Assembly (NCBI GenBank): GCA_017407225.1 | Contig: JAFQWY010000128.1 | Span: 15,365 to 79,364 of the forward strand | DNA length: 64,000 nucleotides | DNA from: Clostridia bacterium | Lineage (GTDB): Bacteria > Bacillota > Clostridia > Oscillospirales > CAG-272 | Reading direction: 5' to 3' | In this document: piece by piece, positions 1 through 64,000 of the stretch | How positions within the stretch are numbered: the first letter of the stretch is position 1 | Layout of the letters: each line of letters opens with the position of its first letter | Notes under the pieces: model-generated | The model's input: only the letters and a program-made list of their open reading frames with translations | Told to the model about the DNA's origin: nothing | The model's database searches: none | Program-made: the position numbers and the translations under genes

Positions 1-199
1 GTAGTGAGATATCAAACATCCAAAACCGCACGCTGTCAAGAAAATCCCCCCGACGCTGACTGAATCATATCCGTGTACTTCCTGTCAGCGCACTCTACCT
101 TGTCCGAATAAAAGTTTTTGCCAGGCTTTTTTCAAAAAGCCGCGTTTCCCCCTAACTCCAACCATCAACTGCACTATATTCAGAAAGAAGGAAGTCAAT

Positions 200-2149
200 A
201 TGAGCCTTGAAATTCTTGTTGAGTATTCCAACCGCTACGGTAAGAATCCCGCGTTTGTGCTGGCGGGCGGCGGTAATACATCCTATAAGACCGAAGATAC
301 CCTGTACGTGAAGGGAAGCGGCACCTCTCTGGCGAATATCACCGCCGAGGGATTCGTGAAGATGAACCGCGCCGCTCTCGCCGCAATCTGGGAAAAGACC
401 TACGCCGACGATCAGGCTGAGAGAGAAGCGCAGGTTCTTGCCGATATGATGGGCGCAAAACTCCCCGGCGAAGAAGCAAAGCGTCCCTCCGTGGAAACTC
501 TGCTCCATGACCTGTTCCCCCAGAAGTTCGTGCTCCATGTCCATCCTTCCTCCGTCAACGGCCTCACCTGCTCCGTTCAGGGCAAGGACGCCATGACCGA
601 GCTGTTCCCCGATGCCGTGTGGGTCAGCGAATGTGAGCCCGGCTATATCCTCGCCGCAAAGTGCAGAACCGCGCTGAACGAGCATAAGACCGAATCCGGT
701 AAGGATGCCGATGTTGTGTTCCTCCAGAATCACGGTATCTTCTTTGCCGCTGACGATAAGGAATCCCTGGATACCCTCGTTTCCGGCGTGATGGATAAGA
801 TTGCCGCAAAGCTTGACGTAAAGCCCGACTTCTCCGAAGCGGAAACCGACAGAACAGCTGCCGCAAAGATCGCTCCCGCCATCCGTATGGCCTACGACGA
901 AAACGGCGGCGCCGCTGTTGTGTTCAACTGCAATAAGACCGTTCTCGATTTCGCCGCATCTGCGGAAGCGTTTGAGATCCTCAAGCAGCCCCTGTCCCCC
1001 GACCATATCGTTTACTGCAAGGCGGAACCCGTGTTCGTGGAAGATTTCTCTCCCAAGGGCATCAAGGCAGCATTTGACGAAGTTGCACAGCGCCGCGGAT
1101 TCAAGCCCAAGGTTGTGTTCGCAAAGGGCATCGGTATGTTCACCGTGGGCGCATCCATGAAGGAAGCGAAGACTGCTGCTGAAGTGTGGATGGACTGCAT
1201 GACCATCACCACCTACGCACAGAATTTCGGCGGTGTCCGTCATATGGCTCCCGCAATGGTTGACTTCATCGTCAACTGGGAAGTGGAAAGCTACCGTGCC
1301 AAGGTTTCTCTGGCCGGTGCTGCTGCCAAGAAGCTGGCAGGCAGGATTGCCATCGTTACCGGCAGTGCCCAGGGCTTCGGCGAAGGCATTGCACGCTGGC
1401 TTGCCGACGAAGGTGCGGCCGTTGTCATCGCCGACATGAACGCGGAAGGGGCTGAGAAGACTGCGGAATCCATCGCTCAGGACTGCGGCGTTCCCACTCT
1501 GGCTGCCGCTGCGAATGTGTCCGATGAAGACAGCGTCCGGAAGATGATGGAAGACTGCGTTCTGGCGTTCGGCGGTCTGGATATCTTTGTCAACAACGCA
1601 GGCATCGTCCGTGCAGGTTCTCTGGAAGAGATGACCAAGCAGAATTTCGAGCTGGTTACCGCTGTCAACTATACCGCTTACTTCCTCTGCGCCAAGTATG
1701 CATCCGCTGTCATGAAGATCCAGAGAGAGGTTTCTCCCGAATACATGGCGGATATCATTGAAATCAACTCCAAATCCGGTCTGGCCGGCTCCAACAAGAA
1801 CTTCGCTTACGCGGGTTCCAAGTTCGGCGGCATCGGTCTGACCCAGTCCTTCGCGCTGGAACTGGCGCCCTACGGCATCAAGGTTAACGCGGTATGCCCC
1901 GGCAACTTCCTGGACGGTCCCCTGTGGTCCGACCCGGAAAAAGGACTGTTCGTGCAGTATCTCAACGCAGGCAAGGTTCCCGGAGCAAAGACCGTGGAGG
2001 ATGTGCGCAGATTCTATGAATCCAAGGTGCCCCTCAACCGCGGCTGCCGCATCGAAGACGTTGCCAAGGCTGTTGTGTACATCATCGATCAGAAGTACGA
2101 AACCGGTCAGGCAATCCCCGTCACCGGCGGTCAGGAAATGCTGAAGTAA
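200..2149 (+). CDS. Bifunctional class II aldolase / short-chain dehydrogenase (rhamnulose-1-phosphate aldolase + lactaldehyde dehydrogenase-like)
   Basis: 649-aa ORF with RBS GAAGGAAG upstream. The N-terminal half looks like a class II aldolase/adducin fold. The C-terminal half is a classical SDR (IVTGSAQGFG Rossmann motif, NNAG, YAGSK catalytic Tyr-Lys). Confidence 0.85.
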   Translation: MSLEILVEYSNRYGKNPAFVLAGGGNTSYKTEDTLYVKGSGTSLANITAEGFVKMNRAALAAIWEKTYADDQAEREAQVLADMMGAKLPGEEAKRPSVETLLHDLFPQKFVLHVHPSSVNGLTCSVQGKDAMTELFPDAVWVSECEPGYILAAKCRTALNEHKTESGKDADVVFLQNHGIFFAADDKESLDTLVSGVMDKIAAKLDVKPDFSEAETDRTAAAKIAPAIRMAYDENGGAAVVFNCNKTVLDFAASAEAFEILKQPLSPDHIVYCKAEPVFVEDFSPKGIKAAFDEVAQRRGFKPKVVFAKGIGMFTVGASMKEAKTAAEVWMDCMTITTYAQNFGGVRHMAPAMVDFIVNWEVESYRAKVSLAGAAAKKLAGRIAIVTGSAQGFGEGIARWLADEGAAVVIADMNAEGAEKTAESIAQDCGVPTLAAAANVSDEDSVRKMMEDCVLAFGGLDIFVNNAGIVRAGSLEEMTKQNFELVTAVNYTAYFLCAKYASAVMKIQREVSPEYMADIIEINSKSGLAGSNKNFAYAGSKFGGIGLTQSFALELAPYGIKVNAVCPGNFLDGPLWSDPEKGLFVQYLNAGKVPGAKTVEDVRRFYESKVPLNRGCRIEDVAKAVVYIIDQKYETGQAIPVTGGQEMLK

Positions 2150-2198
2150 AACCGGAATAGCAAAAATAAACTGAACAGCTCAATATAACCACAGCAAC

Positions 2199-2238
2199 AA
2201 AAAACTCCGATGCAGAACAACTGCAAAGGAGTTTTTGT
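2199..2238. terminator. Bidirectional intrinsic terminator between convergent genes
   Basis: AAAAACTCC ... GGAGTTTTT stem with an inner TGCAG/CTGCA pair. A- and T-tracts lie on both sides. Confidence 0.75.
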
Positions 2239-2261
2239 TATTCATCGGAGCGGGAGAGTGA

Positions 2262-3551
2262 TTACCGGAAGAGGATCTTCTGCCGGCTGGCTGTCATCAG
2301 GGCATCGGGAACACGGTAATACTTGATCAGCGGCATCAGACGGTGTCCGTCGATATCAACGGCATCGGAACCGTATGCTTCCGCACCGCCGGTCACTTCC
2401 GCATAGATGAGATCCCCGTCCATGTAGACGCCGTTGTCCTGACGAGTGACGGTTCCGGTGGTTTCCGCATACAGCAGACCGCTGTTTTCGTGGACATACC
2501 ACAAGCCTTCCGCAAGCCGCATGGTACAGCAGAAATGGGCTTCGTACATCTGTGCGGCAAGATAATCCCAGGGGCTGTCCGCGGTTACTACGGTGTCCGT
2601 ACCGGCGCCGCCGTTGGATCGCTGGAGGGAGCTGAATCCGTTGTGCCAGATCCGTGCGGCGGTGGTGCGGTATTCCTCACGGCCGGTGGCTTTGTACAGC
2701 TCCAGGGCAAGCATCAGGGAATCCACAATGGCGCACGGTTCGGTCCAGGTTTCGGGGCGTCCCCACCAGTTGAGATTCTGCCAGGTGTAGGTCATGCCGC
2801 CGCCGTGAACGTACAGATCATAGATATCCGCGGCACAGTTCAGATAATATTCCTCACCGGTTATGGTGTACATCCGCATCATGGCACGGCCCGCGGTGAG
2901 GGTACAGTGGGTCTGGGCTTTCATGGCCGCTTTGTCCAGTGCGGAATAGAAGCCGATCATTTCGTCCAGAAGCTCCTTCAGCCGGGGATCGCCGGTGATC
3001 TGATAGGCATGGGAAAGCCCGTCGATGGACATGAAGGCGGCGCAGGTATCGCTGGAAAGCTGCCATCTGCCGACGCAGCCGATTTCGCTGCCGCTGACTC
3101 CGCCCGCATTGCTGATTTCACGGCTGACGGGATATGCGGCGAACTCACCCAGGAGGGGAAGATAGAGATTCTCGGTGATAGCGCGGATCAGCTCCAGGGA
3201 ATAGTCGTCGCCGAACTGCTGCCGGTGTTCGCAGAGTCCGCGCAGAAGCCAGGAATGCCCGGAAAGCTGTTCTTCCCGGATGAGATTGTCACCGCAGGTA
3301 CCCAGATAGTTCTTTTCGTTCACCATGGAGGGCAGTTTTTCCAGCAGCTGTTCCATGCAGGGGATCTTCTGCCCGGAGATTTTGTAGTGGGAGACGAATG
3401 CCAGCAGTGCGCGTCCCTCCTTGTCGCCCATCCAGCTGTAGGACGGCGGAGAGAACACATCGTCAATCTGATAATAGGGATCGTCGGCAAGGCGGCGGTA
3501 ATTCAGCAGAATCCGCTCGTTCAGTTCGGTCAGGGATAGATTCAGTCGCAT
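2262..3551 (-). CDS. GH127/GH146-like (DUF1680-type) putative beta-L-arabinofuranosidase-like glycosidase, catalytic domain only
   Basis: 429-aa ORF. It has E271-x-C273 and C341-C342 with spacing similar to the Glu/Cys3 zinc and nucleophile site of GH127 enzymes. The sequence has an alpha-helical toroid-like character. Assigned by motif memory only. Confidence 0.5.
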   Translation of the reverse strand: MRLNLSLTELNERILLNYRRLADDPYYQIDDVFSPPSYSWMGDKEGRALLAFVSHYKISGQKIPCMEQLLEKLPSMVNEKNYLGTCGDNLIREEQLSGHSWLLRGLCEHRQQFGDDYSLELIRAITENLYLPLLGEFAAYPVSREISNAGGVSGSEIGCVGRWQLSSDTCAAFMSIDGLSHAYQITGDPRLKELLDEMIGFYSALDKAAMKAQTHCTLTAGRAMMRMYTITGEEYYLNCAADIYDLYVHGGGMTYTWQNLNWWGRPETWTEPCAIVDSLMLALELYKATGREEYRTTAARIWHNGFSSLQRSNGGAGTDTVVTADSPWDYLAAQMYEAHFCCTMRLAEGLWYVHENSGLLYAETTGTVTRQDNGVYMDGDLIYAEVTGGAEAYGSDAVDIDGHRLMPLIKYYRVPDALMTASRQKILFR

Positions 3552-3645
3552 GGGAAAACTCCTTTACGCATTGTTGTTGTTCCTATTATAGCATATCGAC
3601 CGGGCAGCTGCAAGAGAAATCCGCTGTAATCCGGAACGGGAGGCG

Positions 3646-3686
3646 AAAAAGACTGCCTGCCGAAAGGAATCGGTAAGCAGTCTTTT
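3646..3686 (-). terminator. Intrinsic terminator downstream of the GH20 gene
   Basis: AAAGACTGC ... GCAGTCTTT stem. The minus-strand U-tract comes from AAAAA at 3646..3650. Confidence 0.75.
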
Positions 3687-3710
3687 GTTGGTATCTGGCT
3701 TCAGACGGGA

Positions 3711-6700
3711 TTATTTAACGGTGATGGTGTAGGTGTCGGATACAGAGGCAGTGCCTGCTGCAGCGTTGAGGGTGTAAGTAATCGAGCCGGTAGTCTTGCC
3801 GACGGAAACGCTGACAACCCAAACCTTTACGGTATCACCGGAGCTCAGAGTCTGAATCTTGGAGGTGCAGAGTTTGATGGTCTGACCGTCAATGGTGATT
3901 TTGTCTGCGTTGGGGGAGGTAGTAACGCGCAGGTTGACATTCTTGCCCTTGGCTACGGATTTGGAAAGGGGCATGATGCTGATGATTTCCACAGCTTCAA
4001 CGTCTGCAGCCACAAGGTTATTGCCGGCTTCGATGAGTGCAGCAGCAGCCGCATTGATCGGTGCCTGAGTAGCGGAGGAAAGTGCAGCCTGAGCATTGGT
4101 AAGAGCCCCTGCATATGCGTCCCAGCTCTCGGAAGTATACGCAGATGCATCGGTGTAAGCATTCGCGATCAGGTTCTTCAGGTGGTTGGAGTTGGGTGTA
4201 TCCGCATAAAGAACGCAGACAACATCGCCGTGTTTTACAGAACCCTTGATGAAGCCGCTGCCGTCATTGGAAGCGAGAGGGGTGAAGGTGTATACCTTGG
4301 TTCCGTTTACTGCTTTGAGGAAGGAGTAACCGGTGATGGAGGGGAGGTAATACTCGATGGTGTCGGTGGAATCGGAAAGGGCAGTGATCTTTCCTTCTTC
4401 GATGACATCGCCGCCTTCGGAGGTCATAACCAGAGTGAAGTAGAATTCGGGCAGTACTTCTTCGCCTTCTTCAGCCTCTTTCAGTGCATTCTTTGCATCC
4501 TGAAGAGCCTTGATTGCCGCGTTCATTTCTGCTTCGGTAGCCTTGTAGTCGGCATTGAGCTTTTCGGCAGCGGTGTATGCGTTTTCGTAAACGGCATAGC
4601 TTGCGGCGGTGTATGTGCCGTCAGCATTGGAAATCTTGTTCTTGAGAGCTTCGGTCAGTGCGGTGTGATCGGCCACATATTCGTACTTGAGAGCCTTGGC
4701 AGCAGCCTGGAGATTTTCAACAGCTTCCGCAACCTCTTCTTCGGTAGCGCCGTAGTCTGCACATACCTCTTCGGCAGCGGCGTATGCTTCTTCGTAGTCG
4801 GCATAGCTGTCGGCGGTGTAGGTGTTGTCGTCGTTGGAAATCTTATTCTTGAGTGCTTCGATCAGCGCGCTGTGGTCAGCAAGATATGAGCGTTCGGGAA
4901 CAACTGCATCGGGGAGTTCTGCATCCTTGGAGCAGCCGGTGAATCCGGGGAAGTGGTTGGGCGTCGAGGTTCTGAATCTGTAGACAGCATCGCGGACTGC
5001 AGCGAAGTCATCGTAGTTTACGGTGGAATTTACATCGGCGTTCCACATCTTGATGATGTTGGAGGCCATGCGGTCGAAAATGTAGTAAGTGAGGTTCTGA
5101 CCGACAGAGTCTTTTGCGCCGTTCCAAACTTCAGCTTCGGTGTTCAGGGCTGCATAGTCGTTCCAGATCAGGAAGTATGCGCCGCCCAGCTGCTCTGCGG
5201 GAACATCTGCTGCATTTTCGGTGTAAACACCCTTTTCGCTGATGTCGGCAGGATACCATTCGTTGTAGATATCTTCTTCGTTGGAGTGGTAGAAGGTCCA
5301 GTTGCGGTTGTCGGGGTCACGGGCATCGAGGTGAGAACCGGAAGTACCGATACGGAGCACGTAATAGCAGTTGGTCTGGATGCAGTTGTACATGGTGCGT
5401 CCGCCGTCGCCCCAGTTGTCGGATGTGCCGGTGTTGGTTTCCCAGAAGAACTTCACATGCCAGGTGGGATCGGTCCACTTACCTGTACTGGGATTGAAGT
5501 CGGAGTTCCAGTACATGATTTCGATATTGGGATCGAAGCTGTAGATTGCCTTTTCGGAGCTGCTCTGGTTGTAGGTGGTGGAGCCGATGAAGTCGTTGTA
5601 CATACGGCAGGTGTAGCCTTTGGCGTTCAGGATACGGTTCAGCTCATTGATATATCCCGGGAAGTCGGAATAGCTCCACAGGGGACCGTAGCTGCTGGAG
5701 AGGTTTACTTCGTCGGCGCCGATGGCAAAGTCAACGGAGCCTGCGTATTCCTTGAAGAAATCGGCGATGTCTTCGTAAATGGCAAATACGAAGGCTTTCG
5801 CCATGTCGCTCTTAATATTTACTGTAGTATAATAGGGCCATTTGGGGGAAGAATAGCCGGTGGTGTCGGTGTAGTTGATGCATCCCTTGTTGGAGGAAGC
5901 GTAATAGGTGGTTCCGTTATAGGTGAAGGAATAGGAGGTGTTCTCCTTGTAATTCTGTTCGAATTTCCAGGAGATATAGTCCATGTGTGCGGGGCTGTCG
6001 AAGGAAGGAACGATGTCAATGTGGTATTCTTTTGCAACATTGATGATTTCGATCAGCTCGGCAGTGGTCAGATACTTGCCTGCATCGGGGTCATCTCGGT
6101 AAGGATCCTTGACCCAGGACTGGATATGGCTGCCGCAGAGCCAGCTGAAGTCGTTTTCGGGATTGTAGTTTGCGTTGTAGTAAGTGGGATCCCAGAAATC
6201 GGCACGGAAACCGCCGTCTTCGGAGAAGTGCAGGGTCAGGGAGTTGTAGCCCATCCAGGACATCTGGCGGATGAAGTTGCAGATCCATTCAACGGTGTAG
6301 TATTTTCTCGCAACGTCCAGCTGAACGGCACGTTCCTTGGTATCCGGTGCATCGGCTGCAATAAAACCGGAAAGGGTAGTGCTGTTGAGCAGGAACTTCA
6401 TGAGCATATTGGCGCCGTAGATCAGTCCATCGGTGTCGGATGCATAAACGACTGCCGCATCGGAAACGTTGAGTTCGTATCCTTCCGCAGCAATGTCGGA
6501 AACGATGACGAGTACGATGTCGCCGGATCTTACGTAGGACTGGGGTCCCCATACAAGCTCGGCATCTGCAAGCAGGGGGAACATTTCGCGGAACTGACGG
6601 TGGAGGAGCTGAGAGGTCTGAAGGAGATCATCGGTGGGCTCGGAGGTGCTTGCGATGAAAATTCGGCTGGACGAGGTGAGCGTGAAAGTGCCGTCCGCAG

Positions 6701-6830
6701 CGCTGTAGCTGTCCAGCAATGCACCGATATTCTTCGATGTAACTGCCGCGGAGGTGGGGATGACCATTGCTGTACAGGTCATGACAGCCGCGAGTACACC
6801 GGCTGCGAGCTTCTTGACAAGCTTGTTCAT
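3711..6830 (-). CDS. Secreted GH20 beta-N-acetylhexosaminidase / lacto-N-biosidase-like enzyme with FIVAR-type repeats and a C-terminal Ig-like domain
   Basis: 1039 aa. N-terminal signal peptide (MNKLVKKLAAGVLAAVMTCTAMVIPTSAA). GH20 motifs SFDSPAHMDY and IGADEVN (Asp-Glu catalytic pair). Two clear tandem repeats of about 70 aa (ADH[ST]AL.EALKNKISN.D.TYTA.SYA.YE.AY.AAE) plus a third degenerate copy. A beta-rich tail follows. Confidence 0.85.
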   Translation of the reverse strand: MNKLVKKLAAGVLAAVMTCTAMVIPTSAAVTSKNIGALLDSYSAADGTFTLTSSSRIFIASTSEPTDDLLQTSQLLHRQFREMFPLLADAELVWGPQSYVRSGDIVLVIVSDIAAEGYELNVSDAAVVYASDTDGLIYGANMLMKFLLNSTTLSGFIAADAPDTKERAVQLDVARKYYTVEWICNFIRQMSWMGYNSLTLHFSEDGGFRADFWDPTYYNANYNPENDFSWLCGSHIQSWVKDPYRDDPDAGKYLTTAELIEIINVAKEYHIDIVPSFDSPAHMDYISWKFEQNYKENTSYSFTYNGTTYYASSNKGCINYTDTTGYSSPKWPYYTTVNIKSDMAKAFVFAIYEDIADFFKEYAGSVDFAIGADEVNLSSSYGPLWSYSDFPGYINELNRILNAKGYTCRMYNDFIGSTTYNQSSSEKAIYSFDPNIEIMYWNSDFNPSTGKWTDPTWHVKFFWETNTGTSDNWGDGGRTMYNCIQTNCYYVLRIGTSGSHLDARDPDNRNWTFYHSNEEDIYNEWYPADISEKGVYTENAADVPAEQLGGAYFLIWNDYAALNTEAEVWNGAKDSVGQNLTYYIFDRMASNIIKMWNADVNSTVNYDDFAAVRDAVYRFRTSTPNHFPGFTGCSKDAELPDAVVPERSYLADHSALIEALKNKISNDDNTYTADSYADYEEAYAAAEEVCADYGATEEEVAEAVENLQAAAKALKYEYVADHTALTEALKNKISNADGTYTAASYAVYENAYTAAEKLNADYKATEAEMNAAIKALQDAKNALKEAEEGEEVLPEFYFTLVMTSEGGDVIEEGKITALSDSTDTIEYYLPSITGYSFLKAVNGTKVYTFTPLASNDGSGFIKGSVKHGDVVCVLYADTPNSNHLKNLIANAYTDASAYTSESWDAYAGALTNAQAALSSATQAPINAAAAALIEAGNNLVAADVEAVEIISIMPLSKSVAKGKNVNLRVTTSPNADKITIDGQTIKLCTSKIQTLSSGDTVKVWVVSVSVGKTTGSITYTLNAAAGTASVSDTYTITVK

Positions 6831-6922
6831 AAATTAACATTTACCTTCCTTTTCAGAATCCGCATGATGCCTGATGCAGTATGAAACTTCCGCATTTCTG
6901 CCGATTCTGTGTTGTTGCACCC

Positions 6923-6951
6923 ATTATATCACACCTATACAGCGAAAGCAA
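6923..6951 (-). promoter_or_regulatory. Sigma-A-type promoter of the GH20 gene
   Basis: Minus strand: TTGCTT-17 nt-TATAAT, about 90 nt upstream of ATG 6830. Confidence 0.6.
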
Positions 6952-6976
6952 GATGTTTTTTCGAGTTTTTGCGCTA

Positions 6977-7018
6977 TTTTATGCGATTGCATAAAATATT
7001 TTACACAATCGCATAAAA
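6977..7018. repeat. 42-nt near-perfect palindrome (candidate operator) upstream of the GH20 promoter
   Basis: TTTTATGCGATTG-CA-TAAAATATTTTA-CA-CAATCGCATAAAA. The 13-nt arms are perfect complements and the 12-nt centre is itself palindromic. A further half-site-like ATATGCGTTTG lies at 7023..7033. Confidence 0.8.
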
Positions 7019-7056
7019 TAAAATATGCGTTTGTATAAAATAACTTTGGCGGATGC

Positions 7057-7093
7057 CGAAAAAATGCATGGAGGGGAACAGAACCCTCCATGC
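7057..7093 (-). terminator. Intrinsic terminator of the PqqD-peptide-kinase-rSAM operon
   Basis: Perfect 10-bp stem GCATGGAGGG / CCCTCCATGC with an 8-nt loop. The minus-strand tail is ATTTTTTCG. Confidence 0.85.
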
Positions 7094-7119
7094 GGTGGAT
7101 TGAAGAATATGAATCAGAT

Positions 7120-8232
7120 TCATTTGCGGAAAGATTCTGCCACTGTACGCAGTTCTTCCTTGTACGCCCGGTTCAGCCGGCACATGTAATCCGGTCTGCC
7201 ATCCAGTGTGCCGGTTTCCGTATAGACAACGGCAGCGCAGTTGAGGCAGGTATCGCGGTCGGGGCAGCTGACACAGTCCGGGCAGAGACGGATGGATGCA
7301 CACGCTTCGTGAAGCTGTTTCCAGCATTCCGTGAAAGAAGAGCTGAACGGACGGAAACAGATATTGTCCAGCATTCCGCAGGGCAGCATTCTTCCGTCCC
7401 AGGTGATCCAGAACTGCGAGTGCCCGGCCAGACAGCGGATCGGGTCACCCAGATCGGATTCGCAGGGGTTGGGATGGGCAGGTGCGTTTTCGGCAATTCT
7501 GCGGGTGATTCCCTCAATTCCTTCCCGGATAAAGATATCCCGGACGGCACATTGCGCGGCTTCTTCGGGGGATAGCCGTGAAAAACCGTCTGAAGAGGGA
7601 ACATCGGCACGGCGAACGGGAGGGAAACAGTAAGTGGTAGTCTGCAGATCCAGGTGATGTGCGGCCGCAAATGCTTCCAGCTCGTCAAGACGATGCCTGT
7701 TCTGGGGCGTGAGCGTGGTATTCAGATGCAGGAGAATTCCCTCCGACTGTAGCCATTCAATATTTTCGGTGACCTGCCGGAAGACATCGCCGTTACCGCA
7801 CAGGGCAGCATAATCCTCGGCGGAGGTGCCGTACAGGGTGATATTGACCTGCGCCGGGGGAAGCCGATGCCAGAGACTGCGGATTTCCGGGGTGAGAAGA
7901 GTGCCGTTGGTATTGATGCTGATGGAGAGACCGAGCTTTACGAATTCTTCGTAGAGATATGGAAAATCCTTGCGGAGAGTGGGTTCGCCGCCGGTGATCA
8001 GCAGAAAGAGGAGACCGGCATCCCTTGCGTCCCGTGCGAGCGCGATCCACTCTTCAGCAGTGACTTCGCGGCCGATTCTGCTCATTTCTTCCGGAGACAG
8101 CCGGATATAGCACATTTTGCAGGAGAGGTTGTATCGCGGTGTCAGCTCAAAAGTGCCGCTTACCGGAATTCCCCGGGCAGCACATCTGCGCTGAAGGGTG
8201 CGGCGGATTACTGCGGTATCAGTATGTTCCAT
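7120..8232 (-). CDS. Radical SAM / SPASM-domain peptide maturase (non-canonical YX3CX2C cluster motif)
   Basis: 370 aa. TPRYNLSCKMCY sits where T.RCNL.C..CY is expected. GGEPTL SAM-binding motif. The C-terminal SPASM signature is C-x13-G-x4-C followed by CPDCVSCPDRDTCLNC. The start overlaps the upstream gene by 14 nt. Confidence 0.85.
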   Translation of the reverse strand: MEHTDTAVIRRTLQRRCAARGIPVSGTFELTPRYNLSCKMCYIRLSPEEMSRIGREVTAEEWIALARDARDAGLLFLLITGGEPTLRKDFPYLYEEFVKLGLSISINTNGTLLTPEIRSLWHRLPPAQVNITLYGTSAEDYAALCGNGDVFRQVTENIEWLQSEGILLHLNTTLTPQNRHRLDELEAFAAAHHLDLQTTTYCFPPVRRADVPSSDGFSRLSPEEAAQCAVRDIFIREGIEGITRRIAENAPAHPNPCESDLGDPIRCLAGHSQFWITWDGRMLPCGMLDNICFRPFSSSFTECWKQLHEACASIRLCPDCVSCPDRDTCLNCAAVVYTETGTLDGRPDYMCRLNRAYKEELRTVAESFRK

Positions 8233-9097
8233 GTCGGGACTCCTTTCCGAACAAAGTCCGGTAAGCCATGAATGCTGCGTCGCTGTCCGGGCGGCAGTCG
8301 AGGCGGTAAACCGGGATTTCAGCCAGCATATCGTGATAGAGCTGCAGAAGCGTCTGCATAAATCCGGTATCCCAGCTGTTCACGAGGGTCTGGGACAGAA
8401 GTAGGGGAACCGCTGCAGATCCGAGAGAGGTCAATCGGTTTTCGGTGCATTTGCACGGCAGCAGAATCCCTGCGATGGGAAACTGTTCCGGACGGTGGAT
8501 GCCGGAGGTACCGCACCAGGGTGAGCCGCCTCCGTAAAAGACTCCGTTCCGGTTCATGACGACACAGCGGTCGCCGTTGAGGATTTCTGCTCCGAGATGT
8601 TTCTGCCAGAGGGAGGCCTGCGTGGATTTTCCGGCACAGGCGGATCCGGCGAACAGAACCGTTTTTCCGTGAAGGGAGACAACGGAGCTGTGGAGGAGAA
8701 AGGCATTCCGGCGGATGAGCATGATTTCAGGGGCGAGAAAACGGAGGGGCTGCAGCGGATGGGAATAAAAATGCCAGGACGAAGCGGGATAATACAGAGT
8801 ATTTTTTTCGTCCGGGCGCAAAAGACAGGCCACCTGGCATCCATTTTCTGCGGTAAGCGCATGATGGATGCGAAGCCGGCCTTGTTTGGTCAGATACTCG
8901 GTTACGCCGTTTTCCGAATGAAGCACCGTACCCGTGGGGCGGAGGGGCTCATCCAGCAAACGGATGTAAAATTCAACATCCGGAGTATCGGTGTCATCGC
9001 AGCGGAGATCCGTCAGGGAAGAGGGAAGCTCCGCGCCGTGAGGAATATGAAACCGTACGGTAATTCCGGAGAAGAAAATACACAGGGGGAACGTCAT
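8219..9097 (-). CDS. HPr-kinase-like (HprK C-terminal domain family) P-loop protein, putative peptide kinase
   Basis: LLHSSVVSLHGKTVLFAGSACAGKSTQASLW resembles the HprK/P-loop core. The start is uncertain. ATG 9097 lies 7 nt after the peptide stop and has no SD. The alternative ATG 9160 would overlap the peptide gene. Confidence 0.7.
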   Translation of the reverse strand: MTFPLCIFFSGITVRFHIPHGAELPSSLTDLRCDDTDTPDVEFYIRLLDEPLRPTGTVLHSENGVTEYLTKQGRLRIHHALTAENGCQVACLLRPDEKNTLYYPASSWHFYSHPLQPLRFLAPEIMLIRRNAFLLHSSVVSLHGKTVLFAGSACAGKSTQASLWQKHLGAEILNGDRCVVMNRNGVFYGGGSPWCGTSGIHRPEQFPIAGILLPCKCTENRLTSLGSAAVPLLLSQTLVNSWDTGFMQTLLQLYHDMLAEIPVYRLDCRPDSDAAFMAYRTLFGKESRHGTY

Positions 9098-9104
9098 GGA
9101 GGAC

Positions 9105-9362
9105 TCAGGAACTGAAAGCTGCGTTTGCGTTGGTGTGGTAGCAGATGGAGTCGAATTCATCCATGCCGATCGGGTAGTCGACGCAGGAACCTTCGTTGAA
9201 GAAGCCTTCCCATGCGAGGTCCTTCATCTGGTTGGTGGAATCGTCGTCTCTCTTGACACATTCGGAATCTGTGAAGTTGATTTTTGTTGAGCAGGTTGCG
9301 ATGGACTGGGTGAGTTCAAAGTACTCAACTGCCATTTCGGGCTTCTGGTAAGTTTTCTTCAT
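9105..9362 (-). CDS. Candidate RiPP precursor peptide (85 aa, acidic, 4 Cys, C-terminal Ser-Ser)
   Basis: The ORF fills the gap between the PqqD and kinase genes on the same strand. The N-terminus MKKTYQKPEMAVEYFELTQS has Y-x-x-P-x-M and a Thr 13 residues after the Tyr, as in lasso-type leaders. Cys at 24, 35, 60 and 74. It ends ...NANAAFSS. The SD is weak (AAGGCAGG). Confidence 0.55.
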   Translation of the reverse strand: MKKTYQKPEMAVEYFELTQSIATCSTKINFTDSECVKRDDDSTNQMKDLAWEGFFNEGSCVDYPIGMDEFDSICYHTNANAAFSS

Positions 9363-9380
9363 TTATAATATGCCTGCCTT

Positions 9381-9659
9381 TCAGTTGGATTGGTTGTCGG
9401 TGAGGAAGCCTTTCTGCCGGAGCTGGCTGACAAACTCAGCAACATCCTCGGCAGCCTGACTGGGGGTGATTTCATATTCATCCAGCAGGGCGGCGGTAAG
9501 ATCTTCTTCTGTACGCTCTGTCTGCAGAAGCTCGAACAGGAAACGGGCACACTCGTTCAGCGTGATGATGCCCGAGAGTTTCCGGGATGCTTCGCCGGTG
9601 GGGACAACGATGGTTTCGCCCGCGATTTCGCGGATGATGAAGCCGGGGATAATTCGCAT
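9381..9659 (-). CDS. PqqD-family peptide chaperone (RiPP recognition element)
   Basis: 92 aa from ATG 9659. The sequence ...GIITLNECARFLFELLQTERTEEDLTAALLDEYEITPSQAAEDVAEFVSQLRQKGFL matches the PqqD winged-helix pattern. The longer ORF to 9962 is an artefactual extension across the promoter. Confidence 0.85.
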   Translation of the reverse strand: MRIIPGFIIREIAGETIVVPTGEASRKLSGIITLNECARFLFELLQTERTEEDLTAALLDEYEITPSQAAEDVAEFVSQLRQKGFLTDNQSN

Positions 9660-9716
9660 GATAAGAGCTGTTCCTTTCCGTGGGACTTCAGAGTGCAGAA
9701 TAAAGATACATACCAT

Positions 9717-9745
9717 ATTATACTCCAAAAAAAACGTTTTGGCAA
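9717..9745 (-). promoter_or_regulatory. Sigma-A-type promoter of the PqqD-peptide-kinase-rSAM operon
   Basis: Minus strand: TTGCCA-17 nt-TATAAT, about 57 nt upstream of ATG 9659. Confidence 0.65.
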
Positions 9746-9808
9746 TAGGGTTGCGTAAAATTATTCGCAAATGGATGAAAAAATTATCCTGAATTGTAAA
9801 AAATACCA

Positions 9809-9837
9809 TTGACGGCAGGGAAAAGGCGTGATATAAT
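9809..9837 (+). promoter_or_regulatory. Sigma-A-type promoter of the fibro-slime gene
   Basis: TTGACG-17 nt-TATAAT. A leader of about 140 nt, with hairpin potential, precedes ATG 9977. Confidence 0.65.
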
Positions 9838-9976
9838 AAGTTATGAATATAGTGACGTACTGTACCCGTTCGCGGAACAGATGCCGTACTGCATGGCAGA
9901 TGCAGAATACGGTGATCGCAGCGGTCGCCGTATGACAGAAATATCCAGAGAGAATTCTCCAAGGAGGAATATACTA

Positions 9977-12900
9977 ATGAAGAAAAAAAGTATGAGCAGC
10001 AGAATTCTATCGTCTCTGCTCGCGCTGGTGATGGTGCTCTCGGCAGTGCCCCTCAGCGTATCCGCCGCATCCAAGGGCGACCTTGCGAATGTCGATACCG
10101 GTCTGTCCGGGAATATTGACACCGACAAGGTTTACAGCCTTCCGATTACCATCCTCGACTACGAAGCCGACGGTATGCTCTTCGAGTTTGCGGAATCAAA
10201 CGGACAAAAAAAGCCCAGCGATTTCGGTGCTACATATGTCTGTGACTACACCGATGACTTTAAGGATGTAAACGGTTATACAGGCGATAAGACCGACACC
10301 GTTATTTACAAATATACAGCCGACTATTCCGTCAATCTGCAGAATTCGGGAAATGACGGACAGTTTATGCGTGTGAACTATCTGAGCGATGGTGATAACG
10401 ACGGTACAGACTATATTACCAATTTCACTTCCTCGGTTTATGACGATGCTACCGGTACAGACTATAAGCTGAGCCAAATCAGATATCTTGTCTTTGTATA
10501 CAGATGCCCGACTGCCGGAACTATCAGCAGCAGCTCCATGTCCTTCTCTCTGTATACCGGAACTTCTTTCGGCAGCGATCCTTCTGCTTCCAAGAAAACC
10601 AATGAGTTCAGCATCAGCAGAAACGATAACTGGAAGTATCAGATCGTTGACCTTTATGAAACCGGAGAAGAGGCTAATACTGCCGTAAACGGTATTCTGA
10701 TGAATTCTCCTGTCAAGAAATCCGGAGATATCATCGATGTCGCATATGCGGTATACTTTGATACCGACAGCTATGCACTGGCACAGGCGTTTGCGGAATA
10801 CGCAGTAACCAAGGGCAGTGACAACGGTGACCACCGTGGTTTTGGTATGCTTCGCGGTTCTAATAACGAATCCGGCACCACTGTTTTCGATGCTGCATAC
10901 GAGCACAGTGATACGGCATCCACCGTCAAGCTTATGTCTACTTATAAGGACAGCAGCGGTACCGATTTGGCGAGCATCGATTTTTCTACTATTGATAATT
11001 TCGGCTATAAACTTTTCGGTATCTTCGATGACAACGGTATCGGTACTGCCGGACTTCTGGAAAGCAGTCTCAGCGATGAAGGATATCCCGTATATAAGGA
11101 AAAAGTTGTCTCCTATCTGGCAAATCTTCTTCAGGTTTCTCTGGAAATTCCCGAAAGAACAGAGGACGGCTGGAAGAACTACAAGTACATCAAGGGTACT
11201 CCGTCTGACGTATACGGCGGCGTGGACTTTGCAACCGCGCTCCGCACCAGAATCAATGCTGATGACAAAACCGATGAAGAGGCTCTCGGCGCCTATGACG
11301 AATCCGCAGCGAAGGGCCTGATCGGCACCTGGGAAAAAGTCGAAGGAAAAATTTCCACTTACTTCGATGCGGCATACTTCATACTGAACAGTATTTTTGT
11401 GGACAACTCCTACAATGTTCCTCAGGATGACTACAAGTATCTGGTTCTCTCCCAGGGTACCGACGCTGATACCGGGGATACCGTTCATGTATTTGACGCC
11501 GGTTTCGCAACCACGAACGATCCCGACACGGCTGAAATGGCAATCGCTTATGATACGGATGCCAAGACTATTCAGAACTCATCTGCGGCGGGCAAGGCGC
11601 ATTTCTATTATACCGCCTCCAATACCACAACGCTGAACCCCTTCCTGCCCGTAACCGACAGAAACACAGAGGCAGGTCAGACCAAGAGCGTGTACTGGCA
11701 GGATGACGGTCTGATCAATACGGTCAAGAAGCAGGCAAACAAGGATACCCTGTACAAGCACAACTTCAACTTCGCAATCAAGAGTGAAGGTGAATTCGTA
11801 TACCGTGCGGAAGACAATCTGTTCTTCGACTTTGAAGGCGACGACGACGTTTACCTGTTCATCAACGGCGAACTGGTGATGGATATCGGCGGCGCGCACA
11901 GTATCAACCATGTCCGTTTCGAACTGAACGATTACGTCAACGCCGCAAAGGCTGGTACCGATCTCGGTTCCACAAAGCGCAACGAAGCGCTCAACCTCAA
12001 GGAAGGTCAGTCCTATTCCTTCAGGTTCTATTACATGGAACGCCACAGCTACGGTTCCAATATGCGGATCATGACCAACATCCCCGTAACCGACCCCTTC
12101 ATGAAGGTGGAAAAGACCGCATATCAGAACGGTGTGCAGATCGCATACGGCGGTATCGTTGACAAGGATGCAGTCGTTGAATACGGCTTTACTGTCGAAA
12201 ACCCCGTGAATACTGCTGACGACGAGATCGATGACAGCATCAGCATTGAACCTCTCGTTGAACTTGCATTCGATGACCATGATATCGGCATCAGGATTTC
12301 CCACGACAAAGGACTTGAAGTCACCGGTTCCGATGTCTATATGCTCGACGGAACCAAACTGACCAGCTCCAATGTCAATGAATTCCTGGAAGCCGGACTT
12401 CTGAAGATTTCCAGAATCGACTCCGACGGCAATGAAATTCCCTATGAAGTCAAGAACCAGGACAACGTCAAGTCCATCCTCAACGACCCCGGACAGGGTA
12501 CTGCCGATGATCCCATCGGTCTGATCAGCGGCGAAAAGCTGGTTGTCAGAGGCTTCGGCTATAAACTGACTAAGACTCAGGTGGAAGCAGGCTTCTTCGA
12601 CAACACTGTATACGCGGAAGCAACCGGTGAAGTGACCGGCGAACCTCTCCAGAGCCAGGCGAGAATGCGTGTATACGTTCCCGCTGACCCGATGTACTAT
12701 CAGTGGGCAGGCAAGCCTCTGGTGGTTACCATTGACAAGCTGATTACAGATGTCAAGGCGGCTGCTGCGGATGACGACAATATTCTTCACAAAGATAATG
12801 AAGAGATTCAGAACCTTACCGCGAAGAACATCAAGAGCGTGGCGTTTGTAAACCGTACAGGGGATCAGACCATCGTCTATGACCATGTTGCCAAGGCTTC

Positions 12901-15094
12901 CAACAACGATCTGACGATCAATTATCCCGAGGCAGGGTCCTACGTATTCTACGTAAAGATCACCTACAGTACTTCCAGCCCCGTTACCGTTCCCGTTCTG
13001 GTCAACGTACCCGATGTCAAGGACAGCAGCTATGTTCTCGACTACGGTCTTGAGGTTGACCTGACCGCGGCACTGTTCACCAAGGAAGATCAGGTGGCTA
13101 TCCCCGGACGTTCCACCAATACTTCCATTATGGCAATCAGCAGCCAGCAGCCTTCCTACACATCGAACACCATCGGCTTTACTGCTGATACCGACGGTCA
13201 GATTGCTGGCAGCAACGGTACTTTCAAGCTGGCTGACGGCAAGCTCACCTATACCCCCACCGATTTCCTTGACAGTGCAGATTCCGTGTGGGTGGCAGTG
13301 AACGTTTATGAAGGCAACTCCTTCAGCCCGGTATCCTCCGAAGCGGGTCAGGCTGACGATACGGGTATCGATATCAACAATGAAGTACAGATGTACAAGA
13401 AGATTACGGTTCTTCCCGCAACCGTCATGTACTACGAAGATTACTTCAGCGCAATTAGCTACCCCGACCATACCAGAACCACTCCCGGTACCGTTTACAC
13501 CCAGTCCGCGGATCAGGATGAAAACTACGGTCACGATGCTGCATATCAGACTGCCGATGCAGGCAATCTGAACAGCAGCAACTCCGTACAGACACTTGAA
13601 ATCACCGATTCCTCTACTCTCGCATCCTTTACCATCGCAGGTTCCGGTTTTGAACTGATTGCCCGCACCGACGCGGAAACTTCCGGTACCATCATTGTGG
13701 ATGGTAATAAGCAGGTACAGAAATCCAGCAGCAGCGCACCTGCTTCCGCTCATATTCTGGATCTGGAAATTACCAGAGTTCCCGATGCTTCTATGCTTGG
13801 TGAAGGAAGCTCCGGTGCTCAGACTCACTGGAGAGTTCCCGTTATCATGCAGTTTGACAACGGCAACGACTTCGCCGATAATGAGATTAACGAAGCAATT
13901 TATCAGGTTCCCGTTATCCGTTACGATTTCCCCTCATCCGGCACTTACATCGTAAATGTTATCGGTGTTCCCAAGCGTGATCATGCAAACGGCGGTGCGG
14001 TTCTTCCTTCCTACCTCTATTTCGATGGTCTCCGCGTATTCCAGCCCATCGGTGCTTCCAATTCCGCTTACTCCGCAGATGAAAACGGCGCGGTGTTCTA
14101 TGAAGTACGGGATGAAATCGCGGGCGGCCAGATTGCAGTAGCATCCTATACCGCAGATACTGCTAAGGTTGTTACAAGCGGCACTATGACCTGGACCGAA
14201 GATTATTCCGACGGCGGCGTCTTCACTGATGTTTCTTCCGTTGAGGCATATTTGTTCAGCGGTCCCAACAACGAAGCATATATGCGGGACGGAGCTGCCA
14301 TGGTCTTCTATGTGAAGGAAACCGGCACCGGTGCTCATTCCCTGCAGGTTGCTCTGCGTGCGGTGGATTATTTCCTCGCATCTTCCGGTGTTGAAGTCGG
14401 TATGGAAGCTGCCATCCAATACGGTATCATCAAGGACGGCGCATTTGCATGGGCTCCCCTTGTTACCGCAAAGAGCGGCACCGAACAGTACTACACCATC
14501 GACTATACCCAGTGTCCTCAGGTGAACGGTGCATACCAGATTGCTCTCAGAGTGAATGGCGATGAAACCGAGCAGGGCATGGTATCCTACAGCAGCCTGA
14601 AGCTGGTTGGTCTGGAACTTACCGAAGCAATTACCGTTTCTTCCGGCAGTTCTCCTGCAATTTCCGCAATCTGCGCACAGATGGATGCAACCGAAATTAC
14701 TCTCCCTGCTTCCAATGTAATCGTTCCCAAGCCCTATGCTCCCATCCAGTTCCCCGAAAAGCCCCAGGATAAGCCCGAGCAGAACGAGCCTGAAACCGAT
14801 GGCAATGAAGAAGGAAAGAACGAAGAACGCAAGGAAGATCTGATTCCTCTCCTGTCCCTGTGCAAGCTTGATGTAACGGCAGGCGACGGCGGTACCGTAA
14901 CTCCCGAAGGAGATCTGGTAATCGCATTCGGTGCAAAGCGTGTCATCAAGGCTGTACCCGATGAAGGCTACGAAGTGGAAGGCATCTACGTCAACGGCAA
15001 GAACGTCGGCGCGGCTGAAAAGTACACGGTAGTAGCTACCGGCAACATGAAGGTTGAAGTGAAGTTTGTCAAGACCGATGCTTCTGCCGAATAA
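9977..15094 (+). CDS. Very large secreted protein with a fibro-slime (PA14-like) domain and a C-terminal bacterial repeat domain
   Basis: ATG 9977 is preceded by AAGGAGG. Signal peptide MKKKSMSSRILSSLLALVMVLSAVPLSVSAAS. The fibro-slime signature F.FEGDDDVYLFINGELVMDIGGAHS...FYYMERHSYGSNMRI lies at about nt 11755-12090. The C-terminal GYEVEGIYVNGK-type beta repeat follows. No LPXTG, SLH or dockerin motif was seen. Confidence 0.8.
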   Translation: MKKKSMSSRILSSLLALVMVLSAVPLSVSAASKGDLANVDTGLSGNIDTDKVYSLPITILDYEADGMLFEFAESNGQKKPSDFGATYVCDYTDDFKDVNGYTGDKTDTVIYKYTADYSVNLQNSGNDGQFMRVNYLSDGDNDGTDYITNFTSSVYDDATGTDYKLSQIRYLVFVYRCPTAGTISSSSMSFSLYTGTSFGSDPSASKKTNEFSISRNDNWKYQIVDLYETGEEANTAVNGILMNSPVKKSGDIIDVAYAVYFDTDSYALAQAFAEYAVTKGSDNGDHRGFGMLRGSNNESGTTVFDAAYEHSDTASTVKLMSTYKDSSGTDLASIDFSTIDNFGYKLFGIFDDNGIGTAGLLESSLSDEGYPVYKEKVVSYLANLLQVSLEIPERTEDGWKNYKYIKGTPSDVYGGVDFATALRTRINADDKTDEEALGAYDESAAKGLIGTWEKVEGKISTYFDAAYFILNSIFVDNSYNVPQDDYKYLVLSQGTDADTGDTVHVFDAGFATTNDPDTAEMAIAYDTDAKTIQNSSAAGKAHFYYTASNTTTLNPFLPVTDRNTEAGQTKSVYWQDDGLINTVKKQANKDTLYKHNFNFAIKSEGEFVYRAEDNLFFDFEGDDDVYLFINGELVMDIGGAHSINHVRFELNDYVNAAKAGTDLGSTKRNEALNLKEGQSYSFRFYYMERHSYGSNMRIMTNIPVTDPFMKVEKTAYQNGVQIAYGGIVDKDAVVEYGFTVENPVNTADDEIDDSISIEPLVELAFDDHDIGIRISHDKGLEVTGSDVYMLDGTKLTSSNVNEFLEAGLLKISRIDSDGNEIPYEVKNQDNVKSILNDPGQGTADDPIGLISGEKLVVRGFGYKLTKTQVEAGFFDNTVYAEATGEVTGEPLQSQARMRVYVPADPMYYQWAGKPLVVTIDKLITDVKAAAADDDNILHKDNEEIQNLTAKNIKSVAFVNRTGDQTIVYDHVAKASNNDLTINYPEAGSYVFYVKITYSTSSPVTVPVLVNVPDVKDSSYVLDYGLEVDLTAALFTKEDQVAIPGRSTNTSIMAISSQQPSYTSNTIGFTADTDGQIAGSNGTFKLADGKLTYTPTDFLDSADSVWVAVNVYEGNSFSPVSSEAGQADDTGIDINNEVQMYKKITVLPATVMYYEDYFSAISYPDHTRTTPGTVYTQSADQDENYGHDAAYQTADAGNLNSSNSVQTLEITDSSTLASFTIAGSGFELIARTDAETSGTIIVDGNKQVQKSSSSAPASAHILDLEITRVPDASMLGEGSSGAQTHWRVPVIMQFDNGNDFADNEINEAIYQVPVIRYDFPSSGTYIVNVIGVPKRDHANGGAVLPSYLYFDGLRVFQPIGASNSAYSADENGAVFYEVRDEIAGGQIAVASYTADTAKVVTSGTMTWTEDYSDGGVFTDVSSVEAYLFSGPNNEAYMRDGAAMVFYVKETGTGAHSLQVALRAVDYFLASSGVEVGMEAAIQYGIIKDGAFAWAPLVTAKSGTEQYYTIDYTQCPQVNGAYQIALRVNGDETEQGMVSYSSLKLVGLELTEAITVSSGSSPAISAICAQMDATEITLPASNVIVPKPYAPIQFPEKPQDKPEQNEPETDGNEEGKNEERKEDLIPLLSLCKLDVTAGDGGTVTPEGDLVIAFGAKRVIKAVPDEGYEVEGIYVNGKNVGAAEKYTVVATGNMKVEVKFVKTDASAE

Positions 15095-15118
15095 TTGAAT
15101 ATCCGGTGTAAACCGATC

Positions 15119-15155
15119 AAAAGGGATTGCTGTTCAGACGGCAGTCCCTTTTTGT
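15119..15155 (+). terminator. Intrinsic terminator after the fibro-slime gene
   Basis: AAGGGATTGC ... GCAGTCCCTT stem followed by TTTTT. Confidence 0.8.
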
Positions 15156-15202
15156 ATCCGGCGGCGTTCTGCAGAGCGTTTGATGTGACTGTATATGCTG
15201 TA

Positions 15203-15231
15203 TTGACAGGAGAGGAAAAATATTGTACAAT
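15203..15231 (+). promoter_or_regulatory. Sigma-A-type promoter of the GH38 gene
   Basis: TTGACA-17 nt-TACAAT. Confidence 0.65.
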
Positions 15232-15264
15232 AGATAGCAGAATACAATATTTATGGAGGATCAC

Positions 15265-18200
15265 ATGAATCAGCCGAAAAAACTGTACGTTGTTGCCAAT
15301 GCCCATCTGGATACCCAGTGGAACTGGACCATTCAGGATACTATCCGCGACTGTGTCAGGAGAACCCTGGAGCGGAACTTCTATCTTATGGACAAATATC
15401 CCCACTACCGCATGAATTTTGAGGGGGCATTTCGCTACAAGCTGGCGAAGGAGTATTATCCCGATCTGTACGAAAAACTGAAGGGATACATCGCGGAAGG
15501 TCGCTGGAATGTGGCTGGCTCCACGTGGGATGCCATGGATGCCAATGTTCCTTCCTCGGAGGCTCTGATGCGTCAGGTTCTGTACGGAAACGGTTTCTTT
15601 GAAAAGGAATTCGGGAAAAAGAGCACCGATATCTTCCTGGCCGACTGCTTCGGGTTCAACTATGCTCTTCCGTCCGTGGAAGCCCACATGGGGCTGAACG
15701 GTTTCCATACCCAGAAGCTGGTCTGGGGTGTGGGAAGCCCCATTTACGAGGAAGACGGCACTGTATCCAAGCCTATGCCGGTCAGGGATAAGCCCCGGAT
15801 GGACCTGGGAAGATGGATCGGTCCCGACGGGAAAGGCGTGGCGGCATCCTTCCTGGAGGGCAATTATACCTACAATTTCGACAACGATCACGACGAACGT
15901 CCTGTGGGACAGCGTGAAGAATACCTCCGCGCCATCGAGCACAACGAAAAGTATACAGGCCACGCGGTACGTTCCATGTATTTCGGTACCGGTGACTACG
16001 GCGGATCCTGCCGTGAAAGCTCTGCACGCATGGTAAACGAAGCCGTGGAAGCAAACGGCAGTCCCGATTCCATGTATGAAGTTGTGTCCGCATCCACCGA
16101 CCAGATTTTCAACGAGCTGACCGAAGAACAGCGGAACGCACTTCCGGTTTACGATGGAGAACTGCTGATTCCTCACGGTTCCGGTGCTCTTACCTCCCAT
16201 ACCATCAGCAAGAGATGGAACCGGAAGAATGAACTGCTCGCCGACTCCGCGGAACGTGCGGCAGTGATGGCAAGCTGGCTGGGCGCATCCGAATATCCGG
16301 CGCAGCGTTTCCTGACGGCATGGCAGACTTTCCTGTGGCATCAGTTCCACGATGACCTGCCCGGGACCTCCATCGCGGCGGCATATGTGTTCTCCTACAA
16401 CGATTACGTCATCGCCATGAATATGTTCGCGGCTGAACTTGCGAATGCGGTGGGCGGTGTGGTTCGTTCTCTGGATACCGCAGTGGAAGGCACTCCCGTG
16501 GTCATCTACAATCCCGTTTCCTGTTCCAGAAATGATATTGCATCCGTTGAACTGGATGTGAAGACGCCCTATGTCCGGGTGTTTGACGGTCTCGGCAGGG
16601 AAGTACCTGCACAGCTTTCCGTCATCGGCGGCAGGAAGACCGTACGGTTCACGGCATCCGTGGATCCTGTCAGCTGTACTGTGTTCGAAATCCGGGAAAG
16701 CGAAACACCTTCTCCCCTGGTGTCCGCGCTGAAGATTACCGGAAATTCTCTTGAAAATCAGCGGTATATCGTTGCCATTGATGAAAACGGCGATATCGCA
16801 AGCATTATTGACAAAGCGAACGGCGGATTTGAACTGCTGAAATCCCCGGCACAGCTGGAAATCGGTCCCGATACCAGTGCAAACTGGCCTTCCTGGGAAC
16901 TTGTATGGAAGGATGCACTGGAAACTCCTGTTATTGTGGGCGGCACTCCCGAAATCGAGATCGTCGAAAACGGCCCGGCCGTGGTTTCCCTGAAGATCAG
17001 ACGTACCTGTGAAGGTTCTGTGTTTGAGCAGACCATATCTCTCTGGGACGGCGGTCAGCGGGTGGATGTTGCCTGCTGCGTGGACTGGTACCAGAGAAAA
17101 TCCAACCTCCGCGCCGCGTTCCCGCTGAATGTGTCCAATCCCAAGGCGACCTTCGACCTGGGACTGGGGGCCATTGAGTCCGGCAATACCGACAGTTTCC
17201 CCTATTATCAGCATCTGGTTCATCAGTGGGCGGATCTTACGGCGGAAGACGGCTCCTACGGCGTTTCCATCCTCAACGACTGCAAGTACGGTATGGACAA
17301 GCCGAGTGACAATACTCTCCGCCTGACACTGATCCACACGCCGGCCTGTCCCTTCTCCTCCGAATCCGGTCAGGACTGGCAGGATATGGGCACCAACCGG
17401 TTCACCTATTCCATCACAGGACACGCAGGATTCCGCGACACAACAGCACTGGAAGCCGCTCAGCTGAATCAGCCCATGATGAGCTTTTTTACTCCCAGAC
17501 AGGAAGGCGATTCCCGTTCACTCTCCTTTGTTTCCGTCAGCGACGAGCACGTTCTGGTGCGCTGTCTGAAGAAGGAAGAAAAGGGCGGCAGAATCATCAT
17601 CCGTGTTCAGGAAACCTCCGGCAAGGGAGCGGAAAACCTGAAGATCCGGTTCTGCGCCCCCATCGAATCTGCGGAAGAAACCAACGGTTACGAAGATACC
17701 ATCGGCAGTGCATCCTTTGAGGATCGTGAAATCACCTGTACGCTGACGCCTTATGCGGTCAGAACCTTTGCGGTAACCCTTGCGGAAGCCGGAGCCGCTG
17801 AAAAAAACGTGCAGATTCCTCTGGATCTTCCTTACAACAAGCGCGTTACCACCTGGAACGAAGACCGTACAGCAGGGGAACTTGCCGACAGCATTTCCAT
17901 TCCTGCGGAACTTTACGAAGAAAACGTCACCTCCGGCGGTATTTCCTTCCGTCTGGCTCCGGCAGATGCGGACAACGCGGTCATCTGCGCCGGTCAGAAA
18001 ATCGAGATTCCCGAAGGATGCAGCAGACTTCACATTCTGGCGGCATCCCTTACCGGAGACAGACCGGCAGTGTTCGGTGTGGACGGCAGAGAAGTAACCG
18101 TCCCCATGCAGGACTGCAAGGCAAATGTCGGTTCCTGGGTGATGCTGGTCAACGGTGCGCCCTGTCTCATCAAGCGTGACGAAATTGCAGTCAACTATAC

Positions 18201-19044
18201 TCATACCCATGATGCCGACGGTGACCGTCTGTATCTGTTCGCATATCTGTTCAAGTACACACTGGACGTGACCGGAGGCGGAACTGTGACGCTTCCCGAT
18301 GACAGCGGTATCGTGGTGATGGCTGCCACCGCTGCTTCCGCGTCCAATGATCTGACCGTACCCGCACTTCCCCTGTACGACAGAGTGGACGAACCGGCGG
18401 GCAGAAAATTCACCGTAACCGTAACCGGTGCGGACGGTGAAGTTCTTCAGACTGTCGCGGAGTATGAAGGCAGAGTGGCGCTGATCCGGGTACCCAAGTA
18501 CAGCGCAGGCGCAGTGTTCACCGGATGGGAAAGTGACGATATTTCCGCAGTTTACGACAACGCTGCCGTCATCCGGATGCCCGGGCATGATGTGAACGTG
18601 AAGGTGCTGACGGAAAAGCTGGGCAGCGATGTGCTTCTGGGCAAGCCCTGCCGTGCAAGCGGTGAATTCAACGAACGTGAAGTGGGTGCCAATGCCCTCA
18701 ACGGAGACGACACCAGCAAGTGGTGTGCAAACTCCGAGGACAACATCAACTGGCTGGAAGCGGATGCGGGCGAAGCTGTCACCGTGGACAAGTGGTTTGT
18801 GATGCACGCCGGCGCTCAGGAATCCGCAGCATGGAATTCCCGTGATTTCAGACTGGAATACAAGCTGAATGAAGAGGATGAATGGCAGACTGCCGACGAT
18901 GTGAAGGATAACGAGGAAACCCTCACCCTCCGCTCCTTCGCTCCCGTTACCGCAAGATACTTCCGTCTGATGATTACCCGTGCCACCCAGGGCAGAGAAG
19001 GAACCGTACGGATCTATATGTGGCAGATTTACCGCGCGGAATAA
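15265..19044 (+). CDS. GH38 alpha-mannosidase with a C-terminal F5/8 type C (discoidin) carbohydrate-binding domain
   Basis: The N-terminus LYVVANAHLDTQWNWT is the GH38 metal-site motif. About 1259 aa. The C-terminal NALNGDDTSKWCA...RYFRLMITRA is discoidin-like. The start was chosen at ATG 15265, after GGAGGA. Confidence 0.9.
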   Translation: MNQPKKLYVVANAHLDTQWNWTIQDTIRDCVRRTLERNFYLMDKYPHYRMNFEGAFRYKLAKEYYPDLYEKLKGYIAEGRWNVAGSTWDAMDANVPSSEALMRQVLYGNGFFEKEFGKKSTDIFLADCFGFNYALPSVEAHMGLNGFHTQKLVWGVGSPIYEEDGTVSKPMPVRDKPRMDLGRWIGPDGKGVAASFLEGNYTYNFDNDHDERPVGQREEYLRAIEHNEKYTGHAVRSMYFGTGDYGGSCRESSARMVNEAVEANGSPDSMYEVVSASTDQIFNELTEEQRNALPVYDGELLIPHGSGALTSHTISKRWNRKNELLADSAERAAVMASWLGASEYPAQRFLTAWQTFLWHQFHDDLPGTSIAAAYVFSYNDYVIAMNMFAAELANAVGGVVRSLDTAVEGTPVVIYNPVSCSRNDIASVELDVKTPYVRVFDGLGREVPAQLSVIGGRKTVRFTASVDPVSCTVFEIRESETPSPLVSALKITGNSLENQRYIVAIDENGDIASIIDKANGGFELLKSPAQLEIGPDTSANWPSWELVWKDALETPVIVGGTPEIEIVENGPAVVSLKIRRTCEGSVFEQTISLWDGGQRVDVACCVDWYQRKSNLRAAFPLNVSNPKATFDLGLGAIESGNTDSFPYYQHLVHQWADLTAEDGSYGVSILNDCKYGMDKPSDNTLRLTLIHTPACPFSSESGQDWQDMGTNRFTYSITGHAGFRDTTALEAAQLNQPMMSFFTPRQEGDSRSLSFVSVSDEHVLVRCLKKEEKGGRIIIRVQETSGKGAENLKIRFCAPIESAEETNGYEDTIGSASFEDREITCTLTPYAVRTFAVTLAEAGAAEKNVQIPLDLPYNKRVTTWNEDRTAGELADSISIPAELYEENVTSGGISFRLAPADADNAVICAGQKIEIPEGCSRLHILAASLTGDRPAVFGVDGREVTVPMQDCKANVGSWVMLVNGAPCLIKRDEIAVNYTHTHDADGDRLYLFAYLFKYTLDVTGGGTVTLPDDSGIVVMAATAASASNDLTVPALPLYDRVDEPAGRKFTVTVTGADGEVLQTVAEYEGRVALIRVPKYSAGAVFTGWESDDISAVYDNAAVIRMPGHDVNVKVLTEKLGSDVLLGKPCRASGEFNEREVGANALNGDDTSKWCANSEDNINWLEADAGEAVTVDKWFVMHAGAQESAAWNSRDFRLEYKLNEEDEWQTADDVKDNEETLTLRSFAPVTARYFRLMITRATQGREGTVRIYMWQIYRAE

Positions 19045-19063
19045 ACTGAAATATTGATATAAT

Positions 19064-19109
19064 TCCCTCGGGAGAGTATCGCTGCGGATACATCCCGGGG
19101 GGATTTTTT
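19064..19109 (+). terminator. Intrinsic terminator after the GH38 gene
   Basis: TCCCTCGGGA ... TCCCGGGGGGA stem with an inner GTATC/GATAC pair, followed by TTTTTT. Confidence 0.8.
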
Positions 19110-19197
19110 ACGGTACGATGGATTTCAGCTTCCGTATCTCAAATATGTTCTGAGTGTGAATATCCAATGAATTCCAGTAAGGGGACGGGTTATTCGG

Positions 19198-19226
19198 TTG
19201 ACAAACAGAATGGATTGTGATACAAT
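19198..19226 (+). promoter_or_regulatory. Sigma-A-type promoter of the cpsB / BY-kinase / LCP operon
   Basis: TTGACA-17 nt-TACAAT, about 80 nt upstream of ATG 19307. Confidence 0.65.
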
Positions 19227-19306
19227 ATAGTGAAAATCTATTTTTATTTCCGTTTTTCGGCGGCAGACAGGACGGTGCGGCGGAATTCCGGAACCGGAGG
19301 ACTGCC

Positions 19307-20047
19307 ATGATGCTTTACGATATTCACTGTCATATGCTTCCGGGACTGGATGACGGTGCATTTTCCATGGATGAATCCGTGCTGATGGCTGAAATGGCTG
19401 CTTCTCATCATGAGAGAGCCGTTGTGTGCACACCTCACTGGCTTCCGGACAGCGATTATGATCTGCGGACCCTTCTGGGAGTGCTTCAGAAAACCGGATC
19501 CGTTCTGCGTGAGCGGGGAATCCGACTGAAACTGATCGCCGGACAGGAGATTTTTCTGGATGAAAACTACCGCGAAACCGTCGGGCTACTGGAGTCCTCC
19601 CGTCTGCTGACCATCAACCGGTCCGTGTATCCTCTGGTGGAGTTCAGCCCGTATGTCAGCGAACATCTGGTATACAGCAGCATCGGATATCTGACGGCAA
19701 GAGGATTTATTCCCATTATCGCCCATCCGGAACGGTACAGATTCGTTATTGAGGATCCGTCCGTTCTGAAACGGATGAAAAATCTGGGGGCATTTCTGCA
19801 GATGAACAAGGGAAGCGTTTCCGGCTTTTTCGGCGGCAGTGTGCGGCGTACGGCAGAATATATGCTCAGCGCACGCCTGGCGGATTTTGCGGCAAGTGAT
19901 GCCCACAGTCCTTACCGGAGAACACCTCCGCTGAACGAACTGCACGAATGGCTCAGTGTGAATTGTTCCATGCGGTATGCGGATTTTCTGTTGTGTGAGA
20001 ATCCTCTGCGTGTTCTGAAAAACGAGAGAATCTATTCATATACTTAA
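19307..20047 (+). CDS. cpsB: PHP-family protein-tyrosine phosphatase (CpsB/YwqE type)
   Basis: MMLYDIHCHMLPGLDDGA is the characteristic N-terminus. HPERY and DAHS motifs are present. GGAGG lies 7 nt upstream of ATG 19307. The upstream part of the track ORF covers the promoter. Confidence 0.85.
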   Translation: MMLYDIHCHMLPGLDDGAFSMDESVLMAEMAASHHERAVVCTPHWLPDSDYDLRTLLGVLQKTGSVLRERGIRLKLIAGQEIFLDENYRETVGLLESSRLLTINRSVYPLVEFSPYVSEHLVYSSIGYLTARGFIPIIAHPERYRFVIEDPSVLKRMKNLGAFLQMNKGSVSGFFGGSVRRTAEYMLSARLADFAASDAHSPYRRTPPLNELHEWLSVNCSMRYADFLLCENPLRVLKNERIYSYT

Positions 20048-20084
20048 ATATTCTACGATTATCTACAGGAGTTTTCCAAACGGA

Positions 20085-20900
20085 ATGAGAATTCTGCGTA
20101 CAAGTGTTTTGGTGATATTCGTGATCGTGCTGGCTCTGTTCAGTGTCTTCAAGGTACAGCAGCGCAGCGCCGACAAAACCTACCCCGTGATTACCATTGA
20201 AGAAGATATGCTGAACGTCAGCATTACGGCGACTGATGATGCTCTGCTGCAGGGGGTTGCCGCTTACGACGAAAAAGACGGCGATCTGACCCATAAACTG
20301 ATTGTTGAATCTGTTTCCCGCTTTGTGGAAACCGGTGTGTGCGTGGTCAATTATGTGGTATGTGACAGCGATCATCATACCGCTTCCGCTTCCAGACGGA
20401 TTACCTATACGGACTATGAGCATCCCCGGTTCACGCTTTCCGATTCTCTGGTATTCGGACTATCGGAGAATGTCAATGTCCGCAAACGGTTGGGAGCTGT
20501 GGATTCCATTGACGGAGACATCAGCAATAAGGTGATTATCACAGCCAATGAGTATTCTTCCAATGTGGCGGGGGTCAGCTATATTTCCGCAAAAGTAACC
20601 AACAGCAAAGGTGACAGTATCTCCATGGAGCTTCCGGTTTATTTGGAGGAATTGAGCCTGTCCGCTCCCAGAATCCTGCTGAAAGAGTACCTTGCTTACC
20701 GGAAGGTCGGAGAAGAATTTGATATTATGGCAAACGTGACAGAGTGCCGGGATCAAAACGAAGAAGACTTGACCGCCTATTTGATAACGGATACCAATCT
20801 GGATCTGTCACAGCCCGGTGTTTACGAGGTTCATTATCATGTGACTGATTCAGGAGAAAGAAAGGGACATTCTGTTGCGACCGTGATCGTGGAAGAATGA
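20085..20900 (+). CDS. Membrane-anchored protein with tandem Ig-like (DUF5011-like) domains
   Basis: N-terminal TM helix (VLVIFVIVLALFSVF). Repeated D.KDGDLT.K / DGDISNKV motifs are typical of DUF5011-type Ig folds. It sits inside the cps-type operon. Confidence 0.6.
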   Translation: MRILRTSVLVIFVIVLALFSVFKVQQRSADKTYPVITIEEDMLNVSITATDDALLQGVAAYDEKDGDLTHKLIVESVSRFVETGVCVVNYVVCDSDHHTASASRRITYTDYEHPRFTLSDSLVFGLSENVNVRKRLGAVDSIDGDISNKVIITANEYSSNVAGVSYISAKVTNSKGDSISMELPVYLEELSLSAPRILLKEYLAYRKVGEEFDIMANVTECRDQNEEDLTAYLITDTNLDLSQPGVYEVHYHVTDSGERKGHSVATVIVEE

Positions 20901-20933
20901 TGCGCATACAGCAGAATCGGGTGATAAATAATA

Positions 20934-22403
20934 ATGAACGGATCTGACAATAAAAACAATTTCCATATTGAACTGTACAGTATCCTGCGGGATATTGTCA
21001 AGAATATCTGGGTTATCATACTGGCAGGACTGATCGGATTCATGACCGTTGATGTCTGGAATGACTGTATGTATACCCCCATGTACACCAGTACGGCAAC
21101 ACTGCTGGTCAATCTGAAAAACTCAGCCACCTATTCCTACACCAATCTGTCGTCTTCCACCGATATGGCACGGATTTTCACGAAAGTGTTTGTTCAGCCC
21201 ACCATGAAGGCATATGCGGCGGATCATCTGGGAATGGACAGCTTTGAAGGTTCTGTTTCTTCCTCTGTTCTGGAGAACACCAATATTTTTACCGTCAGCG
21301 TAACCGCATCGTCTCCCGAAATATCATACTACGAGCTTTGTGCGGTTCTGGATATCTATCCGCAGATTTCGGAATCCGTTTTCAGTGAGGCGGTAATCGA
21401 AATCATGCGTTATCCCAACCTGCCGAAAGCTCCGTCCAACTCCATTTCCGACGAGAATAAGCAGATTACCGTGATCGGATGCTCCGCACTGGTTCTTCTG
21501 ATCATCGTTCTGCTTTCCATATCACGGGATACGATCAAGGATGAAAGAATTTTCCGCGACAATGTGGATGCAAAGCTGCTCGGGATTGTCGGTCATGAAA
21601 GACCCCATGCGAACCTCAGGGAACGCCTGATGCGGAAGAAATCATCCCTGCTGATCTGCGATGCGTATGCCAGCTTTCAGTTTACCGAGCATTATCATAA
21701 GCTGGCGACAAAGCTGGAATATCTGCGCCGCACCGAGAATGCAAAGGTGTTTCTGATTACCAGTCTGGCGGAAAACGAAGGGAAATCCACAACTGCGGCA
21801 AACATCGCTCTTGCACTGGCAAGCAGGAATAATAAAGTGGCACTGCTGGATATGGACTTCAAAAAGCCGGCACTGCACAAGGTTTTTCAGCTGCAGAATG
21901 AAACCGTAACGGATCTGGCCTCTCTTCTGTCCGGAAAAAGCAGTTACGAGGAATACAAATTCTACCCTTATAAGCAGACCGCTCTGGATCTTGCCCTGAA
22001 CAAAAAAAGCTACAGCAATTACGTGGAATGGATCTACTCCGATCGGGTAACCGGGATTTTCAATTCTCTTCGTGCGGACGAACGGTATGATTTTATCATC
22101 ATCGATACACCGCCGCTGTCCGTTGCCGCAGACGTAACCGGACTGGTACAGAATGCCGATAAATCTCTGCTGGTTGTCCGGACAGACTATGTGTATACCG
22201 CAGCAATCAACGATGCGGTTCTTTCTCTCACCGAAAACAGCAGTTTCGCAGGCTGTATCCTCAACGATGTACACCGTGAGTTCTCCCTGATGGGACAGCT
22301 GGGGTTCGATGAATCCGGTTATTACAGCAGGTACCATAAAGGCTACCATTCCTATGACAGTTATCACAAGTATTCTGATTTCCGGGATACTACCGAATCT
22401 TAA
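20934..22403 (+). CDS. Fused Wzz-type chain-length modulator / BY-kinase (CpsC-CpsD fusion), paralog 1
   Basis: Two TM segments flank a Wzz-like domain. Walker A AENEGKST, Walker A-prime LLDMDFKKP, Walker B DFIIIDTPP. The C-terminal Tyr cluster is GYYSRYHKGYHSYDSYHKY. Confidence 0.85.
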   Translation: MNGSDNKNNFHIELYSILRDIVKNIWVIILAGLIGFMTVDVWNDCMYTPMYTSTATLLVNLKNSATYSYTNLSSSTDMARIFTKVFVQPTMKAYAADHLGMDSFEGSVSSSVLENTNIFTVSVTASSPEISYYELCAVLDIYPQISESVFSEAVIEIMRYPNLPKAPSNSISDENKQITVIGCSALVLLIIVLLSISRDTIKDERIFRDNVDAKLLGIVGHERPHANLRERLMRKKSSLLICDAYASFQFTEHYHKLATKLEYLRRTENAKVFLITSLAENEGKSTTAANIALALASRNNKVALLDMDFKKPALHKVFQLQNETVTDLASLLSGKSSYEEYKFYPYKQTALDLALNKKSYSNYVEWIYSDRVTGIFNSLRADERYDFIIIDTPPLSVAADVTGLVQNADKSLLVVRTDYVYTAAINDAVLSLTENSSFAGCILNDVHREFSLMGQLGFDESGYYSRYHKGYHSYDSYHKYSDFRDTTES

Positions 22404-22421
22404 TCAATATGGTGTTGAATT

Positions 22422-23960
22422 ATGAATGCAGCAAATCACTCAAGTGAATCCCATAGCAGCCAGGAACAGCTGCAGGATCAGAAGCTGGATCTGGATTTCT
22501 CACAGTTTATCAGCGGATTCCTGAAATTCTGGTGGGTCTGTGTGATTCTGGCGGTTCTGTTTGCAGGCTTGATGTATGCAAGGAGCAAGATGACATACTC
22601 CCCTGTCTATAAATCGTCCGTGACTTTCACGGTTCAGACCCAGACAGTGAGCGGAAACGGTCTTGGCGTAACATCATACTCCTTTTCCTCAAACCGAGCC
22701 TCTGCCGCACAGCTTTCCTCTTCTTTTCCGAGCATTATTCAAAGCAATATCCTGCAGGATGTGGTCTGCAATGACCTTGACCTGAAGTATTTTCCCTGTT
22801 CACTGTCTGCGTCTGTTGTGTCGGGAACCAATATGTTCACCATTACTGCGACCGGCAAGGATCCTGAACTGACATACGAAGTGCTGTGTTCCGTGATCCG
22901 CAAGTATCCGGATGTGGCGCAGTATGTACTCGGGAATACCAATCTGTATATCCTTACCGAACCTGTGATTCCCACAGTTCCGGCCAATCAGGTTTCCTAC
23001 CGCGGACAGGTGATGCGCGGGGCGGCTCTCGGCGTTGCTCTTGGGCTGGTCTGGATTATGCTCTATGCCGTAATGCGGAAAACCATCCGCAGCCGCACAG
23101 ATATCCGGATAAAGCTGAACCAGAATTGTCTCGGTGTTCTGCCCGAGGTAACATTCAAACGGTATAACAAGGAAATCAATCGTTCCATCATCCTGAGCAA
23201 TCCCATGATCGGGGAAGGGTATCTGGAATCCTTCCGCGCGCTCCGGAATTCTCTGCTGAATTCCGCCGGAGATTCAAGGGTGATTATGGTGACCAGTACG
23301 GCTCCCGGTGAAGGCAAAACCACGGTTTCCATCAATCTGGCACTTTCGCTTGCCATGATGAACAAAAGCGTTGTTCTGGTGGACGCGGATATCCGGAACC
23401 CCAGTGTGAGCAGCCGTCTGGGTCTCAAAAATTCCGCAAGTACGACCGAAAATCCCCACATCGGCAAGCTGACACAGCTGAAGGTGAATTCCACCGCTTC
23501 CATGGCGGTTCTGAATTTCAATACCGTGAAGTATTCCATGTGGAAATTCTTCGATGTGAATAACCTGACTGCTCTGATCGAACAACTGAAAGGGAAGTAT
23601 GACTACGTAATCGTGGATACATCCCCTCTCGGAATTACATCGGAACCTGCGGTCATCGCACAGGTGGTGGATGCCGCAATTCTGACGATCCGCCATGACC
23701 TGGTTCGTACCTCCCGTATTTTTTCCGTACTGGATACCCTGATGGCCACCAATGTGACCATACTTGGATGTGTGCTTAACGGCGTTGCATCCGGCAGCGG
23801 CAGTTACGGATATGGTTACGGACGTTACGGATACGGTTACGGGAGTTACGGCTATGGCTACGGTTATGGTTATGGATACGGCTACGGCGATAAGAAAAAA
23901 CGTCGGAAACGCCGCTCCTCAAGCCGCAGAACTTCCGGGGAGAGTTCCTCAAATCAATAG
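22422..23960 (+). CDS. Fused Wzz-type chain-length modulator / BY-kinase, paralog 2, with a (YG)n tail
   Basis: Walker A APGEGKTT, Walker A-prime VLVDADIRNP, Walker B DYVIVDTSP. The C-terminal tail is SYGYGYGRYGYGYGSYGYGYGYGYGYGYG followed by KKKRRKRRSSSRR. Confidence 0.85.
   Translation: MNAANHSSESHSSQEQLQDQKLDLDFSQFISGFLKFWWVCVILAVLFAGLMYARSKMTYSPVYKSSVTFTVQTQTVSGNGLGVTSYSFSSNRASAAQLSSSFPSIIQSNILQDVVCNDLDLKYFPCSLSASVVSGTNMFTITATGKDPELTYEVLCSVIRKYPDVAQYVLGNTNLYILTEPVIPTVPANQVSYRGQVMRGAALGVALGLVWIMLYAVMRKTIRSRTDIRIKLNQNCLGVLPEVTFKRYNKEINRSIILSNPMIGEGYLESFRALRNSLLNSAGDSRVIMVTSTAPGEGKTTVSINLALSLAMMNKSVVLVDADIRNPSVSSRLGLKNSASTTENPHIGKLTQLKVNSTASMAVLNFNTVKYSMWKFFDVNNLTALIEQLKGKYDYVIVDTSPLGITSEPAVIAQVVDAAILTIRHDLVRTSRIFSVLDTLMATNVTILGCVLNGVASGSGSYGYGYGRYGYGYGSYGYGYGYGYGYGYGDKKKRRKRRSSSRRTSGESSSNQ
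23805..23888 (+). repeat. Coding (TAY-GGN)n repeat giving a 28-residue Tyr-Gly tract in BY-kinase paralog 2
   Basis: YGYGYG-R-YGYGYG-S-YGYGYGYGYGYGYG is read directly from the sequence. Synonymous positions vary. Confidence 0.9.
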
Positions 23961-23968
23961 ATGTTATT

Positions 23969-24000
23969 CTATAACCTATGCCGTCAGGTGTAGGTTATAG
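23969..24000 (+). terminator. Hairpin after BY-kinase paralog 2 (terminator or attenuator; weak U-tract)
   Basis: Perfect 10-bp stem CTATAACCTA / TAGGTTATAG with a 12-nt loop, followed by GTGTTTATT. Confidence 0.5.
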
Positions 24001-24492
24001 GTGTTTATTCAACCAATGAAAGAGATTATCAAAACCATCGATGCGCTGGAATCCGGTGATGAACTGGCTGAGCTGATCGCAGCAGGCGCAAAAATTCCGA
24101 TTGTCGTTACAGGCTCCAGTATGCTGCCCTTTCTCAGAAACAAACGGGATACTGTATGGCTGATGAAGGAAGAAAATTACAAAAGAGGTCAGATTCTGTT
24201 TTTCCGCCGGGATAACGGTATGTTTGTTCTGCACCGGATCCGCAGGGTATACCCGGACGGGCGTATGCTTCTCAACGGCGATGCCCAGACAGCCTGTGAA
24301 ATCATACGTCCGGATCAGGCATTGGCTGTGGTGTATGCGGTCAGCCGGAACGGAAAGACGAAACCGGCAGATTGTCTGTTGTGGAAGCTGCGGGATTTGC
24401 TCTGGTATCCCACAAGACCGCTCCGGCCTGTGATCTTCAGCATATACAGGAAGCTGCGGAGTCTGTTCCGGAAAGCAACGGAACAATCATGA
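24001..24492 (+). CDS. S24/S26-family (signal-peptidase/LexA-like) serine peptidase
   Basis: VTGSSMLPFL nucleophile-Ser motif and a beta-rich core. The start is uncertain (GTG 24001 or ATG 24016), and neither has a strong SD. Confidence 0.6.
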   Translation: MFIQPMKEIIKTIDALESGDELAELIAAGAKIPIVVTGSSMLPFLRNKRDTVWLMKEENYKRGQILFFRRDNGMFVLHRIRRVYPDGRMLLNGDAQTACEIIRPDQALAVVYAVSRNGKTKPADCLLWKLRDLLWYPTRPLRPVIFSIYRKLRSLFRKATEQS

Positions 24493-24533
24493 TAAAACTG
24501 ACTTGAAGCAAAACTACGGAGAAAACCTGAAAA

Positions 24534-26009
24534 ATGGAAAGAAAAAAGAAAAAAATCAGTGTTCTCAGACTGATTCTGCTGATTATCGGCATTATACTGC
24601 TGACAGCGGTGATTCTGGTGATTGCATTGGGAGCATCCCTGCTGATCCGCTATCATAATTCTGCGTATGAGTATGAGCCCCCGGTGGAACGGGAAGAAGA
24701 ATACATTATGCCGGATTATCCCGAGGTAATCATAGATCCGAATGCCCAGTGGATGGCGGATGATACGCAGCAGGAAACGCTTCTGCCCGAAACCGTACCG
24801 GAGACTGTGCCCGACACTGCTGCCGATACTGCACCTGAGACCGTTCCGGAGACTGTGCCCGACACTGCCGAATCCCTCCCCGAAACCGCTGAACCGGAAG
24901 AAATTGTTCCCGAAACGGAGGAGCCTGCAGAGAGCGCTGAGACTGCCGAAGTGAAAGAGACGGAGAAAGACGGACTGACGGAGCAGGTTCCCAATTCCGA
25001 TCCGGATGAAACGCAGAAACAGGAAACACAGGCGCCTGCGGAAACTCCCAAAGCGACTCAGACCGTGTATGTTCCTCCGGAAACCTTGCCCAATGTGGTG
25101 AATCCCACTCCTGCCACATCCGCACCGGAGACCAAACCGGCGGAAACCAAGCCGGCGGAAACCATCGCGTATAACCGGGATGCATCATTTTCCAATACTG
25201 CCAATACCGTCAGTGTGTACGCCAATGTCCCTATCTATAAGGTAAACCAGAAGAATTCCGACATTGTCAATATTCTGGTCATGGGCACGGACTCCCGCGA
25301 TGTTACACTGGACCGCGGCAGAAGCGATACCATGATCGTGGTGTCCTACAACTCGAAAACCGGATCCGTGAAGCTGACCTCCCTTCTCCGTGACTCCCTG
25401 GTGCCCATTGAAGGCGTGGGCTGGAACCGGATCAATACCGCGTATTTCTTCGGTGGTGTCGGCCTTGCCATCAATACAGTCAACCAGCTGTATAATCTGG
25501 ATATCCAGCAGTTTATGGTGATTGACCTCAACGGTGTAGTGGATTTCATCGACTACATCGGCGGTGTCGAGCTGACTTTCACCCAGGAAGAAGCGGAGTA
25601 TTACACGGAAGTATACGGACGTCCTATAGAAGCCGGAACTCAGCAGTGCAGCAGCAATATGGCACTGAGACATATGCGAAACCGTACCATCGGTTCTGAT
25701 TTTGAGCGTACACGCCGCCAGCGGGACGTAGTCATCGCGGTGGTGAACAAGATCCTCAACGAAAAATCCACAACGGAGATTTATGACATCGTGGACTATA
25801 TGTTCTCGCTGATCAAGACCAATATTTCCGCCAAGGATCTGCTCTCCTATGCTACATCCGTTCTTGGAAATGCCTCCAAACTGAGCATCGACAATCAGAA
25901 TGTTCCCTATTCCGATGCCTATCAGTATGCCCGGTATAACGGTATGTCCATTATTTCCTACGATATCGCAAAAGCGGCATCCAGAATTCAGAAATTCATA
26001 TACGGCTGA
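24534..26009 (+). CDS. LytR-CpsA-Psr (LCP) family glycopolymer transferase with a Pro/Glu/Thr-rich linker
   Basis: N-terminal TM helix. Low-complexity ETVPETVPDTA repeats. The LCP core is ILVMGTDSRD...GRSDTMIVVSYN...LLRDSLV. Confidence 0.85.
   Translation: MERKKKKISVLRLILLIIGIILLTAVILVIALGASLLIRYHNSAYEYEPPVEREEEYIMPDYPEVIIDPNAQWMADDTQQETLLPETVPETVPDTAADTAPETVPETVPDTAESLPETAEPEEIVPETEEPAESAETAEVKETEKDGLTEQVPNSDPDETQKQETQAPAETPKATQTVYVPPETLPNVVNPTPATSAPETKPAETKPAETIAYNRDASFSNTANTVSVYANVPIYKVNQKNSDIVNILVMGTDSRDVTLDRGRSDTMIVVSYNSKTGSVKLTSLLRDSLVPIEGVGWNRINTAYFFGGVGLAINTVNQLYNLDIQQFMVIDLNGVVDFIDYIGGVELTFTQEEAEYYTEVYGRPIEAGTQQCSSNMALRHMRNRTIGSDFERTRRQRDVVIAVVNKILNEKSTTEIYDIVDYMFSLIKTNISAKDLLSYATSVLGNASKLSIDNQNVPYSDAYQYARYNGMSIISYDIAKAASRIQKFIYG
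24798..24868 (+). repeat. In-frame 23-nt perfect direct repeat (48-nt period) in the LCP linker
   Basis: CCGGAGACTGTGCCCGACACTGC occurs at 24798..24820 and 24846..24868, encoding the repeated PETVPDTA. Confidence 0.85.
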
Positions 26010-26019
26010 TCCGCAGCAG

Positions 26020-26062
26020 AAAACCGACGTGATCCGTTCGATAACGGTACGTCGGTTTTTTT
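26020..26062. terminator. Bidirectional intrinsic terminator (LCP gene / pmbA convergent)
   Basis: AAAACCGACGT ... ACGTCGGTTTT stem with an inner CCGTT/AACGG pair, followed by T7. Confidence 0.85.
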
Positions 26063-26065
26063 GTA

Positions 26066-27418
26066 TTATTCGCCTGCCACGGACATACCGGGAACCAGTG
26101 CGTCGGGAGCGCAGATTCTGGTGCCGCCGGGACCGCCGAAATCAAGCTCGTCGTCCAGATCGGAAATCTGTTTCAGAAGATCGAAGAAATTGCCCGCCAC
26201 GGTAAAGGATTTGACCGGTGCACCGATCTCGCCGTTTTCCAGAAGGAATCCTTCGCTCTCGATGGAGAAGTCACCGGTCACGGCATTTGCGCCTGCATGG
26301 AATCCTTTCATTCCGGTGACGAAAATGCCGTTTCCTGCCTTCTTCAGCAGTTCCTCACGGGTCATCTCACCCTTGTTGATGTAGAACGTGAATACTCTGG
26401 TACCGATGGATGCGGAGCCCCGGGATGCATTGCCGGTGGTTTCCACGCCATCCTTCTTTGCGGTCATCAGGTTATAGAGCAGAGTCTTCAGCACGCCGTT
26501 TTCCACCACATTCTTGCAGGCAGTGGGAACGCCTTCCCCGTCAAAGGGAATCTGTACCGTGTTATCCTCGCAGAAGGGATCGTCGGTGATGGTGATGCAG
26601 TCTGCGGCAATCTTCTCGCCCACCTTGCCCTTCAGGAGGGACAGTCCCTTCTGGGTTCTTTCCGCGTAGAAGCAGGACAGGAAGGTGGACAGAATCGCTT
26701 CCATCTGGTCATTCTGGAATACCACATTGTACTGACCGGTTTTTACCTTGCCCGCACCGAATTTTGCCCGTGCTTTGGCAATGGCTTCGTCGATCTTTTC
26801 CTGACGGTCGCTGTCGGGCTGGTCGAAGCTGTTGTGGAGGGATTCGCCGCCGGTCTGCTTTTCTTCGCCGTTATCCAGAACCACGCGGAAGAATTCGCCC
26901 GCATTTCCGTTGAAGCTCTTCAGATCCAGTCCGTTGGAGTTGAACAGGAAGGTGCGGCTCATGCCGGCATAAGCTCCGGATGCGGTGCCGTCAGCAATCT
27001 GTTCGTCGGATGCGTACAGGAGATTCCGGTTGGCCATGGCCCGTTCCCGGATCACAGCGGCAGTGGGAAGCTCGAATTCACGCTTCGGAACCGGATGGTA
27101 TGCCTCGGGAGCCGCACCGCCGTAGATGATGGCTTCTTCTTCCTTTTCGATGACGGAAGCGTTTTCAACCGCACGGGCAACCAGCTTTTCCATTTCGCCT
27201 TCATCCAGATACTGGGTGCTTGCATAGCCCAGCTTGCCGTCCACGATGCAGCGGTACAGGAGATTTCCGCCCACGCTGGAGGAAAATGCGCTGATTTCAT
27301 CCCGGAAAGTTTCCGCGCGGATTCCGGCATCCTCGGAGTAATACAGCTCATATTCGGCAATGCCCTGCTTTTCGGAGCATTCCCGGACGATTTTTTTCAG
27401 AATATCAAACTTTTCCAT
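26066..27418 (-). CDS. pmbA: PmbA/TldE-family metalloprotease subunit
   Basis: 450 aa with TldD/PmbA-family architecture. It lacks the HExxxH motif and lies directly downstream of tldD. Confidence 0.8.
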   Translation of the reverse strand: MEKFDILKKIVRECSEKQGIAEYELYYSEDAGIRAETFRDEISAFSSSVGGNLLYRCIVDGKLGYASTQYLDEGEMEKLVARAVENASVIEKEEEAIIYGGAAPEAYHPVPKREFELPTAAVIRERAMANRNLLYASDEQIADGTASGAYAGMSRTFLFNSNGLDLKSFNGNAGEFFRVVLDNGEEKQTGGESLHNSFDQPDSDRQEKIDEAIAKARAKFGAGKVKTGQYNVVFQNDQMEAILSTFLSCFYAERTQKGLSLLKGKVGEKIAADCITITDDPFCEDNTVQIPFDGEGVPTACKNVVENGVLKTLLYNLMTAKKDGVETTGNASRGSASIGTRVFTFYINKGEMTREELLKKAGNGIFVTGMKGFHAGANAVTGDFSIESEGFLLENGEIGAPVKSFTVAGNFFDLLKQISDLDDELDFGGPGGTRICAPDALVPGMSVAGE

Positions 27419-27436
27419 TTGTAATCCTCCCTTCGG

Positions 27437-28816
27437 TTAACGTCCGCCCACGGTGATTTCGCTGACACGGATCAGGGGCTGACCTACATCGGTGGGGATG
27501 GATCCGGACGAAGAACCGCACATACCCTGACCGGTTTCCATATCGGTGCCCACCATGTCGATGTTCTGCAGGATTTCGGAACCGGTGCCGATGAGGGATG
27601 CTGCACGGACAGGTTCACAGATCTTGCCTTCGCGGATGATGTATCCTTCGCTGACAGCGAAGTTGAAGGCACCGCTGATGGGATTTACGGAACCGCCGCC
27701 CATCTTTGCAGCGTACAGACCGTATTCGATGGAGGAAATGATGTCCTCATTCTTATCAGTGCCGGGTGCGATGAAAGTATTTGTCATGCGGGAGGTGGGA
27801 TTGTGGTGGAAGCTCTGGCGGCGGGAAGAACCGTTTTCCTGCATACCCATACGCCGTCCGTTGAGCTTGTCGATCATGTAGGATTTCAGAACGCCGTTTT
27901 CGATGAGAACCTTTCTCTGGGAAGGCGTACCCTCATCGTCGATGTTGATGGAACCCCAGCCGTTGGGGATGGTGCCGTCATCAATGGCTGTGACCTTTTC
28001 GTTGGCGATCTTCTGACCAAGCTTGCCCGCCATCTGGGAAGTATTTTTTGCTACGGAGGTTGCTTCCAGAGAATGTCCGCAGGCTTCGTGGAAAATTACG
28101 CCGCCGAATCCGTTTTCAATGGCAACGGGCATCTTGCCGGCGGGACAATATCCTGCGCTCAGGTTGACCATGGCGTGGCGTGCCGCTTCCAGTCCGATGG
28201 ATTCCGGCGGAAACAGTTCGAACAGCTCCAGCCCCATTCTTCTTCCGGGACCGCATCCGCCGGACTGATTTTCACCGTCACGGCTTGCAATGGCGCTGAC
28301 GCTCATCCGGGTGCGGATCTGCCTGTCTTCGGTGAACAGCCCGTCGGAGTTTGCGATCATGATGTTGTGATCCACATCAAGGAGACTGGCGGTTACCTGT
28401 GAAATGGCTTCGTTGTAATTCTTTGCCGCAAAGTAACCGGCTTTCAGAATGTCGATTTTTGCCGCCTTCTGAACGGTATCCGGTACCAGCTTTACAGCGT
28501 GGATATCGGGGAAAATCCGTCCGGTCAGGTGGATATCGAGAACGGTGGGCGTTTCTCCGATAACGTCGGCCACCTGTGCGGCACAGCGGAGCAGACCTTC
28601 CCGTGACAGGTCAATGGTGGATGCGCTGACACACCGGACACCGGAGAAAGCACGGATCCCCACACCTGCGATGGTGTTGTCGGTGATGCTGTCAACTTTG
28701 CCGTCCACCATGTAAATGGAGTTGGAACGGGTATTTTCCGCGAAGACCTCGGCAAAATCCGCTCCGGTGGACATGGCTTTGGCGAGAACTTCTTCAAGCA
28801 GAGCTTTTGTGAGCAT
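27437..28816 (-). CDS. tldD: TldD-family metalloprotease
   Basis: 459 aa. HEACGHSLE zinc-binding motif and the C-terminal glycine-rich TldD signature. Confidence 0.85.
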   Translation of the reverse strand: MLTKALLEEVLAKAMSTGADFAEVFAENTRSNSIYMVDGKVDSITDNTIAGVGIRAFSGVRCVSASTIDLSREGLLRCAAQVADVIGETPTVLDIHLTGRIFPDIHAVKLVPDTVQKAAKIDILKAGYFAAKNYNEAISQVTASLLDVDHNIMIANSDGLFTEDRQIRTRMSVSAIASRDGENQSGGCGPGRRMGLELFELFPPESIGLEAARHAMVNLSAGYCPAGKMPVAIENGFGGVIFHEACGHSLEATSVAKNTSQMAGKLGQKIANEKVTAIDDGTIPNGWGSINIDDEGTPSQRKVLIENGVLKSYMIDKLNGRRMGMQENGSSRRQSFHHNPTSRMTNTFIAPGTDKNEDIISSIEYGLYAAKMGGGSVNPISGAFNFAVSEGYIIREGKICEPVRAASLIGTGSEILQNIDMVGTDMETGQGMCGSSSGSIPTDVGQPLIRVSEITVGGR

Positions 28817-28853
28817 GATTTCATCCTTTCTGATTTATATGCATTTCTGAGTA

Positions 28854-30929
28854 TTACAGGACAGTGAGCAGGTACCGGCAGTTTATGATTTTTTCTGCCA
28901 GCTGCCCCTTTGAGAAATAGTAGTGGTTGGCCGCTTCAAATCCGATGGATGCATCCTTGTTCATCAGCTCCAGCATGGTGTGTGCAGTTTCGATCTCTTC
29001 CCTGACACATCTCAGCATGGTGTTCCGGTCACCACGGTCTCTGGCGCGGATGAACCGGATCTGGCTGAGGGAGGAGGCATAGAGACAGTACGCTGCCTTC
29101 GCCATGATGACGGTTTCGCAGTCATCCTCGTCCTTCAGAAGCTCCAGTCCTTCCTTCCACCTGGTGCACAGCTTGTCATACTGAGCTTCAAATACATCAA
29201 CCGGATAAACGGAACGCCAGCGTTCCAGATCGTCGTAGGCGAAGCAGGTCATGGTTGCAGAATACCCGGTCGGCTTATCATACAGGAGGGTGGAGGGGCC
29301 TGCGTTCTGGGGACCTTTGTACAGCGTGCCGATGTGGAAGGGATACTCCCGGAATGCTTCGGTGAAAATATCAACCGCGCGGCGGATGTTTTCGTTTTCT
29401 TCCTCAAAGTCACAGGACTCTGTGAAATATTTTGCAGCGTGTGCAATGTTCCGTGAGGGATATCCGCCCAGGGTCCAGCTCAGCATCAAGTGGCGTACGC
29501 CCGCTTCACGGAGTGCCTGCATATGTTCCTCAATCAGAGGATATACCGGCAGTGCGGGAACCGTGGAGCCTTCCCAGGTGGTATTGATCTGCACCTTTGC
29601 TGAAGTTTCAAGCCCGCGCTTCTTTGCGGCAGCCCACTGTCTGCGTGCTGTTTCACCGGGACCGAGGATACTCATGGAGTAATCCAGCACCTCGCCCTTC
29701 ACGCCGCCGATTTCATAAGGAACGGCAAGCTCGCTCTGACACTGAAGAATCACGCGGTCCGGCAGTTTTGCAATGATGCTCTCGTCCAGATTGCCCCATC
29801 CCCAGCTCCATGCGATGATCCTGATGTCCGGGTTCACCCGGTCGGCACCGCGGCGGTAGCATCCGATGGTATCCCCAATTACATCCGCTTCCGTCAGCTG
29901 GGAACAGCGGGGACAGGTGCATTTTCTGCCGCCGATTTCCGAATGGGAATAGCAGTTGGTGGGGTTTTCCGAACGCGTGATGGTGAAGAATCCGCCCAGA
30001 TCCGGTGCGGCACGGCAGATGGTTTCGATTCCCGATTCCAGATACTCCTTCACTTCCGGTGTGGAGGTGCACAGGCAGATCTTGTCATCGGAGAAGGTAT
30101 GTCCCTTCAGATGGGGATATTTTTCAAAAAACGATGCGGGCATGGAGCGCGGTTCGTTGAGATACAAAAACAGCTTCAGCCCGTAGCTTGCCAGTCTCCG
30201 GGAAAAATCAGCCAGATTCGCCAGCCGCTTCTCCCATCCTTCCGACAGCTCCGGTGCAAAGGGGAACGGGGTCAGACGGAACAGAATTCCCTGGGTCCAG
30301 ACCGCGTTGACTCCCAGTCTGCTGTAGGCTTCCAGCATTTCGTCGGGGCAGAAAGTGCGGCTGTCCGCATCGAAGGGATTCTGATACAGCCCGGAGAACG
30401 CGTAGATCATGCGTGTCTCGAAGGCATCTTCCCCGTGAAGCTCCAGCTTCGGCAGATCGTACCGGAACTGAAACGGCGGTACACCGTCCAGCGGGATATC
30501 CTGCATGACTGCGGCGATTTCACGGGTACGTTCCCGTTCTTCCGCAGTCAGCTCACGCCACACAACCGGCTCGCAGGCAGGCTTGGCGCCCAGCTTGATA
30601 TCCAGAAAATCGTCTTCGCGCAGGGTGACGGCAAAGGTTTCCTCATCGGTTTCCAGCAGATCCAGCAGCTGTTCGTAGGGCAGAATGTGCCACATCTGAC
30701 GGATGATGGTGATGTATCCCTTCGTCAGCCACAGATCGTCGGGCTCCCTCTCGGGAAGTCCCATCTCACGGGCGGCACAGCGTACCTGCTCCTCCGTGGC
30801 ACCCAGAATCCGGGCAATTTTTCCTGCCGGGATGTACTCATGGGCGCGGAAGATGAATGCCTGATGCCGTGTGGGAAAATGGGGCAGGGGAATGGCGGGT
30901 TTTCCGATGCCGGGAAGTTTGAATTCCAT
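28854..30929 (-). CDS. Uncharacterised 691-aa protein, possibly a GH42-like TIM-barrel glycosidase
   Basis: ATG 30929 has AGGAGGA upstream. It contains a C-x-C-x-x-C cluster (KCTCPRC) like the zinc site of GH42 beta-galactosidases. The N-terminal roughly 60 aa are helix-turn-helix-like. The function is not established. Confidence 0.45.
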   Translation of the reverse strand: MEFKLPGIGKPAIPLPHFPTRHQAFIFRAHEYIPAGKIARILGATEEQVRCAAREMGLPEREPDDLWLTKGYITIIRQMWHILPYEQLLDLLETDEETFAVTLREDDFLDIKLGAKPACEPVVWRELTAEERERTREIAAVMQDIPLDGVPPFQFRYDLPKLELHGEDAFETRMIYAFSGLYQNPFDADSRTFCPDEMLEAYSRLGVNAVWTQGILFRLTPFPFAPELSEGWEKRLANLADFSRRLASYGLKLFLYLNEPRSMPASFFEKYPHLKGHTFSDDKICLCTSTPEVKEYLESGIETICRAAPDLGGFFTITRSENPTNCYSHSEIGGRKCTCPRCSQLTEADVIGDTIGCYRRGADRVNPDIRIIAWSWGWGNLDESIIAKLPDRVILQCQSELAVPYEIGGVKGEVLDYSMSILGPGETARRQWAAAKKRGLETSAKVQINTTWEGSTVPALPVYPLIEEHMQALREAGVRHLMLSWTLGGYPSRNIAHAAKYFTESCDFEEENENIRRAVDIFTEAFREYPFHIGTLYKGPQNAGPSTLLYDKPTGYSATMTCFAYDDLERWRSVYPVDVFEAQYDKLCTRWKEGLELLKDEDDCETVIMAKAAYCLYASSLSQIRFIRARDRGDRNTMLRCVREEIETAHTMLELMNKDASIGFEAANHYYFSKGQLAEKIINCRYLLTVL

Positions 30930-30958
30930 ATTGCATCCTCCTGAATCTTGATGGAAAC

Positions 30959-30987
30959 ATTGTATCATACTTTTTGGCGGAATGCAA
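30959..30987 (-). promoter_or_regulatory. Sigma-A-type promoter of the 691-aa-protein / tldD / pmbA operon
   Basis: Minus strand: TTGCAT-17 nt-TACAAT, about 30 nt upstream of ATG 30929. Confidence 0.6.
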
Positions 30988-31027
30988 TCGGGATGATGAA
31001 TTTAACATAAAAATCATCCAAAAAACA

Positions 31028-31056
31028 TTGACAATCCGCTCCGCTTTTGCTACAAT
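31028..31056 (+). promoter_or_regulatory. Sigma-A-type promoter of the DUF4091 gene
   Basis: TTGACA-17 nt-TACAAT. An inverted repeat GATGAT-N15-ATCATC lies just upstream. Confidence 0.65.
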
Positions 31057-31092
31057 GACAACAAAGAATTCTATCTTTTACAGGAGGTTGTC

Positions 31093-32634
31093 ATGAAATA
31101 CAATGTCATCTCGTCGGCTGAGTTCACTTACCCGGACGTTTGGGAGTACCCGAGTGCGTCACAGCGGATCGATGTGTTCTCGGCAAGAGGCGGATACGCA
31201 TCCTTCCAGCTTCTTCTGGGAGAGAGGAACTCTGCGGATGTGACCGTTTCCTTCAGCGGACTGCCGGAAGGTGCGGATCCCGAAATTTACACACTGACTC
31301 CGGTGCAGGTGGAACGTAATCACAACATCGGACCGGAACAGTATGCTCCCCACTATCCCGAACGGGTGGCTCCCTACTGGCTGTACGACTGTCTCAGATC
31401 CTTTGACGGAACGCTGGATCTGACGGACGGCGCGGGCGGTCTGTATGTTTCCGTGAAGATTGACCGGACTGCGGAACCCGGCGACTATGCGGCAGTCATG
31501 ACCGTGGACGGAACCGAGATTCCCATGAATCTGAAAATTTACGCCGCCGTTGTTCCGGAAGAATCCATGAAGATGATCGTGGGCTATTCCGCCGGTGCCT
31601 GCGCAAAATACCACGGCGTGGAACTGTGGTCGGACGAATACTTCGCTCTGGAAGAAAAATATCTTGCCATGCTCCGCCGTATGCGCCAGAATATGATGTA
31701 CACAGGCGGCATCATCAAGAAAAAAGTGGGCGAGAATCAGTGGAAATTCGATTTCACCCCTTTTATTGAACAGGTAAAGCGGTACGAAAAGGCGGGAATG
31801 AAGTATTTCAACGCACCGTCCGTGGGCGGCAGAAGAAGCTGGAGTGAATCCACCATTCTGCTCAACGGAGATATCCCCGCCATGTCCTATGAAGGCTACT
31901 GCTACCTGACCCAGTACCTGCCCGCGCTGAGAAAGGTGCTGATGGAAAACGGATGGCTGGATCGGTTCGTGATGGGCATTGCCGATGAACCCAACGGAGC
32001 CAACTGCACCGAATTCCGTGCGCTTTGCGGTCTGGTGCGGAAGATCTTCCCGGAAATCCGCCTGATTGACGCCATGTCCTACGGCAATCTCCACGGTGCG
32101 CTGGATATCTGGGTGCCGCTGAACGCCGAATACGACCGTCACATGACGGAACTGGAAACCCTCCGTGCGGCAGGGGACGAAATCTGGCACTACGTCTGCT
32201 GCGGTCCCCGTGAACCCGGCTATATCAACCGGTTCATGGACTATCCGCTGCTGTCTACCAGATATCTCCACTGGGGCAATTACAAATACAACCTCACCGG
32301 ATTCCTCCACTGGGCGGCCAACTGCTATCAGCCCGGTCAGGATCCCTTCACACAGAACTGTCCCGAGCATCACAACGCCGATTCCGTCTGCTATCTGCCG
32401 GCAGGAGATACCCATGTGATCTATCCCGGCAAGGGAGAACCGTGGATGTCCATCCGTCTGGAAGCGGAACGGGAAAGTGCGGAGGAATACGAACTGCTGT
32501 GCGAACTGGCGAAGACGGACAAGGCCAAGGCCGACGCCATCTGCGAATCCGTGTTCCGTTCTTTCCGGGATGTGGAATACGATGTCAACAGATTCATCCG
32601 TGCAAAGCGCGAACTGCTGGAAGCTCTCAGCTGA
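31093..32634 (+). CDS. DUF4091 / GH123-like putative glycosidase
   Basis: 513 aa. RBS AGGAGG. IADEPN (adjacent Asp-Glu) and WHYVCCGP motifs, recalled from DUF4091/GH123-type proteins. No signal peptide. Confidence 0.55.
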   Translation: MKYNVISSAEFTYPDVWEYPSASQRIDVFSARGGYASFQLLLGERNSADVTVSFSGLPEGADPEIYTLTPVQVERNHNIGPEQYAPHYPERVAPYWLYDCLRSFDGTLDLTDGAGGLYVSVKIDRTAEPGDYAAVMTVDGTEIPMNLKIYAAVVPEESMKMIVGYSAGACAKYHGVELWSDEYFALEEKYLAMLRRMRQNMMYTGGIIKKKVGENQWKFDFTPFIEQVKRYEKAGMKYFNAPSVGGRRSWSESTILLNGDIPAMSYEGYCYLTQYLPALRKVLMENGWLDRFVMGIADEPNGANCTEFRALCGLVRKIFPEIRLIDAMSYGNLHGALDIWVPLNAEYDRHMTELETLRAAGDEIWHYVCCGPREPGYINRFMDYPLLSTRYLHWGNYKYNLTGFLHWAANCYQPGQDPFTQNCPEHHNADSVCYLPAGDTHVIYPGKGEPWMSIRLEAERESAEEYELLCELAKTDKAKADAICESVFRSFRDVEYDVNRFIRAKRELLEALS

Positions 32635-32640
32635 AAAATC

Positions 32641-32674
32641 AGACCGGTATCATTGTGGTACCGGTCTTTCTTTG
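32641..32674 (+). terminator. Intrinsic terminator after the DUF4091 gene
   Basis: AGACCGGTA ... TACCGGTCT stem followed by TTCTTTG. Confidence 0.8.
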
Positions 32675-32705
32675 TATTTCATAAGACAAAAATAGCGCAT
32701 ATGTA

Positions 32706-32734
32706 TTGACATCCGAAGAATAACATGATATACT
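32706..32734 (+). promoter_or_regulatory. Sigma-A-type promoter of the lipoprotein gene
   Basis: TTGACA-17 nt-TATACT. Confidence 0.6.
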
Positions 32735-32770
32735 ATTTATGACAACAATCATGAAAGGCGGGCGGAACGG

Positions 32771-34075
32771 ATGAAGCTTCTGTGGATGATAGCGGCGGTA
32801 TTTCTGCTGACGGGATGCGCCAATCTGAGCGAGGAACCCATTCCGGTGGATGACGTGATCGTGGAGGACGGCGTGTACAAAAACAGCGACAAGGTCTTCC
32901 GGTACGGGGAACGGACGGTGTTCGAAGACATCGAAGCCATGATTACGACTGAGGTGACACAGGAGGATTTCTGGGCGGTTTACAGCGAGGCGGACATTCT
33001 GGGAAAGCCGGAGAGATGCGTAAAGCGGATGATGACGGTGGAGGACAGAACCCGGGAGATCGGATGGTTCTATGTGGAGAAAGGGCTGAAATTCCGGAAA
33101 ATCTGCACCGATGCAGAATGCCGGGAAGACGAGGAGACAACCTGCGATCATCTGGTGCTGAATCCTGCTGCCGGCTCCTTTCAGGAAATGCTCCGTTACG
33201 GGGACAGCGTGTACTTCATCGCGCCCTATGCGGTGCCGGGGAACAGGGATATTTTCAACTACATGATTCTGCGCTGGCAGGACGGCGCCGATCATTTTGA
33301 AAAAGTCTTTGAAGCGCAGCGGTATCTTTCGGATATCCATATCTCAAACGGGCTGCTGTATGTGAATGCCGCACGGAATCTGGGGACGGAAGATACGGTT
33401 TACTGTATTCTGAATCTGGATTATCTGGTATACACGACGGTTGTGACCGAATACATGGATGCGGAATATCTTTTCGGGGAGAATCACATCATCATGTACG
33501 AACGGGGCGGAATCTTTTCGGTCAATTCCGTACTGAAGAAGGGAAATCAGCTCCTGAACGGAAACAAGCGCGGACAGATTGCAGGGGATTATTTCTGGTA
33601 CAAGGACTACGAAAGCAACGGATACTATACCCTGTACCGGATGGATCTGCGGCATCCCGGCGAAAAGGTGAAGGTCATGGAGGATATCCGTGGCTTTGCG
33701 GTCTGCGGAGAGACACTGTTCTGGCAGCCATCGGTGGAATCGGGAAATCAGATGATCTTTTCATACCGGAACTATGAGGTGGTGAAGGGGGAGAAAATCT
33801 ATGACGAAGGACTGACCGGATACGGCGGACATGACGGTCTGAAAATCATGCGGGCGAGAATTTTCTCTGATATGACCCTCGGTACCCCGGAAACCGTGGC
33901 GGAAGCCGGACAGAACGAATGGATCGGATCCGAACGGGAATGGCTCATCATCGGAGACAAACTCCTGTACAAAACCGTCTCTCCCGGCAATCAGGAGGAC
34001 ATCAAATGGTATGAGCACATCTACATCGCCGACTGGCAGAAAACGCGGAAGTTTTCCGAACGTGCGGTGCGGTGA
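32771..34075 (+). CDS. Lipoprotein of unknown function
   Basis: Signal peptide with lipobox MKLLWMIAAVFLLTGC. Beta-rich, Tyr/Gly-rich body (possibly a propeller-like fold). Confidence 0.7.
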   Translation: MKLLWMIAAVFLLTGCANLSEEPIPVDDVIVEDGVYKNSDKVFRYGERTVFEDIEAMITTEVTQEDFWAVYSEADILGKPERCVKRMMTVEDRTREIGWFYVEKGLKFRKICTDAECREDEETTCDHLVLNPAAGSFQEMLRYGDSVYFIAPYAVPGNRDIFNYMILRWQDGADHFEKVFEAQRYLSDIHISNGLLYVNAARNLGTEDTVYCILNLDYLVYTTVVTEYMDAEYLFGENHIIMYERGGIFSVNSVLKKGNQLLNGNKRGQIAGDYFWYKDYESNGYYTLYRMDLRHPGEKVKVMEDIRGFAVCGETLFWQPSVESGNQMIFSYRNYEVVKGEKIYDEGLTGYGGHDGLKIMRARIFSDMTLGTPETVAEAGQNEWIGSEREWLIIGDKLLYKTVSPGNQEDIKWYEHIYIADWQKTRKFSERAVR

Positions 34076-34110
34076 ATTTCCGGAAAATACGAAAAAATAC
34101 AGTTTTCCTC

Positions 34111-34139
34111 TTGACAGAACGGTGAAAGTCTGATATAAT
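34111..34139 (+). promoter_or_regulatory. Sigma-A-type promoter of the metallophosphoesterase leader
   Basis: Perfect TTGACA-17 nt-TATAAT. Confidence 0.7.
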
Positions 34140-34166
34140 ATTCAACCCGAATATTCCGAATCGATG

Positions 34167-34230
34167 AAAACCTTTATTCCGTGACTGCGTACTGCCTGAC
34201 AAGACCCGGCTGCCGAATAAAGGTTTTTTT
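34167..34230 (+). terminator. Intrinsic terminator inside the 5' leader of the metallophosphoesterase gene (attenuator or riboswitch expression platform)
   Basis: Perfect 13-bp stem AAAACCTTTATTC / GAATAAAGGTTTT enclosing a 35-nt loop, followed by T7. It lies between the promoter at 34111..34139 and the ATG at 34281. Confidence 0.7.
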
Positions 34231-34280
34231 GCCCCCGTTTGTGAAAGTAACCGCTGTTCTGCAAAAAAAGGAGGATTCAG

Positions 34281-34979
34281 ATGACCTATGTGATGTCGGA
34301 CCTGCACGGTCAGTACGAAAAATACCTGAAGATGCTGGAAAAAATCTCGTTTTCGGAGGAGGATGACCTTTATATTGTGGGAGATGTGGTGGACAGAGGC
34401 CCCCAGCCCGTGGAGCTTCTCCGGGATATGAGCCTGCGGATCAATGTATTCCCCATTATGGGCAACCACGATATGACTGCCGCCCTGCTTCTGCGGAAGC
34501 TGTGTACGGAAATTACGGAAGACAACTGCGAAAACCAGATAGACGGAGAGCTTCTGAAGGTGATTGCCATGTGGCAGAACGACGGCGGACAGACAACGCT
34601 GGAAGGATTCCGGAAGCTGGCTCCCGAAGACAGGGAAGCGCTGATTGAGTACATGGAGGACTTTGCACCGTACGAAATCGTGACTGTGGGCGGCCGGAAA
34701 TTCATTCTGGTACACGGCGGCATTCCCTACAGCAAACGGAGTCTGCCCATGAAGGAGCAGTCCGTTCATGAGTTGGTGACGGAACGTCCCGACTACAGCA
34801 AACGGTACTACAAGAATGTGTACATGGTGACCGGACACACCCCCACCGTGACCATCGGAAAACAGTATGCCGGTCATATTTACCGGGAAAACGGTCATAT
34901 TGCCATCGACTGCGGCGCAGGATTTGATCTTTCGCTGGGCTGCATCCGCCTGGACGATTTCTATGAGTTCTATGTATAA
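34281..34979 (+). CDS. Calcineurin-like metallophosphoesterase (PPP/ApaH-type phosphatase)
   Basis: Motifs DLHG, GDVVDRG and GNHD in canonical order. RBS AAGGAGG. Confidence 0.85.
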   Translation: MTYVMSDLHGQYEKYLKMLEKISFSEEDDLYIVGDVVDRGPQPVELLRDMSLRINVFPIMGNHDMTAALLLRKLCTEITEDNCENQIDGELLKVIAMWQNDGGQTTLEGFRKLAPEDREALIEYMEDFAPYEIVTVGGRKFILVHGGIPYSKRSLPMKEQSVHELVTERPDYSKRYYKNVYMVTGHTPTVTIGKQYAGHIYRENGHIAIDCGAGFDLSLGCIRLDDFYEFYV

Positions 34980-35005
34980 ACGATTCCCGGCACCCATACA
35001 GAACA

Positions 35006-35040
35006 GAACCTCCCTTGACGAATCAGGGGAGGTTCATTTT
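35006..35040. terminator. Bidirectional terminator between the phosphoesterase and Mo-hydroxylase genes
   Basis: GAACCTCCC ... GGGAGGTTC stem followed by ATTTTTATT. Confidence 0.75.
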
Positions 35041-37331
35041 TATTCTTTGCCCAGTGCGATTTTCTCGGGAGTGATGGGAAGTTCACGGTGCCAGAATCCG
35101 GTTGCGCGGTAGATGGCATGGGCAATAGCGGGCGCAGGGGTATTGATGACAATCTCCCCGATGGACTTTGCACCGAAGGGACCTGTCGGTTCGTAGCTGT
35201 GCTCAAATTCCACGTTCAGTCTGCCGATGTCCAGACGGGTGGGAAGCTTGTACTGCATGAAGGAGGACTCGATGGGACGTCCGCGGTCGTTGTAGATCAC
35301 GTTTTCCATGAGGGTGTGGCCGATGCCCTGAACCAGACCGCCTTCCGTCTGAATCCGTGCCAGTGCGGGGTTGATGGGAATACCGCAGTCCACAACGGCG
35401 GTGTAATCCAGAACCGTCACCTGGCCGGTCAGCCTGTCCAGCTCGATTTCCGCCATACCCACCATGAACGGCGGCGGAGATACGGGGGAGGAGTGGGTTA
35501 CGGTAGCTTCGGGAGCGATGGTGTTGCCCACCTGTGCACGATAAGCGATGTCGGAGATGGAAACGGTCTGATCCGAATCCTTCCGGCGGACGAATTCACC
35601 TTCAAACACGGTTTCTCCCACCGGACAGCCCATCATTTCCGCGGCAATCTGACAGATCTTCTTTTTCAGGTCTCCGCAGGCTTTTTCCACAGCCTTGCCG
35701 GTGACGTAGGTGGTGGAGGAGGCATAGGAACCGGAGTCATAGGGGGAGGCATCCGTATCCGCACCGAACACGGCGATATTGTCCACGTCGCATTCCAGAC
35801 ATTCCGCTGCCATCTGAGCCAGAATGGTGTCGCATCCCGTGCCCATATCCGCGGCGCCGATGAGAAGATTGTAGGTTCCGTCTTCGCTGAGCTTCACGGT
35901 AGCGGAGCCTACGTCCACGTTGGAGATACAGGATCCCTGCATGGCCATGGCAACACCGGCTGCACGGACTTTTCCGTTTCCCATGTCCCGGACGGGGTAT
36001 TTTTCCTCCCAGCCGAACAGGGACTTGCAGTGATCGAGACATTTATCCAGAGCGCAGGCAGATGCAGGTTCGTTGTAGTAAGCGGGCATCGTCATGCCTT
36101 CGCGTACCATGTTCTTTTCGCGGATCAGAGTGGGATCCATGCCGATCTGTTCTGCCAGTTCGTTTACGGCGGATTCTACGGCGAAAATGCCCTGTGTGGC
36201 ACCGTAACCGCGGTAGGCGCCTGCCGCCTGCAGATTGGTGTAAACTACATCATACGCAAAACGGTGTGCTTCCAGGCTTCCGGTGTACAGCGGAATGGAC
36301 TTGTGACCGGACAGACCGACGGTGGTGGGACCGTGTTCTCCGTACGCACCGGTGTTGGAGAGGGTGTACACATCGAGCGCGCGGATTGTTCCGTCCCGGT
36401 CGGCGCCCAGCTTTACGCGGATTTCCATTTCATGACGGGGGGAGCCTGCGATCTGGGATTCCTCGCGGCTGTAGATCAGCTTGGAGGGACGTCCGGTTTT
36501 CAGGGTGACGAATGCCGGATAAACCTCGCAGACCGCACTTTGCTTGGCACCGAAGCCGCCGCCGATTCTGGGCTTTTCCACGCGGATTCTGCTCTTCGGA
36601 ATGCCCAGCGCACGGGACAGGATCCGTCGGCAGTGGAACACGATCTGGCTGGACGCGATGACGTGGAGTCTGCCGTAGCGGTCCATCTCCGTATAAGTGC
36701 GGAAGGTTTCCATCATGGCCTGCTTGAAGGCTCTGGTATGGTATGTCCGTTCAAAGACAATGTCACAGTCCGCGAAAACCGCATCCACATCGCCGTCCGA
36801 GCTGACTTCGCTTGCCACCAGATTCCGCTTCGGATCGCCGCCAACTTCACAGGGGGGGAACCAGTCGTCTTCCGGGTGTACCAGATTGGGATTGTCAAGA
36901 GCGGTGCGGAAATCAAGAACCGCGGGCAGGATTTCATATTCCACCCGGATGAGCTTCATCGCTTTTTCGGCGGCTTTTTCCGTTTCAGCGGCAATGATGG
37001 CAACGGCATCTCCGACAAAACGTACATGGCGATCCAGAATCAGGCGGTCATAGGGAGAGGGCTCGGGGAAGGTCTGTCCGGCAATGGCAAACCGCTGCTT
37101 CGGAACATCCTCCCATGTGTAAATATCCACCACACCGGGAACCTTTTTCGCGATTGCGGTGTCGATCTTGCGGATCACGGCATTGGGATGGGGGGAGCGG
37201 AGGATTTTCACAACCAGTGCGTCATCGGGCGTGATATCGTCGGTGTAAACCGGTTTGCCCAGGAGAAGCTGCATGGAGTCCTTTTTCCGGACGGATTTGT
37301 TGACCGATTTGTAATTTCCGTGTTCCATCAT
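35040..37331 (-). CDS. Xanthine dehydrogenase-family molybdopterin-binding subunit
   Basis: About 763 aa with aldehyde oxidase/xanthine dehydrogenase a/b hammerhead and MoCo-binding regions (GGGFG, GQG.). Its ATG overlaps the TGA of the Fe-S subunit gene (ATGATG). Confidence 0.85.
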   Translation of the reverse strand: MMEHGNYKSVNKSVRKKDSMQLLLGKPVYTDDITPDDALVVKILRSPHPNAVIRKIDTAIAKKVPGVVDIYTWEDVPKQRFAIAGQTFPEPSPYDRLILDRHVRFVGDAVAIIAAETEKAAEKAMKLIRVEYEILPAVLDFRTALDNPNLVHPEDDWFPPCEVGGDPKRNLVASEVSSDGDVDAVFADCDIVFERTYHTRAFKQAMMETFRTYTEMDRYGRLHVIASSQIVFHCRRILSRALGIPKSRIRVEKPRIGGGFGAKQSAVCEVYPAFVTLKTGRPSKLIYSREESQIAGSPRHEMEIRVKLGADRDGTIRALDVYTLSNTGAYGEHGPTTVGLSGHKSIPLYTGSLEAHRFAYDVVYTNLQAAGAYRGYGATQGIFAVESAVNELAEQIGMDPTLIREKNMVREGMTMPAYYNEPASACALDKCLDHCKSLFGWEEKYPVRDMGNGKVRAAGVAMAMQGSCISNVDVGSATVKLSEDGTYNLLIGAADMGTGCDTILAQMAAECLECDVDNIAVFGADTDASPYDSGSYASSTTYVTGKAVEKACGDLKKKICQIAAEMMGCPVGETVFEGEFVRRKDSDQTVSISDIAYRAQVGNTIAPEATVTHSSPVSPPPFMVGMAEIELDRLTGQVTVLDYTAVVDCGIPINPALARIQTEGGLVQGIGHTLMENVIYNDRGRPIESSFMQYKLPTRLDIGRLNVEFEHSYEPTGPFGAKSIGEIVINTPAPAIAHAIYRATGFWHRELPITPEKIALGKE

Positions 37332-37795
37332 TCTCCTCCTTTGGCTTTGCGGCTGTCCAGATAACTGCGGATTCCGCGGAGCTGACCCTCGTAGCCGGAG
37401 CATCGGCAGAGATTGCCCGCCAGATAGGCTTTGATTTCGTCATCGGTGGGATCGGGATTTTCTCTTAGCAGAGCGATGGTGTTCATGACCATGCCGGGAT
37501 TGCAGAAGCCGCACTGATCCGCACCCTGATCGGCGATGAATCCCACGAAATCCGCCGCTTCTTCCTGCAGTCCTTCCAGGGTGTGAATTTCATGCCCGTC
37601 CGCGCGGACTGTGAGCATGGAGCAGGAGAGGACGGGCTTTCCGTCCATGAGCACGGTGCAGAGACCGCAGTTTGAGGTTTCGCATCCCCGTTTGACGCTG
37701 TAGCAGCCGTGATCCCTGAGAAAATCTATGAGAAGCAGATCGGGATCCACGGAAGCGGTGAGGGATCTGCCGTTGAGTTTCAGCTTAATTTCCAT
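37328..37795 (-). CDS. [2Fe-2S]-binding small subunit of the molybdenum hydroxylase
   Basis: 155 aa. C-x4-C-x2-C-x11-C plant-type cluster and the CGFC...CRCSGY second cluster. Confidence 0.9.
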   Translation of the reverse strand: MEIKLKLNGRSLTASVDPDLLLIDFLRDHGCYSVKRGCETSNCGLCTVLMDGKPVLSCSMLTVRADGHEIHTLEGLQEEAADFVGFIADQGADQCGFCNPGMVMNTIALLRENPDPTDDEIKAYLAGNLCRCSGYEGQLRGIRSYLDSRKAKGGE

Positions 37796-38585
37796 CGTTC
37801 AATCCTCCCAGTCGGATCAGATTCCGTTCGGTCAGCACCCGGATCAGGTGTGTGCGGTATTCGGCGGATGCCCGTACATTACTTCCGGTGTGCAGAGTGG
37901 ATGCGGCGTAGTCTGCAAATGCTTTTGCGGATTCTTCCCGGATACCGTCGGCAAGAATGCCGTTTTCATCCCGGACGACTGCGGCGCGGGACGGTCTTGC
38001 TCCGATCACACAGCGGATTTCTCCGCGGATGTCGGAGAGCGCGCAGGTCAGAACGGGAAAATCAGTCCGCTGAATCCGCATGGTATCGTACACGAATCTG
38101 CCGGGGATTTTCTTTACGATCAGCCGCACCAGAATATCCCGGTCGTATGGCATCTTCGCGAAGTCTTCCAGAGGCACAATGCCGCCCTTGTACAGCTCCA
38201 CGGAGGCATCCATGGCGAGGAACGCGGTCAGCACATCGGAGAATCCGAACCGTCCCCAGATACTGCCGCCGACGGTGGCCATATTGCGGAACTGTACGCC
38301 CACAATATCCTGTACCGCATCGCGGATCATGTTGTTTGTGTATGTATTCAGGCCTTCGTGAAGCTCAAGCTGACGGAGAGTAACCATGGCTCCGACGGAA
38401 AACTCGGTTTCGGTCTCGGTCACGGTGTCCAGCCCAAGATCGCACAGGTCGATGAGGGTATTCACACTGCCCCGGCTCAGCTTGTTCCAGAGCATCCCGC
38501 CGCCGATTCGGTTCCGCCGGTTCTGATTCAGCTGCCAGGCTTCTTCAAGGCTGGAGGGCCGGATGTATTTCTGTATGGTAATCAT
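37785..38585 (-). CDS. FAD-binding (CoxM/XdhB-like) subunit of the molybdenum hydroxylase
   Basis: The start was chosen at ATG 38585 (AGGAG 6 nt upstream). GGGM/ATVGGS FAD-binding PCMH-type motifs. It overlaps the next gene by 11 nt. Confidence 0.8.
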   Translation of the reverse strand: MITIQKYIRPSSLEEAWQLNQNRRNRIGGGMLWNKLSRGSVNTLIDLCDLGLDTVTETETEFSVGAMVTLRQLELHEGLNTYTNNMIRDAVQDIVGVQFRNMATVGGSIWGRFGFSDVLTAFLAMDASVELYKGGIVPLEDFAKMPYDRDILVRLIVKKIPGRFVYDTMRIQRTDFPVLTCALSDIRGEIRCVIGARPSRAAVVRDENGILADGIREESAKAFADYAASTLHTGSNVRASAEYRTHLIRVLTERNLIRLGGLNDGN

Positions 38586-38627
38586 ATTGTACTCCTGTTG
38601 GGATAATTGCATATTCAATCAATTTAT

Positions 38628-38656
38628 ATTATATCAGAATGGGTTGATTTTGACAA
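38628..38656 (-). promoter_or_regulatory. Sigma-A-type promoter of the Mo-hydroxylase operon
   Basis: Minus strand: TTGTCA-17 nt-TATAAT. Its -35 region interlocks with that of the divergent ABC promoter. Confidence 0.6.
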
Positions 38657-38672
38657 GATGAAATGGTATAAT
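38644..38672 (+). promoter_or_regulatory. Sigma-A-type promoter of the ABC importer / MocA-fusion / GH42-like operon
   Basis: TTGATT-17 nt-TATAAT. Confidence 0.55.
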
Positions 38673-38706
38673 TCTGTTGCAAGATAACATTTTCAGGAGG
38701 ACTATC

Positions 38707-39720
38707 ATGAAAAAACTGATTTCCGTGCTGCTTCTGGCGGCGATGTGTGCCGGACTGACAGCCTGCGGACAGAACGATCCCGCAGAGAGCGGCATTCCGG
38801 ACGGATATTATCCCATCACCGTAACCGACCAGGCAGGCCGTGAGGTTGTGATCGAGGACGAACCGGAAAAGCTGGTCAGCGGTTACTATATTTCCACCAG
38901 TGCCGTTATCGCGCTGGATCTGGATTCAAAAATGGTGGGCATCGAAGCGAAGGCTGACAAGCGTGCCATCTACTCCCTCAGCGCTCCCGAACTGATTGAA
39001 CTGCCCAGCGTTGGTTCTGCCAAGGAATTCAATCTGGAAGGCTGTGCGGCTCTGGAGCCGGATCTGGTCATCCTGCCTCTGAAGCTGAAGGATGCGGCGG
39101 AAACGCTCACTTCTCTGGGAATTGACGTTCTGCTGGTAAATCCCGAAAATACGGAACTTCTGAACGGAATGGTCGACCTGATCGCCGATGCGGCCGGTGT
39201 GCCGGACAGAGCGGATGCTCTTCTTGCTTTCACGAAAACTCAGAAAAATACCCTTGCCGACAAGCTGAAGGGCACTGATACTCCCAGTGTGTATCTGGCA
39301 GGCAACTCCTCCATGCTGTCCACGGCGGGCGATGCCATGTATCAGTCCGACATGATCCGAAATGCAGGCGGTGTCAACGCGGCTTCCGAAATCACCGACA
39401 CCTACTGGGCGGAGATCAGCTACGAACAGCTTCTGGCGTGGAATCCGGACTATATCATTCTGGCATCCGACGCGGACTACTCCGTGGACGATGTGCTGGC
39501 GGATCCCAATCTGGCGGGATGCGCGGCTGTTGAGAACGGCAATGTGTACCGGATTCCCGATAAGGCGGAAGCATGGGACAGCCCCGTTCCCAGCGGTATT
39601 TTAGGCTCCGTATGGCTGGCAGGTGTGCTCCATCCCGAACTCTGCACCGAAGCGGATACCGCAGCCGTCATCGACGAATACTATACGACCTTCTATGACT
39701 TTGTTTACAGTGAAAAATAA
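38707..39720 (+). CDS. ABC transporter substrate-binding lipoprotein, FecB/BtuF (cluster A, siderophore/heme/cobalamin) type
   Basis: Lipobox LLAAMCAGLTAC. Periplasmic-binding-protein type 2 pattern. RBS AGGAGG. Confidence 0.85.
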   Translation: MKKLISVLLLAAMCAGLTACGQNDPAESGIPDGYYPITVTDQAGREVVIEDEPEKLVSGYYISTSAVIALDLDSKMVGIEAKADKRAIYSLSAPELIELPSVGSAKEFNLEGCAALEPDLVILPLKLKDAAETLTSLGIDVLLVNPENTELLNGMVDLIADAAGVPDRADALLAFTKTQKNTLADKLKGTDTPSVYLAGNSSMLSTAGDAMYQSDMIRNAGGVNAASEITDTYWAEISYEQLLAWNPDYIILASDADYSVDDVLADPNLAGCAAVENGNVYRIPDKAEAWDSPVPSGILGSVWLAGVLHPELCTEADTAAVIDEYYTTFYDFVYSEK

Positions 39721-40675
39721 AGGAATCTGCACAGCCGGGGTGATCTTACTGATTGTCCTGGCTGCTGTCAGTTTGTTTGTGGGAAAATACCCGCTGGAGC
39801 TGCCGAAGATTCTTGCGGGGGAGGAGATGCAGGTGCGGATTTTCCTCACGCTCCGTCTCAGCCGGACAATTGTCGGCATTATAGGAGGCTTTGCGCTTGG
39901 TGCGGCTGGATTTGTGTATCAGACCGTGTTCCGCAATCCGCTGGCATCTCCTGACATCATTGGCGTATCGTCCGGAGCCAGTGCAGGTGCGGCTGCCGGG
40001 ATTCTGTTTCTGTCGGGTACGGCAGCGGTGACGGCATCCGCATTTCTCGGGGCGCTTACGGCAGTGGTGATCGCACTTGCGCTTGCTTCCCTTGACCGAT
40101 CCGGGAAGAGCGGCACCATTGTCCTTGCGGGAATCGCCGTGCATGCCCTTGCCCAGACCGTGCTGATGTGTCTGAAACTGACTGCCGATCCGGAGAGGGA
40201 GCTTGCCTCCATTGAATACTGGATCATGGGCAGTCTCAGCGGGGTCAGCGGCTACTCCATGATGGGGAATGTGATTCTGTGTGCGGTATGCCTTGCCGTT
40301 CTGTTCCTGCTCCACCGCCAGACGGTACTTCTGTCTGCTGAGGAAGGGGAAGCACGGATGCTTGGCGTCAGCGTGGGCAGACTGCGCCTGCTGATCCTGC
40401 TGACCGCGACTCTGACTGTGGCAGCTGTGGTCAGTCTTACGGGACTGGTCAGCTTTGTGGGACTTCTGGCTCCCCACTGCGCACGGCTTCTTCTGAAGCA
40501 CAACCGGATCTCAGCCATGGCGCTCAGCGGAATTCTCGGCGGATGTCTGCTGACAGCGGCGGATATTCTGGCACGGAGCGCAGCCGAGACGGAACTGCCT
40601 GTCAGCATTTTTACCAGTCTGCTGGGGGCACCGTTCCTGATTTACCTGATTCTGAAAGGACGGCGTGAGACATGA
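39695..40675 (+). CDS. FecCD-family ABC permease
   Basis: Polytopic membrane protein with a FecCD/BtuC pattern. The start is ATG 39695 or GTG 39709, overlapping the end of the SBP gene. Confidence 0.85.
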   Translation: MTLFTVKNKGICTAGVILLIVLAAVSLFVGKYPLELPKILAGEEMQVRIFLTLRLSRTIVGIIGGFALGAAGFVYQTVFRNPLASPDIIGVSSGASAGAAAGILFLSGTAAVTASAFLGALTAVVIALALASLDRSGKSGTIVLAGIAVHALAQTVLMCLKLTADPERELASIEYWIMGSLSGVSGYSMMGNVILCAVCLAVLFLLHRQTVLLSAEEGEARMLGVSVGRLRLLILLTATLTVAAVVSLTGLVSFVGLLAPHCARLLLKHNRISAMALSGILGGCLLTAADILARSAAETELPVSIFTSLLGAPFLIYLILKGRRET

Positions 40676-41469
40676 GCTTTGTACAGATCCGTGATCTGTC
40701 TGCCGGCTACAGCGGTAAAACGATACTGAACAATATCTCCTTTTCGATGGAATCCGGTGAGATTGTGGGAGTTCTCGGAGCCAACGGCAGCGGAAAAACC
40801 ACGCTTCTGAAGGCAGTCTGCGGAATTCTGCCCCACAGAGGACAATGCACCGTGGACGGAGCGACTCTGGAAGGACTTCCGCCGAAGAAACTGGGGCGGC
40901 TGTGCGGTTATATTCCCCAGCGGAGCGGTATTTCCATTGACATTTCCGTACTGGACGTGGTTCTGATGGGATTCAATCCGATGCTGGGACTGCTGGAACA
41001 TCCCACCGCTGCAATGAAAAAACGTGCGGCTGCGATGCTTGCCGAAACCGGACTGGCAGGGAAAGAAAACGAAAACTATCTTCAGCTCAGTGAGGGGCAG
41101 AAGCAGCTGTGCGTTCTGGCGCGGGCGCTTGTTTCCGACGGGAAACTGCTTCTTCTGGACGAACCGGAGAGCGCACTGGATTTCCGGCACCGCAGGACTG
41201 CATTTGATCTGCTGAAACGGCAGACGGCGGAGAAAAACCGTACGGTACTGGTGACTCTTCATGATCCGAATCTTGCGCTGAACCGGTGTGATCGTCTGAT
41301 TCTTCTCTGTGAAGGACGGATTTCTGCGATCCTGTCACCGGGCAGTGATTCTGAAAAGCATATGGCGGACGAGCTGTCGAAGATCTACGGCCCCGTGAGC
41401 CTGCACCGGGTGAAGGACGGCCGCGGACACGATCGGCTCGTGATGATCGGGGAGGACAACTATGACTGA
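40672..41469 (+). CDS. ABC transporter ATP-binding protein (FecE/BtuD type)
   Basis: Walker A GANGSGKTT, signature LSEGQKQ, Walker B LLLLDEP. ATGA start/stop overlap with the permease gene. Confidence 0.9.
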   Translation: MSFVQIRDLSAGYSGKTILNNISFSMESGEIVGVLGANGSGKTTLLKAVCGILPHRGQCTVDGATLEGLPPKKLGRLCGYIPQRSGISIDISVLDVVLMGFNPMLGLLEHPTAAMKKRAAAMLAETGLAGKENENYLQLSEGQKQLCVLARALVSDGKLLLLDEPESALDFRHRRTAFDLLKRQTAEKNRTVLVTLHDPNLALNRCDRLILLCEGRISAILSPGSDSEKHMADELSKIYGPVSLHRVKDGRGHDRLVMIGEDNYD

Positions 41470-42550
41470 ATACCTGACTGCGCGGGCTGTACGGCGTGCT
41501 TTTGAAGAGAGCGGAAAGCGGCACCTGATTCTCACCGGCGGACGGAAATCCGGAAAAACCACCCTGATGCGGGCGCTGTGTCCCGGAATTCTGCCGGGCG
41601 TGACCACATGGGCGGTACCCCACTCAGCAGCTTACCTGCAGGACAACATGACCGGAGAGACGGTGCAGATCGGAGTATTTGACGAATCTTTGCCGGGGCC
41701 GGAAAACCGGATGCGCATGAGGAAGGATGGTTTTCTCACGGCCGGGATCACCGCACTGAAGCGATCTGCGGAGAACGAATGGCTGACTGTGGATGAAATC
41801 GGATATCTGGAGACGGAATGTGAGGAATACTGTGCCGCTTTGGGGGATGCACTGGAGCATCAGCGGGTGATCGCTGTCGTCCGGAAGCAGGAGATCCCGT
41901 TTCTCACGGAAATTCTGGGGCGGGATGATGTGTTTGCGGTGGATCTGGATGATCCGTACGGAAAACCGGGATGTGTGATCATGGCGTCGGGGATGGGAAA
42001 ACGCTTTTCCCCGGACGGGTCCGTGAACAAGCTGACCGCGGATTTTCTGGGGCACCCTCTGATCCGATGTGTGTCTGACACCACGGAAGGGTTGTTTCAC
42101 CGCCGTGTCGTTGTCACCCGCCATCGGGATGTTGCTGTGCTGTGCGCAGAGAACGAGGTAATCTTCCATGATCTGCCCCACCGCAGCGATACGGTCAGAC
42201 TGGGCACCGAAGCCATGGCGGATACGGACTGCTGTCTGTTCTGTCAGGGGGATCAGCCGCTGATTGAACGGGACACCATCTCAGCCATGCTGCTTCTGTC
42301 GAAACACGACCGTGAGTCCATCATCCGGGCATCCCGGGGCGGAAATGCGGCGTCTCCCGTGTTGTTTCCGCGATGGGCGTATGAGGAACTGAAGAATCTT
42401 CCGGAAGGGAAGGGCGGCGGCTGGCTCGCGAAAAAATACCCCGACCGGGTTAAAACTTTGAATGTATTTCATCCTGCGGAGCTGATGGATGCGGATGCTC
42501 CGTCGGATCTGGATGAACTTGAAGAGATTTACAGGGAGGAACTGTCATGA
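41462..42550 (+). CDS. Fusion of a P-loop NTPase (THEP1/YqeC-like) and a MobA/MocA-like molybdenum-cofactor nucleotidyltransferase
   Basis: The N-terminal half has LILTGGRKSGKTTL and DEIG (Walker A/B). The C-terminal half has VIMASGMGKRF...K as in MocA/MobA NTP-transferases. It overlaps both neighbouring genes. Confidence 0.6.
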   Translation: MTEYLTARAVRRAFEESGKRHLILTGGRKSGKTTLMRALCPGILPGVTTWAVPHSAAYLQDNMTGETVQIGVFDESLPGPENRMRMRKDGFLTAGITALKRSAENEWLTVDEIGYLETECEEYCAALGDALEHQRVIAVVRKQEIPFLTEILGRDDVFAVDLDDPYGKPGCVIMASGMGKRFSPDGSVNKLTADFLGHPLIRCVSDTTEGLFHRRVVVTRHRDVAVLCAENEVIFHDLPHRSDTVRLGTEAMADTDCCLFCQGDQPLIERDTISAMLLLSKHDRESIIRASRGGNAASPVLFPRWAYEELKNLPEGKGGGWLAKKYPDRVKTLNVFHPAELMDADAPSDLDELEEIYREELS

Positions 42551-44571
42551 AGAAGTATTGGTTTATAGACTGCCTGCGCAGAAATCTTGTTGATATGCAT
42601 ATCGACGACTGGAACGAGGACTTTCTGTCACGGTTTGATCCTGCGGAATATGTGGAGAACCTGAAAAAAGCGCACATCCAGGCTCCCATGCTGTATCTGC
42701 AGTCCCATGCCGGACACTGCTACTGGCCCACCGTATCCGGGCATATGCACCGTTCATTTGCGGGATGTGAGGACAAAATGCGTACCCTTGAGGAGCTGTG
42801 TCACAGAGAGGGCATGAAGGTGGTTGGCTACTACAGCCTGATCTACAACACATATGAAGAAGACCGGCATCCCCAGTGGCGTATTGTCAGCGCACCGGAC
42901 GGAACCTCGGCAAGACAGCGAGGCGGACGTTACGGTCACTGCTGTCCCAACAATCCAGGTTACCGTGCGTTTGTGCTGGAACAGATCCGGGAAATGGCGG
43001 AATACTTCACCGTGGACGGAATGTTCTACGATATGACTTTCTGGCCGTCGGTTTGCCTGTGCGAACACTGCCGTGCGCGGTACAGACAGGCGACAGGCCG
43101 AGAGGAATTCCCGGCAGTCAACTGGAACGATCCCGCATGGCTGCAGTTCCAGAATCTTCGGGTGCAGTGGATGGGGGAATTCGCACGTCTTGTGACCGAC
43201 GAAACCAAACGTCTCATGCCCGGATGCACCGTGGAGCACAATTATGCCAATGCCGTGGCGGATAACAGCTCCCTCTGCTGTTCCACGGAGCTGGTCAATG
43301 ATGCCTGCGACTACACCGGCGGGGATCTGTACGGCGATCTCTACAACCATTCCTTCACGGCCAAGTATTACTACGGCGTGACGAAGAATCCGCCGCTGGA
43401 ATATATGACCTGTCGGTGCGACCGGTCTCTTTCCGTGCACACCAACTCCAAGACGGAGGAGCATCTGGCAGTGGAAGTGATGCTGACGGCGGCTCATCAC
43501 GGCGCCTCCTTTATTATCGACGCCATCGACCCCGTTGGTACCCTGGACAGAAGAGTGTACGAGCGCGTGGGCAGAGTATTTGAGCGGCAGATACCCTATG
43601 AACCCTATTTCCGCGGGGATATGGTACAGGATGTGGGTGTGTGCTACTCCACAACGGGGCGGTACAATACCCGTGGTCTGCCTGTCACGAACAAAACCTG
43701 TGCCGTTGCCCTGACCCGTACCCTGATTGAAGAAAACGTCCCGGTGGGTGTGATTGCCAATACCCATCTGGATTCCATCGGCGGATACCGCATGGTGTTC
43801 GCACCCCATATCGCCGGTCTGAGTGACGAGAACCGTGCGGCACTGGCGGATTATGTGAAGACCGGCGGTGTGCTGTATCTGTCGGGTGCGGAGGACAGGG
43901 ATCTGCTGAAGCTGCTTCTGGACGCTGAGCTGACCGGGTATACCGAGGAAAACGCGGTCTATATGGCACCCACAGCGGACGGTCAGCAGTATTTCGGACA
44001 GTTCAATGCCGATTATCCGTTCCCGGCGGAGATGAGTCTGCCGATACTTTCGTTTGACTCCGACGTTGCGGTGCTGGCGAAAATGACCATGCCCTACACG
44101 AAGCCTTCCGAAAGACGCTTTGCCTCCATTCACTCCAATCCTCCCGGAATTCCCACCGAAATTCCTGCCATGGTCATGCGGAAGCTGGGAAATGGGACGG
44201 TGATCTGGTCGGCGTGTCCCATTGAGAATGACGGCAGACGGAGTCATAAATCCGTCATCCGGGCACTCCTGAACCGGTTTGCGGATCCGGATTCCTTCAG
44301 TGTGCGGTCCGATGCGCCCCGTCAGGTGGAACTGGTCACATTCCGGGATGGCGGAGAAACACTGATCAGTGCAGTGGATCTTCTCTGCACCGACGAGCTG
44401 CTTCCCGTCAGATCCTTTGAGATTGCGGTCAGATGTGAAAAGCCCGCGGAGATTGTCCGGATCGGCGGACGCGAGCGTAAGGATGAGAGTGTACCCTTCA
44501 CTTATGAAAATGGATATGCACATTTCCGCTGCGACGGACTGGTGATGTTCGATATGTGGAAAATCCGGTAA
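42547..44571 (+). CDS. Putative GH42-like glycosidase (TIM barrel plus trimerisation-like domain)
   Basis: 674 aa. It has a C-x-C-x-x-C cluster (VCLCEHC) preceded by HCC, reminiscent of the GH42 zinc site. No signal peptide. The function is inferred only weakly. Confidence 0.45.
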   Translation: MKKYWFIDCLRRNLVDMHIDDWNEDFLSRFDPAEYVENLKKAHIQAPMLYLQSHAGHCYWPTVSGHMHRSFAGCEDKMRTLEELCHREGMKVVGYYSLIYNTYEEDRHPQWRIVSAPDGTSARQRGGRYGHCCPNNPGYRAFVLEQIREMAEYFTVDGMFYDMTFWPSVCLCEHCRARYRQATGREEFPAVNWNDPAWLQFQNLRVQWMGEFARLVTDETKRLMPGCTVEHNYANAVADNSSLCCSTELVNDACDYTGGDLYGDLYNHSFTAKYYYGVTKNPPLEYMTCRCDRSLSVHTNSKTEEHLAVEVMLTAAHHGASFIIDAIDPVGTLDRRVYERVGRVFERQIPYEPYFRGDMVQDVGVCYSTTGRYNTRGLPVTNKTCAVALTRTLIEENVPVGVIANTHLDSIGGYRMVFAPHIAGLSDENRAALADYVKTGGVLYLSGAEDRDLLKLLLDAELTGYTEENAVYMAPTADGQQYFGQFNADYPFPAEMSLPILSFDSDVAVLAKMTMPYTKPSERRFASIHSNPPGIPTEIPAMVMRKLGNGTVIWSACPIENDGRRSHKSVIRALLNRFADPDSFSVRSDAPRQVELVTFRDGGETLISAVDLLCTDELLPVRSFEIAVRCEKPAEIVRIGGRERKDESVPFTYENGYAHFRCDGLVMFDMWKIR

Positions 44572-44575
44572 AACA

Positions 44576-44619
44576 AAAAAGGACTGTTGCAAGTAGTGAA
44601 AGTGCAGCAGTCCCTTTTC
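44576..44619. terminator. Bidirectional terminator between the GH42-like gene and araC-family gene
   Basis: AAAAAGGACTGTTGCA ... TGCAGCAGTCCTTTT stem with one wobble pair. Confidence 0.75.
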
Positions 44620-44620
44620 C

Positions 44621-45466
44621 TTATCTCGCGCTTCGACGGTATTTGACCGGGGAGGTTCCGGTGAAGCCTTTGAACTGACGGATGAAGTGGGTCAGATTAT
44701 TGTAGCCCAGGGATTCCGCGATGACGGATACCGGATCAGATGTGAACAGGAGCGCGTTCTTTGCCGCGTCAATTCTGGCGCGGATCAGGTCATCCATAGG
44801 AGAGTTTTCGTAAACTGTGCGATACACACTGTAAAAACGGGATTCGCTGAAACCTACCCGGGATGCCATTTCCGCTACCGTCCACGGATGGGAGAGCGTA
44901 AGGAACATATCACTGCGGAGAGCACGGAGACGTTCTACGGTAGCAGGATCCACATACATTTCATTCTCTCCGGATACAGTCCGGGAAAGCCGGCAGAACA
45001 GCTCACGGATTTTTGCATCCAGCAGATCCTCGCGGCCGGGTTTGCTTCCGAAGAATTCGATTTCCATTTCCTGCACAATTCCGGTGAGAAAATCACTTCT
45101 GCGGGGATAAAGCAGGGTATCTGCCTGCAGATTCAGCCGGTTCAGCATATTATCCAGCTCGCTGTCTCCGGAAAAATGGAACCAGTCGTGGGTCATAGCT
45201 GTCCGGCAATAAAAATGCTGGGGTGTTCCCGGACGGTAGAGAATGCAGGTGTGCTCAGGAATGTCGGTAGTTTCTCCGTTCAGGGTGATTTCCACTCCGC
45301 TGATGAAGTGGACGAAGGAATAGTTGTAATACCCTGCGGGACGGGACAGACAGAAGCCTGCTTTTACCGGCCATGCGTGACGGATTCCGGTGACTGTTAA
45401 CAAATGACAGCCCCCCTTCTTTTGTGCTGTTACATTCAGTATATCACACGCGGTAGGATATGTCAA
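44621..45466 (-). CDS. AraC/XylS-family transcriptional regulator
   Basis: N-terminal cupin-like sensor. The C-terminus has two HTH motifs (...ESLGYNNLTHFIRQFKGFTGTSPVKYR). TTG start preceded by AAGGTGA. Confidence 0.85.
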   Translation of the reverse strand: MTYPTACDILNVTAQKKGGCHLLTVTGIRHAWPVKAGFCLSRPAGYYNYSFVHFISGVEITLNGETTDIPEHTCILYRPGTPQHFYCRTAMTHDWFHFSGDSELDNMLNRLNLQADTLLYPRRSDFLTGIVQEMEIEFFGSKPGREDLLDAKIRELFCRLSRTVSGENEMYVDPATVERLRALRSDMFLTLSHPWTVAEMASRVGFSESRFYSVYRTVYENSPMDDLIRARIDAAKNALLFTSDPVSVIAESLGYNNLTHFIRQFKGFTGTSPVKYRRSAR

Positions 45467-45486
45467 CTTTATTTCACCTTATGTTA

Positions 45487-45515
45487 TTGAAATATTTCCC
45501 TTCACTAGTTATAAT
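45487..45515 (+). promoter_or_regulatory. Sigma-A-type promoter of the first URO-D-family gene
   Basis: TTGAAA-17 nt-TATAAT. The -10 is embedded in the inverted repeat GTTATA-N9-TATAAC. Confidence 0.6.
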
Positions 45516-45555
45516 GTAACTGTATAACAATGTCAGAAACAAAGGAGACTATCTT

Positions 45556-46761
45556 ATGACATCCAGAGAAAGAGTACGTGCGGTATTGAACCATCAGCTT
45601 CCCGACCGGGTACCCAACGGTCTCGGCGGCTGTGAAACCGAAGGCCTGCACATCGTGGCTTACGGGAATCTGCAGAAGGTTCTGGGCGTGAACGGACTTC
45701 CTCCCAGACTGGACACCTTCATGACCAACGCTGTATTTGAAGAAGACGTGATCGCAGCCATGGACGGGGATATTATCCTGCTGGCCTCCCCCAGAATGTG
45801 CCCGAGCAGACTGAGAAGCTATCCGGAAGAACAGTGGAAGGAGCAGGTACTGTGGGGAAAGACTTTCCGCGTACCCGTCCGTGAAAGATTCCGTGAAGAA
45901 CCCGACGGCACCATTGTCTGGGAGACCGCCGGAAACGCAATCTGCCCGCCCGGAATGTTCTTCTTCGATCACAAGGGATACACCGATCTGACCGCGGAAT
46001 TCGATGTGCCGGATCCGGATAAATTCCATCCCTATGATACCCTGAACGACGATCTGCTCCGCCATCTGGAGGATGCGGCAAAGGATCTGTACGAGAGAAC
46101 CGATCTTTCCATCTGTCTCGGCGAAACCATCACCGATTTGCAGATTGCTCCCGGCGGCATGATCGGCTCCATGGTTCTGATGATGGAGGAACCGGAAGTG
46201 ATGCAGGCTCTGCTTGACAAATGCGCCGATGCCGGACTGAAGCAAATTGAGCTTCTGGATCAGGCAGTGGGCAAGTATGTTGACATTCTCTCCATCGCAC
46301 ACGATTTCGGCGACAACCGTTCTGTGACCATCGGCGAGCATCTGTGGCGGGAGATCTACAAGGATTCCTACAAAAAGCTGTTCACCGGCTGGCAGAAGCG
46401 CACGAATATGAAGGTCAACCTCCACTCCTGCGGCTCCGTAGATACCATTCTGCCCGATCTGATCGAATGCGGCCTGCAGGTGTTCAATCCCGTACAGACT
46501 TCTGCAGCCGGCATGGGTGCGGCATCCCTCAAGGAACGGTTCGGCAAGGATGTGGTATTCTGGGGCGGTGCATACGATGCACAGCTGATCTCCACCGACA
46601 TGGATTACGATGCGGTATACCGTGCAGTTTACAACAACGTGAAGGTTCTGGGCGAGGGCGGCAATTTCATCTTCTCCGGTGTTCACAATCTTCCCGCAAC
46701 CCTGCCGGAATCCCATCTGAAGGCAATGATCGACGCTTACCGCGATGCACGGCAGTATTGA
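45556..46761 (+). CDS. Uroporphyrinogen-decarboxylase (URO-D) family protein
   Basis: 401 aa. The N-terminus SRERVRAVLNHQLPDRVP is typical of URO-D/methyltransferase-like TIM barrels. RBS AAGGAG. Confidence 0.75.
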   Translation: MTSRERVRAVLNHQLPDRVPNGLGGCETEGLHIVAYGNLQKVLGVNGLPPRLDTFMTNAVFEEDVIAAMDGDIILLASPRMCPSRLRSYPEEQWKEQVLWGKTFRVPVRERFREEPDGTIVWETAGNAICPPGMFFFDHKGYTDLTAEFDVPDPDKFHPYDTLNDDLLRHLEDAAKDLYERTDLSICLGETITDLQIAPGGMIGSMVLMMEEPEVMQALLDKCADAGLKQIELLDQAVGKYVDILSIAHDFGDNRSVTIGEHLWREIYKDSYKKLFTGWQKRTNMKVNLHSCGSVDTILPDLIECGLQVFNPVQTSAAGMGAASLKERFGKDVVFWGGAYDAQLISTDMDYDAVYRAVYNNVKVLGEGGNFIFSGVHNLPATLPESHLKAMIDAYRDARQY

Positions 46762-46782
46762 TTCCCGAAAGAACAACAGTAG

Positions 46783-46836
46783 ATTTTTGCTCTTTTCTTG
46801 ACATAAAAAGCGGATTTTCTGCTCCTTTCTTGACAT
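46783..46836 (+). repeat. Imperfect direct repeat of about 24 nt duplicating the -35 region (candidate AraC-family binding sites)
   Basis: GATTTTTGCTCTTTTCTTGACAT and GATTTTCTGCTCCTTTCTTGACAT. The 16-nt cores at 46789..46804 and 46821..46836 are 32 nt apart. Confidence 0.75.
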
Positions 46837-46858
46837 GACGGGACGATTCCGTTATAAT
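46830..46858 (+). promoter_or_regulatory. Sigma-A-type promoter of the second URO-D-family gene / M20 amidohydrolase
   Basis: TTGACA-17 nt-TATAAT. The -35 lies inside the second copy of a 24-nt direct repeat. Confidence 0.65.
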
Positions 46859-46890
46859 AGGAACAAAAAATCCGTGGAAGGAGATTTCAT

Positions 46891-47901
46891 ATGAACAAAA
46901 ATATGCGTAAATGGCTGAACGATCAGCTTACTTCCCCCGTAAAGAAGGCGATGCCCCTTTTGTCCGCACCTTCCTGCCAGCTCATCGGCATGGAACTGGA
47001 CGAAATGATCGCATCCGCCGATCTGCAGGCTCAGGCTCTGGCAAAACTGGCAGAACGCACCGATTCCTCCGCGCTGATCTGCATGATGGACCTGTCCGTG
47101 GAAGCGGAAGCATTCGGCTCCGAAATCCGCGCAGGGGAAGGCGAAGTTCCCACCGTTGTCGGCCACATCGTGGAGGATGAAGACGACGCGGATGCCCTGG
47201 AAGTACCCGAAGTGGGCGCAGGACGTACCGGAATCTACGTGGATACCGTGAAGAAGCTCAGCGGAATGGTTACCGATAAGCCCATTTTCGCAGGTGCCAT
47301 CGGCCCGTTCTCCCTGGCGGCACGTCTGACCGAAGTGACAGAGATCATGTATCTCTGCTACGACGAACCCGACGCGGTTCACAAGGTTATGGAAAAGGTT
47401 ACCGATTTCCTCATCGCGTACTGCCTGGCATTCAAGGAAGCCGGTGCCGACGGTATTGCGCTTGCCGAACCTGTGACGGGACTTCTGTCTCCTGCACTGG
47501 CGGAAGAATTCTCCGAACCCTACGTGAAGAAGCTGGCGGATGCGGTGAAGTCCGACGATTTCCTGTTCATCTACCACAACTGCGGCAACGGCACCATCGA
47601 CATGATCGACTCCATTCTCCGTGTGGGCGCGGATGCCTACCACTTCGGCAACGCCATCGACATGAAGAAGATGATGGAAGTGTGCCCGGCGGATACCGTC
47701 ATCATGGGAAACATCGACCCGGCAGGGGAATTCAAGGGCGGAACTCCGGAGTCCATCCGCAAGGCGACCCTCGATCTGATGGAAAAATGCACCGTACATC
47801 CCAACTTCGTCATCTCCTCCGGATGCGACATCCCTGCGAAGGCTCCCTTTGAAAACATCGACGCCTTTTTTGCGGCTGTCAGCGAATTTTACTCAAAATA
47901 A
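46891..47901 (+). CDS. URO-D family protein, MtaA/CmuA-like methyltransferase type
   Basis: 336 aa. URO-D fold pattern (...MDLSVEAEAFG..., HNCGN, SSGCDIP). RBS GGAAGGAG. Confidence 0.75.
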   Translation: MNKNMRKWLNDQLTSPVKKAMPLLSAPSCQLIGMELDEMIASADLQAQALAKLAERTDSSALICMMDLSVEAEAFGSEIRAGEGEVPTVVGHIVEDEDDADALEVPEVGAGRTGIYVDTVKKLSGMVTDKPIFAGAIGPFSLAARLTEVTEIMYLCYDEPDAVHKVMEKVTDFLIAYCLAFKEAGADGIALAEPVTGLLSPALAEEFSEPYVKKLADAVKSDDFLFIYHNCGNGTIDMIDSILRVGADAYHFGNAIDMKKMMEVCPADTVIMGNIDPAGEFKGGTPESIRKATLDLMEKCTVHPNFVISSGCDIPAKAPFENIDAFFAAVSEFYSK

Positions 47902-47925
47902 ATCTAAGGATTACAGGAGGCTCAT

Positions 47926-49254
47926 ATGCAGAGAATCATCGGCGCAGTGGAAAAATACCGTGATCTGATTCTGGAAGCGGAGCGGTTTGTCTGGGCGCAT
48001 CCCGAGACCGGCTTCAAGGAAACGGTCACATCCGGTTACATGGCGGGAAAATTCCGTGAACTGGGATACGAACTGACCATGGCGGAAGGCATCACAGGCT
48101 TCTATACCGTGATCGATACCGGACGCCCCGGTCCCGAGGTGCTGGTGCTGGGCGAGCTGGACTCCATTATCTGTCCCGCCCACAAGGATGCCGATCCCGT
48201 GACAGGGGCTGTGCATTCCTGCGGTCACAATGCACAGTGCGCGGCTCTTCTGGGCGTGGCGGCGGCATTGACCGAACCGGGAATTCTGGATGAACTGAGC
48301 GGCCGGATCCGGCTGTGCGCGGTGCCTGCCGAAGAGCTTCTGGAAATCGAATACCGTGGTAAACTGCGGGATCAGGGAAAGATCAAATACTTCGGCGGCA
48401 AGACGGAATTTCTGCACCGTGGATACTTCGACGGCGTGGATCTGGCATTCATGGTTCACACCTCCGGCAGTTATTCCGTGACAGGCGGTTCCGTGGGATG
48501 CATGTCCAAGAAAATCATCTACAAGGGTACTGCGGCTCATGCGGGCGGAAGTCCGTGGTCCGGCAGAAATGCACTTTACGCGGCTACCTGCGGCATCAAC
48601 GCGGTCAACGCCATCCGTGAAACCTTCGCGGAGCCGGACATCATCCGAGTGCATCCCATCATCACCCACGGCGGCGATATGGTAAATGCCATTCCCGAAA
48701 CGGTGACGCTGGAAAGCTACGTCCGCGGCAGCAGTTTCGATGCCATCGTGAAGGCCAACAAGAAGGTCAACCGCGCTCTCACCGGTGCGGCATATTCCAT
48801 CGGCACCAATATCGAGATCGTGGATGCTCCCGGATACGGTCCTCTCCACAATGACCGACAGATGATGAAGGTGGCGGAAGATGCGGCGAAGCTGGTTCTA
48901 CCGGATTACTCCTTCGGTTCCAGCAATCACATCGGCTCCGGCAGTACGGACATGGGCGACCTGTCTGCGATCATGCCGGTGGTGCATCCCTACAGCGGCG
49001 GTGCAAGAGGCAAGGGACACGGCAACGACTACGAAATTGTGGATCCCGTGGCTGCCTGCGTGGACTGTGCCAAGTGGCAGGTTGCCATGCTGACTCTGCT
49101 CCTGAAGGACGGCGGCGCACTGGGGACGAAGATCGCGGCGGAATACGATGCACCCTTCAAATCCAAAGAAGAATACCTCGCCTATATCGATGCGCTGAAC
49201 TGCGAAGGCGACCGGATCGAATACCGCGAGGACGGTACGGCGGTTCTGAAATAA
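47926..49254 (+). CDS. M20D-family amidohydrolase
   Basis: 442 aa. HPETGF, HSCGHNAQ and EE metal-ligand motifs. RBS AGGAGG. Confidence 0.85.
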   Translation: MQRIIGAVEKYRDLILEAERFVWAHPETGFKETVTSGYMAGKFRELGYELTMAEGITGFYTVIDTGRPGPEVLVLGELDSIICPAHKDADPVTGAVHSCGHNAQCAALLGVAAALTEPGILDELSGRIRLCAVPAEELLEIEYRGKLRDQGKIKYFGGKTEFLHRGYFDGVDLAFMVHTSGSYSVTGGSVGCMSKKIIYKGTAAHAGGSPWSGRNALYAATCGINAVNAIRETFAEPDIIRVHPIITHGGDMVNAIPETVTLESYVRGSSFDAIVKANKKVNRALTGAAYSIGTNIEIVDAPGYGPLHNDRQMMKVAEDAAKLVLPDYSFGSSNHIGSGSTDMGDLSAIMPVVHPYSGGARGKGHGNDYEIVDPVAACVDCAKWQVAMLTLLLKDGGALGTKIAAEYDAPFKSKEEYLAYIDALNCEGDRIEYREDGTAVLK

Positions 49255-49264
49255 ATATTCTGAA

Positions 49265-49297
49265 ATCACTTCTCACAAACGGGGAGTGATTTTTTTA
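49265..49297 (+). terminator. Intrinsic terminator after the M20 amidohydrolase gene
   Basis: ATCACTTCTC ... GGGGAGTGAT stem (two G-U pairs) followed by T7. Confidence 0.75.
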
Positions 49298-49357
49298 TGC
49301 TGTCCGGTAAATTTTACCGATATATATGACGGAATTGTAAACAACACATTTAACCTA

Positions 49358-49386
49358 TTGACATGGTAGGTAGAATGTGCTATAAT
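49358..49386 (+). promoter_or_regulatory. Sigma-A-type promoter of nifS-nifU-rrf2
   Basis: TTGACA-17 nt-TATAAT. GGTAGGTA motifs lie at 49365..49372 and 49405..49412. Confidence 0.65.
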
Positions 49387-49463
49387 ACAGATACCAACCA
49401 AGGTGGTAGGTAAAAAATAAAAACAACTTCCATACAGATACAATCCCATGAGAGGAGAACACT

Positions 49464-50654
49464 ATGATTTATCTTGACAATGCCGCGACCACGAAAATGA
49501 GCAGACACGCCATTGACGCGATGATTCCTTATATGAACGAGATTTACGGCAATCCTTCCAGTCTTCACAGCGCCGGACAGCTGGCGAAGGAGGCTCTGGA
49601 AGAAGCAAGAGCACGGATCGCAAAGGTGCTGGGTGCGGAACCCCGGGAAATCACTTTCACCTCCGGCGGGAGTGAGGCGGACAATCAGGCAATCCTCTCC
49701 GCTGCCCGGACAGGTGAGAAAAAAGGGAAGCGGCACATTATTTCAACGGCATTTGAGCATCACGCAGTGCTCCATACTCTCGACAAATTGAAGAAGGAAG
49801 GCTTTGAAATCACTCTCCTCGATGTCCATGAAAACGGTCTGGTGACAGCGGAGCAGGTGGGGGAGGCCATCCGGGATGACACTGCACTTGTGACGGTGAT
49901 GTTCGCCAACAACGAAGTCGGCACCGTTCAGCCCGTGGAAGAAATCGGAAGGATCTGCCGGGAACGGGGCGTGCTGTTCCACACCGATGCGGTTCAGGCG
50001 GCAGGACATCTGCACATAGATGTAAAGAAGCAGAATATCGATATGCTGTCCCTGTCGGCACACAAATTCCACGGACCCAAGGGCATCGGTGTTCTGTATG
50101 CGAAACGGGGCATCCGGCTTGAGAACATCATCGAAGGCGGCGCACAGGAACGCGGAAAACGCGGCGGTACCGAAAATATCCCGGCGATCATGGGTATGGC
50201 ACGGGCACTGGAGGAGGCGGCGGCTCACCTGGATGAAAATTCTGCAAAGATGACCGCATTGCGTGACCGCCTTATCGCAGGGCTGGCTGAAATTCCCCAC
50301 GCGGTGCTCAACGGCGACAGGGAACACCGGCTGCCGAACAATGTGAGCTTCTGCTTCGAAGGCATCGAGGGTGAATCCCTCCTGCTCCTTTTGGATGACA
50401 AAGGAATCGCCGCATCGTCCGGTTCCGCCTGCACTTCCGGGTCGCTGGATCCCAGCCATGTGCTTCTGGCCATCGGCAGACCTCACGAGATCGCACACGG
50501 ATCCCTGCGGCTGACCCTTTCCCACGAAACCACCGAAGAAGAAATCGACAAAACCATCGCAGCGGTAAAGGATGTGGTGGCATATCTGAGAAGCATTTCC
50601 CCCGTATGGCGGGATCTGGAATCCGGCAAACAGAAATTCATCACTGCCGCATGA
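49464..50654 (+). CDS. nifS: Cysteine desulfurase, NifS type
   Basis: IYLDNAATT. PLP Lys in SLSAHKFHGPKG. Active-site SSGSACTS. Confidence 0.9.
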   Translation: MIYLDNAATTKMSRHAIDAMIPYMNEIYGNPSSLHSAGQLAKEALEEARARIAKVLGAEPREITFTSGGSEADNQAILSAARTGEKKGKRHIISTAFEHHAVLHTLDKLKKEGFEITLLDVHENGLVTAEQVGEAIRDDTALVTVMFANNEVGTVQPVEEIGRICRERGVLFHTDAVQAAGHLHIDVKKQNIDMLSLSAHKFHGPKGIGVLYAKRGIRLENIIEGGAQERGKRGGTENIPAIMGMARALEEAAAHLDENSAKMTALRDRLIAGLAEIPHAVLNGDREHRLPNNVSFCFEGIEGESLLLLLDDKGIAASSGSACTSGSLDPSHVLLAIGRPHEIAHGSLRLTLSHETTEEEIDKTIAAVKDVVAYLRSISPVWRDLESGKQKFITAA

Positions 50655-50724
50655 TCCCGGAGCGGGAATAATCAATCTTCATTATTTATATAAACAGATT
50701 TACAGAAAATTCAGGAGGAAGACT

Positions 50725-51144
50725 ATGGCTCTCTACAGTGAAAAGGTAATGGATCATTTCCGCAATCCCAGAAATATCGGCATCATCGAAGACGCGGACG
50801 GCATCGGTGAAGTAGGCAACGCCAAGTGCGGCGACATCATGAAAATTTATCTGAAAATCGAGGACGATGTAGTGACGGACGTAAAGTTCGAGACCTTCGG
50901 CTGCGGCAGTGCCATTGCATCCAGTTCCATGGCAACCGAGCTGATCAAGGGAAAGCCCGTCTCCGAAGCACTGGAACTGTCCAACAAGGCGGTGGCGGAA
51001 GCTCTGGACGGACTGCCGGCACACAAAATGCACTGCTCCGTTCTGGCGGAAGCGGCAATCCGCAATGCAGTGAAGGACTATTTCGACAGAAACGGCATCA
51101 CCTATGATCCGGAGCTGTTCCCGGAAGTGGAGGAAGACCATTGA
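50725..51144 (+). CDS. nifU: Fe-S cluster assembly scaffold (NifU/IscU N-terminal-domain type)
   Basis: 139 aa with three conserved Cys (NAKCGD, FGCGSAIA, HCS). Confidence 0.9.
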   Translation: MALYSEKVMDHFRNPRNIGIIEDADGIGEVGNAKCGDIMKIYLKIEDDVVTDVKFETFGCGSAIASSSMATELIKGKPVSEALELSNKAVAEALDGLPAHKMHCSVLAEAAIRNAVKDYFDRNGITYDPELFPEVEEDH

Positions 51145-51192
51145 TTTTGCCTGCCGGATATGATATACTGTCGGCAGATTCTGTAAGAGGAG

Positions 51193-51621
51193 GTGATTTC
51201 CATGCTGATTTCCACCCGCGGAAGATATGCCCTGCGCGTACTGCTGGATCTGGCAGAGCACGAACCGGACCGGTATATTCCCATGAAGGAAGTGGCGGAG
51301 CGGCAGGGATTGTCCCTGAAATATATGGAGCGGATCATGCCGGTGCTGGTGAAAAACGGGTATGTGACATGGATTCACGGCAAGGGCGGCGGATACCGTC
51401 TGGGAGGAGACCCGGCGCAGTTCCGTGTGGGAGATATTCTCAGGCTGACCGAAGGGGATCTGGCTCCCGTATCCTGTTCCGACTGTACGGAAGGGGGATG
51501 CGACCGTGCGGACAGCTGCCGGACACGGCCCTTGTGGACGGATCTGACCCGTCTGGTCAACGACTACCTGGACGGGATCACGCTGGCGGATCTGATGAAC
51601 GGCGGCTCCTCATTGCAATAA
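51193..51621 (+). CDS. Rrf2-family transcriptional regulator (IscR/CymR-like) with C-terminal Cys ligands
   Basis: MLISTRGRYALRVLLDLA wHTH. The Cys cluster SCSDCTEGGCDRADSC suggests Fe-S binding. Confidence 0.85.
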   Translation: MISMLISTRGRYALRVLLDLAEHEPDRYIPMKEVAERQGLSLKYMERIMPVLVKNGYVTWIHGKGGGYRLGGDPAQFRVGDILRLTEGDLAPVSCSDCTEGGCDRADSCRTRPLWTDLTRLVNDYLDGITLADLMNGGSSLQ

Positions 51622-51631
51622 ACATCATCTG

Positions 51632-51685
51632 ACCGCACCGTTCTTGCTGCCGGATTATCCGGTTCCGGAACGGTGTGGTTCTGCT
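51632..51685 (+). terminator. Hairpin after the rrf2-family gene (weak U-tract)
   Basis: ACCGCACCGTTC ... GAACGGTGTGGT stem with an inner CCGG-ATTA-TCCGG hairpin, followed by TCTGCTG. Confidence 0.45.
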
Positions 51686-51759
51686 GCCGGGTATTTCCGA
51701 GGATATGAATATTTATTACACGATGTTTAAAGATTCCGTCAAAAAGATTTCACCAAATA

Positions 51760-51788
51760 TTGACAAGCTTTCAAAAAAGATGTATACT
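51760..51788 (+). promoter_or_regulatory. Sigma-A-type promoter of the liv operon
   Basis: TTGACA-17 nt-TATACT. Confidence 0.6.
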
Positions 51789-51836
51789 GTATAGGTACAA
51801 AACATTCTGTACAGATCCTGATTGGAGGTTATGACA

Positions 51837-53000
51837 ATGAAAGCAACAAAAATTCTCTCCCTTGTACTTGCAGCTGTTCTCATGCTCGGTCTGTTCGCAG
51901 GCTGCGGTGCTGTGAATTATGCTGAAAACAATACCGAGTACGTGATCGGTGTATCCGGTCCCCTCACCGGCGGCGCTGCTATGTACGGCGTGGCTGTTGC
52001 AAATTCCGCTCAGATGGCAGTTGACGAAATCAACGAAGCCGGCGGTCTGAACGGCATTATGTTCAAGCTCATCGCAACCGACGATATGCACGATGCTACC
52101 AAGGTTGCAACCAACTACTCTTCCATGTACGAAGGCGGTATGCAGGTATCCCTCGGTACCGTTACCACCAACCCCGGTCTGGAATTCAAGAACCTGTCCC
52201 ACGACGACAACGTATTCTTCCTGACCCCTTCCGCATCCGGCGACAAGATTCCCGAATTCGATAACGGCTACCAGATGTGCTTCGCAGACGGCAACCAGGG
52301 TAAGGTAGCTGCCGAATACATCAATGAAAACTTCTCCGGCAAGACCATCGGCGTATTCTACAAGTCCGACGACCCGTACTCCAGCGGTATCTACTCCCAG
52401 TTCAAGACCAATCTGGATTCTTCTGTAACTGTAGTTGAAACCACCTTCACCGACGCAAACACCACCGACTTCTCCACCCAGATCGACACCCTCAAGGGCT
52501 GCGAATTCGTATTTATGCCCATCTACTATACTCCCGCTTCTCTCTTCATGATGCAGGGCAAGGATATCATGCTTCCTCACGCTGTATATTACGGCTGTGA
52601 CGGCTTCGACGGTATCGACAACGTAGACGGCTTCGACATCACTTCCATTCCTCAGGAAGTTACCATGCTGTCCCACTTCAACTCCAAGGCTACCGAAGGT
52701 GCTGCAAAGGCATTCATTGACAAGTACGTTGAAAAGTTCGGCGCAGATACCCTGAACCAGTTCGGTGCAGCTGCATATGACTGCGTATACGCAATCTTCA
52801 ATGCAATGAAGAAGGCAATCGACGAAGGCAAGGATATCCCCGTTACCATCAGCGCATCCGATCTGTGCGACATTCTCAAGGATCAGTTCAACGGCGGCTT
52901 CACCTACACGAACGGTGCTACCGGCGACAGCATCTCCTGGGAATCCACCGGTTATGTCAACAAGGGCGCAATCAAGTACGTCATCAAGGAAGCAAACTGA
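51837..53000 (+). CDS. Branched-chain amino acid ABC transporter substrate-binding lipoprotein (LivJ/K-like)
   Basis: Lipobox LGLFAGC. Type 1 periplasmic-binding fold pattern. GGAGG lies 8 nt upstream of ATG 51837. Confidence 0.85.
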   Translation: MKATKILSLVLAAVLMLGLFAGCGAVNYAENNTEYVIGVSGPLTGGAAMYGVAVANSAQMAVDEINEAGGLNGIMFKLIATDDMHDATKVATNYSSMYEGGMQVSLGTVTTNPGLEFKNLSHDDNVFFLTPSASGDKIPEFDNGYQMCFADGNQGKVAAEYINENFSGKTIGVFYKSDDPYSSGIYSQFKTNLDSSVTVVETTFTDANTTDFSTQIDTLKGCEFVFMPIYYTPASLFMMQGKDIMLPHAVYYGCDGFDGIDNVDGFDITSIPQEVTMLSHFNSKATEGAAKAFIDKYVEKFGADTLNQFGAAAYDCVYAIFNAMKKAIDEGKDIPVTISASDLCDILKDQFNGGFTYTNGATGDSISWESTGYVNKGAIKYVIKEAN

Positions 53001-53186
53001 GTGTCGGGAAGCCCCAACGGGCAGGCTCGGCGTTTTGGAGGCTAAGATCACAATTTGATCCCACGACCTTCCGCTGCGCTGATCTGTGCTGACATTCCCA
53101 ACATTTCTCATATTATTTGAACTATCGGCTGCATATATCGAGGGCTTCTCCGGTATATGCAGCTATGACTTATTACAGGTACAAAC

Positions 53187-54059
53187 ATGGAACTTATTTT
53201 ATCGACCCTGATCAACGGTCTGAGCCTCGGCGGCATCTATGCCATGATCGCGCTGGGGTATACCATGGTGTACGGCATTGCGAAAATGCTGAACTTTGCT
53301 CACGGCGATATCATCATGGTAGGCGGATACGTGATCTACGTGTTCATGGCACTGCACAATCCTCTGCTTGCAGTATTCATGGCCGTCGTTTTCTGCGTAC
53401 TTCTCGGTATGCTGATCGAAAAAGTGGCGTATAAACCTCTCCGCGGCGCATCTCCCCTGGCGGTTCTCATCACCGCAATCGGCGTCAGCTATCTGCTCCA
53501 GAGCCTTGCCCAGATCATTTTCGGCTCCGCAAACAAGATGGTCACCGTTTACGACTTCGGTTCCATCAAGTTCCTGGGCGTGACCGTACAGGTATCCGCT
53601 CTGGTAACACTGGCAGTCACCATTGTTGTCATGATTGCCCTGACTCTGTTCGTCAAATGCACCCGTCTCGGACGCGCCATGATTGCTGTATCCGAAGACA
53701 AGGGCGCCGCACAGCTGATGGGCATCAACGTGAATAAGATTATCACTATCACCTTCGCCATCGGTTCCGCCCTTGCTGCACTGGCAGGCCTGTTCTATCT
53801 GCTCAAGGCTCCCAGCATCTCCAGCACTTTGGGTGCCATGCCCGGCATCAAGGCGTTCACCGCAGCCGTCATCGGCGGTATCGGCTCCATCCCCGGCGCA
53901 ATGCTCGGCGGTATCCTGCTGGGCATCGTGGAATCTATTTCCTACAAAATTACCGCAATCGCACCCTATACCGACGCCATCGAATTCTCCATTCTGATCA
54001 TCATTCTTCTGGTCAGACCCACCGGCTTCCTCGGTAAGAAAAGGAGGGAAAAGGTATGA
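53187..54059 (+). CDS. livH: Branched-chain amino acid ABC permease
   Basis: 290-aa polytopic LivH pattern (LNFAHGD, GIGSIPGA). Confidence 0.85.
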   Translation: MELILSTLINGLSLGGIYAMIALGYTMVYGIAKMLNFAHGDIIMVGGYVIYVFMALHNPLLAVFMAVVFCVLLGMLIEKVAYKPLRGASPLAVLITAIGVSYLLQSLAQIIFGSANKMVTVYDFGSIKFLGVTVQVSALVTLAVTIVVMIALTLFVKCTRLGRAMIAVSEDKGAAQLMGINVNKIITITFAIGSALAALAGLFYLLKAPSISSTLGAMPGIKAFTAAVIGGIGSIPGAMLGGILLGIVESISYKITAIAPYTDAIEFSILIIILLVRPTGFLGKKRREKV

Positions 54060-55201
54060 TGGACAAGCTGAAAAAAATCCGCTGGAATCATTACATCAAC
54101 TATATCGTCATCGGTATTTTCACGCTGGTGTTCGGCATCATGTCCCTCTGCGGCGTGCGGCTCAACAGCTCCCTGCTGTTCCTTCTTGAAAAGATCGCGA
54201 TCAGCGTGATTCTCGCCGTTTCCCTGAGCCTTGTTGTGGGCTTCCTCGGTGAACTTTCCCTTGGACACGCAGGCTTCATGTGCGTGGGCGCCTATCTCGG
54301 CGGGAAGATCTCCGCGGTTCTGGAACCCGTTGTGGGCAACAGCTGGATCAATCTCATCATCGGTCTGATTGTGGGCGGATGTGTTGCGGCTGTCTGCGGC
54401 ATCATCATCGGTATTCCGGCACTGAGACTCCGCGGCGACTATCTTGCAATTGTCACCCTCGCATTCGGTGAAATCGTAAAATCCTTGTTCCAGAACACAT
54501 CAGCGGAATCCTTCGGCGGTGCACTGGGTCTGGAAACACCCCGTTACGACAAGCAGTACCTGTTCATCTGGGCGTTCCTGCTGGTTCTCCTCACTCTGGC
54601 CGTCCTGCAGAACTTCATCCGAAGCAAGCACGGCAGAGCGGTTACCGCCATCCGTGACAACGAAATCGCGGCGCGGGCGACCGGCATCAACGTAACCAAG
54701 TACAAGCTGCTGGCGTTCACTGTTTCCGCAGCCTTTGCCGGAATCGCGGGCGTTCTCTACAGCTTCTCCAACTACAATGTACAGAGCGCAAAATTCGGCT
54801 ATAACTACTCCATTGAAATTCTGGTCATGGTCGTTCTCGGCGGCATGGGCAGCATCAACGGCTCCATCATCGCGGCCGCACTGATCACCTTCCTCAACAC
54901 CAAGCTGGCGACCATCCTCACCGGCGATCTGGCAGTCCTACAGAATCTTCTGTATGCTGTGATCCTCATCGCCATCGTGATCTACAACAACGCTCCCGCG
55001 CTCAAGAGCTTCCGTGAAAAGTACAACCTGACCGTACTGATGCACAAGCTGTTCAGGCATAAAGCCGATCCGTCCAGCATCAAGGATGACCAGGCGAAAT
55101 GGGACGTTGTACCCACCAAGATTGAAATGAACGAAGTTCTCTCCATCGATCTGGTGCCCCAGGACAAGCAGAGTTATCAGAGAAAGGACGGCGGGAACTA
55201 A
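54056..55201 (+). CDS. livM: Branched-chain amino acid ABC permease
   Basis: 381-aa polytopic LivM pattern (GELSLGHAGFM). ATGA overlap with livH. Confidence 0.85.
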   Translation: MMDKLKKIRWNHYINYIVIGIFTLVFGIMSLCGVRLNSSLLFLLEKIAISVILAVSLSLVVGFLGELSLGHAGFMCVGAYLGGKISAVLEPVVGNSWINLIIGLIVGGCVAAVCGIIIGIPALRLRGDYLAIVTLAFGEIVKSLFQNTSAESFGGALGLETPRYDKQYLFIWAFLLVLLTLAVLQNFIRSKHGRAVTAIRDNEIAARATGINVTKYKLLAFTVSAAFAGIAGVLYSFSNYNVQSAKFGYNYSIEILVMVVLGGMGSINGSIIAAALITFLNTKLATILTGDLAVLQNLLYAVILIAIVIYNNAPALKSFREKYNLTVLMHKLFRHKADPSSIKDDQAKWDVVPTKIEMNEVLSIDLVPQDKQSYQRKDGGN

Positions 55202-55971
55202 TGGCAGAATACATTCTGGAAACCAAAAATCTCGGCATCTCTTTCGGCGGTCTGAAAGCGGCGCAGAATGTGAACATCCGGATTGATAAAAACCAGATCT
55301 ACGGTCTCATCGGCCCCAACGGTGCGGGCAAAACTACCATTTTCAATCTTCTGACCGGCGTTTACAAGCCCACCACCGGTACCTTCTATCTGGACGGTGA
55401 GGAGCTGAAAGGCTTCAGTCAGGACAAAATCAACCATAAGGGCATCGCAAGAACCTTCCAGAACATCCGTCTGTTCAACAACATGACCGTGGTGCGCAAC
55501 GTCATGGTCGGTCTCCACGATCAGCCTGAATACAAGTGCAATGTGCTGGAATCCATGCTCCGTCTGCCCAGACACTTCAAGGTGGAAAAGGAAATGCGCG
55601 AAAAAGCCAAGGAGCTTCTGCGTATTTTCGATCTGGAAGACGAACGGAACAACCTGGCCTGCAATCTGCCCTACGGTAAGCAGAGAAAGCTGGAGATTGC
55701 CCGTGCTCTTGCGACAAATCCCAAGCTGCTTCTGCTGGATGAACCTGCGGCGGGCATGAATCCTCACGAAACCGAGGATCTGGAAAAGACCATCCGCTTC
55801 ATCCGGGATCACTTCGATATGACCATTCTCCTGATCGAGCATGACATGAAATTTGTTGCCGGTCTGTGCGACAGCGTGACGGTTCTCAACTTCGGTACGG
55901 TTCTGGCGGAGGGCGATACCAAAACCGCCCTGAAGGATCCCGAAGTTATCAAAGCGTATATCGGAGGTTAA
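55201..55971 (+). CDS. livG: Branched-chain amino acid ABC ATPase
   Basis: Walker A GPNGAGKTT, LPYGKQRKLEIARAL, LLLLDEPAAG. Confidence 0.9.
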   Translation: MAEYILETKNLGISFGGLKAAQNVNIRIDKNQIYGLIGPNGAGKTTIFNLLTGVYKPTTGTFYLDGEELKGFSQDKINHKGIARTFQNIRLFNNMTVVRNVMVGLHDQPEYKCNVLESMLRLPRHFKVEKEMREKAKELLRIFDLEDERNNLACNLPYGKQRKLEIARALATNPKLLLLDEPAAGMNPHETEDLEKTIRFIRDHFDMTILLIEHDMKFVAGLCDSVTVLNFGTVLAEGDTKTALKDPEVIKAYIGG

Positions 55972-55975
55972 TGAT

Positions 55976-56686
55976 ATGGCACTTTTAACTGTAAATAACC
56001 TTTCCGTATACTACGGCGTCATCTGCGCGCTCAAGGGCATCAGCTTTGAGGTCAACGAAGGGGAAATCGTTACCCTCATCGGTGCAAACGGTGCGGGCAA
56101 AACCACCACCATGCAGTCCGTTGTGGGTCTGATTCCCGCAAGAACCGGTACAGTCACCTTCGACGGTCACGATATCACCAAGACTCCCTGTCATAAAATT
56201 GTGCATCTGGGCATGACCCAGGTTCCCGAAGGACGCCGGATCTTCCAGGAGCTGACCGTATACGAAAACCTCCTGATGGGTGCGTATTCCATCAAGGACA
56301 CCTCCGGATTCAAGAACGACATCGAGGCGGTCTATACCCGTTTCCCCCGTCTGGCGGAACGTAAGAATCAGATCGCAGGCACCCTGTCCGGCGGTGAACA
56401 GCAGATGCTGGCCATGGGACGCGCCATCATGAGCCATCCCAAGCTGCTGATGCTTGACGAGCCCTCCATGGGTCTGTCCCCTCTGCTGGTGGATCAGGTC
56501 TTCGAGATCATCAAGGACATCAACAAGGACGGCACCACCATTCTTCTGGTGGAACAGAACGCCGGCAAGTCTCTGGCAATCTCCGACCGCGCCTATGTAC
56601 TGGAAAACGGCAATATTGTTCTCTCCGGCACCGGTGCCGAGCTGGCGGCAAGCGAAATGGTTCAGAAGGCATATCTGGGCGGCTGA
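55976..56686 (+). CDS. livF: Branched-chain amino acid ABC ATPase
   Basis: Walker A GANGAGKTT, LSGGEQQML, LLMLDEPS. Confidence 0.9.
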   Translation: MALLTVNNLSVYYGVICALKGISFEVNEGEIVTLIGANGAGKTTTMQSVVGLIPARTGTVTFDGHDITKTPCHKIVHLGMTQVPEGRRIFQELTVYENLLMGAYSIKDTSGFKNDIEAVYTRFPRLAERKNQIAGTLSGGEQQMLAMGRAIMSHPKLLMLDEPSMGLSPLLVDQVFEIIKDINKDGTTILLVEQNAGKSLAISDRAYVLENGNIVLSGTGAELAASEMVQKAYLGG

Positions 56687-56696
56687 TACAGATTTC

Positions 56697-56732
56697 AAAT
56701 ACAGTCCTGTGACATACGGGGCTGTATTTTTA
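56697..56732 (+). terminator. Intrinsic terminator after livF
   Basis: AAATACAGTCC ... GGGCTGTATTT stem followed by TTT. Confidence 0.8.
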
Positions 56733-56780
56733 TGTTGATTTCTGCTTAATTGTTAATATTAAGAAAATATTTATTTCCAC

Positions 56781-56809
56781 TTGCTAATTATGATATAGTG
56801 TGATACAAT
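56781..56809 (+). promoter_or_regulatory. Sigma-A-type promoter of capD
   Basis: TTGCTA-17 nt-TACAAT, with a TG at -15/-14. Confidence 0.55.
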
Positions 56810-56909
56810 AAAAAGTGGGCAAGTCTGTTTTTCTGAATCTTTGCAATTGGATTCGTCTGCCCATCCCACTGCGATATTGTACATGAAGGGAAATCATCAA
56901 TTGAAACAT

Positions 56910-58910
56910 ATGAATTTTTTTAGGGAGAACCCGGCGAATATACGGCGAAAACTTCTGCTGGTCTTTTATGATATACTGATTATTCTGCTGGTGGCGCTGC
57001 TGATTCTCGGTGTTAATCCCAGCAGTGAGCAGAGAATGCCTCTGAAATGGTTCGCTGTCCATATTCTGCTGTTTGCGTCATGCATTTTTGTTTGCCGGCA
57101 TATTGCTGCTGTGTACCGGCAGGTCTGGCGATACGGCGGTTCTCTTGCTTATATCCGTCTGATTCTGGCGGATATCGGTGCCGGAGCACTGTACTATATT
57201 CTTCAGGTTGTTCTCCCGGTTGCCCGGATTGAGTTTATCCGGATTGTCTCTCTTGCGGCAATTACTCTGCTGTTTTCCCTGAGTCTCCGTCTGATGTATT
57301 ATTTCCTGTATGAACGGGCCAACCGTTCGGTAAGCTGTTCCGGTTTGTTCTGGAAAGTGGTGGAGTTTATCAGCGGATTCTCCATTATGGCCCGCCGCGG
57401 CAGTACCAAACCTGTGGAAGCCGGGGTGAAGATCAAGGTTGCCATCGTTGGAGCCGGAAGGGTAGGGGCTATGCTGGCGGATGAACTGCTGAACAATCCC
57501 CGTTCGCACTATGTCCCCTGCTTCTTTATTGATATTGACGAGGCAAAAATAGGCCGTGAGATCATGGGACTGCCGGTATATTCCGATGAGGAAGCAACCA
57601 TCAGGAAACTGGTGTCCTACCCCATTCAGGAGATTGTATTTGCTCTGCCGCAGATCACTCCGGAACGGAAGAAGGAACTTTACAGCCACTATAAGCAGAC
57701 CGGCTGCAAAATCAAGGTCTACGATTATCCCGTTATGCAGAAAGCCGAGTCCGGCAGACGGCAGATGCGTGAGTTTGATATCGAGGAACTGCTGTTCCGC
57801 AAGCCCATCGACATCCGCGACAGCGCAGCCAACGACTATTACCGCGGCAAGGTGATTCTGATTACCGGCGGCGGCGGATCCATCGGCAGTGAGCTTTGCC
57901 GTCAGATCAGCAAAATGCAGCCGAAGAGCCTGATCATCCTGGATGTTTACGAAAACGGTGCTTACGATGTCCAGCAGGAACTTCGTTTTCTCTACGGCAG
58001 TGAGCTGGATCTTCATGTGGAAATTGTTTCCGTGTGTGACCGCAGAGGCTTTGAAAAGGTGATGGAAACCTATCGTCCCGACATTCTTCTCCATGCCGCT
58101 GCCCATAAACATGTGCCGCTGATGGAGCATAACTGCTGCGAAGCGGTAAAGAACAACGTGTTCGGCACGCTGAATGCTGTAGAACTGTCGGAAAAATACG
58201 GTGTCGGAAGATTTATCATGGTTTCCACCGACAAGGCGGTCAATCCCACCAATGTGATGGGGGCAACCAAGAGAATGTGCGAGATGATCGTGCTGAGCCG
58301 CTGCGGTGAAAATACCGGAACCGTGTTCAGTGCTACCAGATTCGGCAACGTCCTCGGCAGTGCAGGTTCCGTGATTCCTCTGTTCAGGAGACAGATCATG
58401 AACGGAGGACCGCTTACGATTACGGACAAGCGTATTATCCGGTACTTTATGACCATTCCGGAAGCAAGCCAGCTGGTTCTTCAGTCCGGTGTTATGGCGA
58501 AGAACGGCGAACTGTTTGTGCTTGATATGGGGGAACCGGTGCGGATTCTGGAACTGGCTGAGAATATGATCCGTCTCAGCGGTTATGAACCTTACGAGGA
58601 TATCCAGATTGTTGAAACCGGTCTCAGACCCGGCGAAAAACTGTATGAGGAACTGCTGATCCGTACGGAAGAGCTGGACAAAACGGAAAACAGCATGATT
58701 TTCATCGAACGGGATGCGCCTCTGTCCGCGGACGAGATTGCAGAGAAGCTGAAAATCCTCAGCGAAGCGGTGGAGACGGAAGATGACCGGGCCGTGAAAG
58801 CTGCCCTCAGAAGAGTGGTTCCCACGTTCTATTCCCCCGAGGAGCTGAACAGCGCGATCAGCAGAACGGAGCTTCCGAAAGCCGAACCTGCTCCGGCAGC
58901 TGTGCAGTAA
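56910..58910 (+). CDS. capD: Membrane-bound polysaccharide biosynthesis protein, CapD/PglF/WbpM-type UDP-sugar 4,6-dehydratase
   Basis: N-terminal TM helices, then two Rossmann motifs (VAIVGAGRVG and ITGGGGSIG) and the SDR-extended YxxxK region. The start is uncertain (ATG 56910 preferred over the upstream TTG). Confidence 0.85.
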   Translation: MNFFRENPANIRRKLLLVFYDILIILLVALLILGVNPSSEQRMPLKWFAVHILLFASCIFVCRHIAAVYRQVWRYGGSLAYIRLILADIGAGALYYILQVVLPVARIEFIRIVSLAAITLLFSLSLRLMYYFLYERANRSVSCSGLFWKVVEFISGFSIMARRGSTKPVEAGVKIKVAIVGAGRVGAMLADELLNNPRSHYVPCFFIDIDEAKIGREIMGLPVYSDEEATIRKLVSYPIQEIVFALPQITPERKKELYSHYKQTGCKIKVYDYPVMQKAESGRRQMREFDIEELLFRKPIDIRDSAANDYYRGKVILITGGGGSIGSELCRQISKMQPKSLIILDVYENGAYDVQQELRFLYGSELDLHVEIVSVCDRRGFEKVMETYRPDILLHAAAHKHVPLMEHNCCEAVKNNVFGTLNAVELSEKYGVGRFIMVSTDKAVNPTNVMGATKRMCEMIVLSRCGENTGTVFSATRFGNVLGSAGSVIPLFRRQIMNGGPLTITDKRIIRYFMTIPEASQLVLQSGVMAKNGELFVLDMGEPVRILELAENMIRLSGYEPYEDIQIVETGLRPGEKLYEELLIRTEELDKTENSMIFIERDAPLSADEIAEKLKILSEAVETEDDRAVKAALRRVVPTFYSPEELNSAISRTELPKAEPAPAAVQ

Positions 58911-58921
58911 AGATAATAAAG

Positions 58922-58960
58922 CGGTATGTCCTGCAGATCACCAGGGACATACCGTTTTTC
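58922..58960 (+). terminator. Intrinsic terminator after capD
   Basis: CGGTATGTCC ... GGACATACCG stem followed by TTTTT. Confidence 0.8.
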
Positions 58961-58989
58961 CGTTTTCTGTCAGAAAATCCGGTATTCTG

Positions 58990-59018
58990 TTGACAAAATT
59001 ACGATAATATGGTATAAT
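58990..59018 (+). promoter_or_regulatory. Sigma-A-type promoter of the membrane-protein / TIM-barrel genes
   Basis: TTGACA-17 nt-TATAAT, followed by a leader of about 115 nt. Confidence 0.65.
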
Positions 59019-59136
59019 ATTATTCCACTTCAAATAATTACCTTCGTTCCTGTAAGAGTGTATGCGTTTTTTAGGATTCCCATGCCCGTTTGCAGAACGG
59101 AGGTTTTTTCATCAATATTATTAATGGAGGAAGATT

Positions 59137-60069
59137 ATGTTGTCCAAAAATGTCCGTGATAAGCTCCAATGGATCACGATGATCCTGTCCGCAGTGATGG
59201 TTCTGATGTCCGGGGTGCTGTATATGCTCCGGCCTCTCGGCTATAATAACGATGCGGTTTACGTTTACATCCGCCGCACACTGATTCAGCTGACCGATAT
59301 GATCCCTTTCGCCATGCTGGTTCTGTTTTCTGTTCTGCGGAGACAGAAAAAGTACCGCCGCTGCCGGTGGATGGTGGTGTCCCTGCTGGCTGCCAGAATC
59401 GCTGTGGATGTGCTGGCACTGATCTGCGAATACTCGGACTATGTCAATAATCTGGCGTTTACCTGCCTGTTTGATGAGTATTTTATTACGGCAATTGTCC
59501 TTACAGTCATTTTTTTCCTGATTGCCATGATGGGATCCCGTGGTGCATATGTGTTCTCCGCTCAGGTATTCCTGTATCTGTATGCGTTCGGCATGATTAT
59601 CATGCTGTTCGACGATAGATACAATGCACTCAGAGCTTTCTGGGGAATCGGGTATCTGCTGTGGTTCATTTCCGTGATGCTGATGAATTCCGCCCTGAAT
59701 GAAAAGAATAAGTATTTCCCTGCGGTATCAGGGCTGTTCGGGAAGTTTCTGAAACTGATCGGCTGGACCGAAGAGGAAGCGGATGACCGGTACAGCATTG
59801 CCAACGTCATCGAGCGGGAATCCGACCTGTATGTTCTGATCCGGGCACCGGGTGGTGATGCTGTGATTCTCCGTAAGGATCCTCGGGCGGAGGACTGGCA
59901 CAATGAATATTCCGTAGTCGTGGACGACGAGTTGATTGACAGTCTGCTGGAAGAGCATATCCGGATGTGCAGAGAGGCGCGTGCCGATGACGACGATGAA
60001 GATGATGACGAAGACGGAACTCCGGCTGAGAGAACGGAATCCGCCGCTTCACCGGATGAGAAGGAATAA
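59137..60069 (+). CDS. Polytopic membrane protein with a C-terminal acidic soluble domain (DUF1292-like?)
   Basis: About 6 predicted TM segments, then DLYVLIRAPGGDAVILRKD...VVVDDELIDSLLEEH and a DDDDEDDDED tail. RBS GGAGGAAG. Confidence 0.6.
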   Translation: MLSKNVRDKLQWITMILSAVMVLMSGVLYMLRPLGYNNDAVYVYIRRTLIQLTDMIPFAMLVLFSVLRRQKKYRRCRWMVVSLLAARIAVDVLALICEYSDYVNNLAFTCLFDEYFITAIVLTVIFFLIAMMGSRGAYVFSAQVFLYLYAFGMIIMLFDDRYNALRAFWGIGYLLWFISVMLMNSALNEKNKYFPAVSGLFGKFLKLIGWTEEEADDRYSIANVIERESDLYVLIRAPGGDAVILRKDPRAEDWHNEYSVVVDDELIDSLLEEHIRMCREARADDDDEDDDEDGTPAERTESAASPDEKE

Positions 60070-60092
60070 ACGATAAAAAAGGAGGCAGACCT

Positions 60093-60869
60093 ATGCGGAA
60101 AATCGGGATCAATCTTCACGCCATTGCAGGACTGACGGATGAGGAATACATCCGGGAATCGGCGGCTCTGGGCTTCAATACCCTCTTCAGCGGCGTCAAA
60201 GAGGCGGAGCGTCAGGCGGCAATCGGGGACTTCTGCGTGAAATACGGGATGGAATATGAAACCCTCCACGCCCCCTTCGGACACATGAACGATATCTGGC
60301 TGGAAGAAGACAACGGGATGCTGGAAGAACTTCTGAACTGTGTGGATCACTGCGTTCTGGCTGGCGCTCCCATCGCGGTGGTGCATCTGTCGGCCGGATC
60401 CAGACCGCCGTCCATAACGGATATCGGACGGGAACGGTTCACCAGACTGGTGGAATACGGCAGAGAAAAGAACGTGAAAATCGCTTTTGAGAATCAGCGG
60501 AAGCTTGCCAACATCGCTTGGGCTTTTGAGGCATTCCCCGATGAATCCGTGGGATTCTGCTGGGACTGCGGACACGAGCTTTGCTTCACGCCCGGACGGC
60601 ACTATATGCCCCTGTTCGGCGACCGGCTGATCTGCACTCACATCCACGACAATACGTGCATCTACAACGACGACAGCCATTTTCTTCCCTTCGACGGTGC
60701 GGGCGATTTTGATTATGTGGCACAGGCCATCCGGGATTCGGGATACACCGGTTCCCTGATGCTGGAAGTAGGCAACAAGAACCGATACGGCGGAATGGAT
60801 CCCCGGGATTTCATCGAAGAAGCATACAGGAGAATCGTGAAGCTCCGCGCTATGACCGACGGTGAATAA
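60093..60869 (+). CDS. Xylose-isomerase-like TIM-barrel protein (sugar phosphate isomerase/epimerase family)
   Basis: 258 aa. H..F, FEN, CWDCGH and HIHDN metal-ligand pattern. RBS AAGGAGG. Confidence 0.75.
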   Translation: MRKIGINLHAIAGLTDEEYIRESAALGFNTLFSGVKEAERQAAIGDFCVKYGMEYETLHAPFGHMNDIWLEEDNGMLEELLNCVDHCVLAGAPIAVVHLSAGSRPPSITDIGRERFTRLVEYGREKNVKIAFENQRKLANIAWAFEAFPDESVGFCWDCGHELCFTPGRHYMPLFGDRLICTHIHDNTCIYNDDSHFLPFDGAGDFDYVAQAIRDSGYTGSLMLEVGNKNRYGGMDPRDFIEEAYRRIVKLRAMTDGE

Positions 60870-60872
60870 ACG

Positions 60873-60909
60873 AAAAAACGGTATTCTGAGAAATCAGAGT
60901 ACCGTTTTC
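60873..60909. terminator. Bidirectional terminator between the TIM-barrel gene and the SGNH hydrolase gene
   Basis: AAAACGGTATTCTGA ... TCAGAGTACCGTTTT stem. Confidence 0.8.
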
Positions 60910-60920
60910 TGCTGGTGGAA

Positions 60921-61871
60921 TTATTTCATGGCCTTGATTACGTTTGCCGCATAGACCGCAAAGCCCAGATCGTTGGGGTGAACTGCGTCAGCCATGTAGT
61001 CCATGATCGGAGGAACCAGGGCGTCACCGTCAATGAGAGTCATGCCGAACAGTGCCGCCATCTCCCGTACGGTATTGCAGCAGTCGTCGAAGGTGCCGAC
61101 CTTGGTGGTTTTGCCGCAGTCCTGACGCCAGATGGGGGAGATTACATAAATCTTTGCACTGCCGTACAGCTCGTTCACCTTTGCAAGGGTGTCGTGAACC
61201 GCATTCCGGTAGGCGGTGTAGTCGCTGTAGTATCCCCAGTCGTTGGTACCGTAGGCAACCACAACGGTATCGGGGGCGAAATCCATGGGCAGAACCGTGG
61301 AGGGGGCGAAGATGGCACCGCCGATACCCTGAATGATGCTGTCCGCGTTGAAGGCTTCGCTGACCAGGTAGGCATAGGACATGGAGTCGTACTTAGTGTT
61401 CCAGCCCTGGGTGATGGAGTCACCGAGGAAGAGCATCTTTGTGTCAAATCTGTGGCGTTCGCAGAAGGAACCGTCCGCCACCTCCACAGCAGAAAGGATG
61501 CCGGCAGGACCGTGGCTGGGCAGGGAAACGGTAACCCGCTTCACACCTTCTCCCAGCTGAACGGTGAAGGAATTGATCTTTTCCGCACCGTCGGCCTGAC
61601 GGAATGCGTACTGTGCGTGGAGCAGACCGTTGATTTTTACTTCATACTTGCCGTATTCCGCGGTCTTTACGGTGACAAAATCGGAATCGGTGCAGAAATC
61701 CAGACGCACGCCGGTGGAACCCACTGCATTTGCGTAGATCCACGGAGCGGCTTCTTTCCATGCGGCAAGCTGATCGGCGGTACATTTGGTAAACCGCAGA
61801 CCTTCCGCTTCTTCGTAAACCCCTGCCGCGCCCACGGTCAGCTGACGGATTTTTTCGTTTGTGAGAAACAT
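60921..61871 (-). CDS. SGNH/GDSL-family hydrolase with an N-terminal beta-sandwich domain
   Basis: FLGDSITQGW block I and the block V D..HP (DAVHPN). The start was chosen at ATG 61871 (GAGGAA upstream). The longer track ORF would run into thrS. Confidence 0.75.
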   Translation of the reverse strand: MFLTNEKIRQLTVGAAGVYEEAEGLRFTKCTADQLAAWKEAAPWIYANAVGSTGVRLDFCTDSDFVTVKTAEYGKYEVKINGLLHAQYAFRQADGAEKINSFTVQLGEGVKRVTVSLPSHGPAGILSAVEVADGSFCERHRFDTKMLFLGDSITQGWNTKYDSMSYAYLVSEAFNADSIIQGIGGAIFAPSTVLPMDFAPDTVVVAYGTNDWGYYSDYTAYRNAVHDTLAKVNELYGSAKIYVISPIWRQDCGKTTKVGTFDDCCNTVREMAALFGMTLIDGDALVPPIMDYMADAVHPNDLGFAVYAANVIKAMK

Positions 61872-61905
61872 GGCAAATTCCTCGTTTCGTTGATATGGTA
61901 AATCC

Positions 61906-61934
61906 ATTATAGCACACCCGATTTCCGATTGCAA
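61906..61934 (-). promoter_or_regulatory. Sigma-A-type promoter of the SGNH hydrolase gene
   Basis: Minus strand: TTGCAA-17 nt-TATAAT, immediately downstream of the thrS stop. Confidence 0.6.
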
Positions 61935-61950
61935 CGGTTCAGACGGATGC

Positions 61951-63702
61951 TCAGCGGTTTTCCGACAGAATTTCCATGAGTTTTTCAAGGGAAACCGTTT
62001 CTGTTTCACTGCTGTCACGGTACCGGACGGAGACCATGTCTTCCTCGGCTTCCCGCTGACCCACGATGAGAAGATACGGGATCCGCTGAACAAACTGTGC
62101 CTCACGGATCATGTAGCCGATTTTCTCGTTTCGTGTATCCATCTCCCAGCGGATTCCGTTTTCGTCCAGAGTCCGGCAGAGAGAATCGGCATAGTCCCGG
62201 CATTTTTCGGAAACCAGCAGAACCTTTGCCTGTACCGGAGCCAGCCATGCGGGGAATCTTCCGGCATAGTGCTCGGTGAGGATGCCCATGAACCGCTCGA
62301 TGGAGCCGAAGCAGGTGCGGTGGATCATGATGGGGCGCTGTTTCTGATTATTCTCATCGGTGTAGGTCAGATCGAAATTCTGGGGAAGCTGGAAGTCCAG
62401 CTGAATGGTGCCGCACTGCCACGTCCGTCCCAGACTGTCCCGGAGGTGGAAGTCAATCTTGGGACCGTAGAATGCACCGTCCCCTTCGTTGATTTCATAG
62501 GGAAGTCCCAGTCTGTCAAGGGCTTCCTTCAGACCGTTTTCGGCAGCTTCCCAGTCCTCGTCACTGCCCATGCTGTTTTCCGGACGGGTGGATAGTTCAA
62601 GAGTATAAGTGAAGCCGAATTTCCGGTAAACTTCGTCGATGAGGCGGATGACCCCGGTGATTTCATCGGGAATCTGCTCACGGCGCATGAAGATGTGTGC
62701 GTCATCCTGGGTGAAGCACCGCACCCGGAACAGACCGTGGAGGGTGCCTTTCAGCTCATGACGGTGAACCTGCCCCAGCTCCGCGATCCGGAGAGGGAAA
62801 TCCCGATAGCTGTGGAGCTGATTTTTGTACACCAGAATTCCGCCCGGGCAGTTCATGGGCTTGATGCAGTGGGTCTCTCCGTCGATTTCGGAGGTATACA
62901 TGGAATCACGGTAGTGCTCCCAGTGTCCGCTGGTTTCCCACAGGCTTCTGTGCAGCATCATGGGGGTGGAAATTTCCCGGTAACCGTTCTTCCGGTGGAT
63001 ATCCCGCCAGTATTCGATCAGACGATTCTTCAGAATCAGACCGTTCGGGAGGAAGAACGGGAATCCCGCACCTTCTTCGGCGAACAGGAACAGATCCATC
63101 TCACGCCCGATCTTCCGGTGATCCCGGCGCGCCGCTTCCTCCTGCTGAATGAGAAATTCATCCAGCTCAGCCTGAGAGGGGAATGCGGTGCCGTAGATTC
63201 TGGTGAGCATTTTGTTGGCAGCATCGTTTTTCCAGTATGCTCCGGAGACACCGGTCAGCCGGAAGGCTTTCAGTCCCTTCGTGTAGGTGATGTGGGGACC
63301 CCGGCACAGATCGATAAAATCCCCCTGCTTGAAGAAACTGAGGCTTTCATCTTCCGGCAGCTCATTGATGTGCTGAATTTTGTACGGCTCCCTCCGGTCT
63401 TCCATGAGCCGGATGGCATCTTCACGAGCCAGAATAAAGGGCTTCACAGGAAGGTTTTCCTTCACGATCCGATGCATCTCCTCTTCAATCCGGGATAAAT
63501 CCTCTTCCGTAATTGGGGTATCACCGGGATCCACGTCATAGTAGAAGCCTTTTTCCGTTGCGGGACCGAAGGCGAGGGAGGCACCCGGATACAGACGTTT
63601 GACTGCCTGTGCCAGAATGTGTGCGGCGGAGTGACGGAGGACGGATAATTCTTCGTCCCCTTCGCAGAGTATGACTCTGCCGTCCGAGCAGATTGTTTTC
63701 AT
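61951..63702 (-). CDS. thrS: Threonine--tRNA ligase with a truncated N-terminal TGS region
   Basis: HSAAHIL editing-domain motif already at residue about 24. Class II motifs (FRVRCFTQDDAHIF, GSIERF). C-terminal anticodon-binding domain. ATG 63702 is preceded by GGAGAAG. A T-box leader lies upstream. Confidence 0.9.
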   Translation of the reverse strand: MKTICSDGRVILCEGDEELSVLRHSAAHILAQAVKRLYPGASLAFGPATEKGFYYDVDPGDTPITEEDLSRIEEEMHRIVKENLPVKPFILAREDAIRLMEDRREPYKIQHINELPEDESLSFFKQGDFIDLCRGPHITYTKGLKAFRLTGVSGAYWKNDAANKMLTRIYGTAFPSQAELDEFLIQQEEAARRDHRKIGREMDLFLFAEEGAGFPFFLPNGLILKNRLIEYWRDIHRKNGYREISTPMMLHRSLWETSGHWEHYRDSMYTSEIDGETHCIKPMNCPGGILVYKNQLHSYRDFPLRIAELGQVHRHELKGTLHGLFRVRCFTQDDAHIFMRREQIPDEITGVIRLIDEVYRKFGFTYTLELSTRPENSMGSDEDWEAAENGLKEALDRLGLPYEINEGDGAFYGPKIDFHLRDSLGRTWQCGTIQLDFQLPQNFDLTYTDENNQKQRPIMIHRTCFGSIERFMGILTEHYAGRFPAWLAPVQAKVLLVSEKCRDYADSLCRTLDENGIRWEMDTRNEKIGYMIREAQFVQRIPYLLIVGQREAEEDMVSVRYRDSSETETVSLEKLMEILSENR

Positions 63703-63734
63703 GATTCTTCTCCAATCATATATAGTATTATTGA

Positions 63735-64000
63735 ACAAGAAAAGCACCCTCCGACTGTGGGAAAAGCCAAACAGTCAGGGGGTGCATACCAATCACGAAA
63801 AATGCACGGTTCCACTTTGATGGGACAGGGATCACGGTTCGGTGATGCTGTCCGTTTTCGGATTCCAACAAATCCTATCCTTTGACGCAGGAATACGGCA
63901 GCGCTTACTCTACTTTCGGCACTGCAGCTCAGGAGCGGTCTTCACCCATGCTTCCCATAAGAAACTTCCACCATCTGTTTCTCTCTCTGTCTGTTCCGCA
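63735..64000 (-). promoter_or_regulatory. T-box riboswitch leader of thrS (may extend beyond the window edge)
   Basis: Read on the minus strand: AGAGAG and GGGUGAAG stem-I-like elements. A T-box-like sequence AAAGUGGAACCGUGC (63804..63818). A terminator follows, with an imperfect stem of about 14 bp (63745..63784) and a U-rich tail. A candidate Thr specifier ACC lies at 63937..63939 and is not firmly assigned. Confidence 0.6.

Follow-up and report, generated by a model that had tools for sequence, protein, structure and literature searches.

A candidate RiPP-like peptide-maturation cassette family of gut Clostridia and its giant secreted neighbour

We analyzed a stretch of 64,000 nucleotides (the window; GCA_017407225.1, contig JAFQWY010000128.1, positions 15,365-79,364; all coordinates below are window positions) and found in it a four-gene operon that, on balance, we take to be a member of a large and uncharacterised cassette family for RiPP-like peptide maturation in gut Clostridia, tied to surface proteins. 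The parts that had suggested RiPP-type logic in the initial annotation are all present: a PqqD recognition protein, a precursor peptide, a radical SAM/SPASM enzyme and a P-loop protein with an HprK-like fold. In the window genome itself, which carries a Cys34Tyr change in the radical SAM enzyme and lacks a gene for a membrane-anchored partner, the crosslinking step is probably disabled, unless the changed base is an assembly error. No paper in the literature describes this cassette system.

Layout of the operon

The operon lies on the minus strand. A sigma-70-like promoter (TTGCCA-17-TATAAT, 9717..9745, 11 of 12 hexamer matches) stands just upstream of the gene for a stand-alone PqqD-family protein of 92 aa (9381..9659; Pfam PqqD, E 5e-18). 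Then come the genes for the 85-aa precursor peptide (9105..9362), whose family was defined by homologue and profile searches, for a 292-aa P-loop protein, probably of the ScmC family, with the motif GSACAGKST (8219..9097), and for a 370-aa radical SAM enzyme whose C-terminal Cys residues follow a SPASM-type pattern (7120..8232). An intrinsic terminator with a 10-bp stem, an 8-nt loop and a T-run (7057..7093) closes the unit. The four genes, their spacing (gaps of 18 nt and 7 nt, then a 14-nt overlap), the promoter and the terminator stem were all recovered as first annotated, and neither a protease, a cyclase nor an exporter was found in the four-gene unit, again in agreement with that annotation. 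The numbers of promoter-like and terminator-like sites in the region were not above those in shuffled sequence; we consider these two signals credible because they bracket the operon exactly, not on statistical grounds.

A single promoter and terminator enclosing just four genes, with parts typical of RiPP pathways, would suit a self-contained natural-product operon that makes a crosslinked, phosphorylated bacteriocin or signal peptide, with processing and export left to unlinked housekeeping proteases and transporters, the giant gene next door being functionally unrelated. A TldD/PmbA protease pair 17 kb from the cassette fits this reading as well; pairs of this type process the leaders of some RiPPs. 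We nevertheless regard it as unlikely, for reasons that come from the peptide and from the neighbouring genes.

The peptide family and the proteins predicted to modify it

The 85-aa open reading frame proved to be a real gene, as proposed: homologues fell into 76 clusters with 49-99% identity, all of about 85 aa, and a profile search brought the family to 229 representative clusters. The small open reading frame was kept in every homologous locus examined. The window peptide has four invariant Cys residues (C24, C35, C60 and C74), and four are found in 109 of 142 family members. An N-terminal leader motif, [YF]xxP, occurs in 132 of the 142, with Y5 and P8 invariant and position 10 hydrophobic in the aligned members, and the last residue is Ser in 129. 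The peptide also has an ICYHT (CYH) motif, a conserved Asp and a C-terminal F-x-S. Conservation extends over the whole 85 residues at fixed length and is strongest at the C-terminus, and even divergent paralogues of 115-132 aa retain the YxxP leader and the terminal Ser. The predicted structure of the unmodified peptide was of low confidence (pLDDT 63) and uninformative. Such full-length conservation and fixed length are unlike most antimicrobial RiPP cores, which speaks against a self-contained bacteriocin operon, as does the lack of an immunity gene.

The motif [Y/W]xxPx[L/V/I/F/A] is the leader target of discrete recognition proteins in lasso peptide and linear polyphosphorylated peptide (LPP) systems (PMC13381572), and the leader of the window peptide fits it. 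Paeninodin and pseudomycoidin are phosphorylated on their C-terminal Ser (PMC6993621). The idea of a peptide kinase is thus strengthened by the YxxP leader and the terminal Ser, two features that the initial annotation had not used.

The PqqD protein scored 65.6 bits against Pfam PF05402 (cut-off 23.4), which places it in the PqqD fold. Its best NCBIfam matches were the lasso and PQQ PqqD models, all under their cut-offs, and homologues of 86-95 aa were found in most related loci. It is presumed to be a leader-binding recognition element (RRE) that would bind the N-terminal YxxP of the peptide and pass its substrate on for modification by the two enzymes.

The P-loop protein belongs to a large family, with homologues in 1907 clusters at E<=1e-5 and with H136, G156-K-S-T159 and N174-G-D176 invariant. 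Its structure model had a pLDDT of 90, and the top 46 Foldseek matches in the PDB were all PEPCK or HprK/P (probability 0.82-1.00), with a target-normalised TM-score of about 0.5 against the HprK catalytic domain. The earlier description of an HprK-like kinase thus stands at the level of a PEPCK/HprK-type P-loop fold, but at the level of sequence it is weak. A Pfam search gave no match at E<=0.1, and so no Hpr_kinase_C; the NCBIfam models HprK_rel_B and HprK_rel_A gave 15.6 and 13.2 bits against cut-offs of 200 (E 0.007-0.035); and a PDB profile search matched HprK around the P-loop only, at E of about 0.07. Homologues carry a precomputed match to Pfam PF27840 (ScmC), marked 'weak' for the copy on contig L021, whose P-loop gene has no differences from that of the window; no NCBIfam ScmC model was listed for the protein at E<=0.1. 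Because the protein is probably of ScmC type and lies outside the lasso-type HprK kinase family, the term 'lasso-type kinase module' has to be withdrawn as a statement of membership and kept as an analogy.

Two observations count against the kinase step. Proven peptide kinases are only distant relatives of the ScmC family, and this family has a single Asp (G-D-R) in place of the Asp pair D158/D159 of the HprK-type kinase PsmK, which lost its activity when the pair was substituted (PMC6993621). We call the protein a putative peptide kinase. If so, it would phosphorylate the side chain of the C-terminal Ser, the reaction that HprK-type kinases carry out on lasso peptides of the paeninodin type.

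In radical SAM enzymes, a CX3CX2C motif gives three Cys ligands to the SAM-cleaving [4Fe-4S] cluster, and SPASM enzymes have in addition seven C-terminal Cys residues, arranged as CX9-15GX4C ... CX2CX5CX2-3C ... C, for the binding of auxiliary clusters. The fourth gene product has a clear radical SAM domain (Pfam Radical_SAM, E 8e-21). The claim of a full SPASM C-terminus is borne out by the Cys pattern (C267-x12-G280-x4-C285, C320-x2-C323-x5-C329-x2-C332 and C351, invariant in a four-way alignment) and by end-to-end alignment with SPASM-family models, whereas Pfam SPASM itself matched only at E 0.48. The models aligned were the mycofactocin and GeoRSP radical SAM/SPASM models, both with scores far under their cut-offs, and no curated maturase model of NCBIfam reached its threshold. 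The closest solved structures were SkfB and PqqE. An intact enzyme of this family would be expected to crosslink the four conserved Cys residues, most likely through thioethers like those of sactipeptides, ranthipeptides or QhpC. The product would then probably be a small modified protein, about 60-85 residues long, and not a short antibiotic.

In the window, the first ligand of CX3CX2C is replaced: the codon at 8131..8133 (minus strand) is TAC instead of the expected TGC, the motif reads Y34-NLS-C38-KM-C41, and the changed base is at position 8132. CxxxCxxC was found in 120 of 120 radical SAM homologues listed, among them P0077, a 99%-identical twin that differs at only 2 residues. Position 8132 is T in the window and C in the 99.93%-identical contig L021. 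There are 5 differences between L021 and the window, of which 4 lie inside the cassette and change an amino acid; one of the four, K47T, affects a residue of the peptide that is at least 90% conserved. From the sequence, the enzyme of the window genome is probably inactive, or else the base is an assembly error. Without a cluster-ligand Cys, a crosslinked product is doubtful in this genome, so that of the crosslinked and phosphorylated peptide first envisaged the RiPP-type parts remain while the crosslinking is in question here. Since Cys34 is intact in the twin contig, the window may carry a recent variant, or the base may have been miscalled or misassembled. Because of this probable loss of function in a key enzyme, the window copy would be a poor choice for experiments.

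These data raise the possibility that in this genome the locus is a remnant in decay that no longer has a function. We take this possibility seriously while leaning against it. Besides the loss of a Cys that all the listed homologues keep, a membrane-anchored FxLYD-like protein of 240-350 aa, encoded in 13 other loci, is absent from all 64 kb of the window, and the clustering of amino-acid changes inside the cassette, K47T included, points the same way. On the other hand, all four reading frames are intact, every other invariant residue is kept, promoter and terminator are intact, and Cys34 in the twin contig leaves room for a recent variant or an error. Decay would in any case concern the window copy alone and not the nature of the system.

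The giant secreted protein and other surface-related neighbours

Divergent from the operon lies the gene for a giant secreted PA14/fibro-slime protein (9977..15094, plus strand; 1705 aa from the signal-peptide ATG; PA14, E 2e-10; Fibro_Slime, E 1e-20). We set its start at 9977 because a promoter of its own was found by promoter scan at 9809..9837. A homologue of the giant protein adjoined the cassette in 15 of 15 subfamily loci, in four gene orders; these loci have cassette proteins 43-59% identical and come from MAGs labelled Ruminococcus, Oscillospiraceae, Faecousia and Lachnospiraceae. In several of them, the giant gene runs in the same direction as the cassette genes and lies close to them. 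The initial annotation was right in seeing a compact operon with a divergent neighbour, but the operon does not stand alone, and the giant gene, there treated as context, is a conserved part of the system. This constancy through four rearrangements, with tight co-directional spacing in several loci, argues against a self-contained operon. From the synteny, we infer a link between the cassette and the giant protein.

The C-terminal half of the giant protein contains a module of about 500-600 aa (12824..14656, plus strand) that is shared with VWA-type and other large secreted proteins flanking paralogous cassettes, at 22-27% identity to six of them. It gave no Pfam or PDB sequence match. Some cassettes of the superfamily, such as L024, have no giant protein bearing this module, which counts against the proposed partnership, and one has an ABC exporter instead; this exporter of the related L024 cassette favours the self-contained alternative.

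In paralogous cassettes, the peptide gene begins 2-41 nt after the giant gene, as would fit co-production of both proteins. Together with the four invariant Cys, the conserved Asp and the invariant Cys-Tyr-His of the peptide, the common unannotated module of about 500 aa in the giant proteins and the end-to-end alignment of the radical SAM enzyme with the mycofactocin maturase model, this could mean that the peptide serves the giant protein as a crosslinked small subunit or as the precursor of a cofactor. The models would be QhpC of quinohemoprotein amine dehydrogenase, which the radical SAM enzyme QhpD matures, or PqqA and MftA, which give rise to peptide-derived cofactors, and the conserved C-Y-H-T would become a reactive or metal-binding centre. 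We think this improbable, the least likely of the alternatives considered: the giant protein is secreted by the Sec route while the peptide has neither a signal peptide nor a dedicated exporter, the P-loop protein and the terminal Ser would be left without a role, and the shared module shows no recognisable redox or catalytic domain.

Other neighbours also point to the cell surface. A secreted GH20 hexosaminidase-type protein (3711..6830, minus strand) is a frequent neighbour of the system, with homologues adjoining the cassette in L001, L002, L008, L011, L019 and L020. The wider system may also include the capsule-type genes at 19217..26009 (plus strand), whose products are a CpsB phosphatase, an LCP (LytR_cpsA_psr) protein, two Wzz/tyrosine-kinase-like proteins and a surface protein of Ig-like type. 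The Ig-like and two Wzz/kinase-like proteins occur beside cassettes in L006, L007, L008 and L022; L009 has two Wzz/kinase-like proteins and CpsB, L025 has the Ig-like and one Wzz/kinase-like protein, and CpsB is also found in L007 and L008.

Our preferred reading, a peptide-maturation cassette tied to surface proteins, would have the modified peptide act with the giant PA14/fibro-slime protein and, elsewhere, also with the membrane-anchored FxLYD-like protein and the Wzz/tyrosine-kinase capsule genes; its role would be at the cell surface because its partners are secreted, surface or capsule proteins. Within this reading, the gene identities, folds, conservation, synteny and the Cys34Tyr change are observations, while the chemistry, the site of phosphorylation and the tie to surface proteins are deductions. 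The lack of a signal peptide in the peptide and of a protease or exporter in the cassette, next to a giant protein that is secreted, counts against this pathway. More tentatively, and with some doubt, we suggest that the product could be a new modified small protein of about 85 residues, radical-SAM-crosslinked, phosphorylated on the terminal Ser and perhaps then glycosylated, that would be an obligatory partner of giant secreted glycan-binding proteins and of Wzz/tyrosine-kinase capsule machinery, as an anchor, primer or cofactor. If this were true, it would be a RiPP-type pathway devoted to building the cell surface and not to making antibiotics.

The family is large (about 1900 P-loop clusters and about 229 representative peptide clusters) and is found chiefly in animal-gut Clostridia. 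That it is constantly paired with PA14- or VWA-type giants, and often with capsule genes, suggests peptide modification in cell-surface assembly or glycan foraging, a role so far undescribed for such cassettes. A 2026 report of phosphorylated linear peptides in capsule loci, of unknown function, offers a parallel (PMC13381572).

Relation to known cassettes

Cassettes of a radical SAM/SPASM enzyme and a PqqD protein that also include an HprK-like partner have stood in catalogues for years, to our knowledge with neither substrate nor product assigned. In our cassettes the substrate family can be named by its YxxP leader, four Cys and terminal Ser, so the chemistry is directly testable. SynChlorMet (Scm) and GeoRSP cassettes, which are defined bioinformatically by TIGRFAM/NCBIfam models, resemble ours in their parts: a PqqD-family protein, a radical SAM/SPASM enzyme and a protein of ScmC type, a probable one in our case, with a remote likeness to HprK. 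We know of no defined product for either type and of no precursor identified for Scm. The window cassette reached the threshold of no GeoRSP or SynChlorMet model in NCBIfam: ScmD gave 21.8 bits against 100, ScmE 63.2 and ScmF 44.5 against 400, the GeoRSP PqqD model 20.5 against 100 and the GeoRSP rSAM model 43.9 against 400. SynChlorMet has two radical SAM/SPASM proteins (ScmE and ScmF) and the window cassette one. Unlike both types, our cassette occurs in gut Clostridia, is linked to giant secreted proteins and has a clear precursor family. None of its proteins fell into a family with a known non-peptide substrate in the NCBIfam scan, a result that, like the small open reading frame kept in all homologous loci, favours the initial proposal of a peptide substrate.

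With the paeninodin/pseudomycoidin type, it shares a discrete PqqD-type protein, a [Y/W]xxP leader, a P-loop protein of HprK-type fold and a precursor ending in Ser (PMC6993621, PMC13381572). It differs in having no lasso cyclase, B2 protease, nucleotidyltransferase or exporter (no Asn-synthetase-like cyclase or transglutaminase-like B2 protease was found in the operon or scanned neighbours), in having a radical SAM/SPASM enzyme and an 85-aa peptide with four conserved Cys, and in a P-loop protein outside the Hpr_kinase_C and lasso kinase families.

The LPP systems of Bacillota use an RRE and an HprK-type kinase on linear peptides in capsule loci (PMC13381572, 2026); their precursors can be long (35-200 aa) and their biological role is unknown (PMC13381572). 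Our cassette is like them in combining a recognition protein and an HprK-type enzyme with a linear YxxP-leader peptide, without a cyclase and in or near capsular polysaccharide loci. However, LPP phosphorylation is at core Ser3 and not at the C-terminus, where we place the site in the window peptide, and LPP C-termini are variable whereas that of our family is its most conserved part. None of the three components required for membership of the LPP family (PMC13381572) was found in the operon or scanned neighbours.

Lastly, sactipeptide and ranthipeptide maturases and the QhpD/QhpC pair are alike in joining a radical SAM/SPASM enzyme to a ribosomal peptide that carries Cys, and QhpC is a precedent for a crosslinked small protein serving a larger secreted enzyme. 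In those systems the recognition domain is N-terminal in the enzyme itself, whereas in the window it is a separate protein and the cassette has, in addition, the P-loop enzyme.

Operon layout and the small peptide

The four minus-strand genes of the cassette were all found in the order and with the spacings that the initial annotation had described, and its annotation was largely right and the observation real. They encode a PqqD protein (9381..9659, 92 aa), the small peptide (9105..9362, 85 aa), a P-loop protein with the motif GSACAGKST (8219..9097, 292 aa) and a radical SAM protein (7120..8232, 370 aa), and are separated by an 18-nt gap, a 7-nt gap and then a 14-nt overlap. A consensus scan also recovered the previously described promoter (TTGCCA-17-TATAAT, minus strand, 9745..9717) and terminator (10-bp stem and T-run, minus strand, 7093..7057). 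Sites of these types were no more numerous in the region than in shuffles; what makes both signals credible is their exact placement at the two ends of the operon, not their statistics. On the plus strand, the TTG that opens a listed 1761-aa ORF falls within a strong promoter-like sequence (TTGACG-17-TATAAT preceded by a TG, 9809..9837). Thus, the divergent gene of the giant secreted PA14/fibro-slime protein most likely starts at ATG 9977, the beginning of a typical signal peptide.

We then asked whether the small ORF encodes a real protein family. A word-indexed search with the peptide returned 76 clusters, all of 83-108 aa and 49-99% identical, and a profile search returned 229 clusters at E<=1e-3 among 1.84 billion representatives. 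The metagenome scan with the peptide profile gave only four loci, and L015 and L016 were spurious (17-residue matches). Residues Y5, P8, Q19, C24, C35, C60, C74, H76, T77, F83 and S85 are invariant in the close family. Among 142 full-length representatives, [YF]xxP occurs near the N-terminus in 132, exactly four Cys in 109 and a CY[H/N/F]-type motif in 119, while 129 end in Ser and 124 in hydrophobic-x-Ser. Paralogous peptides of 115-132 aa from other loci are very different, yet retain both the YxxP leader and a Ser as last residue. By this conservation, the small ORF is a genuine and sharply delimited family.

Published work on related systems gives these hallmarks a context. A leader motif [Y/W]xxPx[L/V/I/F/A] is bound by the discrete recognition proteins of lasso-type and LPP systems (PMC13381572). 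In paeninodin and pseudomycoidin, HprK-type kinases act on the C-terminal Ser, whose side chain they phosphorylate, often repeatedly, and hexoses can subsequently be attached to the phosphate (PMC6993621). We also considered that the peptide might be a Cys4 metal-binding protein or ferredoxin. This was rejected: with a Cys spacing of x10, x24, x13 the peptide contains no CxxC pair, and its leader motif and final Ser point instead to a substrate. A structure model of the unmodified peptide showed no confident fold (pLDDT 63); a disordered precursor and a peptide that folds only after crosslinking are therefore not separable by it.

The associated proteins and an altered cluster motif

The PqqD protein matched Pfam PqqD (E 5e-18), and its top curated matches were lasso-type and PQQ-type PqqD models, every one below cut-off. 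The radical SAM protein matched Radical_SAM (E 8e-21) and could be aligned end to end with the radical SAM/SPASM models of mycofactocin and GeoRSP, at scores far below cut-off; its closest solved relatives are SkfB and PqqE. Pfam SPASM alone gave only E 0.48, and the conserved C-terminal Cys pattern (C267-x12-G-x4-C285, C320-x2-C-x5-C-x2-C332, C351) fits SPASM.

No curated model was significant for the P-loop protein, the HprK_rel_A/B models reaching E 0.007-0.035 across about 50 residues; its homologues carry the precomputed Pfam assignment PF27840 'ScmC'. A structure model built from 58 sequences had a pLDDT of 90, and in a fold comparison with the PDB its best 46 matches were exclusively PEP carboxykinases and HPr kinase/phosphorylases. 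The family sequence profile against the PDB found mainly generic Walker-A proteins, such as ABC transporters, with HprK similarly weak. The fold comparison alone decided the matter, and the HprK-like label of the initial annotation therefore applies to the fold, not to the family. The aligned P-loop proteins, that of a paralogous cassette in L020 among them, all share Walker A, a His upstream (H136) and N-G-D176. R177, the next residue, is present in at least 90% of them; G-D-R contains a single Asp. An apparent fusion of the kinase and radical SAM genes in L005 was rejected, as a stop codon is present.

The initial annotation missed that the radical SAM motif of the window copy is not intact. 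It reads TPR-Y-NLS-C-KM-C-Y, so that the first Cys of CX3CX2C is a Tyr (TAC, window position 8132), and CxxxCxxC is present in 120 of the 120 best homologues. In radical SAM enzymes, loss of one of the three cluster ligands normally abolishes SAM cleavage. Only two residues (C34 and Q261) set the homologue P0077 apart from the window protein; P0077 is encoded by the near-identical locus L021, which matches window 3800..11089 at 99.93% (5 differences in 7290 nt). Tyr34 is either a loss-of-function allele of this strain or an erroneous base. Four of the five differences lie inside the cassette, and all four change an amino acid. Those in the L021 peptide (1728..1985, the twin of window 9105..9362) are Q45P and K47T, the second at a position with at least 90% conservation across the family; they could reflect relaxed selection in the lineage or sequencing errors. 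The T-to-G differences behind these two substitutions are 6 nt apart, and the L021 radical SAM enzyme keeps Cys34. The family is of more interest than the window copy, which is possibly defective.

The giant secreted protein and its neighbours

Related loci were collected by exact-protein look-ups, a P-loop genome scan and a metagenome scan, and were mapped by tblastn and profile HMMs. The giant gene proved to be more than a neighbour: a giant PA14/fibro-slime homologue adjoins the cassette in 15 of 15 loci of the window's subfamily (window, L001, L002, L004-L013, L019 and L020), despite four gene orders. These are the divergent cassette and giant of the window; PqqD-peptide-partner-giant-GH20 with both enzymes divergent (L002); giant-GH20-PqqD-peptide-enzymes (L011); and peptide-enzymes-partner-giant-GH20, all co-directional (L019, L020). 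The cassette is therefore not autonomous. The PqqD, P-loop and radical SAM proteins of the subfamily are 43-59% identical to the window's. The eight genome-scan loci come from MAGs labelled Ruminococcus, Oscillospiraceae, Faecousia, Lachnospiraceae and Clostridia/Clostridiales, with hosts that include cow and roe deer.

The partner is a membrane-anchored protein of 240-350 aa. It has a hydrophobic segment at the N-terminus and an acidic linker, and its conserved domain, about 175 aa long, gives an FxLYD-like match (E 1e-6). It directly precedes the giant in all 11 loci that cover the giant start, and in L005 and L013 it adjoins an N-terminal fragment of the giant at the locus edge. It was thus found in 13 other loci, the partner region of L011 not being covered, and was absent from all 64 kb of the window (including 9660..9976) and from the near-identical L017, L018 and L021. 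GH20 adjoins the cassette in seven loci.

Paralogous cassettes occur in L020, L022, L023 and L025, with P-loop proteins about 27-35% identical to the window's. In each, the gene before that of the peptide encodes a different large secreted protein, VWA-type or unannotated, with 2-41 nt between the two genes. Six such proteins (L020, L022, L023) align with the window giant at 22-27% identity through a shared module of about 500 aa (window nt ~12824..14656, plus strand), and a 1178-aa protein of L025 matches the module profile. Against Pfam and PDB sequences, the module had no match beyond faint Ig-like or cadherin-like ones in a few members. In L024, none of the three cassettes is accompanied in the locus by a giant that bears the module. 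A partner-like fragment precedes the first, and the giant that follows it is a GH2 protein without the module; another comes with an ABC exporter and a gene for a PMT_2-like glycosyltransferase. The wider superfamily is more varied in its pairing with giants than the window's subfamily. Several genomes have two or three paralogous peptide/ScmC/radical SAM cassettes per locus, some with one shared PqqD gene (L020 3682..6034; L023 9678..12076 and 19426..20858; three in L024; two in L025). A toxin-immunity pair of giant and small downstream ORF was also considered and rejected: the giants show conservation and no polymorphism in their C-terminal region, and maturation enzymes follow the small ORF.

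Proposed function and genomic surroundings

The cassette has the parts list of a SynChlorMet-type cassette (PqqD, ScmC and radical SAM/SPASM), but the window has a single radical SAM enzyme where that cassette has two, and every Scm and GeoRSP model scored far below threshold on its proteins. Its logic of recognition plus kinase resembles that of paeninodin-type lasso peptides and of the LPP family described in 2026, which also lies near capsule genes (PMC13381572). Unlike these, it has no cyclase, peptidases, nucleotidyltransferase or exporter, and it adds a radical SAM enzyme. Literature searches for SynChlorMet, ScmC, HprK/PqqD/radical SAM and VWA/PqqD found no paper on the cassette.

We propose that the PqqD protein would bind the YxxP leader, that the radical SAM/SPASM enzyme would crosslink the conserved Cys residues and that the ScmC-type P-loop enzyme would phosphorylate Ser85. 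The product, probably still a sizeable polypeptide, would act alongside the secreted giant and the machinery of the envelope. A partner role is favoured over an antibiotic because the peptide is conserved over its whole length and fixed in length, and because it is tightly spaced with giant genes and has no immunity gene, protease or exporter. The peptide has no signal peptide, and the partner giant is Sec-secreted. The earlier reading of a crosslinked and phosphorylated peptide needs correction on the cluster motif, the partnership with the giant and the kinase likeness, which is of fold only.

A capsule-type set lies on the plus strand of the window: a CpsB/CapC phosphatase (19217..20047), a surface Ig-like protein (20085..20900), two Wzz-plus-ParA-like (tyrosine-kinase-type) proteins (20934..22403 and 22422..23960) and an LCP (LytR_cpsA_psr) protein (24534..26009). 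Such genes (Ig-like, Wzz/kinase-like, CpsB), in part or whole, adjoin cassettes in L006-L009, L022 and L025. Two adjacent minus-strand genes 17 kb from the cassette (26066..28816) encode a TldD/PmbA-family metalloprotease pair; pairs of this kind process the leaders of some RiPPs, as for microcin B17. Glycan-degrading neighbours are a GH127-like protein (2262..3551, minus strand), a 1263-aa GH38 alpha-mannosidase with an F5/8 type C domain (15253..19044, plus strand) and a GH123 protein (31093..32634, plus strand), which together with GH20 suggest a locus for foraging on host glycans or N-glycans. A 649-aa fusion of a class II aldolase and a short-chain dehydrogenase (200..2149, plus strand) is unrelated to the cassette.

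What the first reader, a model, noticed from the sequence alone, without database searches (positions are those of the whole stretch)
9105..9362. Candidate precursor with a lasso-type leader signature and C-terminal Ser-Ser, but a core that cannot form a lasso macrolactam
**Seen in sequence.** The peptide is MKKTYQKPEMAVEYFELTQSIATCSTKINFTDSECVKRDDDSTNQMKDLAWEGFFNEGSCVDYPIGMDEFDSICYHTNANAAFSS. Tyr5-x-x-Pro8-x-Met10 and Thr18 reproduce the Y-x-x-P-x-L ... T(-2) spacing. From memory, this spacing characterises lasso leaders bound by PqqD-like B1 proteins. The N-terminus also looks strikingly like the paeninodin-type leader MKKxYxKPxLxV....T. The peptide ends in Ser-Ser, and kinase-associated lasso precursors end in Ser, which is the phosphorylation site.

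**Why it cannot be a lasso.** If cleavage occurred after Gln19, core positions 7-9 would be T-K-I. There is no Asp or Glu there to form the macrolactam, and the locus has no lasso cyclase or B2 protease.

**Inference.** The four Cys (24, 35, 60, 74), embedded in Asp/Glu/Thr/Ser-rich sequence, are plausible donors for rSAM-installed thioethers (sacti- or ranthipeptide-like). The putative core of about 66 aa is unusually long.
Basis: partly seen in the sequence, partly recalled or inferred. Interest (0 to 1): 0.75.

Follow-up and report, generated by a model that had tools for sequence, protein, structure and literature searches.

The report
Lasso-like leader on radical-SAM peptide precursor
This small gene encodes a real, conserved 85-residue precursor peptide from gut Clostridia that pairs the leader, chaperone and serine-kinase parts of a phosphorylated lasso-peptide pathway with a radical-SAM enzyme in place of a lasso cyclase, and it is always encoded next to a giant secreted sugar-binding protein, a combination not described before.

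Summary
The ORF is real.

- **Conservation.** There are 76 full-length homologues and 251 clusters at 50% identity. dN/dS is about 0.1-0.2. Tyr5 and Pro8 are invariant. The four Cys are 86-99% conserved. Ser is the last residue in 98% of representatives.
- **Operon.** The order is PqqD chaperone, peptide, ScmC-type P-loop protein, radical-SAM/SPASM enzyme.
- **Lasso links.** The leader aligns with the paeninodin leader (hhalign 83%, E 9e-6). The ScmC-type protein has an HPr-kinase fold and is homologous to a paeninodin-family lasso kinase (hhalign 96.5%, E 8e-10).
- **Not a lasso.** No cyclase or B2 protease is found in the window or related loci. There is no Asp/Glu at core positions 7-9. The paeninodin precursor model is not matched.
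- **New context.** In at least six gene orders, one fully interleaved, the four genes travel with a secreted giant fibro-slime/PA14 protein, and in most of them with a GH20 hexosaminidase.

Most likely mechanism, inferred rather than shown: PqqD binds the leader, the kinase phosphorylates the terminal Ser, the radical-SAM enzyme crosslinks the Cys-containing core, and the product acts outside the cell.

In this window the radical-SAM enzyme carries Cys34Tyr in its essential cluster motif, so this copy may be inactive.

The parts
9717..9745 (-). Promoter-like site (TTGCCA, 17 nt, TATAAT) upstream of the PqqD gene
   Evidence: Consensus scan, 11 of 12 matches. Consistent with an operon start but not proof.
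9381..9659 (-). Stand-alone PqqD-family peptide chaperone (RRE), 92 aa
   Evidence: PF05402 E 5.2e-18. Best NCBIfam subfamily is lasso_PqqD_Strm at E 6e-8, below its cutoff. Homologues are 88-92 aa, which supports the ATG at 9659 over longer ORF calls.
9105..9362 (-). The finding: 85-aa precursor peptide (stop codon 9105-9107)
   Evidence: Translation. 76 homologues and 251 clusters at 50% identity. dN/dS about 0.1-0.2.
9294..9362 (-). Leader region, residues 1-23 (MKKxYxKPxΦxVExFxLTQxIAx). Candidate cleavage sites: after Q19, after I21, or before C24
   Evidence: Y5 and P8 100%, E13 96% conserved. hhalign to the paeninodin leader Prob 83%, E 9e-6. The cleavage site is inferred, not shown.
9108..9116 (-). 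C-terminal Phe83-Ser84-Ser85. The family motif is F-x-S-COOH, the candidate phosphorylation site
   Evidence: F83 87%, S85 98%, and Ser is the terminal residue in 116 of 126 representatives. Paeninodin ends YDS and a Priestia relative ends FES.
8219..9097 (-). ScmC-type (PF27840) HPr-kinase-fold P-loop protein, 292 aa. The start lies 7 nt after the peptide stop
   Evidence: Precomputed PF27840 hit on the window's own protein. AF2 pLDDT 93. Best PDB folds are HPrK/P (E 3e-6, prob 1.0) and PEPCK. hhalign to a lasso-cluster kinase Prob 96.5%, E 8.4e-10. Invariant H136, G151, G156-K157-S158-T159, D176.
7120..8232 (-). Radical-SAM/SPASM enzyme, 370 aa, overlapping the ScmC-type gene by 14 nt
   Evidence: PF04055 E 8e-21. 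Full-length similarity to mycofactocin and GeoRSP SPASM maturases, far below their cutoffs. Conserved C-terminal Cys set C267, C285, C320, C323, C329, C332, C351.
8131..8133 (-). TAC codon: Cys34Tyr in the CX3CX2C [4Fe-4S]/SAM motif of the radical-SAM enzyme
   Evidence: All 120 listed homologues have Cys here, including the 99%-identical P0346. The window is the only one of 64 aligned sequences without Cys here. It is a single G-to-A difference from contig L017.
7066..7093 (-). Terminator-like hairpin plus T-run just after the radical-SAM stop
   Evidence: Consensus scan: 10-bp stem with 7 GC pairs.
9977..15094 (+). Divergently transcribed giant secreted protein (1705 aa from the likely ATG) with a fibro-slime/PA14 domain. 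It is the conserved partner of the peptide system
   Evidence: PA14 E 2.4e-10. TIGR02148 fibro-slime E 1e-20, above its cutoff. Orthologues or paralogues sharing PA14 plus a ~550-aa C-terminal domain are present in all 17 distinct loci with enough flank.
3711..6830 (-). Secreted GH20 beta-N-acetylhexosaminidase-family protein (1039 aa). A frequent partner gene
   Evidence: GH20 Pfam hits on orthologues. Co-located in 10 loci. Fused to the giant protein in L016. Interleaved between the ScmC-type and radical-SAM genes in L018.
24031..24477 (+). S24/SipW-like peptidase homologue. A possible leader peptidase, 14 kb away inside an exopolysaccharide-type gene block
   Evidence: Weak Peptidase_S24 (E 2.6e-4) and archaeal-type signal peptidase I (E 6e-5) hits, both below cutoffs. 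Homologues lie directly beside PqqD in L023 and in Butyrivibrio pNP243. The assignment to this system is tentative.

Best explanation
The ORF encodes the substrate (precursor) peptide of an uncharacterised ribosomal-peptide maturation system of gut Clostridia (Oscillospiraceae and Lachnospiraceae).

**Shown here.**
- It is a translated, strongly conserved gene.
- It is co-operonic with a stand-alone PqqD chaperone, an HPr-kinase-fold ScmC-type protein homologous to a kinase encoded in a paeninodin-family lasso cluster, and a radical-SAM/SPASM enzyme.
- Its N-terminus is homologous to the paeninodin-type lasso leader.
- No lasso cyclase or B2 protease is present.
- The gene set is always linked to a secreted giant fibro-slime/PA14 protein, and in most loci to a GH20 enzyme.

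**Inferred pathway.**
1. PqqD binds the MKKxYxKPxΦ leader as lasso B1 proteins do.
2. The ScmC-type kinase phosphorylates the invariant C-terminal Ser of the F-x-S end on the leader-bearing precursor.
3. The radical-SAM/SPASM enzyme crosslinks the roughly 62-66-residue core at the four invariant Cys, most likely as Cys-to-carbon thioethers.
4. The leader is removed, possibly by the SipW/S24-like peptidase. The product is exported by an MsbA-type ABC exporter where one is encoded.
5. The mature peptide works outside the cell together with the giant protein and GH20.

In relatives that also carry an NTP_transf_5 gene, the phosphate may be glycosylated as in pseudomycoidin.

In this window the radical-SAM enzyme has Cys34Tyr in its SAM-cluster motif. 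No exporter or membrane-anchored partner is present. This copy may therefore be non-functional, or the change may be an assembly error.
For: **Real, translated gene.**

**Operon anatomy.** 18-nt and 7-nt intergenic gaps and a 14-nt gene overlap. Promoter-like and terminator-like sites bracket the four genes.

**Component identities.**
- PqqD.
- Radical SAM with a SPASM-type Cys set.
- ScmC-type protein: PF27840; AF2 pLDDT 93; best folds HPrK/P then PEPCK; hhalign to the Priestia lasso-cluster kinase Prob 96.5%, E 8.4e-10 over 191 columns, with the His, P-loop and Asp motifs aligned; direct tblastn of that kinase hits the ScmC-type genes of 12 related loci plus the window.

**Leader homology.**, with the sequences.

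**Terminal aromatic-x-Ser** is shared with paeninodin-family precursors.

**Published precedents.**
- HPrK-type lasso kinases phosphorylate the C-terminal Ser of the linear precursor: PMC8498205.
- The B1 chaperone accelerates phosphorylation: PMC10368454.

**Accessory genes in a distant relative.** L023 has, in one operon: giant protein, peptide, ScmC, radical SAM, NTP_transf_5, S24-like peptidase, PqqD, ABC exporter. This is the accessory set of the psm lasso cluster (K, N, B1, D; PMC6993621) with a radical-SAM enzyme replacing the cyclase and B2.

**Linkage to giant protein and GH20.** Seen across at least six gene orders and down to about 26-39% protein identity, including a fully interleaved operon (L018) and a giant-GH20 fusion (L016).
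Against: - No chemistry is known. Thioethers, phosphorylation, cleavage site and export are all inferred.
- The AF2 model of the peptide is uninformative (pLDDT 57).
- The peptide is conserved along its whole length rather than showing a hypervariable core. That fits a structural or cofactor role better than a classical antimicrobial.
- The window and most close relatives encode no protease or exporter inside the core gene set.
- The peptide has no Sec signal, so an extracellular role is not demonstrated.
- The window's ScmC-type protein has only marginal direct sequence similarity to HPrK (E about 0.1) and fails the TIGR04249/04352/04355 cutoffs.
- A Butyrivibrio ScmC-type locus has a candidate peptide that does not end in Ser.
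- The window's radical-SAM enzyme lacks an essential Cys.
Confidence: 0.6

Rival explanations
1. The peptide is a QhpC-like crosslinked small subunit or a protein-derived cofactor, not a free natural product. It would be matured in the cytoplasm by the radical-SAM enzyme and become a permanent component of an extracellular complex with the giant fibro-slime/PA14 protein and GH20. This is a refinement of step 5 of the best explanation and is also the 'novel case'.
For: - End-to-end conservation of the 85 residues.
- The peptide gene directly follows the giant gene, with 6-19 nt gaps, in L018 and L023. It lies immediately downstream of the giant-protein match or gene in L002 set 1, L007-L010, L012 and L021.
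- Structural and maturation genes are interleaved in L018.
- The giant protein and GH20 are fused in L016.
- Precedent: quinohemoprotein amine dehydrogenase. Its gamma subunit QhpC has a 28-residue leader and three Cys-to-Asp/Glu thioethers made by the radical-SAM enzyme QhpD. Its structure is mostly random coil, and the gene order of its operon is variable (PMC7876137; PMC10114670).
- The nearest NCBIfam radical-SAM matches include the cofactor maturases PqqE and MftC.
Against: - No direct evidence of any physical interaction.
- No exporter in most loci.
- GH20 enzymes are not known to need a partner peptide (established knowledge).
- The window itself lacks the membrane-anchored partner.
Confidence: 0.25
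2. The peptide is an ordinary sactipeptide- or ranthipeptide-type bacteriocin precursor. The neighbouring giant protein and GH20 would be unrelated passengers of a shared genomic island.
For: - Radical-SAM/SPASM plus chaperone plus a Cys-containing peptide is the standard sacti/ranthipeptide recipe (PMC10114670).
- All loci come from related gut Clostridia, so some of the synteny could be inherited.
Against: - Linkage survives at least six rearrangements and deep divergence: giant protein 26% identity, peptide 34%.
- The core is long and conserved, not hypervariable.
- No immunity gene or C39-peptidase exporter is present.
- No known precursor model matches.
Confidence: 0.12
3. The peptide is not the substrate. 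The radical-SAM enzyme would mature the secreted giant protein or GH20, as anaerobic sulfatase-maturating enzymes do, and the small protein would be an accessory or regulatory factor.
For: - The SPASM family includes maturases of secreted enzymes such as anSME (PMC10114670).
- There is tight linkage to secreted proteins.
Against: - The peptide carries the RRE-type leader motif with invariant Tyr and Pro.
- It carries the kinase-type F-x-S end.
- It has four near-invariant Cys.
- No peptide-like segment exists inside the giant proteins (hmmsearch).
Confidence: 0.05
4. It is a true (atypical) lasso peptide precursor.
For: Paeninodin-like leader, a PqqD chaperone, an HPrK-type kinase and a terminal Ser.
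Against: - No cyclase or B2 protease in the 64-kb window or any related locus.
- No Asp/Glu at core positions 7-9 in either register.
- No hit to NF033524, while the positive controls score 57 bits.
Confidence: 0.01

Closest known systems
Phosphorylated Firmicutes lasso peptides (paeninodin pade cluster; pseudomycoidin psm cluster)
   Same: - The leader MKKxYxKPxL... has the same Tyr/Pro/hydrophobic spacing.
- A stand-alone PqqD/B1 chaperone is present.
- An HPrK-fold kinase homologue is present.
- The precursor ends in aromatic-x-Ser-COOH.
- Distant relatives (L023, L016, L006) also carry an NTP_transf_5-type nucleotidyltransferase. L023, L015, L006 and L003 carry an MsbA-type ABC exporter.
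   Different: - No Asn-synthetase-like cyclase and no B2 protease.
- No ring-forming Asp/Glu.
- The core is about 62-66 residues with four invariant Cys.
- A radical-SAM/SPASM enzyme takes the place of the cyclase.
- The paeninodin precursor model is not matched.
- The system is linked to a giant secreted protein and usually GH20.
SynChlorMet (SCM) cassette: ScmC, ScmD (PqqD-like), ScmE/ScmF (two radical-SAM/SPASM enzymes). Defined bioinformatically; from my memory of the TIGRFAMs description, no precursor had been identified
   Same: Same three protein types. The P-loop protein falls in Pfam PF27840 'ScmC'.
   Different: - One radical-SAM enzyme, not two.
- All NCBIfam SCM equivalog cutoffs are missed by a wide margin.
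- Different taxa.
- Here a precursor family is identified.
QhpC/QhpD of quinohemoprotein amine dehydrogenase
   Same: - A leader-bearing multi-Cys peptide of about 80-110 residues is crosslinked by a radical-SAM/SPASM enzyme.
- Its gene is shuffled among genes for large exported partner proteins (PMC7876137).
   Different: - No cysteine tryptophylquinone Trp.
- No QhpE or QhpG homologues seen.
- The partners are a PA14/fibro-slime protein and GH20, not cytochrome or dehydrogenase subunits.
- An HPrK-type kinase and a separate PqqD are present.
Sactipeptides and ranthipeptides (e.g. subtilosin, ruminococcin C, SCIFF peptides)
   Same: A radical-SAM/SPASM enzyme plus a Cys-bearing precursor in Clostridia.
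   Different: - Those precursors are much shorter.
- The RRE is usually fused to the enzyme.
- They have no kinase.
- No known precursor or maturase model is matched above its cutoff.

Membership tests
Lasso peptide (paeninodin family) | Precursor matches NCBIfam NF033524 lasso_PadeA_fam (cutoff 27 bits) | tested here: not met
   No hit at E<=0.1 for the window peptide. The positive controls PadeA and the Priestia precursor score 57 bits.
Lasso peptide (paeninodin family) | Leader with Y-x-x-P-x-L and Thr at -2 | tested here: inconclusive
   Y5 and P8 are invariant and position 10 is hydrophobic. hhalign to the PadeA leader gives Prob 83%. In the ungapped register T18 is -2, but it is Thr in only 46% of the family. 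In the canonical Y(-17) register (PMC10368454), -2 is the variable residue 20.
Lasso peptide (paeninodin family) | Asp or Glu at core position 7-9 for the macrolactam | tested here: not met
   T-K-I with cleavage after Q19, or I-N-F with cleavage after I21. The family consensus has no acidic residue there.
Lasso peptide (paeninodin family) | Asn-synthetase-like cyclase (C) and transglutaminase-like B2 protease in the locus | tested here: not met
   tblastn with the Priestia cyclase and B2 and the Butyrivibrio Asn-synthase-like protein gives no hit at E<=0.01 in the window or any related locus.
Lasso peptide (paeninodin family) | HPrK-type precursor kinase and a C-terminal Ser (phosphorylated subclass only) | tested here: met
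   hhalign Prob 96.5%, E 8.4e-10 to the Priestia cluster kinase. Fold match to HPrK/P. Terminal Ser 98%. Kinase activity itself is not testable here.
SynChlorMet (SCM) cassette | ScmC protein | tested here: inconclusive
   Pfam PF27840 ScmC is precomputed on the window's own protein and its homologues. NCBIfam TIGR04249 (cutoff 125 bits) gives no hit for the window protein and 15-18 bits for relatives.
SynChlorMet (SCM) cassette | ScmD PqqD-type protein (TIGR04248, cutoff 100 bits) | tested here: not met
   21.8 bits.
SynChlorMet (SCM) cassette | Two radical-SAM/SPASM enzymes, ScmE and ScmF (cutoffs 400 bits) | tested here: not met
   One radical-SAM gene per set. It scores 63 and 44 bits.
Sactipeptide / ranthipeptide | Radical-SAM enzyme with SPASM/twitch auxiliary-cluster domain next to a Cys-bearing precursor | tested here: met
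   PF04055. Conserved C-x12-G-x4-C, C-x2-C-x5-C-x2-C and a distal Cys. The precursor has four conserved Cys. The window copy has Cys34Tyr.
Sactipeptide / ranthipeptide | Cys sulfur to alpha, beta or gamma carbon thioether crosslinks in the product | not testable with these tools
   Needs mass spectrometry or NMR of the modified peptide.
Sactipeptide / ranthipeptide | Match to a curated maturase or precursor model | tested here: not met
   StsB 51 bits against 625, AlbA 40 against 850, SkfB 42 against 300. No precursor model hit.
QhpC/QhpD-type crosslinked subunit | Peptide is a stoichiometric subunit of the neighbouring exported proteins | not testable with these tools
   Only conserved, shuffled and interleaved synteny supports it. 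Needs co-purification or complex modelling.
RRE-dependent RiPP precursor (generic) | Small conserved ORF adjacent to a PqqD-type recognition protein and a modifying enzyme, with a conserved N-terminal recognition segment | tested here: met
   PqqD lies directly upstream of the peptide in the window and in L001, L002, L003, L005, L006, L015, L016 and L017.

The most novel reading that the evidence does not exclude
A radical-SAM-crosslinked, C-terminally phosphorylated (and in some lineages phosphoglycosylated) 60-odd-residue peptide serves as a dedicated small partner or subunit of giant extracellular fibro-slime/PA14 proteins and GH20 hexosaminidases in gut Clostridia. This would be a ribosomal-peptide maturation pathway, assembled from lasso-peptide parts plus a radical-SAM enzyme, whose product is a structural or functional component of a cell-surface glycan-handling machine rather than an antibiotic or a soluble cofactor.
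Probability: 0.25. Interest if true: 0.85.

Novelty: new variant of a known kind. Interest (0 to 1): 0.7.

Why it matters
1. **A substrate for ScmC-type proteins.** This gives the first concrete substrate family and a testable activity (C-terminal Ser kinase) for ScmC-type proteins (PF27840). As far as I could find, these have no described function: four literature searches returned nothing.

2. **Modular evolution between RiPP classes.** The leader, B1 chaperone, kinase, nucleotidyltransferase and exporter set of phosphorylated lasso peptides has been recombined with a radical-SAM/SPASM enzyme instead of the cyclase and B2 pair.

3. **Breadth and unusual shape.** The family is widespread in uncultured gut and rumen Clostridia: 251 peptide clusters and 869 ScmC-type homologues. 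Its precursor is unusually long and conserved from end to end.

4. **An unprecedented linkage.** Its obligatory linkage to a giant secreted carbohydrate-binding protein, usually with a GH20 hexosaminidase, has no precedent I know of for a RiPP system. It could connect peptide modification to host-glycan or exopolysaccharide biology.

5. **An experimental handle.** A cultured strain, Butyrivibrio fibrisolvens D1 (plasmid pNP243), carries a related ScmC/PqqD/S24 module.

Tried and rejected
- **Plus-strand reading** of 9105-9362: meaningless.
- **Pfam, NCBIfam and PADLOC scans of the peptide:** no real family. The ISAon1 hit (E 0.007, 17 bits against 55) is spurious.
- **PADLOC on the enzymes:** only generic radical-SAM similarity to viperins. 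Not a defence system.
- **AF2 of the peptide:** pLDDT 57, so not used.
- **Sequence search of the ScmC-type protein against PDB:** nothing for the single sequence. The profile gave only P-loop-level hits, with HPrK at E about 0.1. The fold search was needed.
- **PDB sequence search of the giant protein:** nothing.
- **Literature searches** for ScmC, SynChlorMet, 'HPr kinase' + SPASM, and 'HPr kinase' + radical SAM + RiPP + PqqD: no paper. A further search for HprK, RiPP and radical SAM found no listed paper that mentions HprK.
- **Papers not held:** Haft & Basu 2011, Zhu et al. 2016 and Hegemann et al. 2018.
- **Peptide-like modules inside the giant proteins, or extra peptide copies in the window:** none.
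- **Cys counts in the giant, GH20 and anchor proteins:** no obvious partner-Cys pattern.
- **Short contigs of the closest relative (L013, L014):** they did not reach the radical-SAM motif. The 99%-identical P0346/L017 did.
- **Lasso-peptide reading:** rejected (see membership tests).
- **Spurious-ORF reading:** rejected on conservation and dN/dS.
Full report
**1. Observation**

The finding's coordinates hold an 85-codon ORF on the minus strand (9362..9105, ATG to TGA). The plus-strand translation is meaningless. All stated positions are correct: Tyr5, Pro8, Met10, Thr18, Cys24/35/60/74, and the Ser84-Ser85 end.

The ORF is not a chance reading frame.
- A word-indexed search of 5.8 billion proteins returned 76 full-length homologues at 49-99% identity.
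- A profile built from them found 251 clusters at 50% identity with E<1e-3.
- Codon-level comparison of syntenic genes gives dN/dS of 0.10-0.20 for pairs with unsaturated dS, median 0.17.

Among 126 full-length cluster representatives the conserved positions are: Tyr5 100%, Pro8 100%, a hydrophobic residue at position 10, Glu13 96%, Phe/Tyr15 95%, Cys24 99%, Cys35 86%, Phe55 94%, Cys60 97%, Cys74 99%, Tyr75 91%, His76 82%, Phe83 87%, Ser85 98%. Ser is the very last residue in 116 of 126.

- Position 18 is Thr in 46% and Ser in 38%.
- The penultimate residue is variable, so the conserved end is Phe-x-Ser-COOH rather than Ser-Ser.

**2. Local anatomy**

On the minus strand the order is as follows.
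- A promoter-like site (TTGCCA, 17 nt, TATAAT; 9745-9717).
- A 92-aa PqqD-family protein (9659-9381; PF05402, E 5e-18).
- After 18 nt, the peptide.
- After 7 nt, a 292-aa P-loop protein (9097-8219).
- Overlapping it by 14 nt, a 370-aa radical-SAM enzyme (8232-7120; PF04055, E 8e-21).
- A terminator-like hairpin (7093-7066).

The radical-SAM enzyme has a conserved SPASM-type C-terminal Cys set: C267-x12-G-x4-C285, C320-x2-C323-x5-C329-x2-C332, and C351. It shows full-length but far sub-threshold similarity to MftC, GeoRSP, PqqE, AhbD and NirJ-type enzymes. It is therefore a separate SPASM subfamily.

**3. The P-loop protein is an HPr-kinase-fold enzyme related to lasso-peptide kinases**

- Homologues, and the window's own protein (P0077), carry the precomputed Pfam family PF27840 'ScmC'. 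There are 869 homologues at E<1e-3.
- An AlphaFold2 model built on 31 homologues is confident (pLDDT 93). Its best PDB matches are the catalytic domain of HPr kinase/phosphorylase (1kkl, E 3e-6, probability 1.0, TM 0.51 on the target) and then PEP carboxykinases, which share that fold.
- A Priestia aryabhattai plasmid carries an annotated paeninodin-family lasso cluster. I used its kinase gene, which is annotated 'aldolase', as a reference.
- A profile comparison of the ScmC-type family with this kinase gives probability 96.5%, E 8.4e-10 over 191 columns. The alignment pairs LHSSVV...GK.VLFSG.SGAGKSTQA with LHGSAI..NGKAYAIVGDSGAGKSTLA, and NGDRCV with SDDVIPV.
- His136, the P-loop residues and Asp176 are invariant in the family.
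- Direct tblastn with the lasso kinase hits the ScmC-type genes of the window and 12 related loci.

**4. The leader is lasso-type but the peptide is not a lasso**

The published paeninodin precursor is MKKQYSKPSLEVLDVHQTM|AGPGTSTPDAFQPDPDEDVHYDS (PMC11594732). The Priestia relative is MKKEWKKPELEVLDVNKTM|LGG...DLTFES. The family consensus here is MKKxYxKPxΦAVExFxLTQxIAxC...FxS.

A profile comparison with PadeA gives probability 83%, E 9e-6, and 42% identity over 24 columns. Three pieces of published work bear on this.
- YxxPxL occupies positions -17 to -12 of lasso leaders, with Thr at -2, and B1 accelerates kinase action (PMC10368454).
- HPrK-type kinases phosphorylate the C-terminal Ser of the linear precursor (PMC8498205).
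- In pseudomycoidin a nucleotidyltransferase then adds hexoses (PMC6993621).

Both lasso precursors and this family end in aromatic-x-Ser-COOH.

Against lasso membership:
- the peptide does not match NF033524, while the controls score 57 bits;
- there is no Asp/Glu at core positions 7-9 in either plausible register;
- no cyclase or B2 homologue exists in the 64-kb window or in any related locus.

The cleavage register is ambiguous.
- The ungapped paeninodin register gives Thr18 = -2 and cleavage after Gln19.
- The canonical Tyr(-17) register, which is also the hhalign register, puts cleavage after Ile21 with the core starting at Ala22.
- The conserved Ile21-Ala22-[Ser/Ala/Gly]23 before invariant Cys24 also resembles a signal-peptidase-type site. 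This last point is inference only.

**5. Conserved genomic context, the main new result**

I collected 17 distinct related loci from metagenomes and GTDB genomes. The named sources are Oscillospiraceae, Faecousia, 'Clostridiales' and Lachnospiraceae MAGs. In every locus with enough flank, the peptide, PqqD, ScmC-type and radical-SAM genes are accompanied by a Sec-secreted giant protein of 1,200-3,400 aa. That protein carries a fibro-slime/PA14 domain (TIGR02148, E 1e-20; PA14, E 2e-10) and a shared ~550-aa C-terminal region. Most loci also carry a secreted GH20 enzyme and a membrane-anchored protein of about 237-385 aa with a conserved ~170-aa ectodomain.

The gene order differs between loci.
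- Window: GH20 <- rSAM <- ScmC <- PEP <- PqqD | -> giant.
- L002: PqqD > PEP > ScmC > rSAM > anchor > giant > GH20.
- L003: rSAM <- ScmC | PqqD > PEP > anchor > giant > GH20.
- L009 and L010: giant > PEP > GH20 > PqqD > ScmC > rSAM.
- L018, a distant relative (peptide 34%, giant 26% identity): PqqD > giant > PEP > ScmC > GH20 > rSAM, all interleaved in one operon.
- L023, another distant relative: anchor > giant (2,485 aa) > PEP > ScmC > rSAM > NTP_transf_5 > S24/SipW-like peptidase > PqqD > ABC exporter.

In L016 the giant protein and GH20 are fused. L002 holds a second paralogous set (93-aa peptide, ScmC, rSAM) between two other giant proteins.

Co-occurrence through this much rearrangement and divergence argues for a functional unit rather than inherited neighbourhood. 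The L023 operon contains the same accessory functions as the psm lasso cluster (K, N, B1, D) with a radical-SAM enzyme where the cyclase and B2 would be.

**6. Mechanism**

Shown:
- a translated, conserved gene;
- the identities and folds of its neighbours;
- homology of the leader and of the kinase to the paeninodin system;
- absence of lasso enzymes;
- conserved linkage to the giant protein, usually with GH20.

Inferred:
- PqqD binds the leader;
- the ScmC-type enzyme phosphorylates Ser85 on the leader-bearing precursor;
- the radical-SAM/SPASM enzyme crosslinks the core at the four Cys, with thioethers the commonest SPASM chemistry on Cys peptides (PMC10114670);
- the leader is removed, and the S24/SipW-like peptidase is a candidate because it sits beside PqqD in L023 and in Butyrivibrio pNP243;
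- export occurs through an MsbA-type ABC exporter where one is present;
- the product has an extracellular role with the giant protein and GH20.

The peptide's end-to-end conservation resembles the QhpC gamma subunit of quinohemoprotein amine dehydrogenase, which is largely unstructured (PMC7876137), more than a bacteriocin. The peptide's low-confidence AF2 model gives no evidence either way. I give the partner-subunit reading about 0.25 probability.

**7. State of the system in this window**

The radical-SAM gene reads Y-NLS-C-KM-C, so the first Cys of the CX3CX2C motif is Tyr (TAC, 8131-8133). All 120 listed homologues, including a 99%-identical protein, have Cys there. In an alignment of 64 sequences the window is the only exception.

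A 7,290-bp contig from another sample (L017) differs from the window at only five positions. Four of the five are nonsynonymous and fall in the peptide (Q45P and K47T in L017) or in the radical-SAM enzyme (C34Y and L261Q in the window).

The window also lacks the membrane-anchored partner, an orthologous exporter and the nucleotidyltransferase. It does have the S24-like peptidase homologue at 24031-24477, inside an exopolysaccharide-type block of CpsB, a surface Ig-like protein, two Wzz/BY-kinase proteins and LytR. This copy may be inactive or decaying, or the SNP may be an assembly error. I could not distinguish these.

**8. Comparison with known systems, and novelty**

The system works like a phosphorylated lasso pathway at the recognition and tailoring end, and like a sacti/ranthipeptide or QhpD system at the core-modification end. 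It is a member of neither class.
- The lasso defining features (cyclase, B2, acidic ring residue, precursor model) were tested and not met.
- The SCM cassette cutoffs are not met, although the Pfam ScmC family is.
- No curated sacti- or ranthipeptide model is matched.

Four literature searches for ScmC, SynChlorMet, or the combination of HPr kinase with SPASM or radical-SAM RiPPs found nothing. A fifth search listed no paper that mentions HprK. I therefore rate it a new variant of a known kind: an RRE-dependent radical-SAM peptide system. Its architecture is unusual and undescribed, and its link to giant secreted glycan-binding proteins is unexplained.

**9. Limits**

- No chemistry, binding, export or interaction has been measured.
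- The synteny census covers 17 loci, not the whole family.
- Most loci come from related uncultured Clostridia.
- The PF27840 assignment is a precomputed annotation, because the local Pfam copy lacks the model.
- The statement that the SCM cassette has no known precursor rests on my memory of the TIGRFAMs description.

Noticed in passing
window 8131-8133 (-): The radical-SAM enzyme has Tyr instead of the first Cys of the CX3CX2C SAM-cluster motif (C34Y, one G-to-A change). All 120 listed homologues and the 99%-identical P0346 have Cys. The copy is probably inactive, or this is an assembly error.
   Followed up: yes
window 3500-11300 compared with L017: There are only 5 SNPs in 7,290 bp between two samples. 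Four are nonsynonymous and all four lie in the peptide (Q45P and K47T in L017, hitting an otherwise invariant Lys) or the radical-SAM gene (C34Y and L261Q in the window). This suggests relaxed or disruptive selection on the system within this species, but the numbers are small.
   Followed up: partly
window 24031-24477 (+): A small S24/SipW-like peptidase homologue, with weak hits below the curated cutoffs. Its homologues sit directly next to PqqD in L023 and overlap the PqqD stop in Butyrivibrio fibrisolvens pNP243 (L026). It is a candidate leader peptidase replacing lasso B2.
   Followed up: partly
window 19217-26009 (+): An exopolysaccharide or capsule-type block: CpsB/CapC, a surface Ig-like protein, two Wzz/BY-kinase fusions and LytR-CpsA-Psr. 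Overlapping sets of such genes flank the peptide cluster in L001, L015, L016 and L023.
   Followed up: partly
window 26066-28816 (-): An adjacent TldD/PmbA metalloprotease pair. From memory, this family is known to process some ribosomal peptides such as microcin B17. No link to this system was tested.
   Followed up: no
window 15253-19044 (+): A 1,263-aa GH38 alpha-mannosidase with an F5/8 type C domain lies between the giant protein and the exopolysaccharide block. It is not seen in the other loci.
   Followed up: no
L016 1-7319 (-): The giant fibro-slime/PA14 protein and GH20 are fused into one protein of more than 3,404 aa with CBM26. This is a Rosetta-stone hint that the two work together.
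   Followed up: partly
L002 3682-6034 (+): A second, paralogous set (93-aa peptide, ScmC-type and radical-SAM genes) lies between a VWA-domain giant protein and a 1,201-aa giant protein. It sits upstream of the main set and apparently shares one PqqD gene with it.
   Followed up: partly
L026 (Butyrivibrio fibrisolvens D1 plasmid pNP243) 11596-13619: A cultured rumen strain carries a ScmC-type protein, a 57-aa ORF with the same MKKAYVKPEL leader start but a Cys/Pro-rich core ending RIW, PqqD and an S24/S26 peptidase. Two nucleotidyltransferases and an Asn-synthase-like (lasso cyclase-type) gene lie nearby. There is no radical-SAM gene in the 24 kb shown.
   Followed up: partly
L008 and L009 (same Faecousia MAG): Two contigs of one MAG carry identical peptide genes next to giant-protein genes. 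This is either a duplicated locus or assembly redundancy.
   Followed up: no
window 9381-9962 (-): Mechanical ORF calling extends the PqqD gene to 193 aa (TTG), and gene callers on L013 and L017 gave 142 aa. Homologues of 88-92 aa and the promoter-like site support the ATG at 9659.
   Followed up: yes
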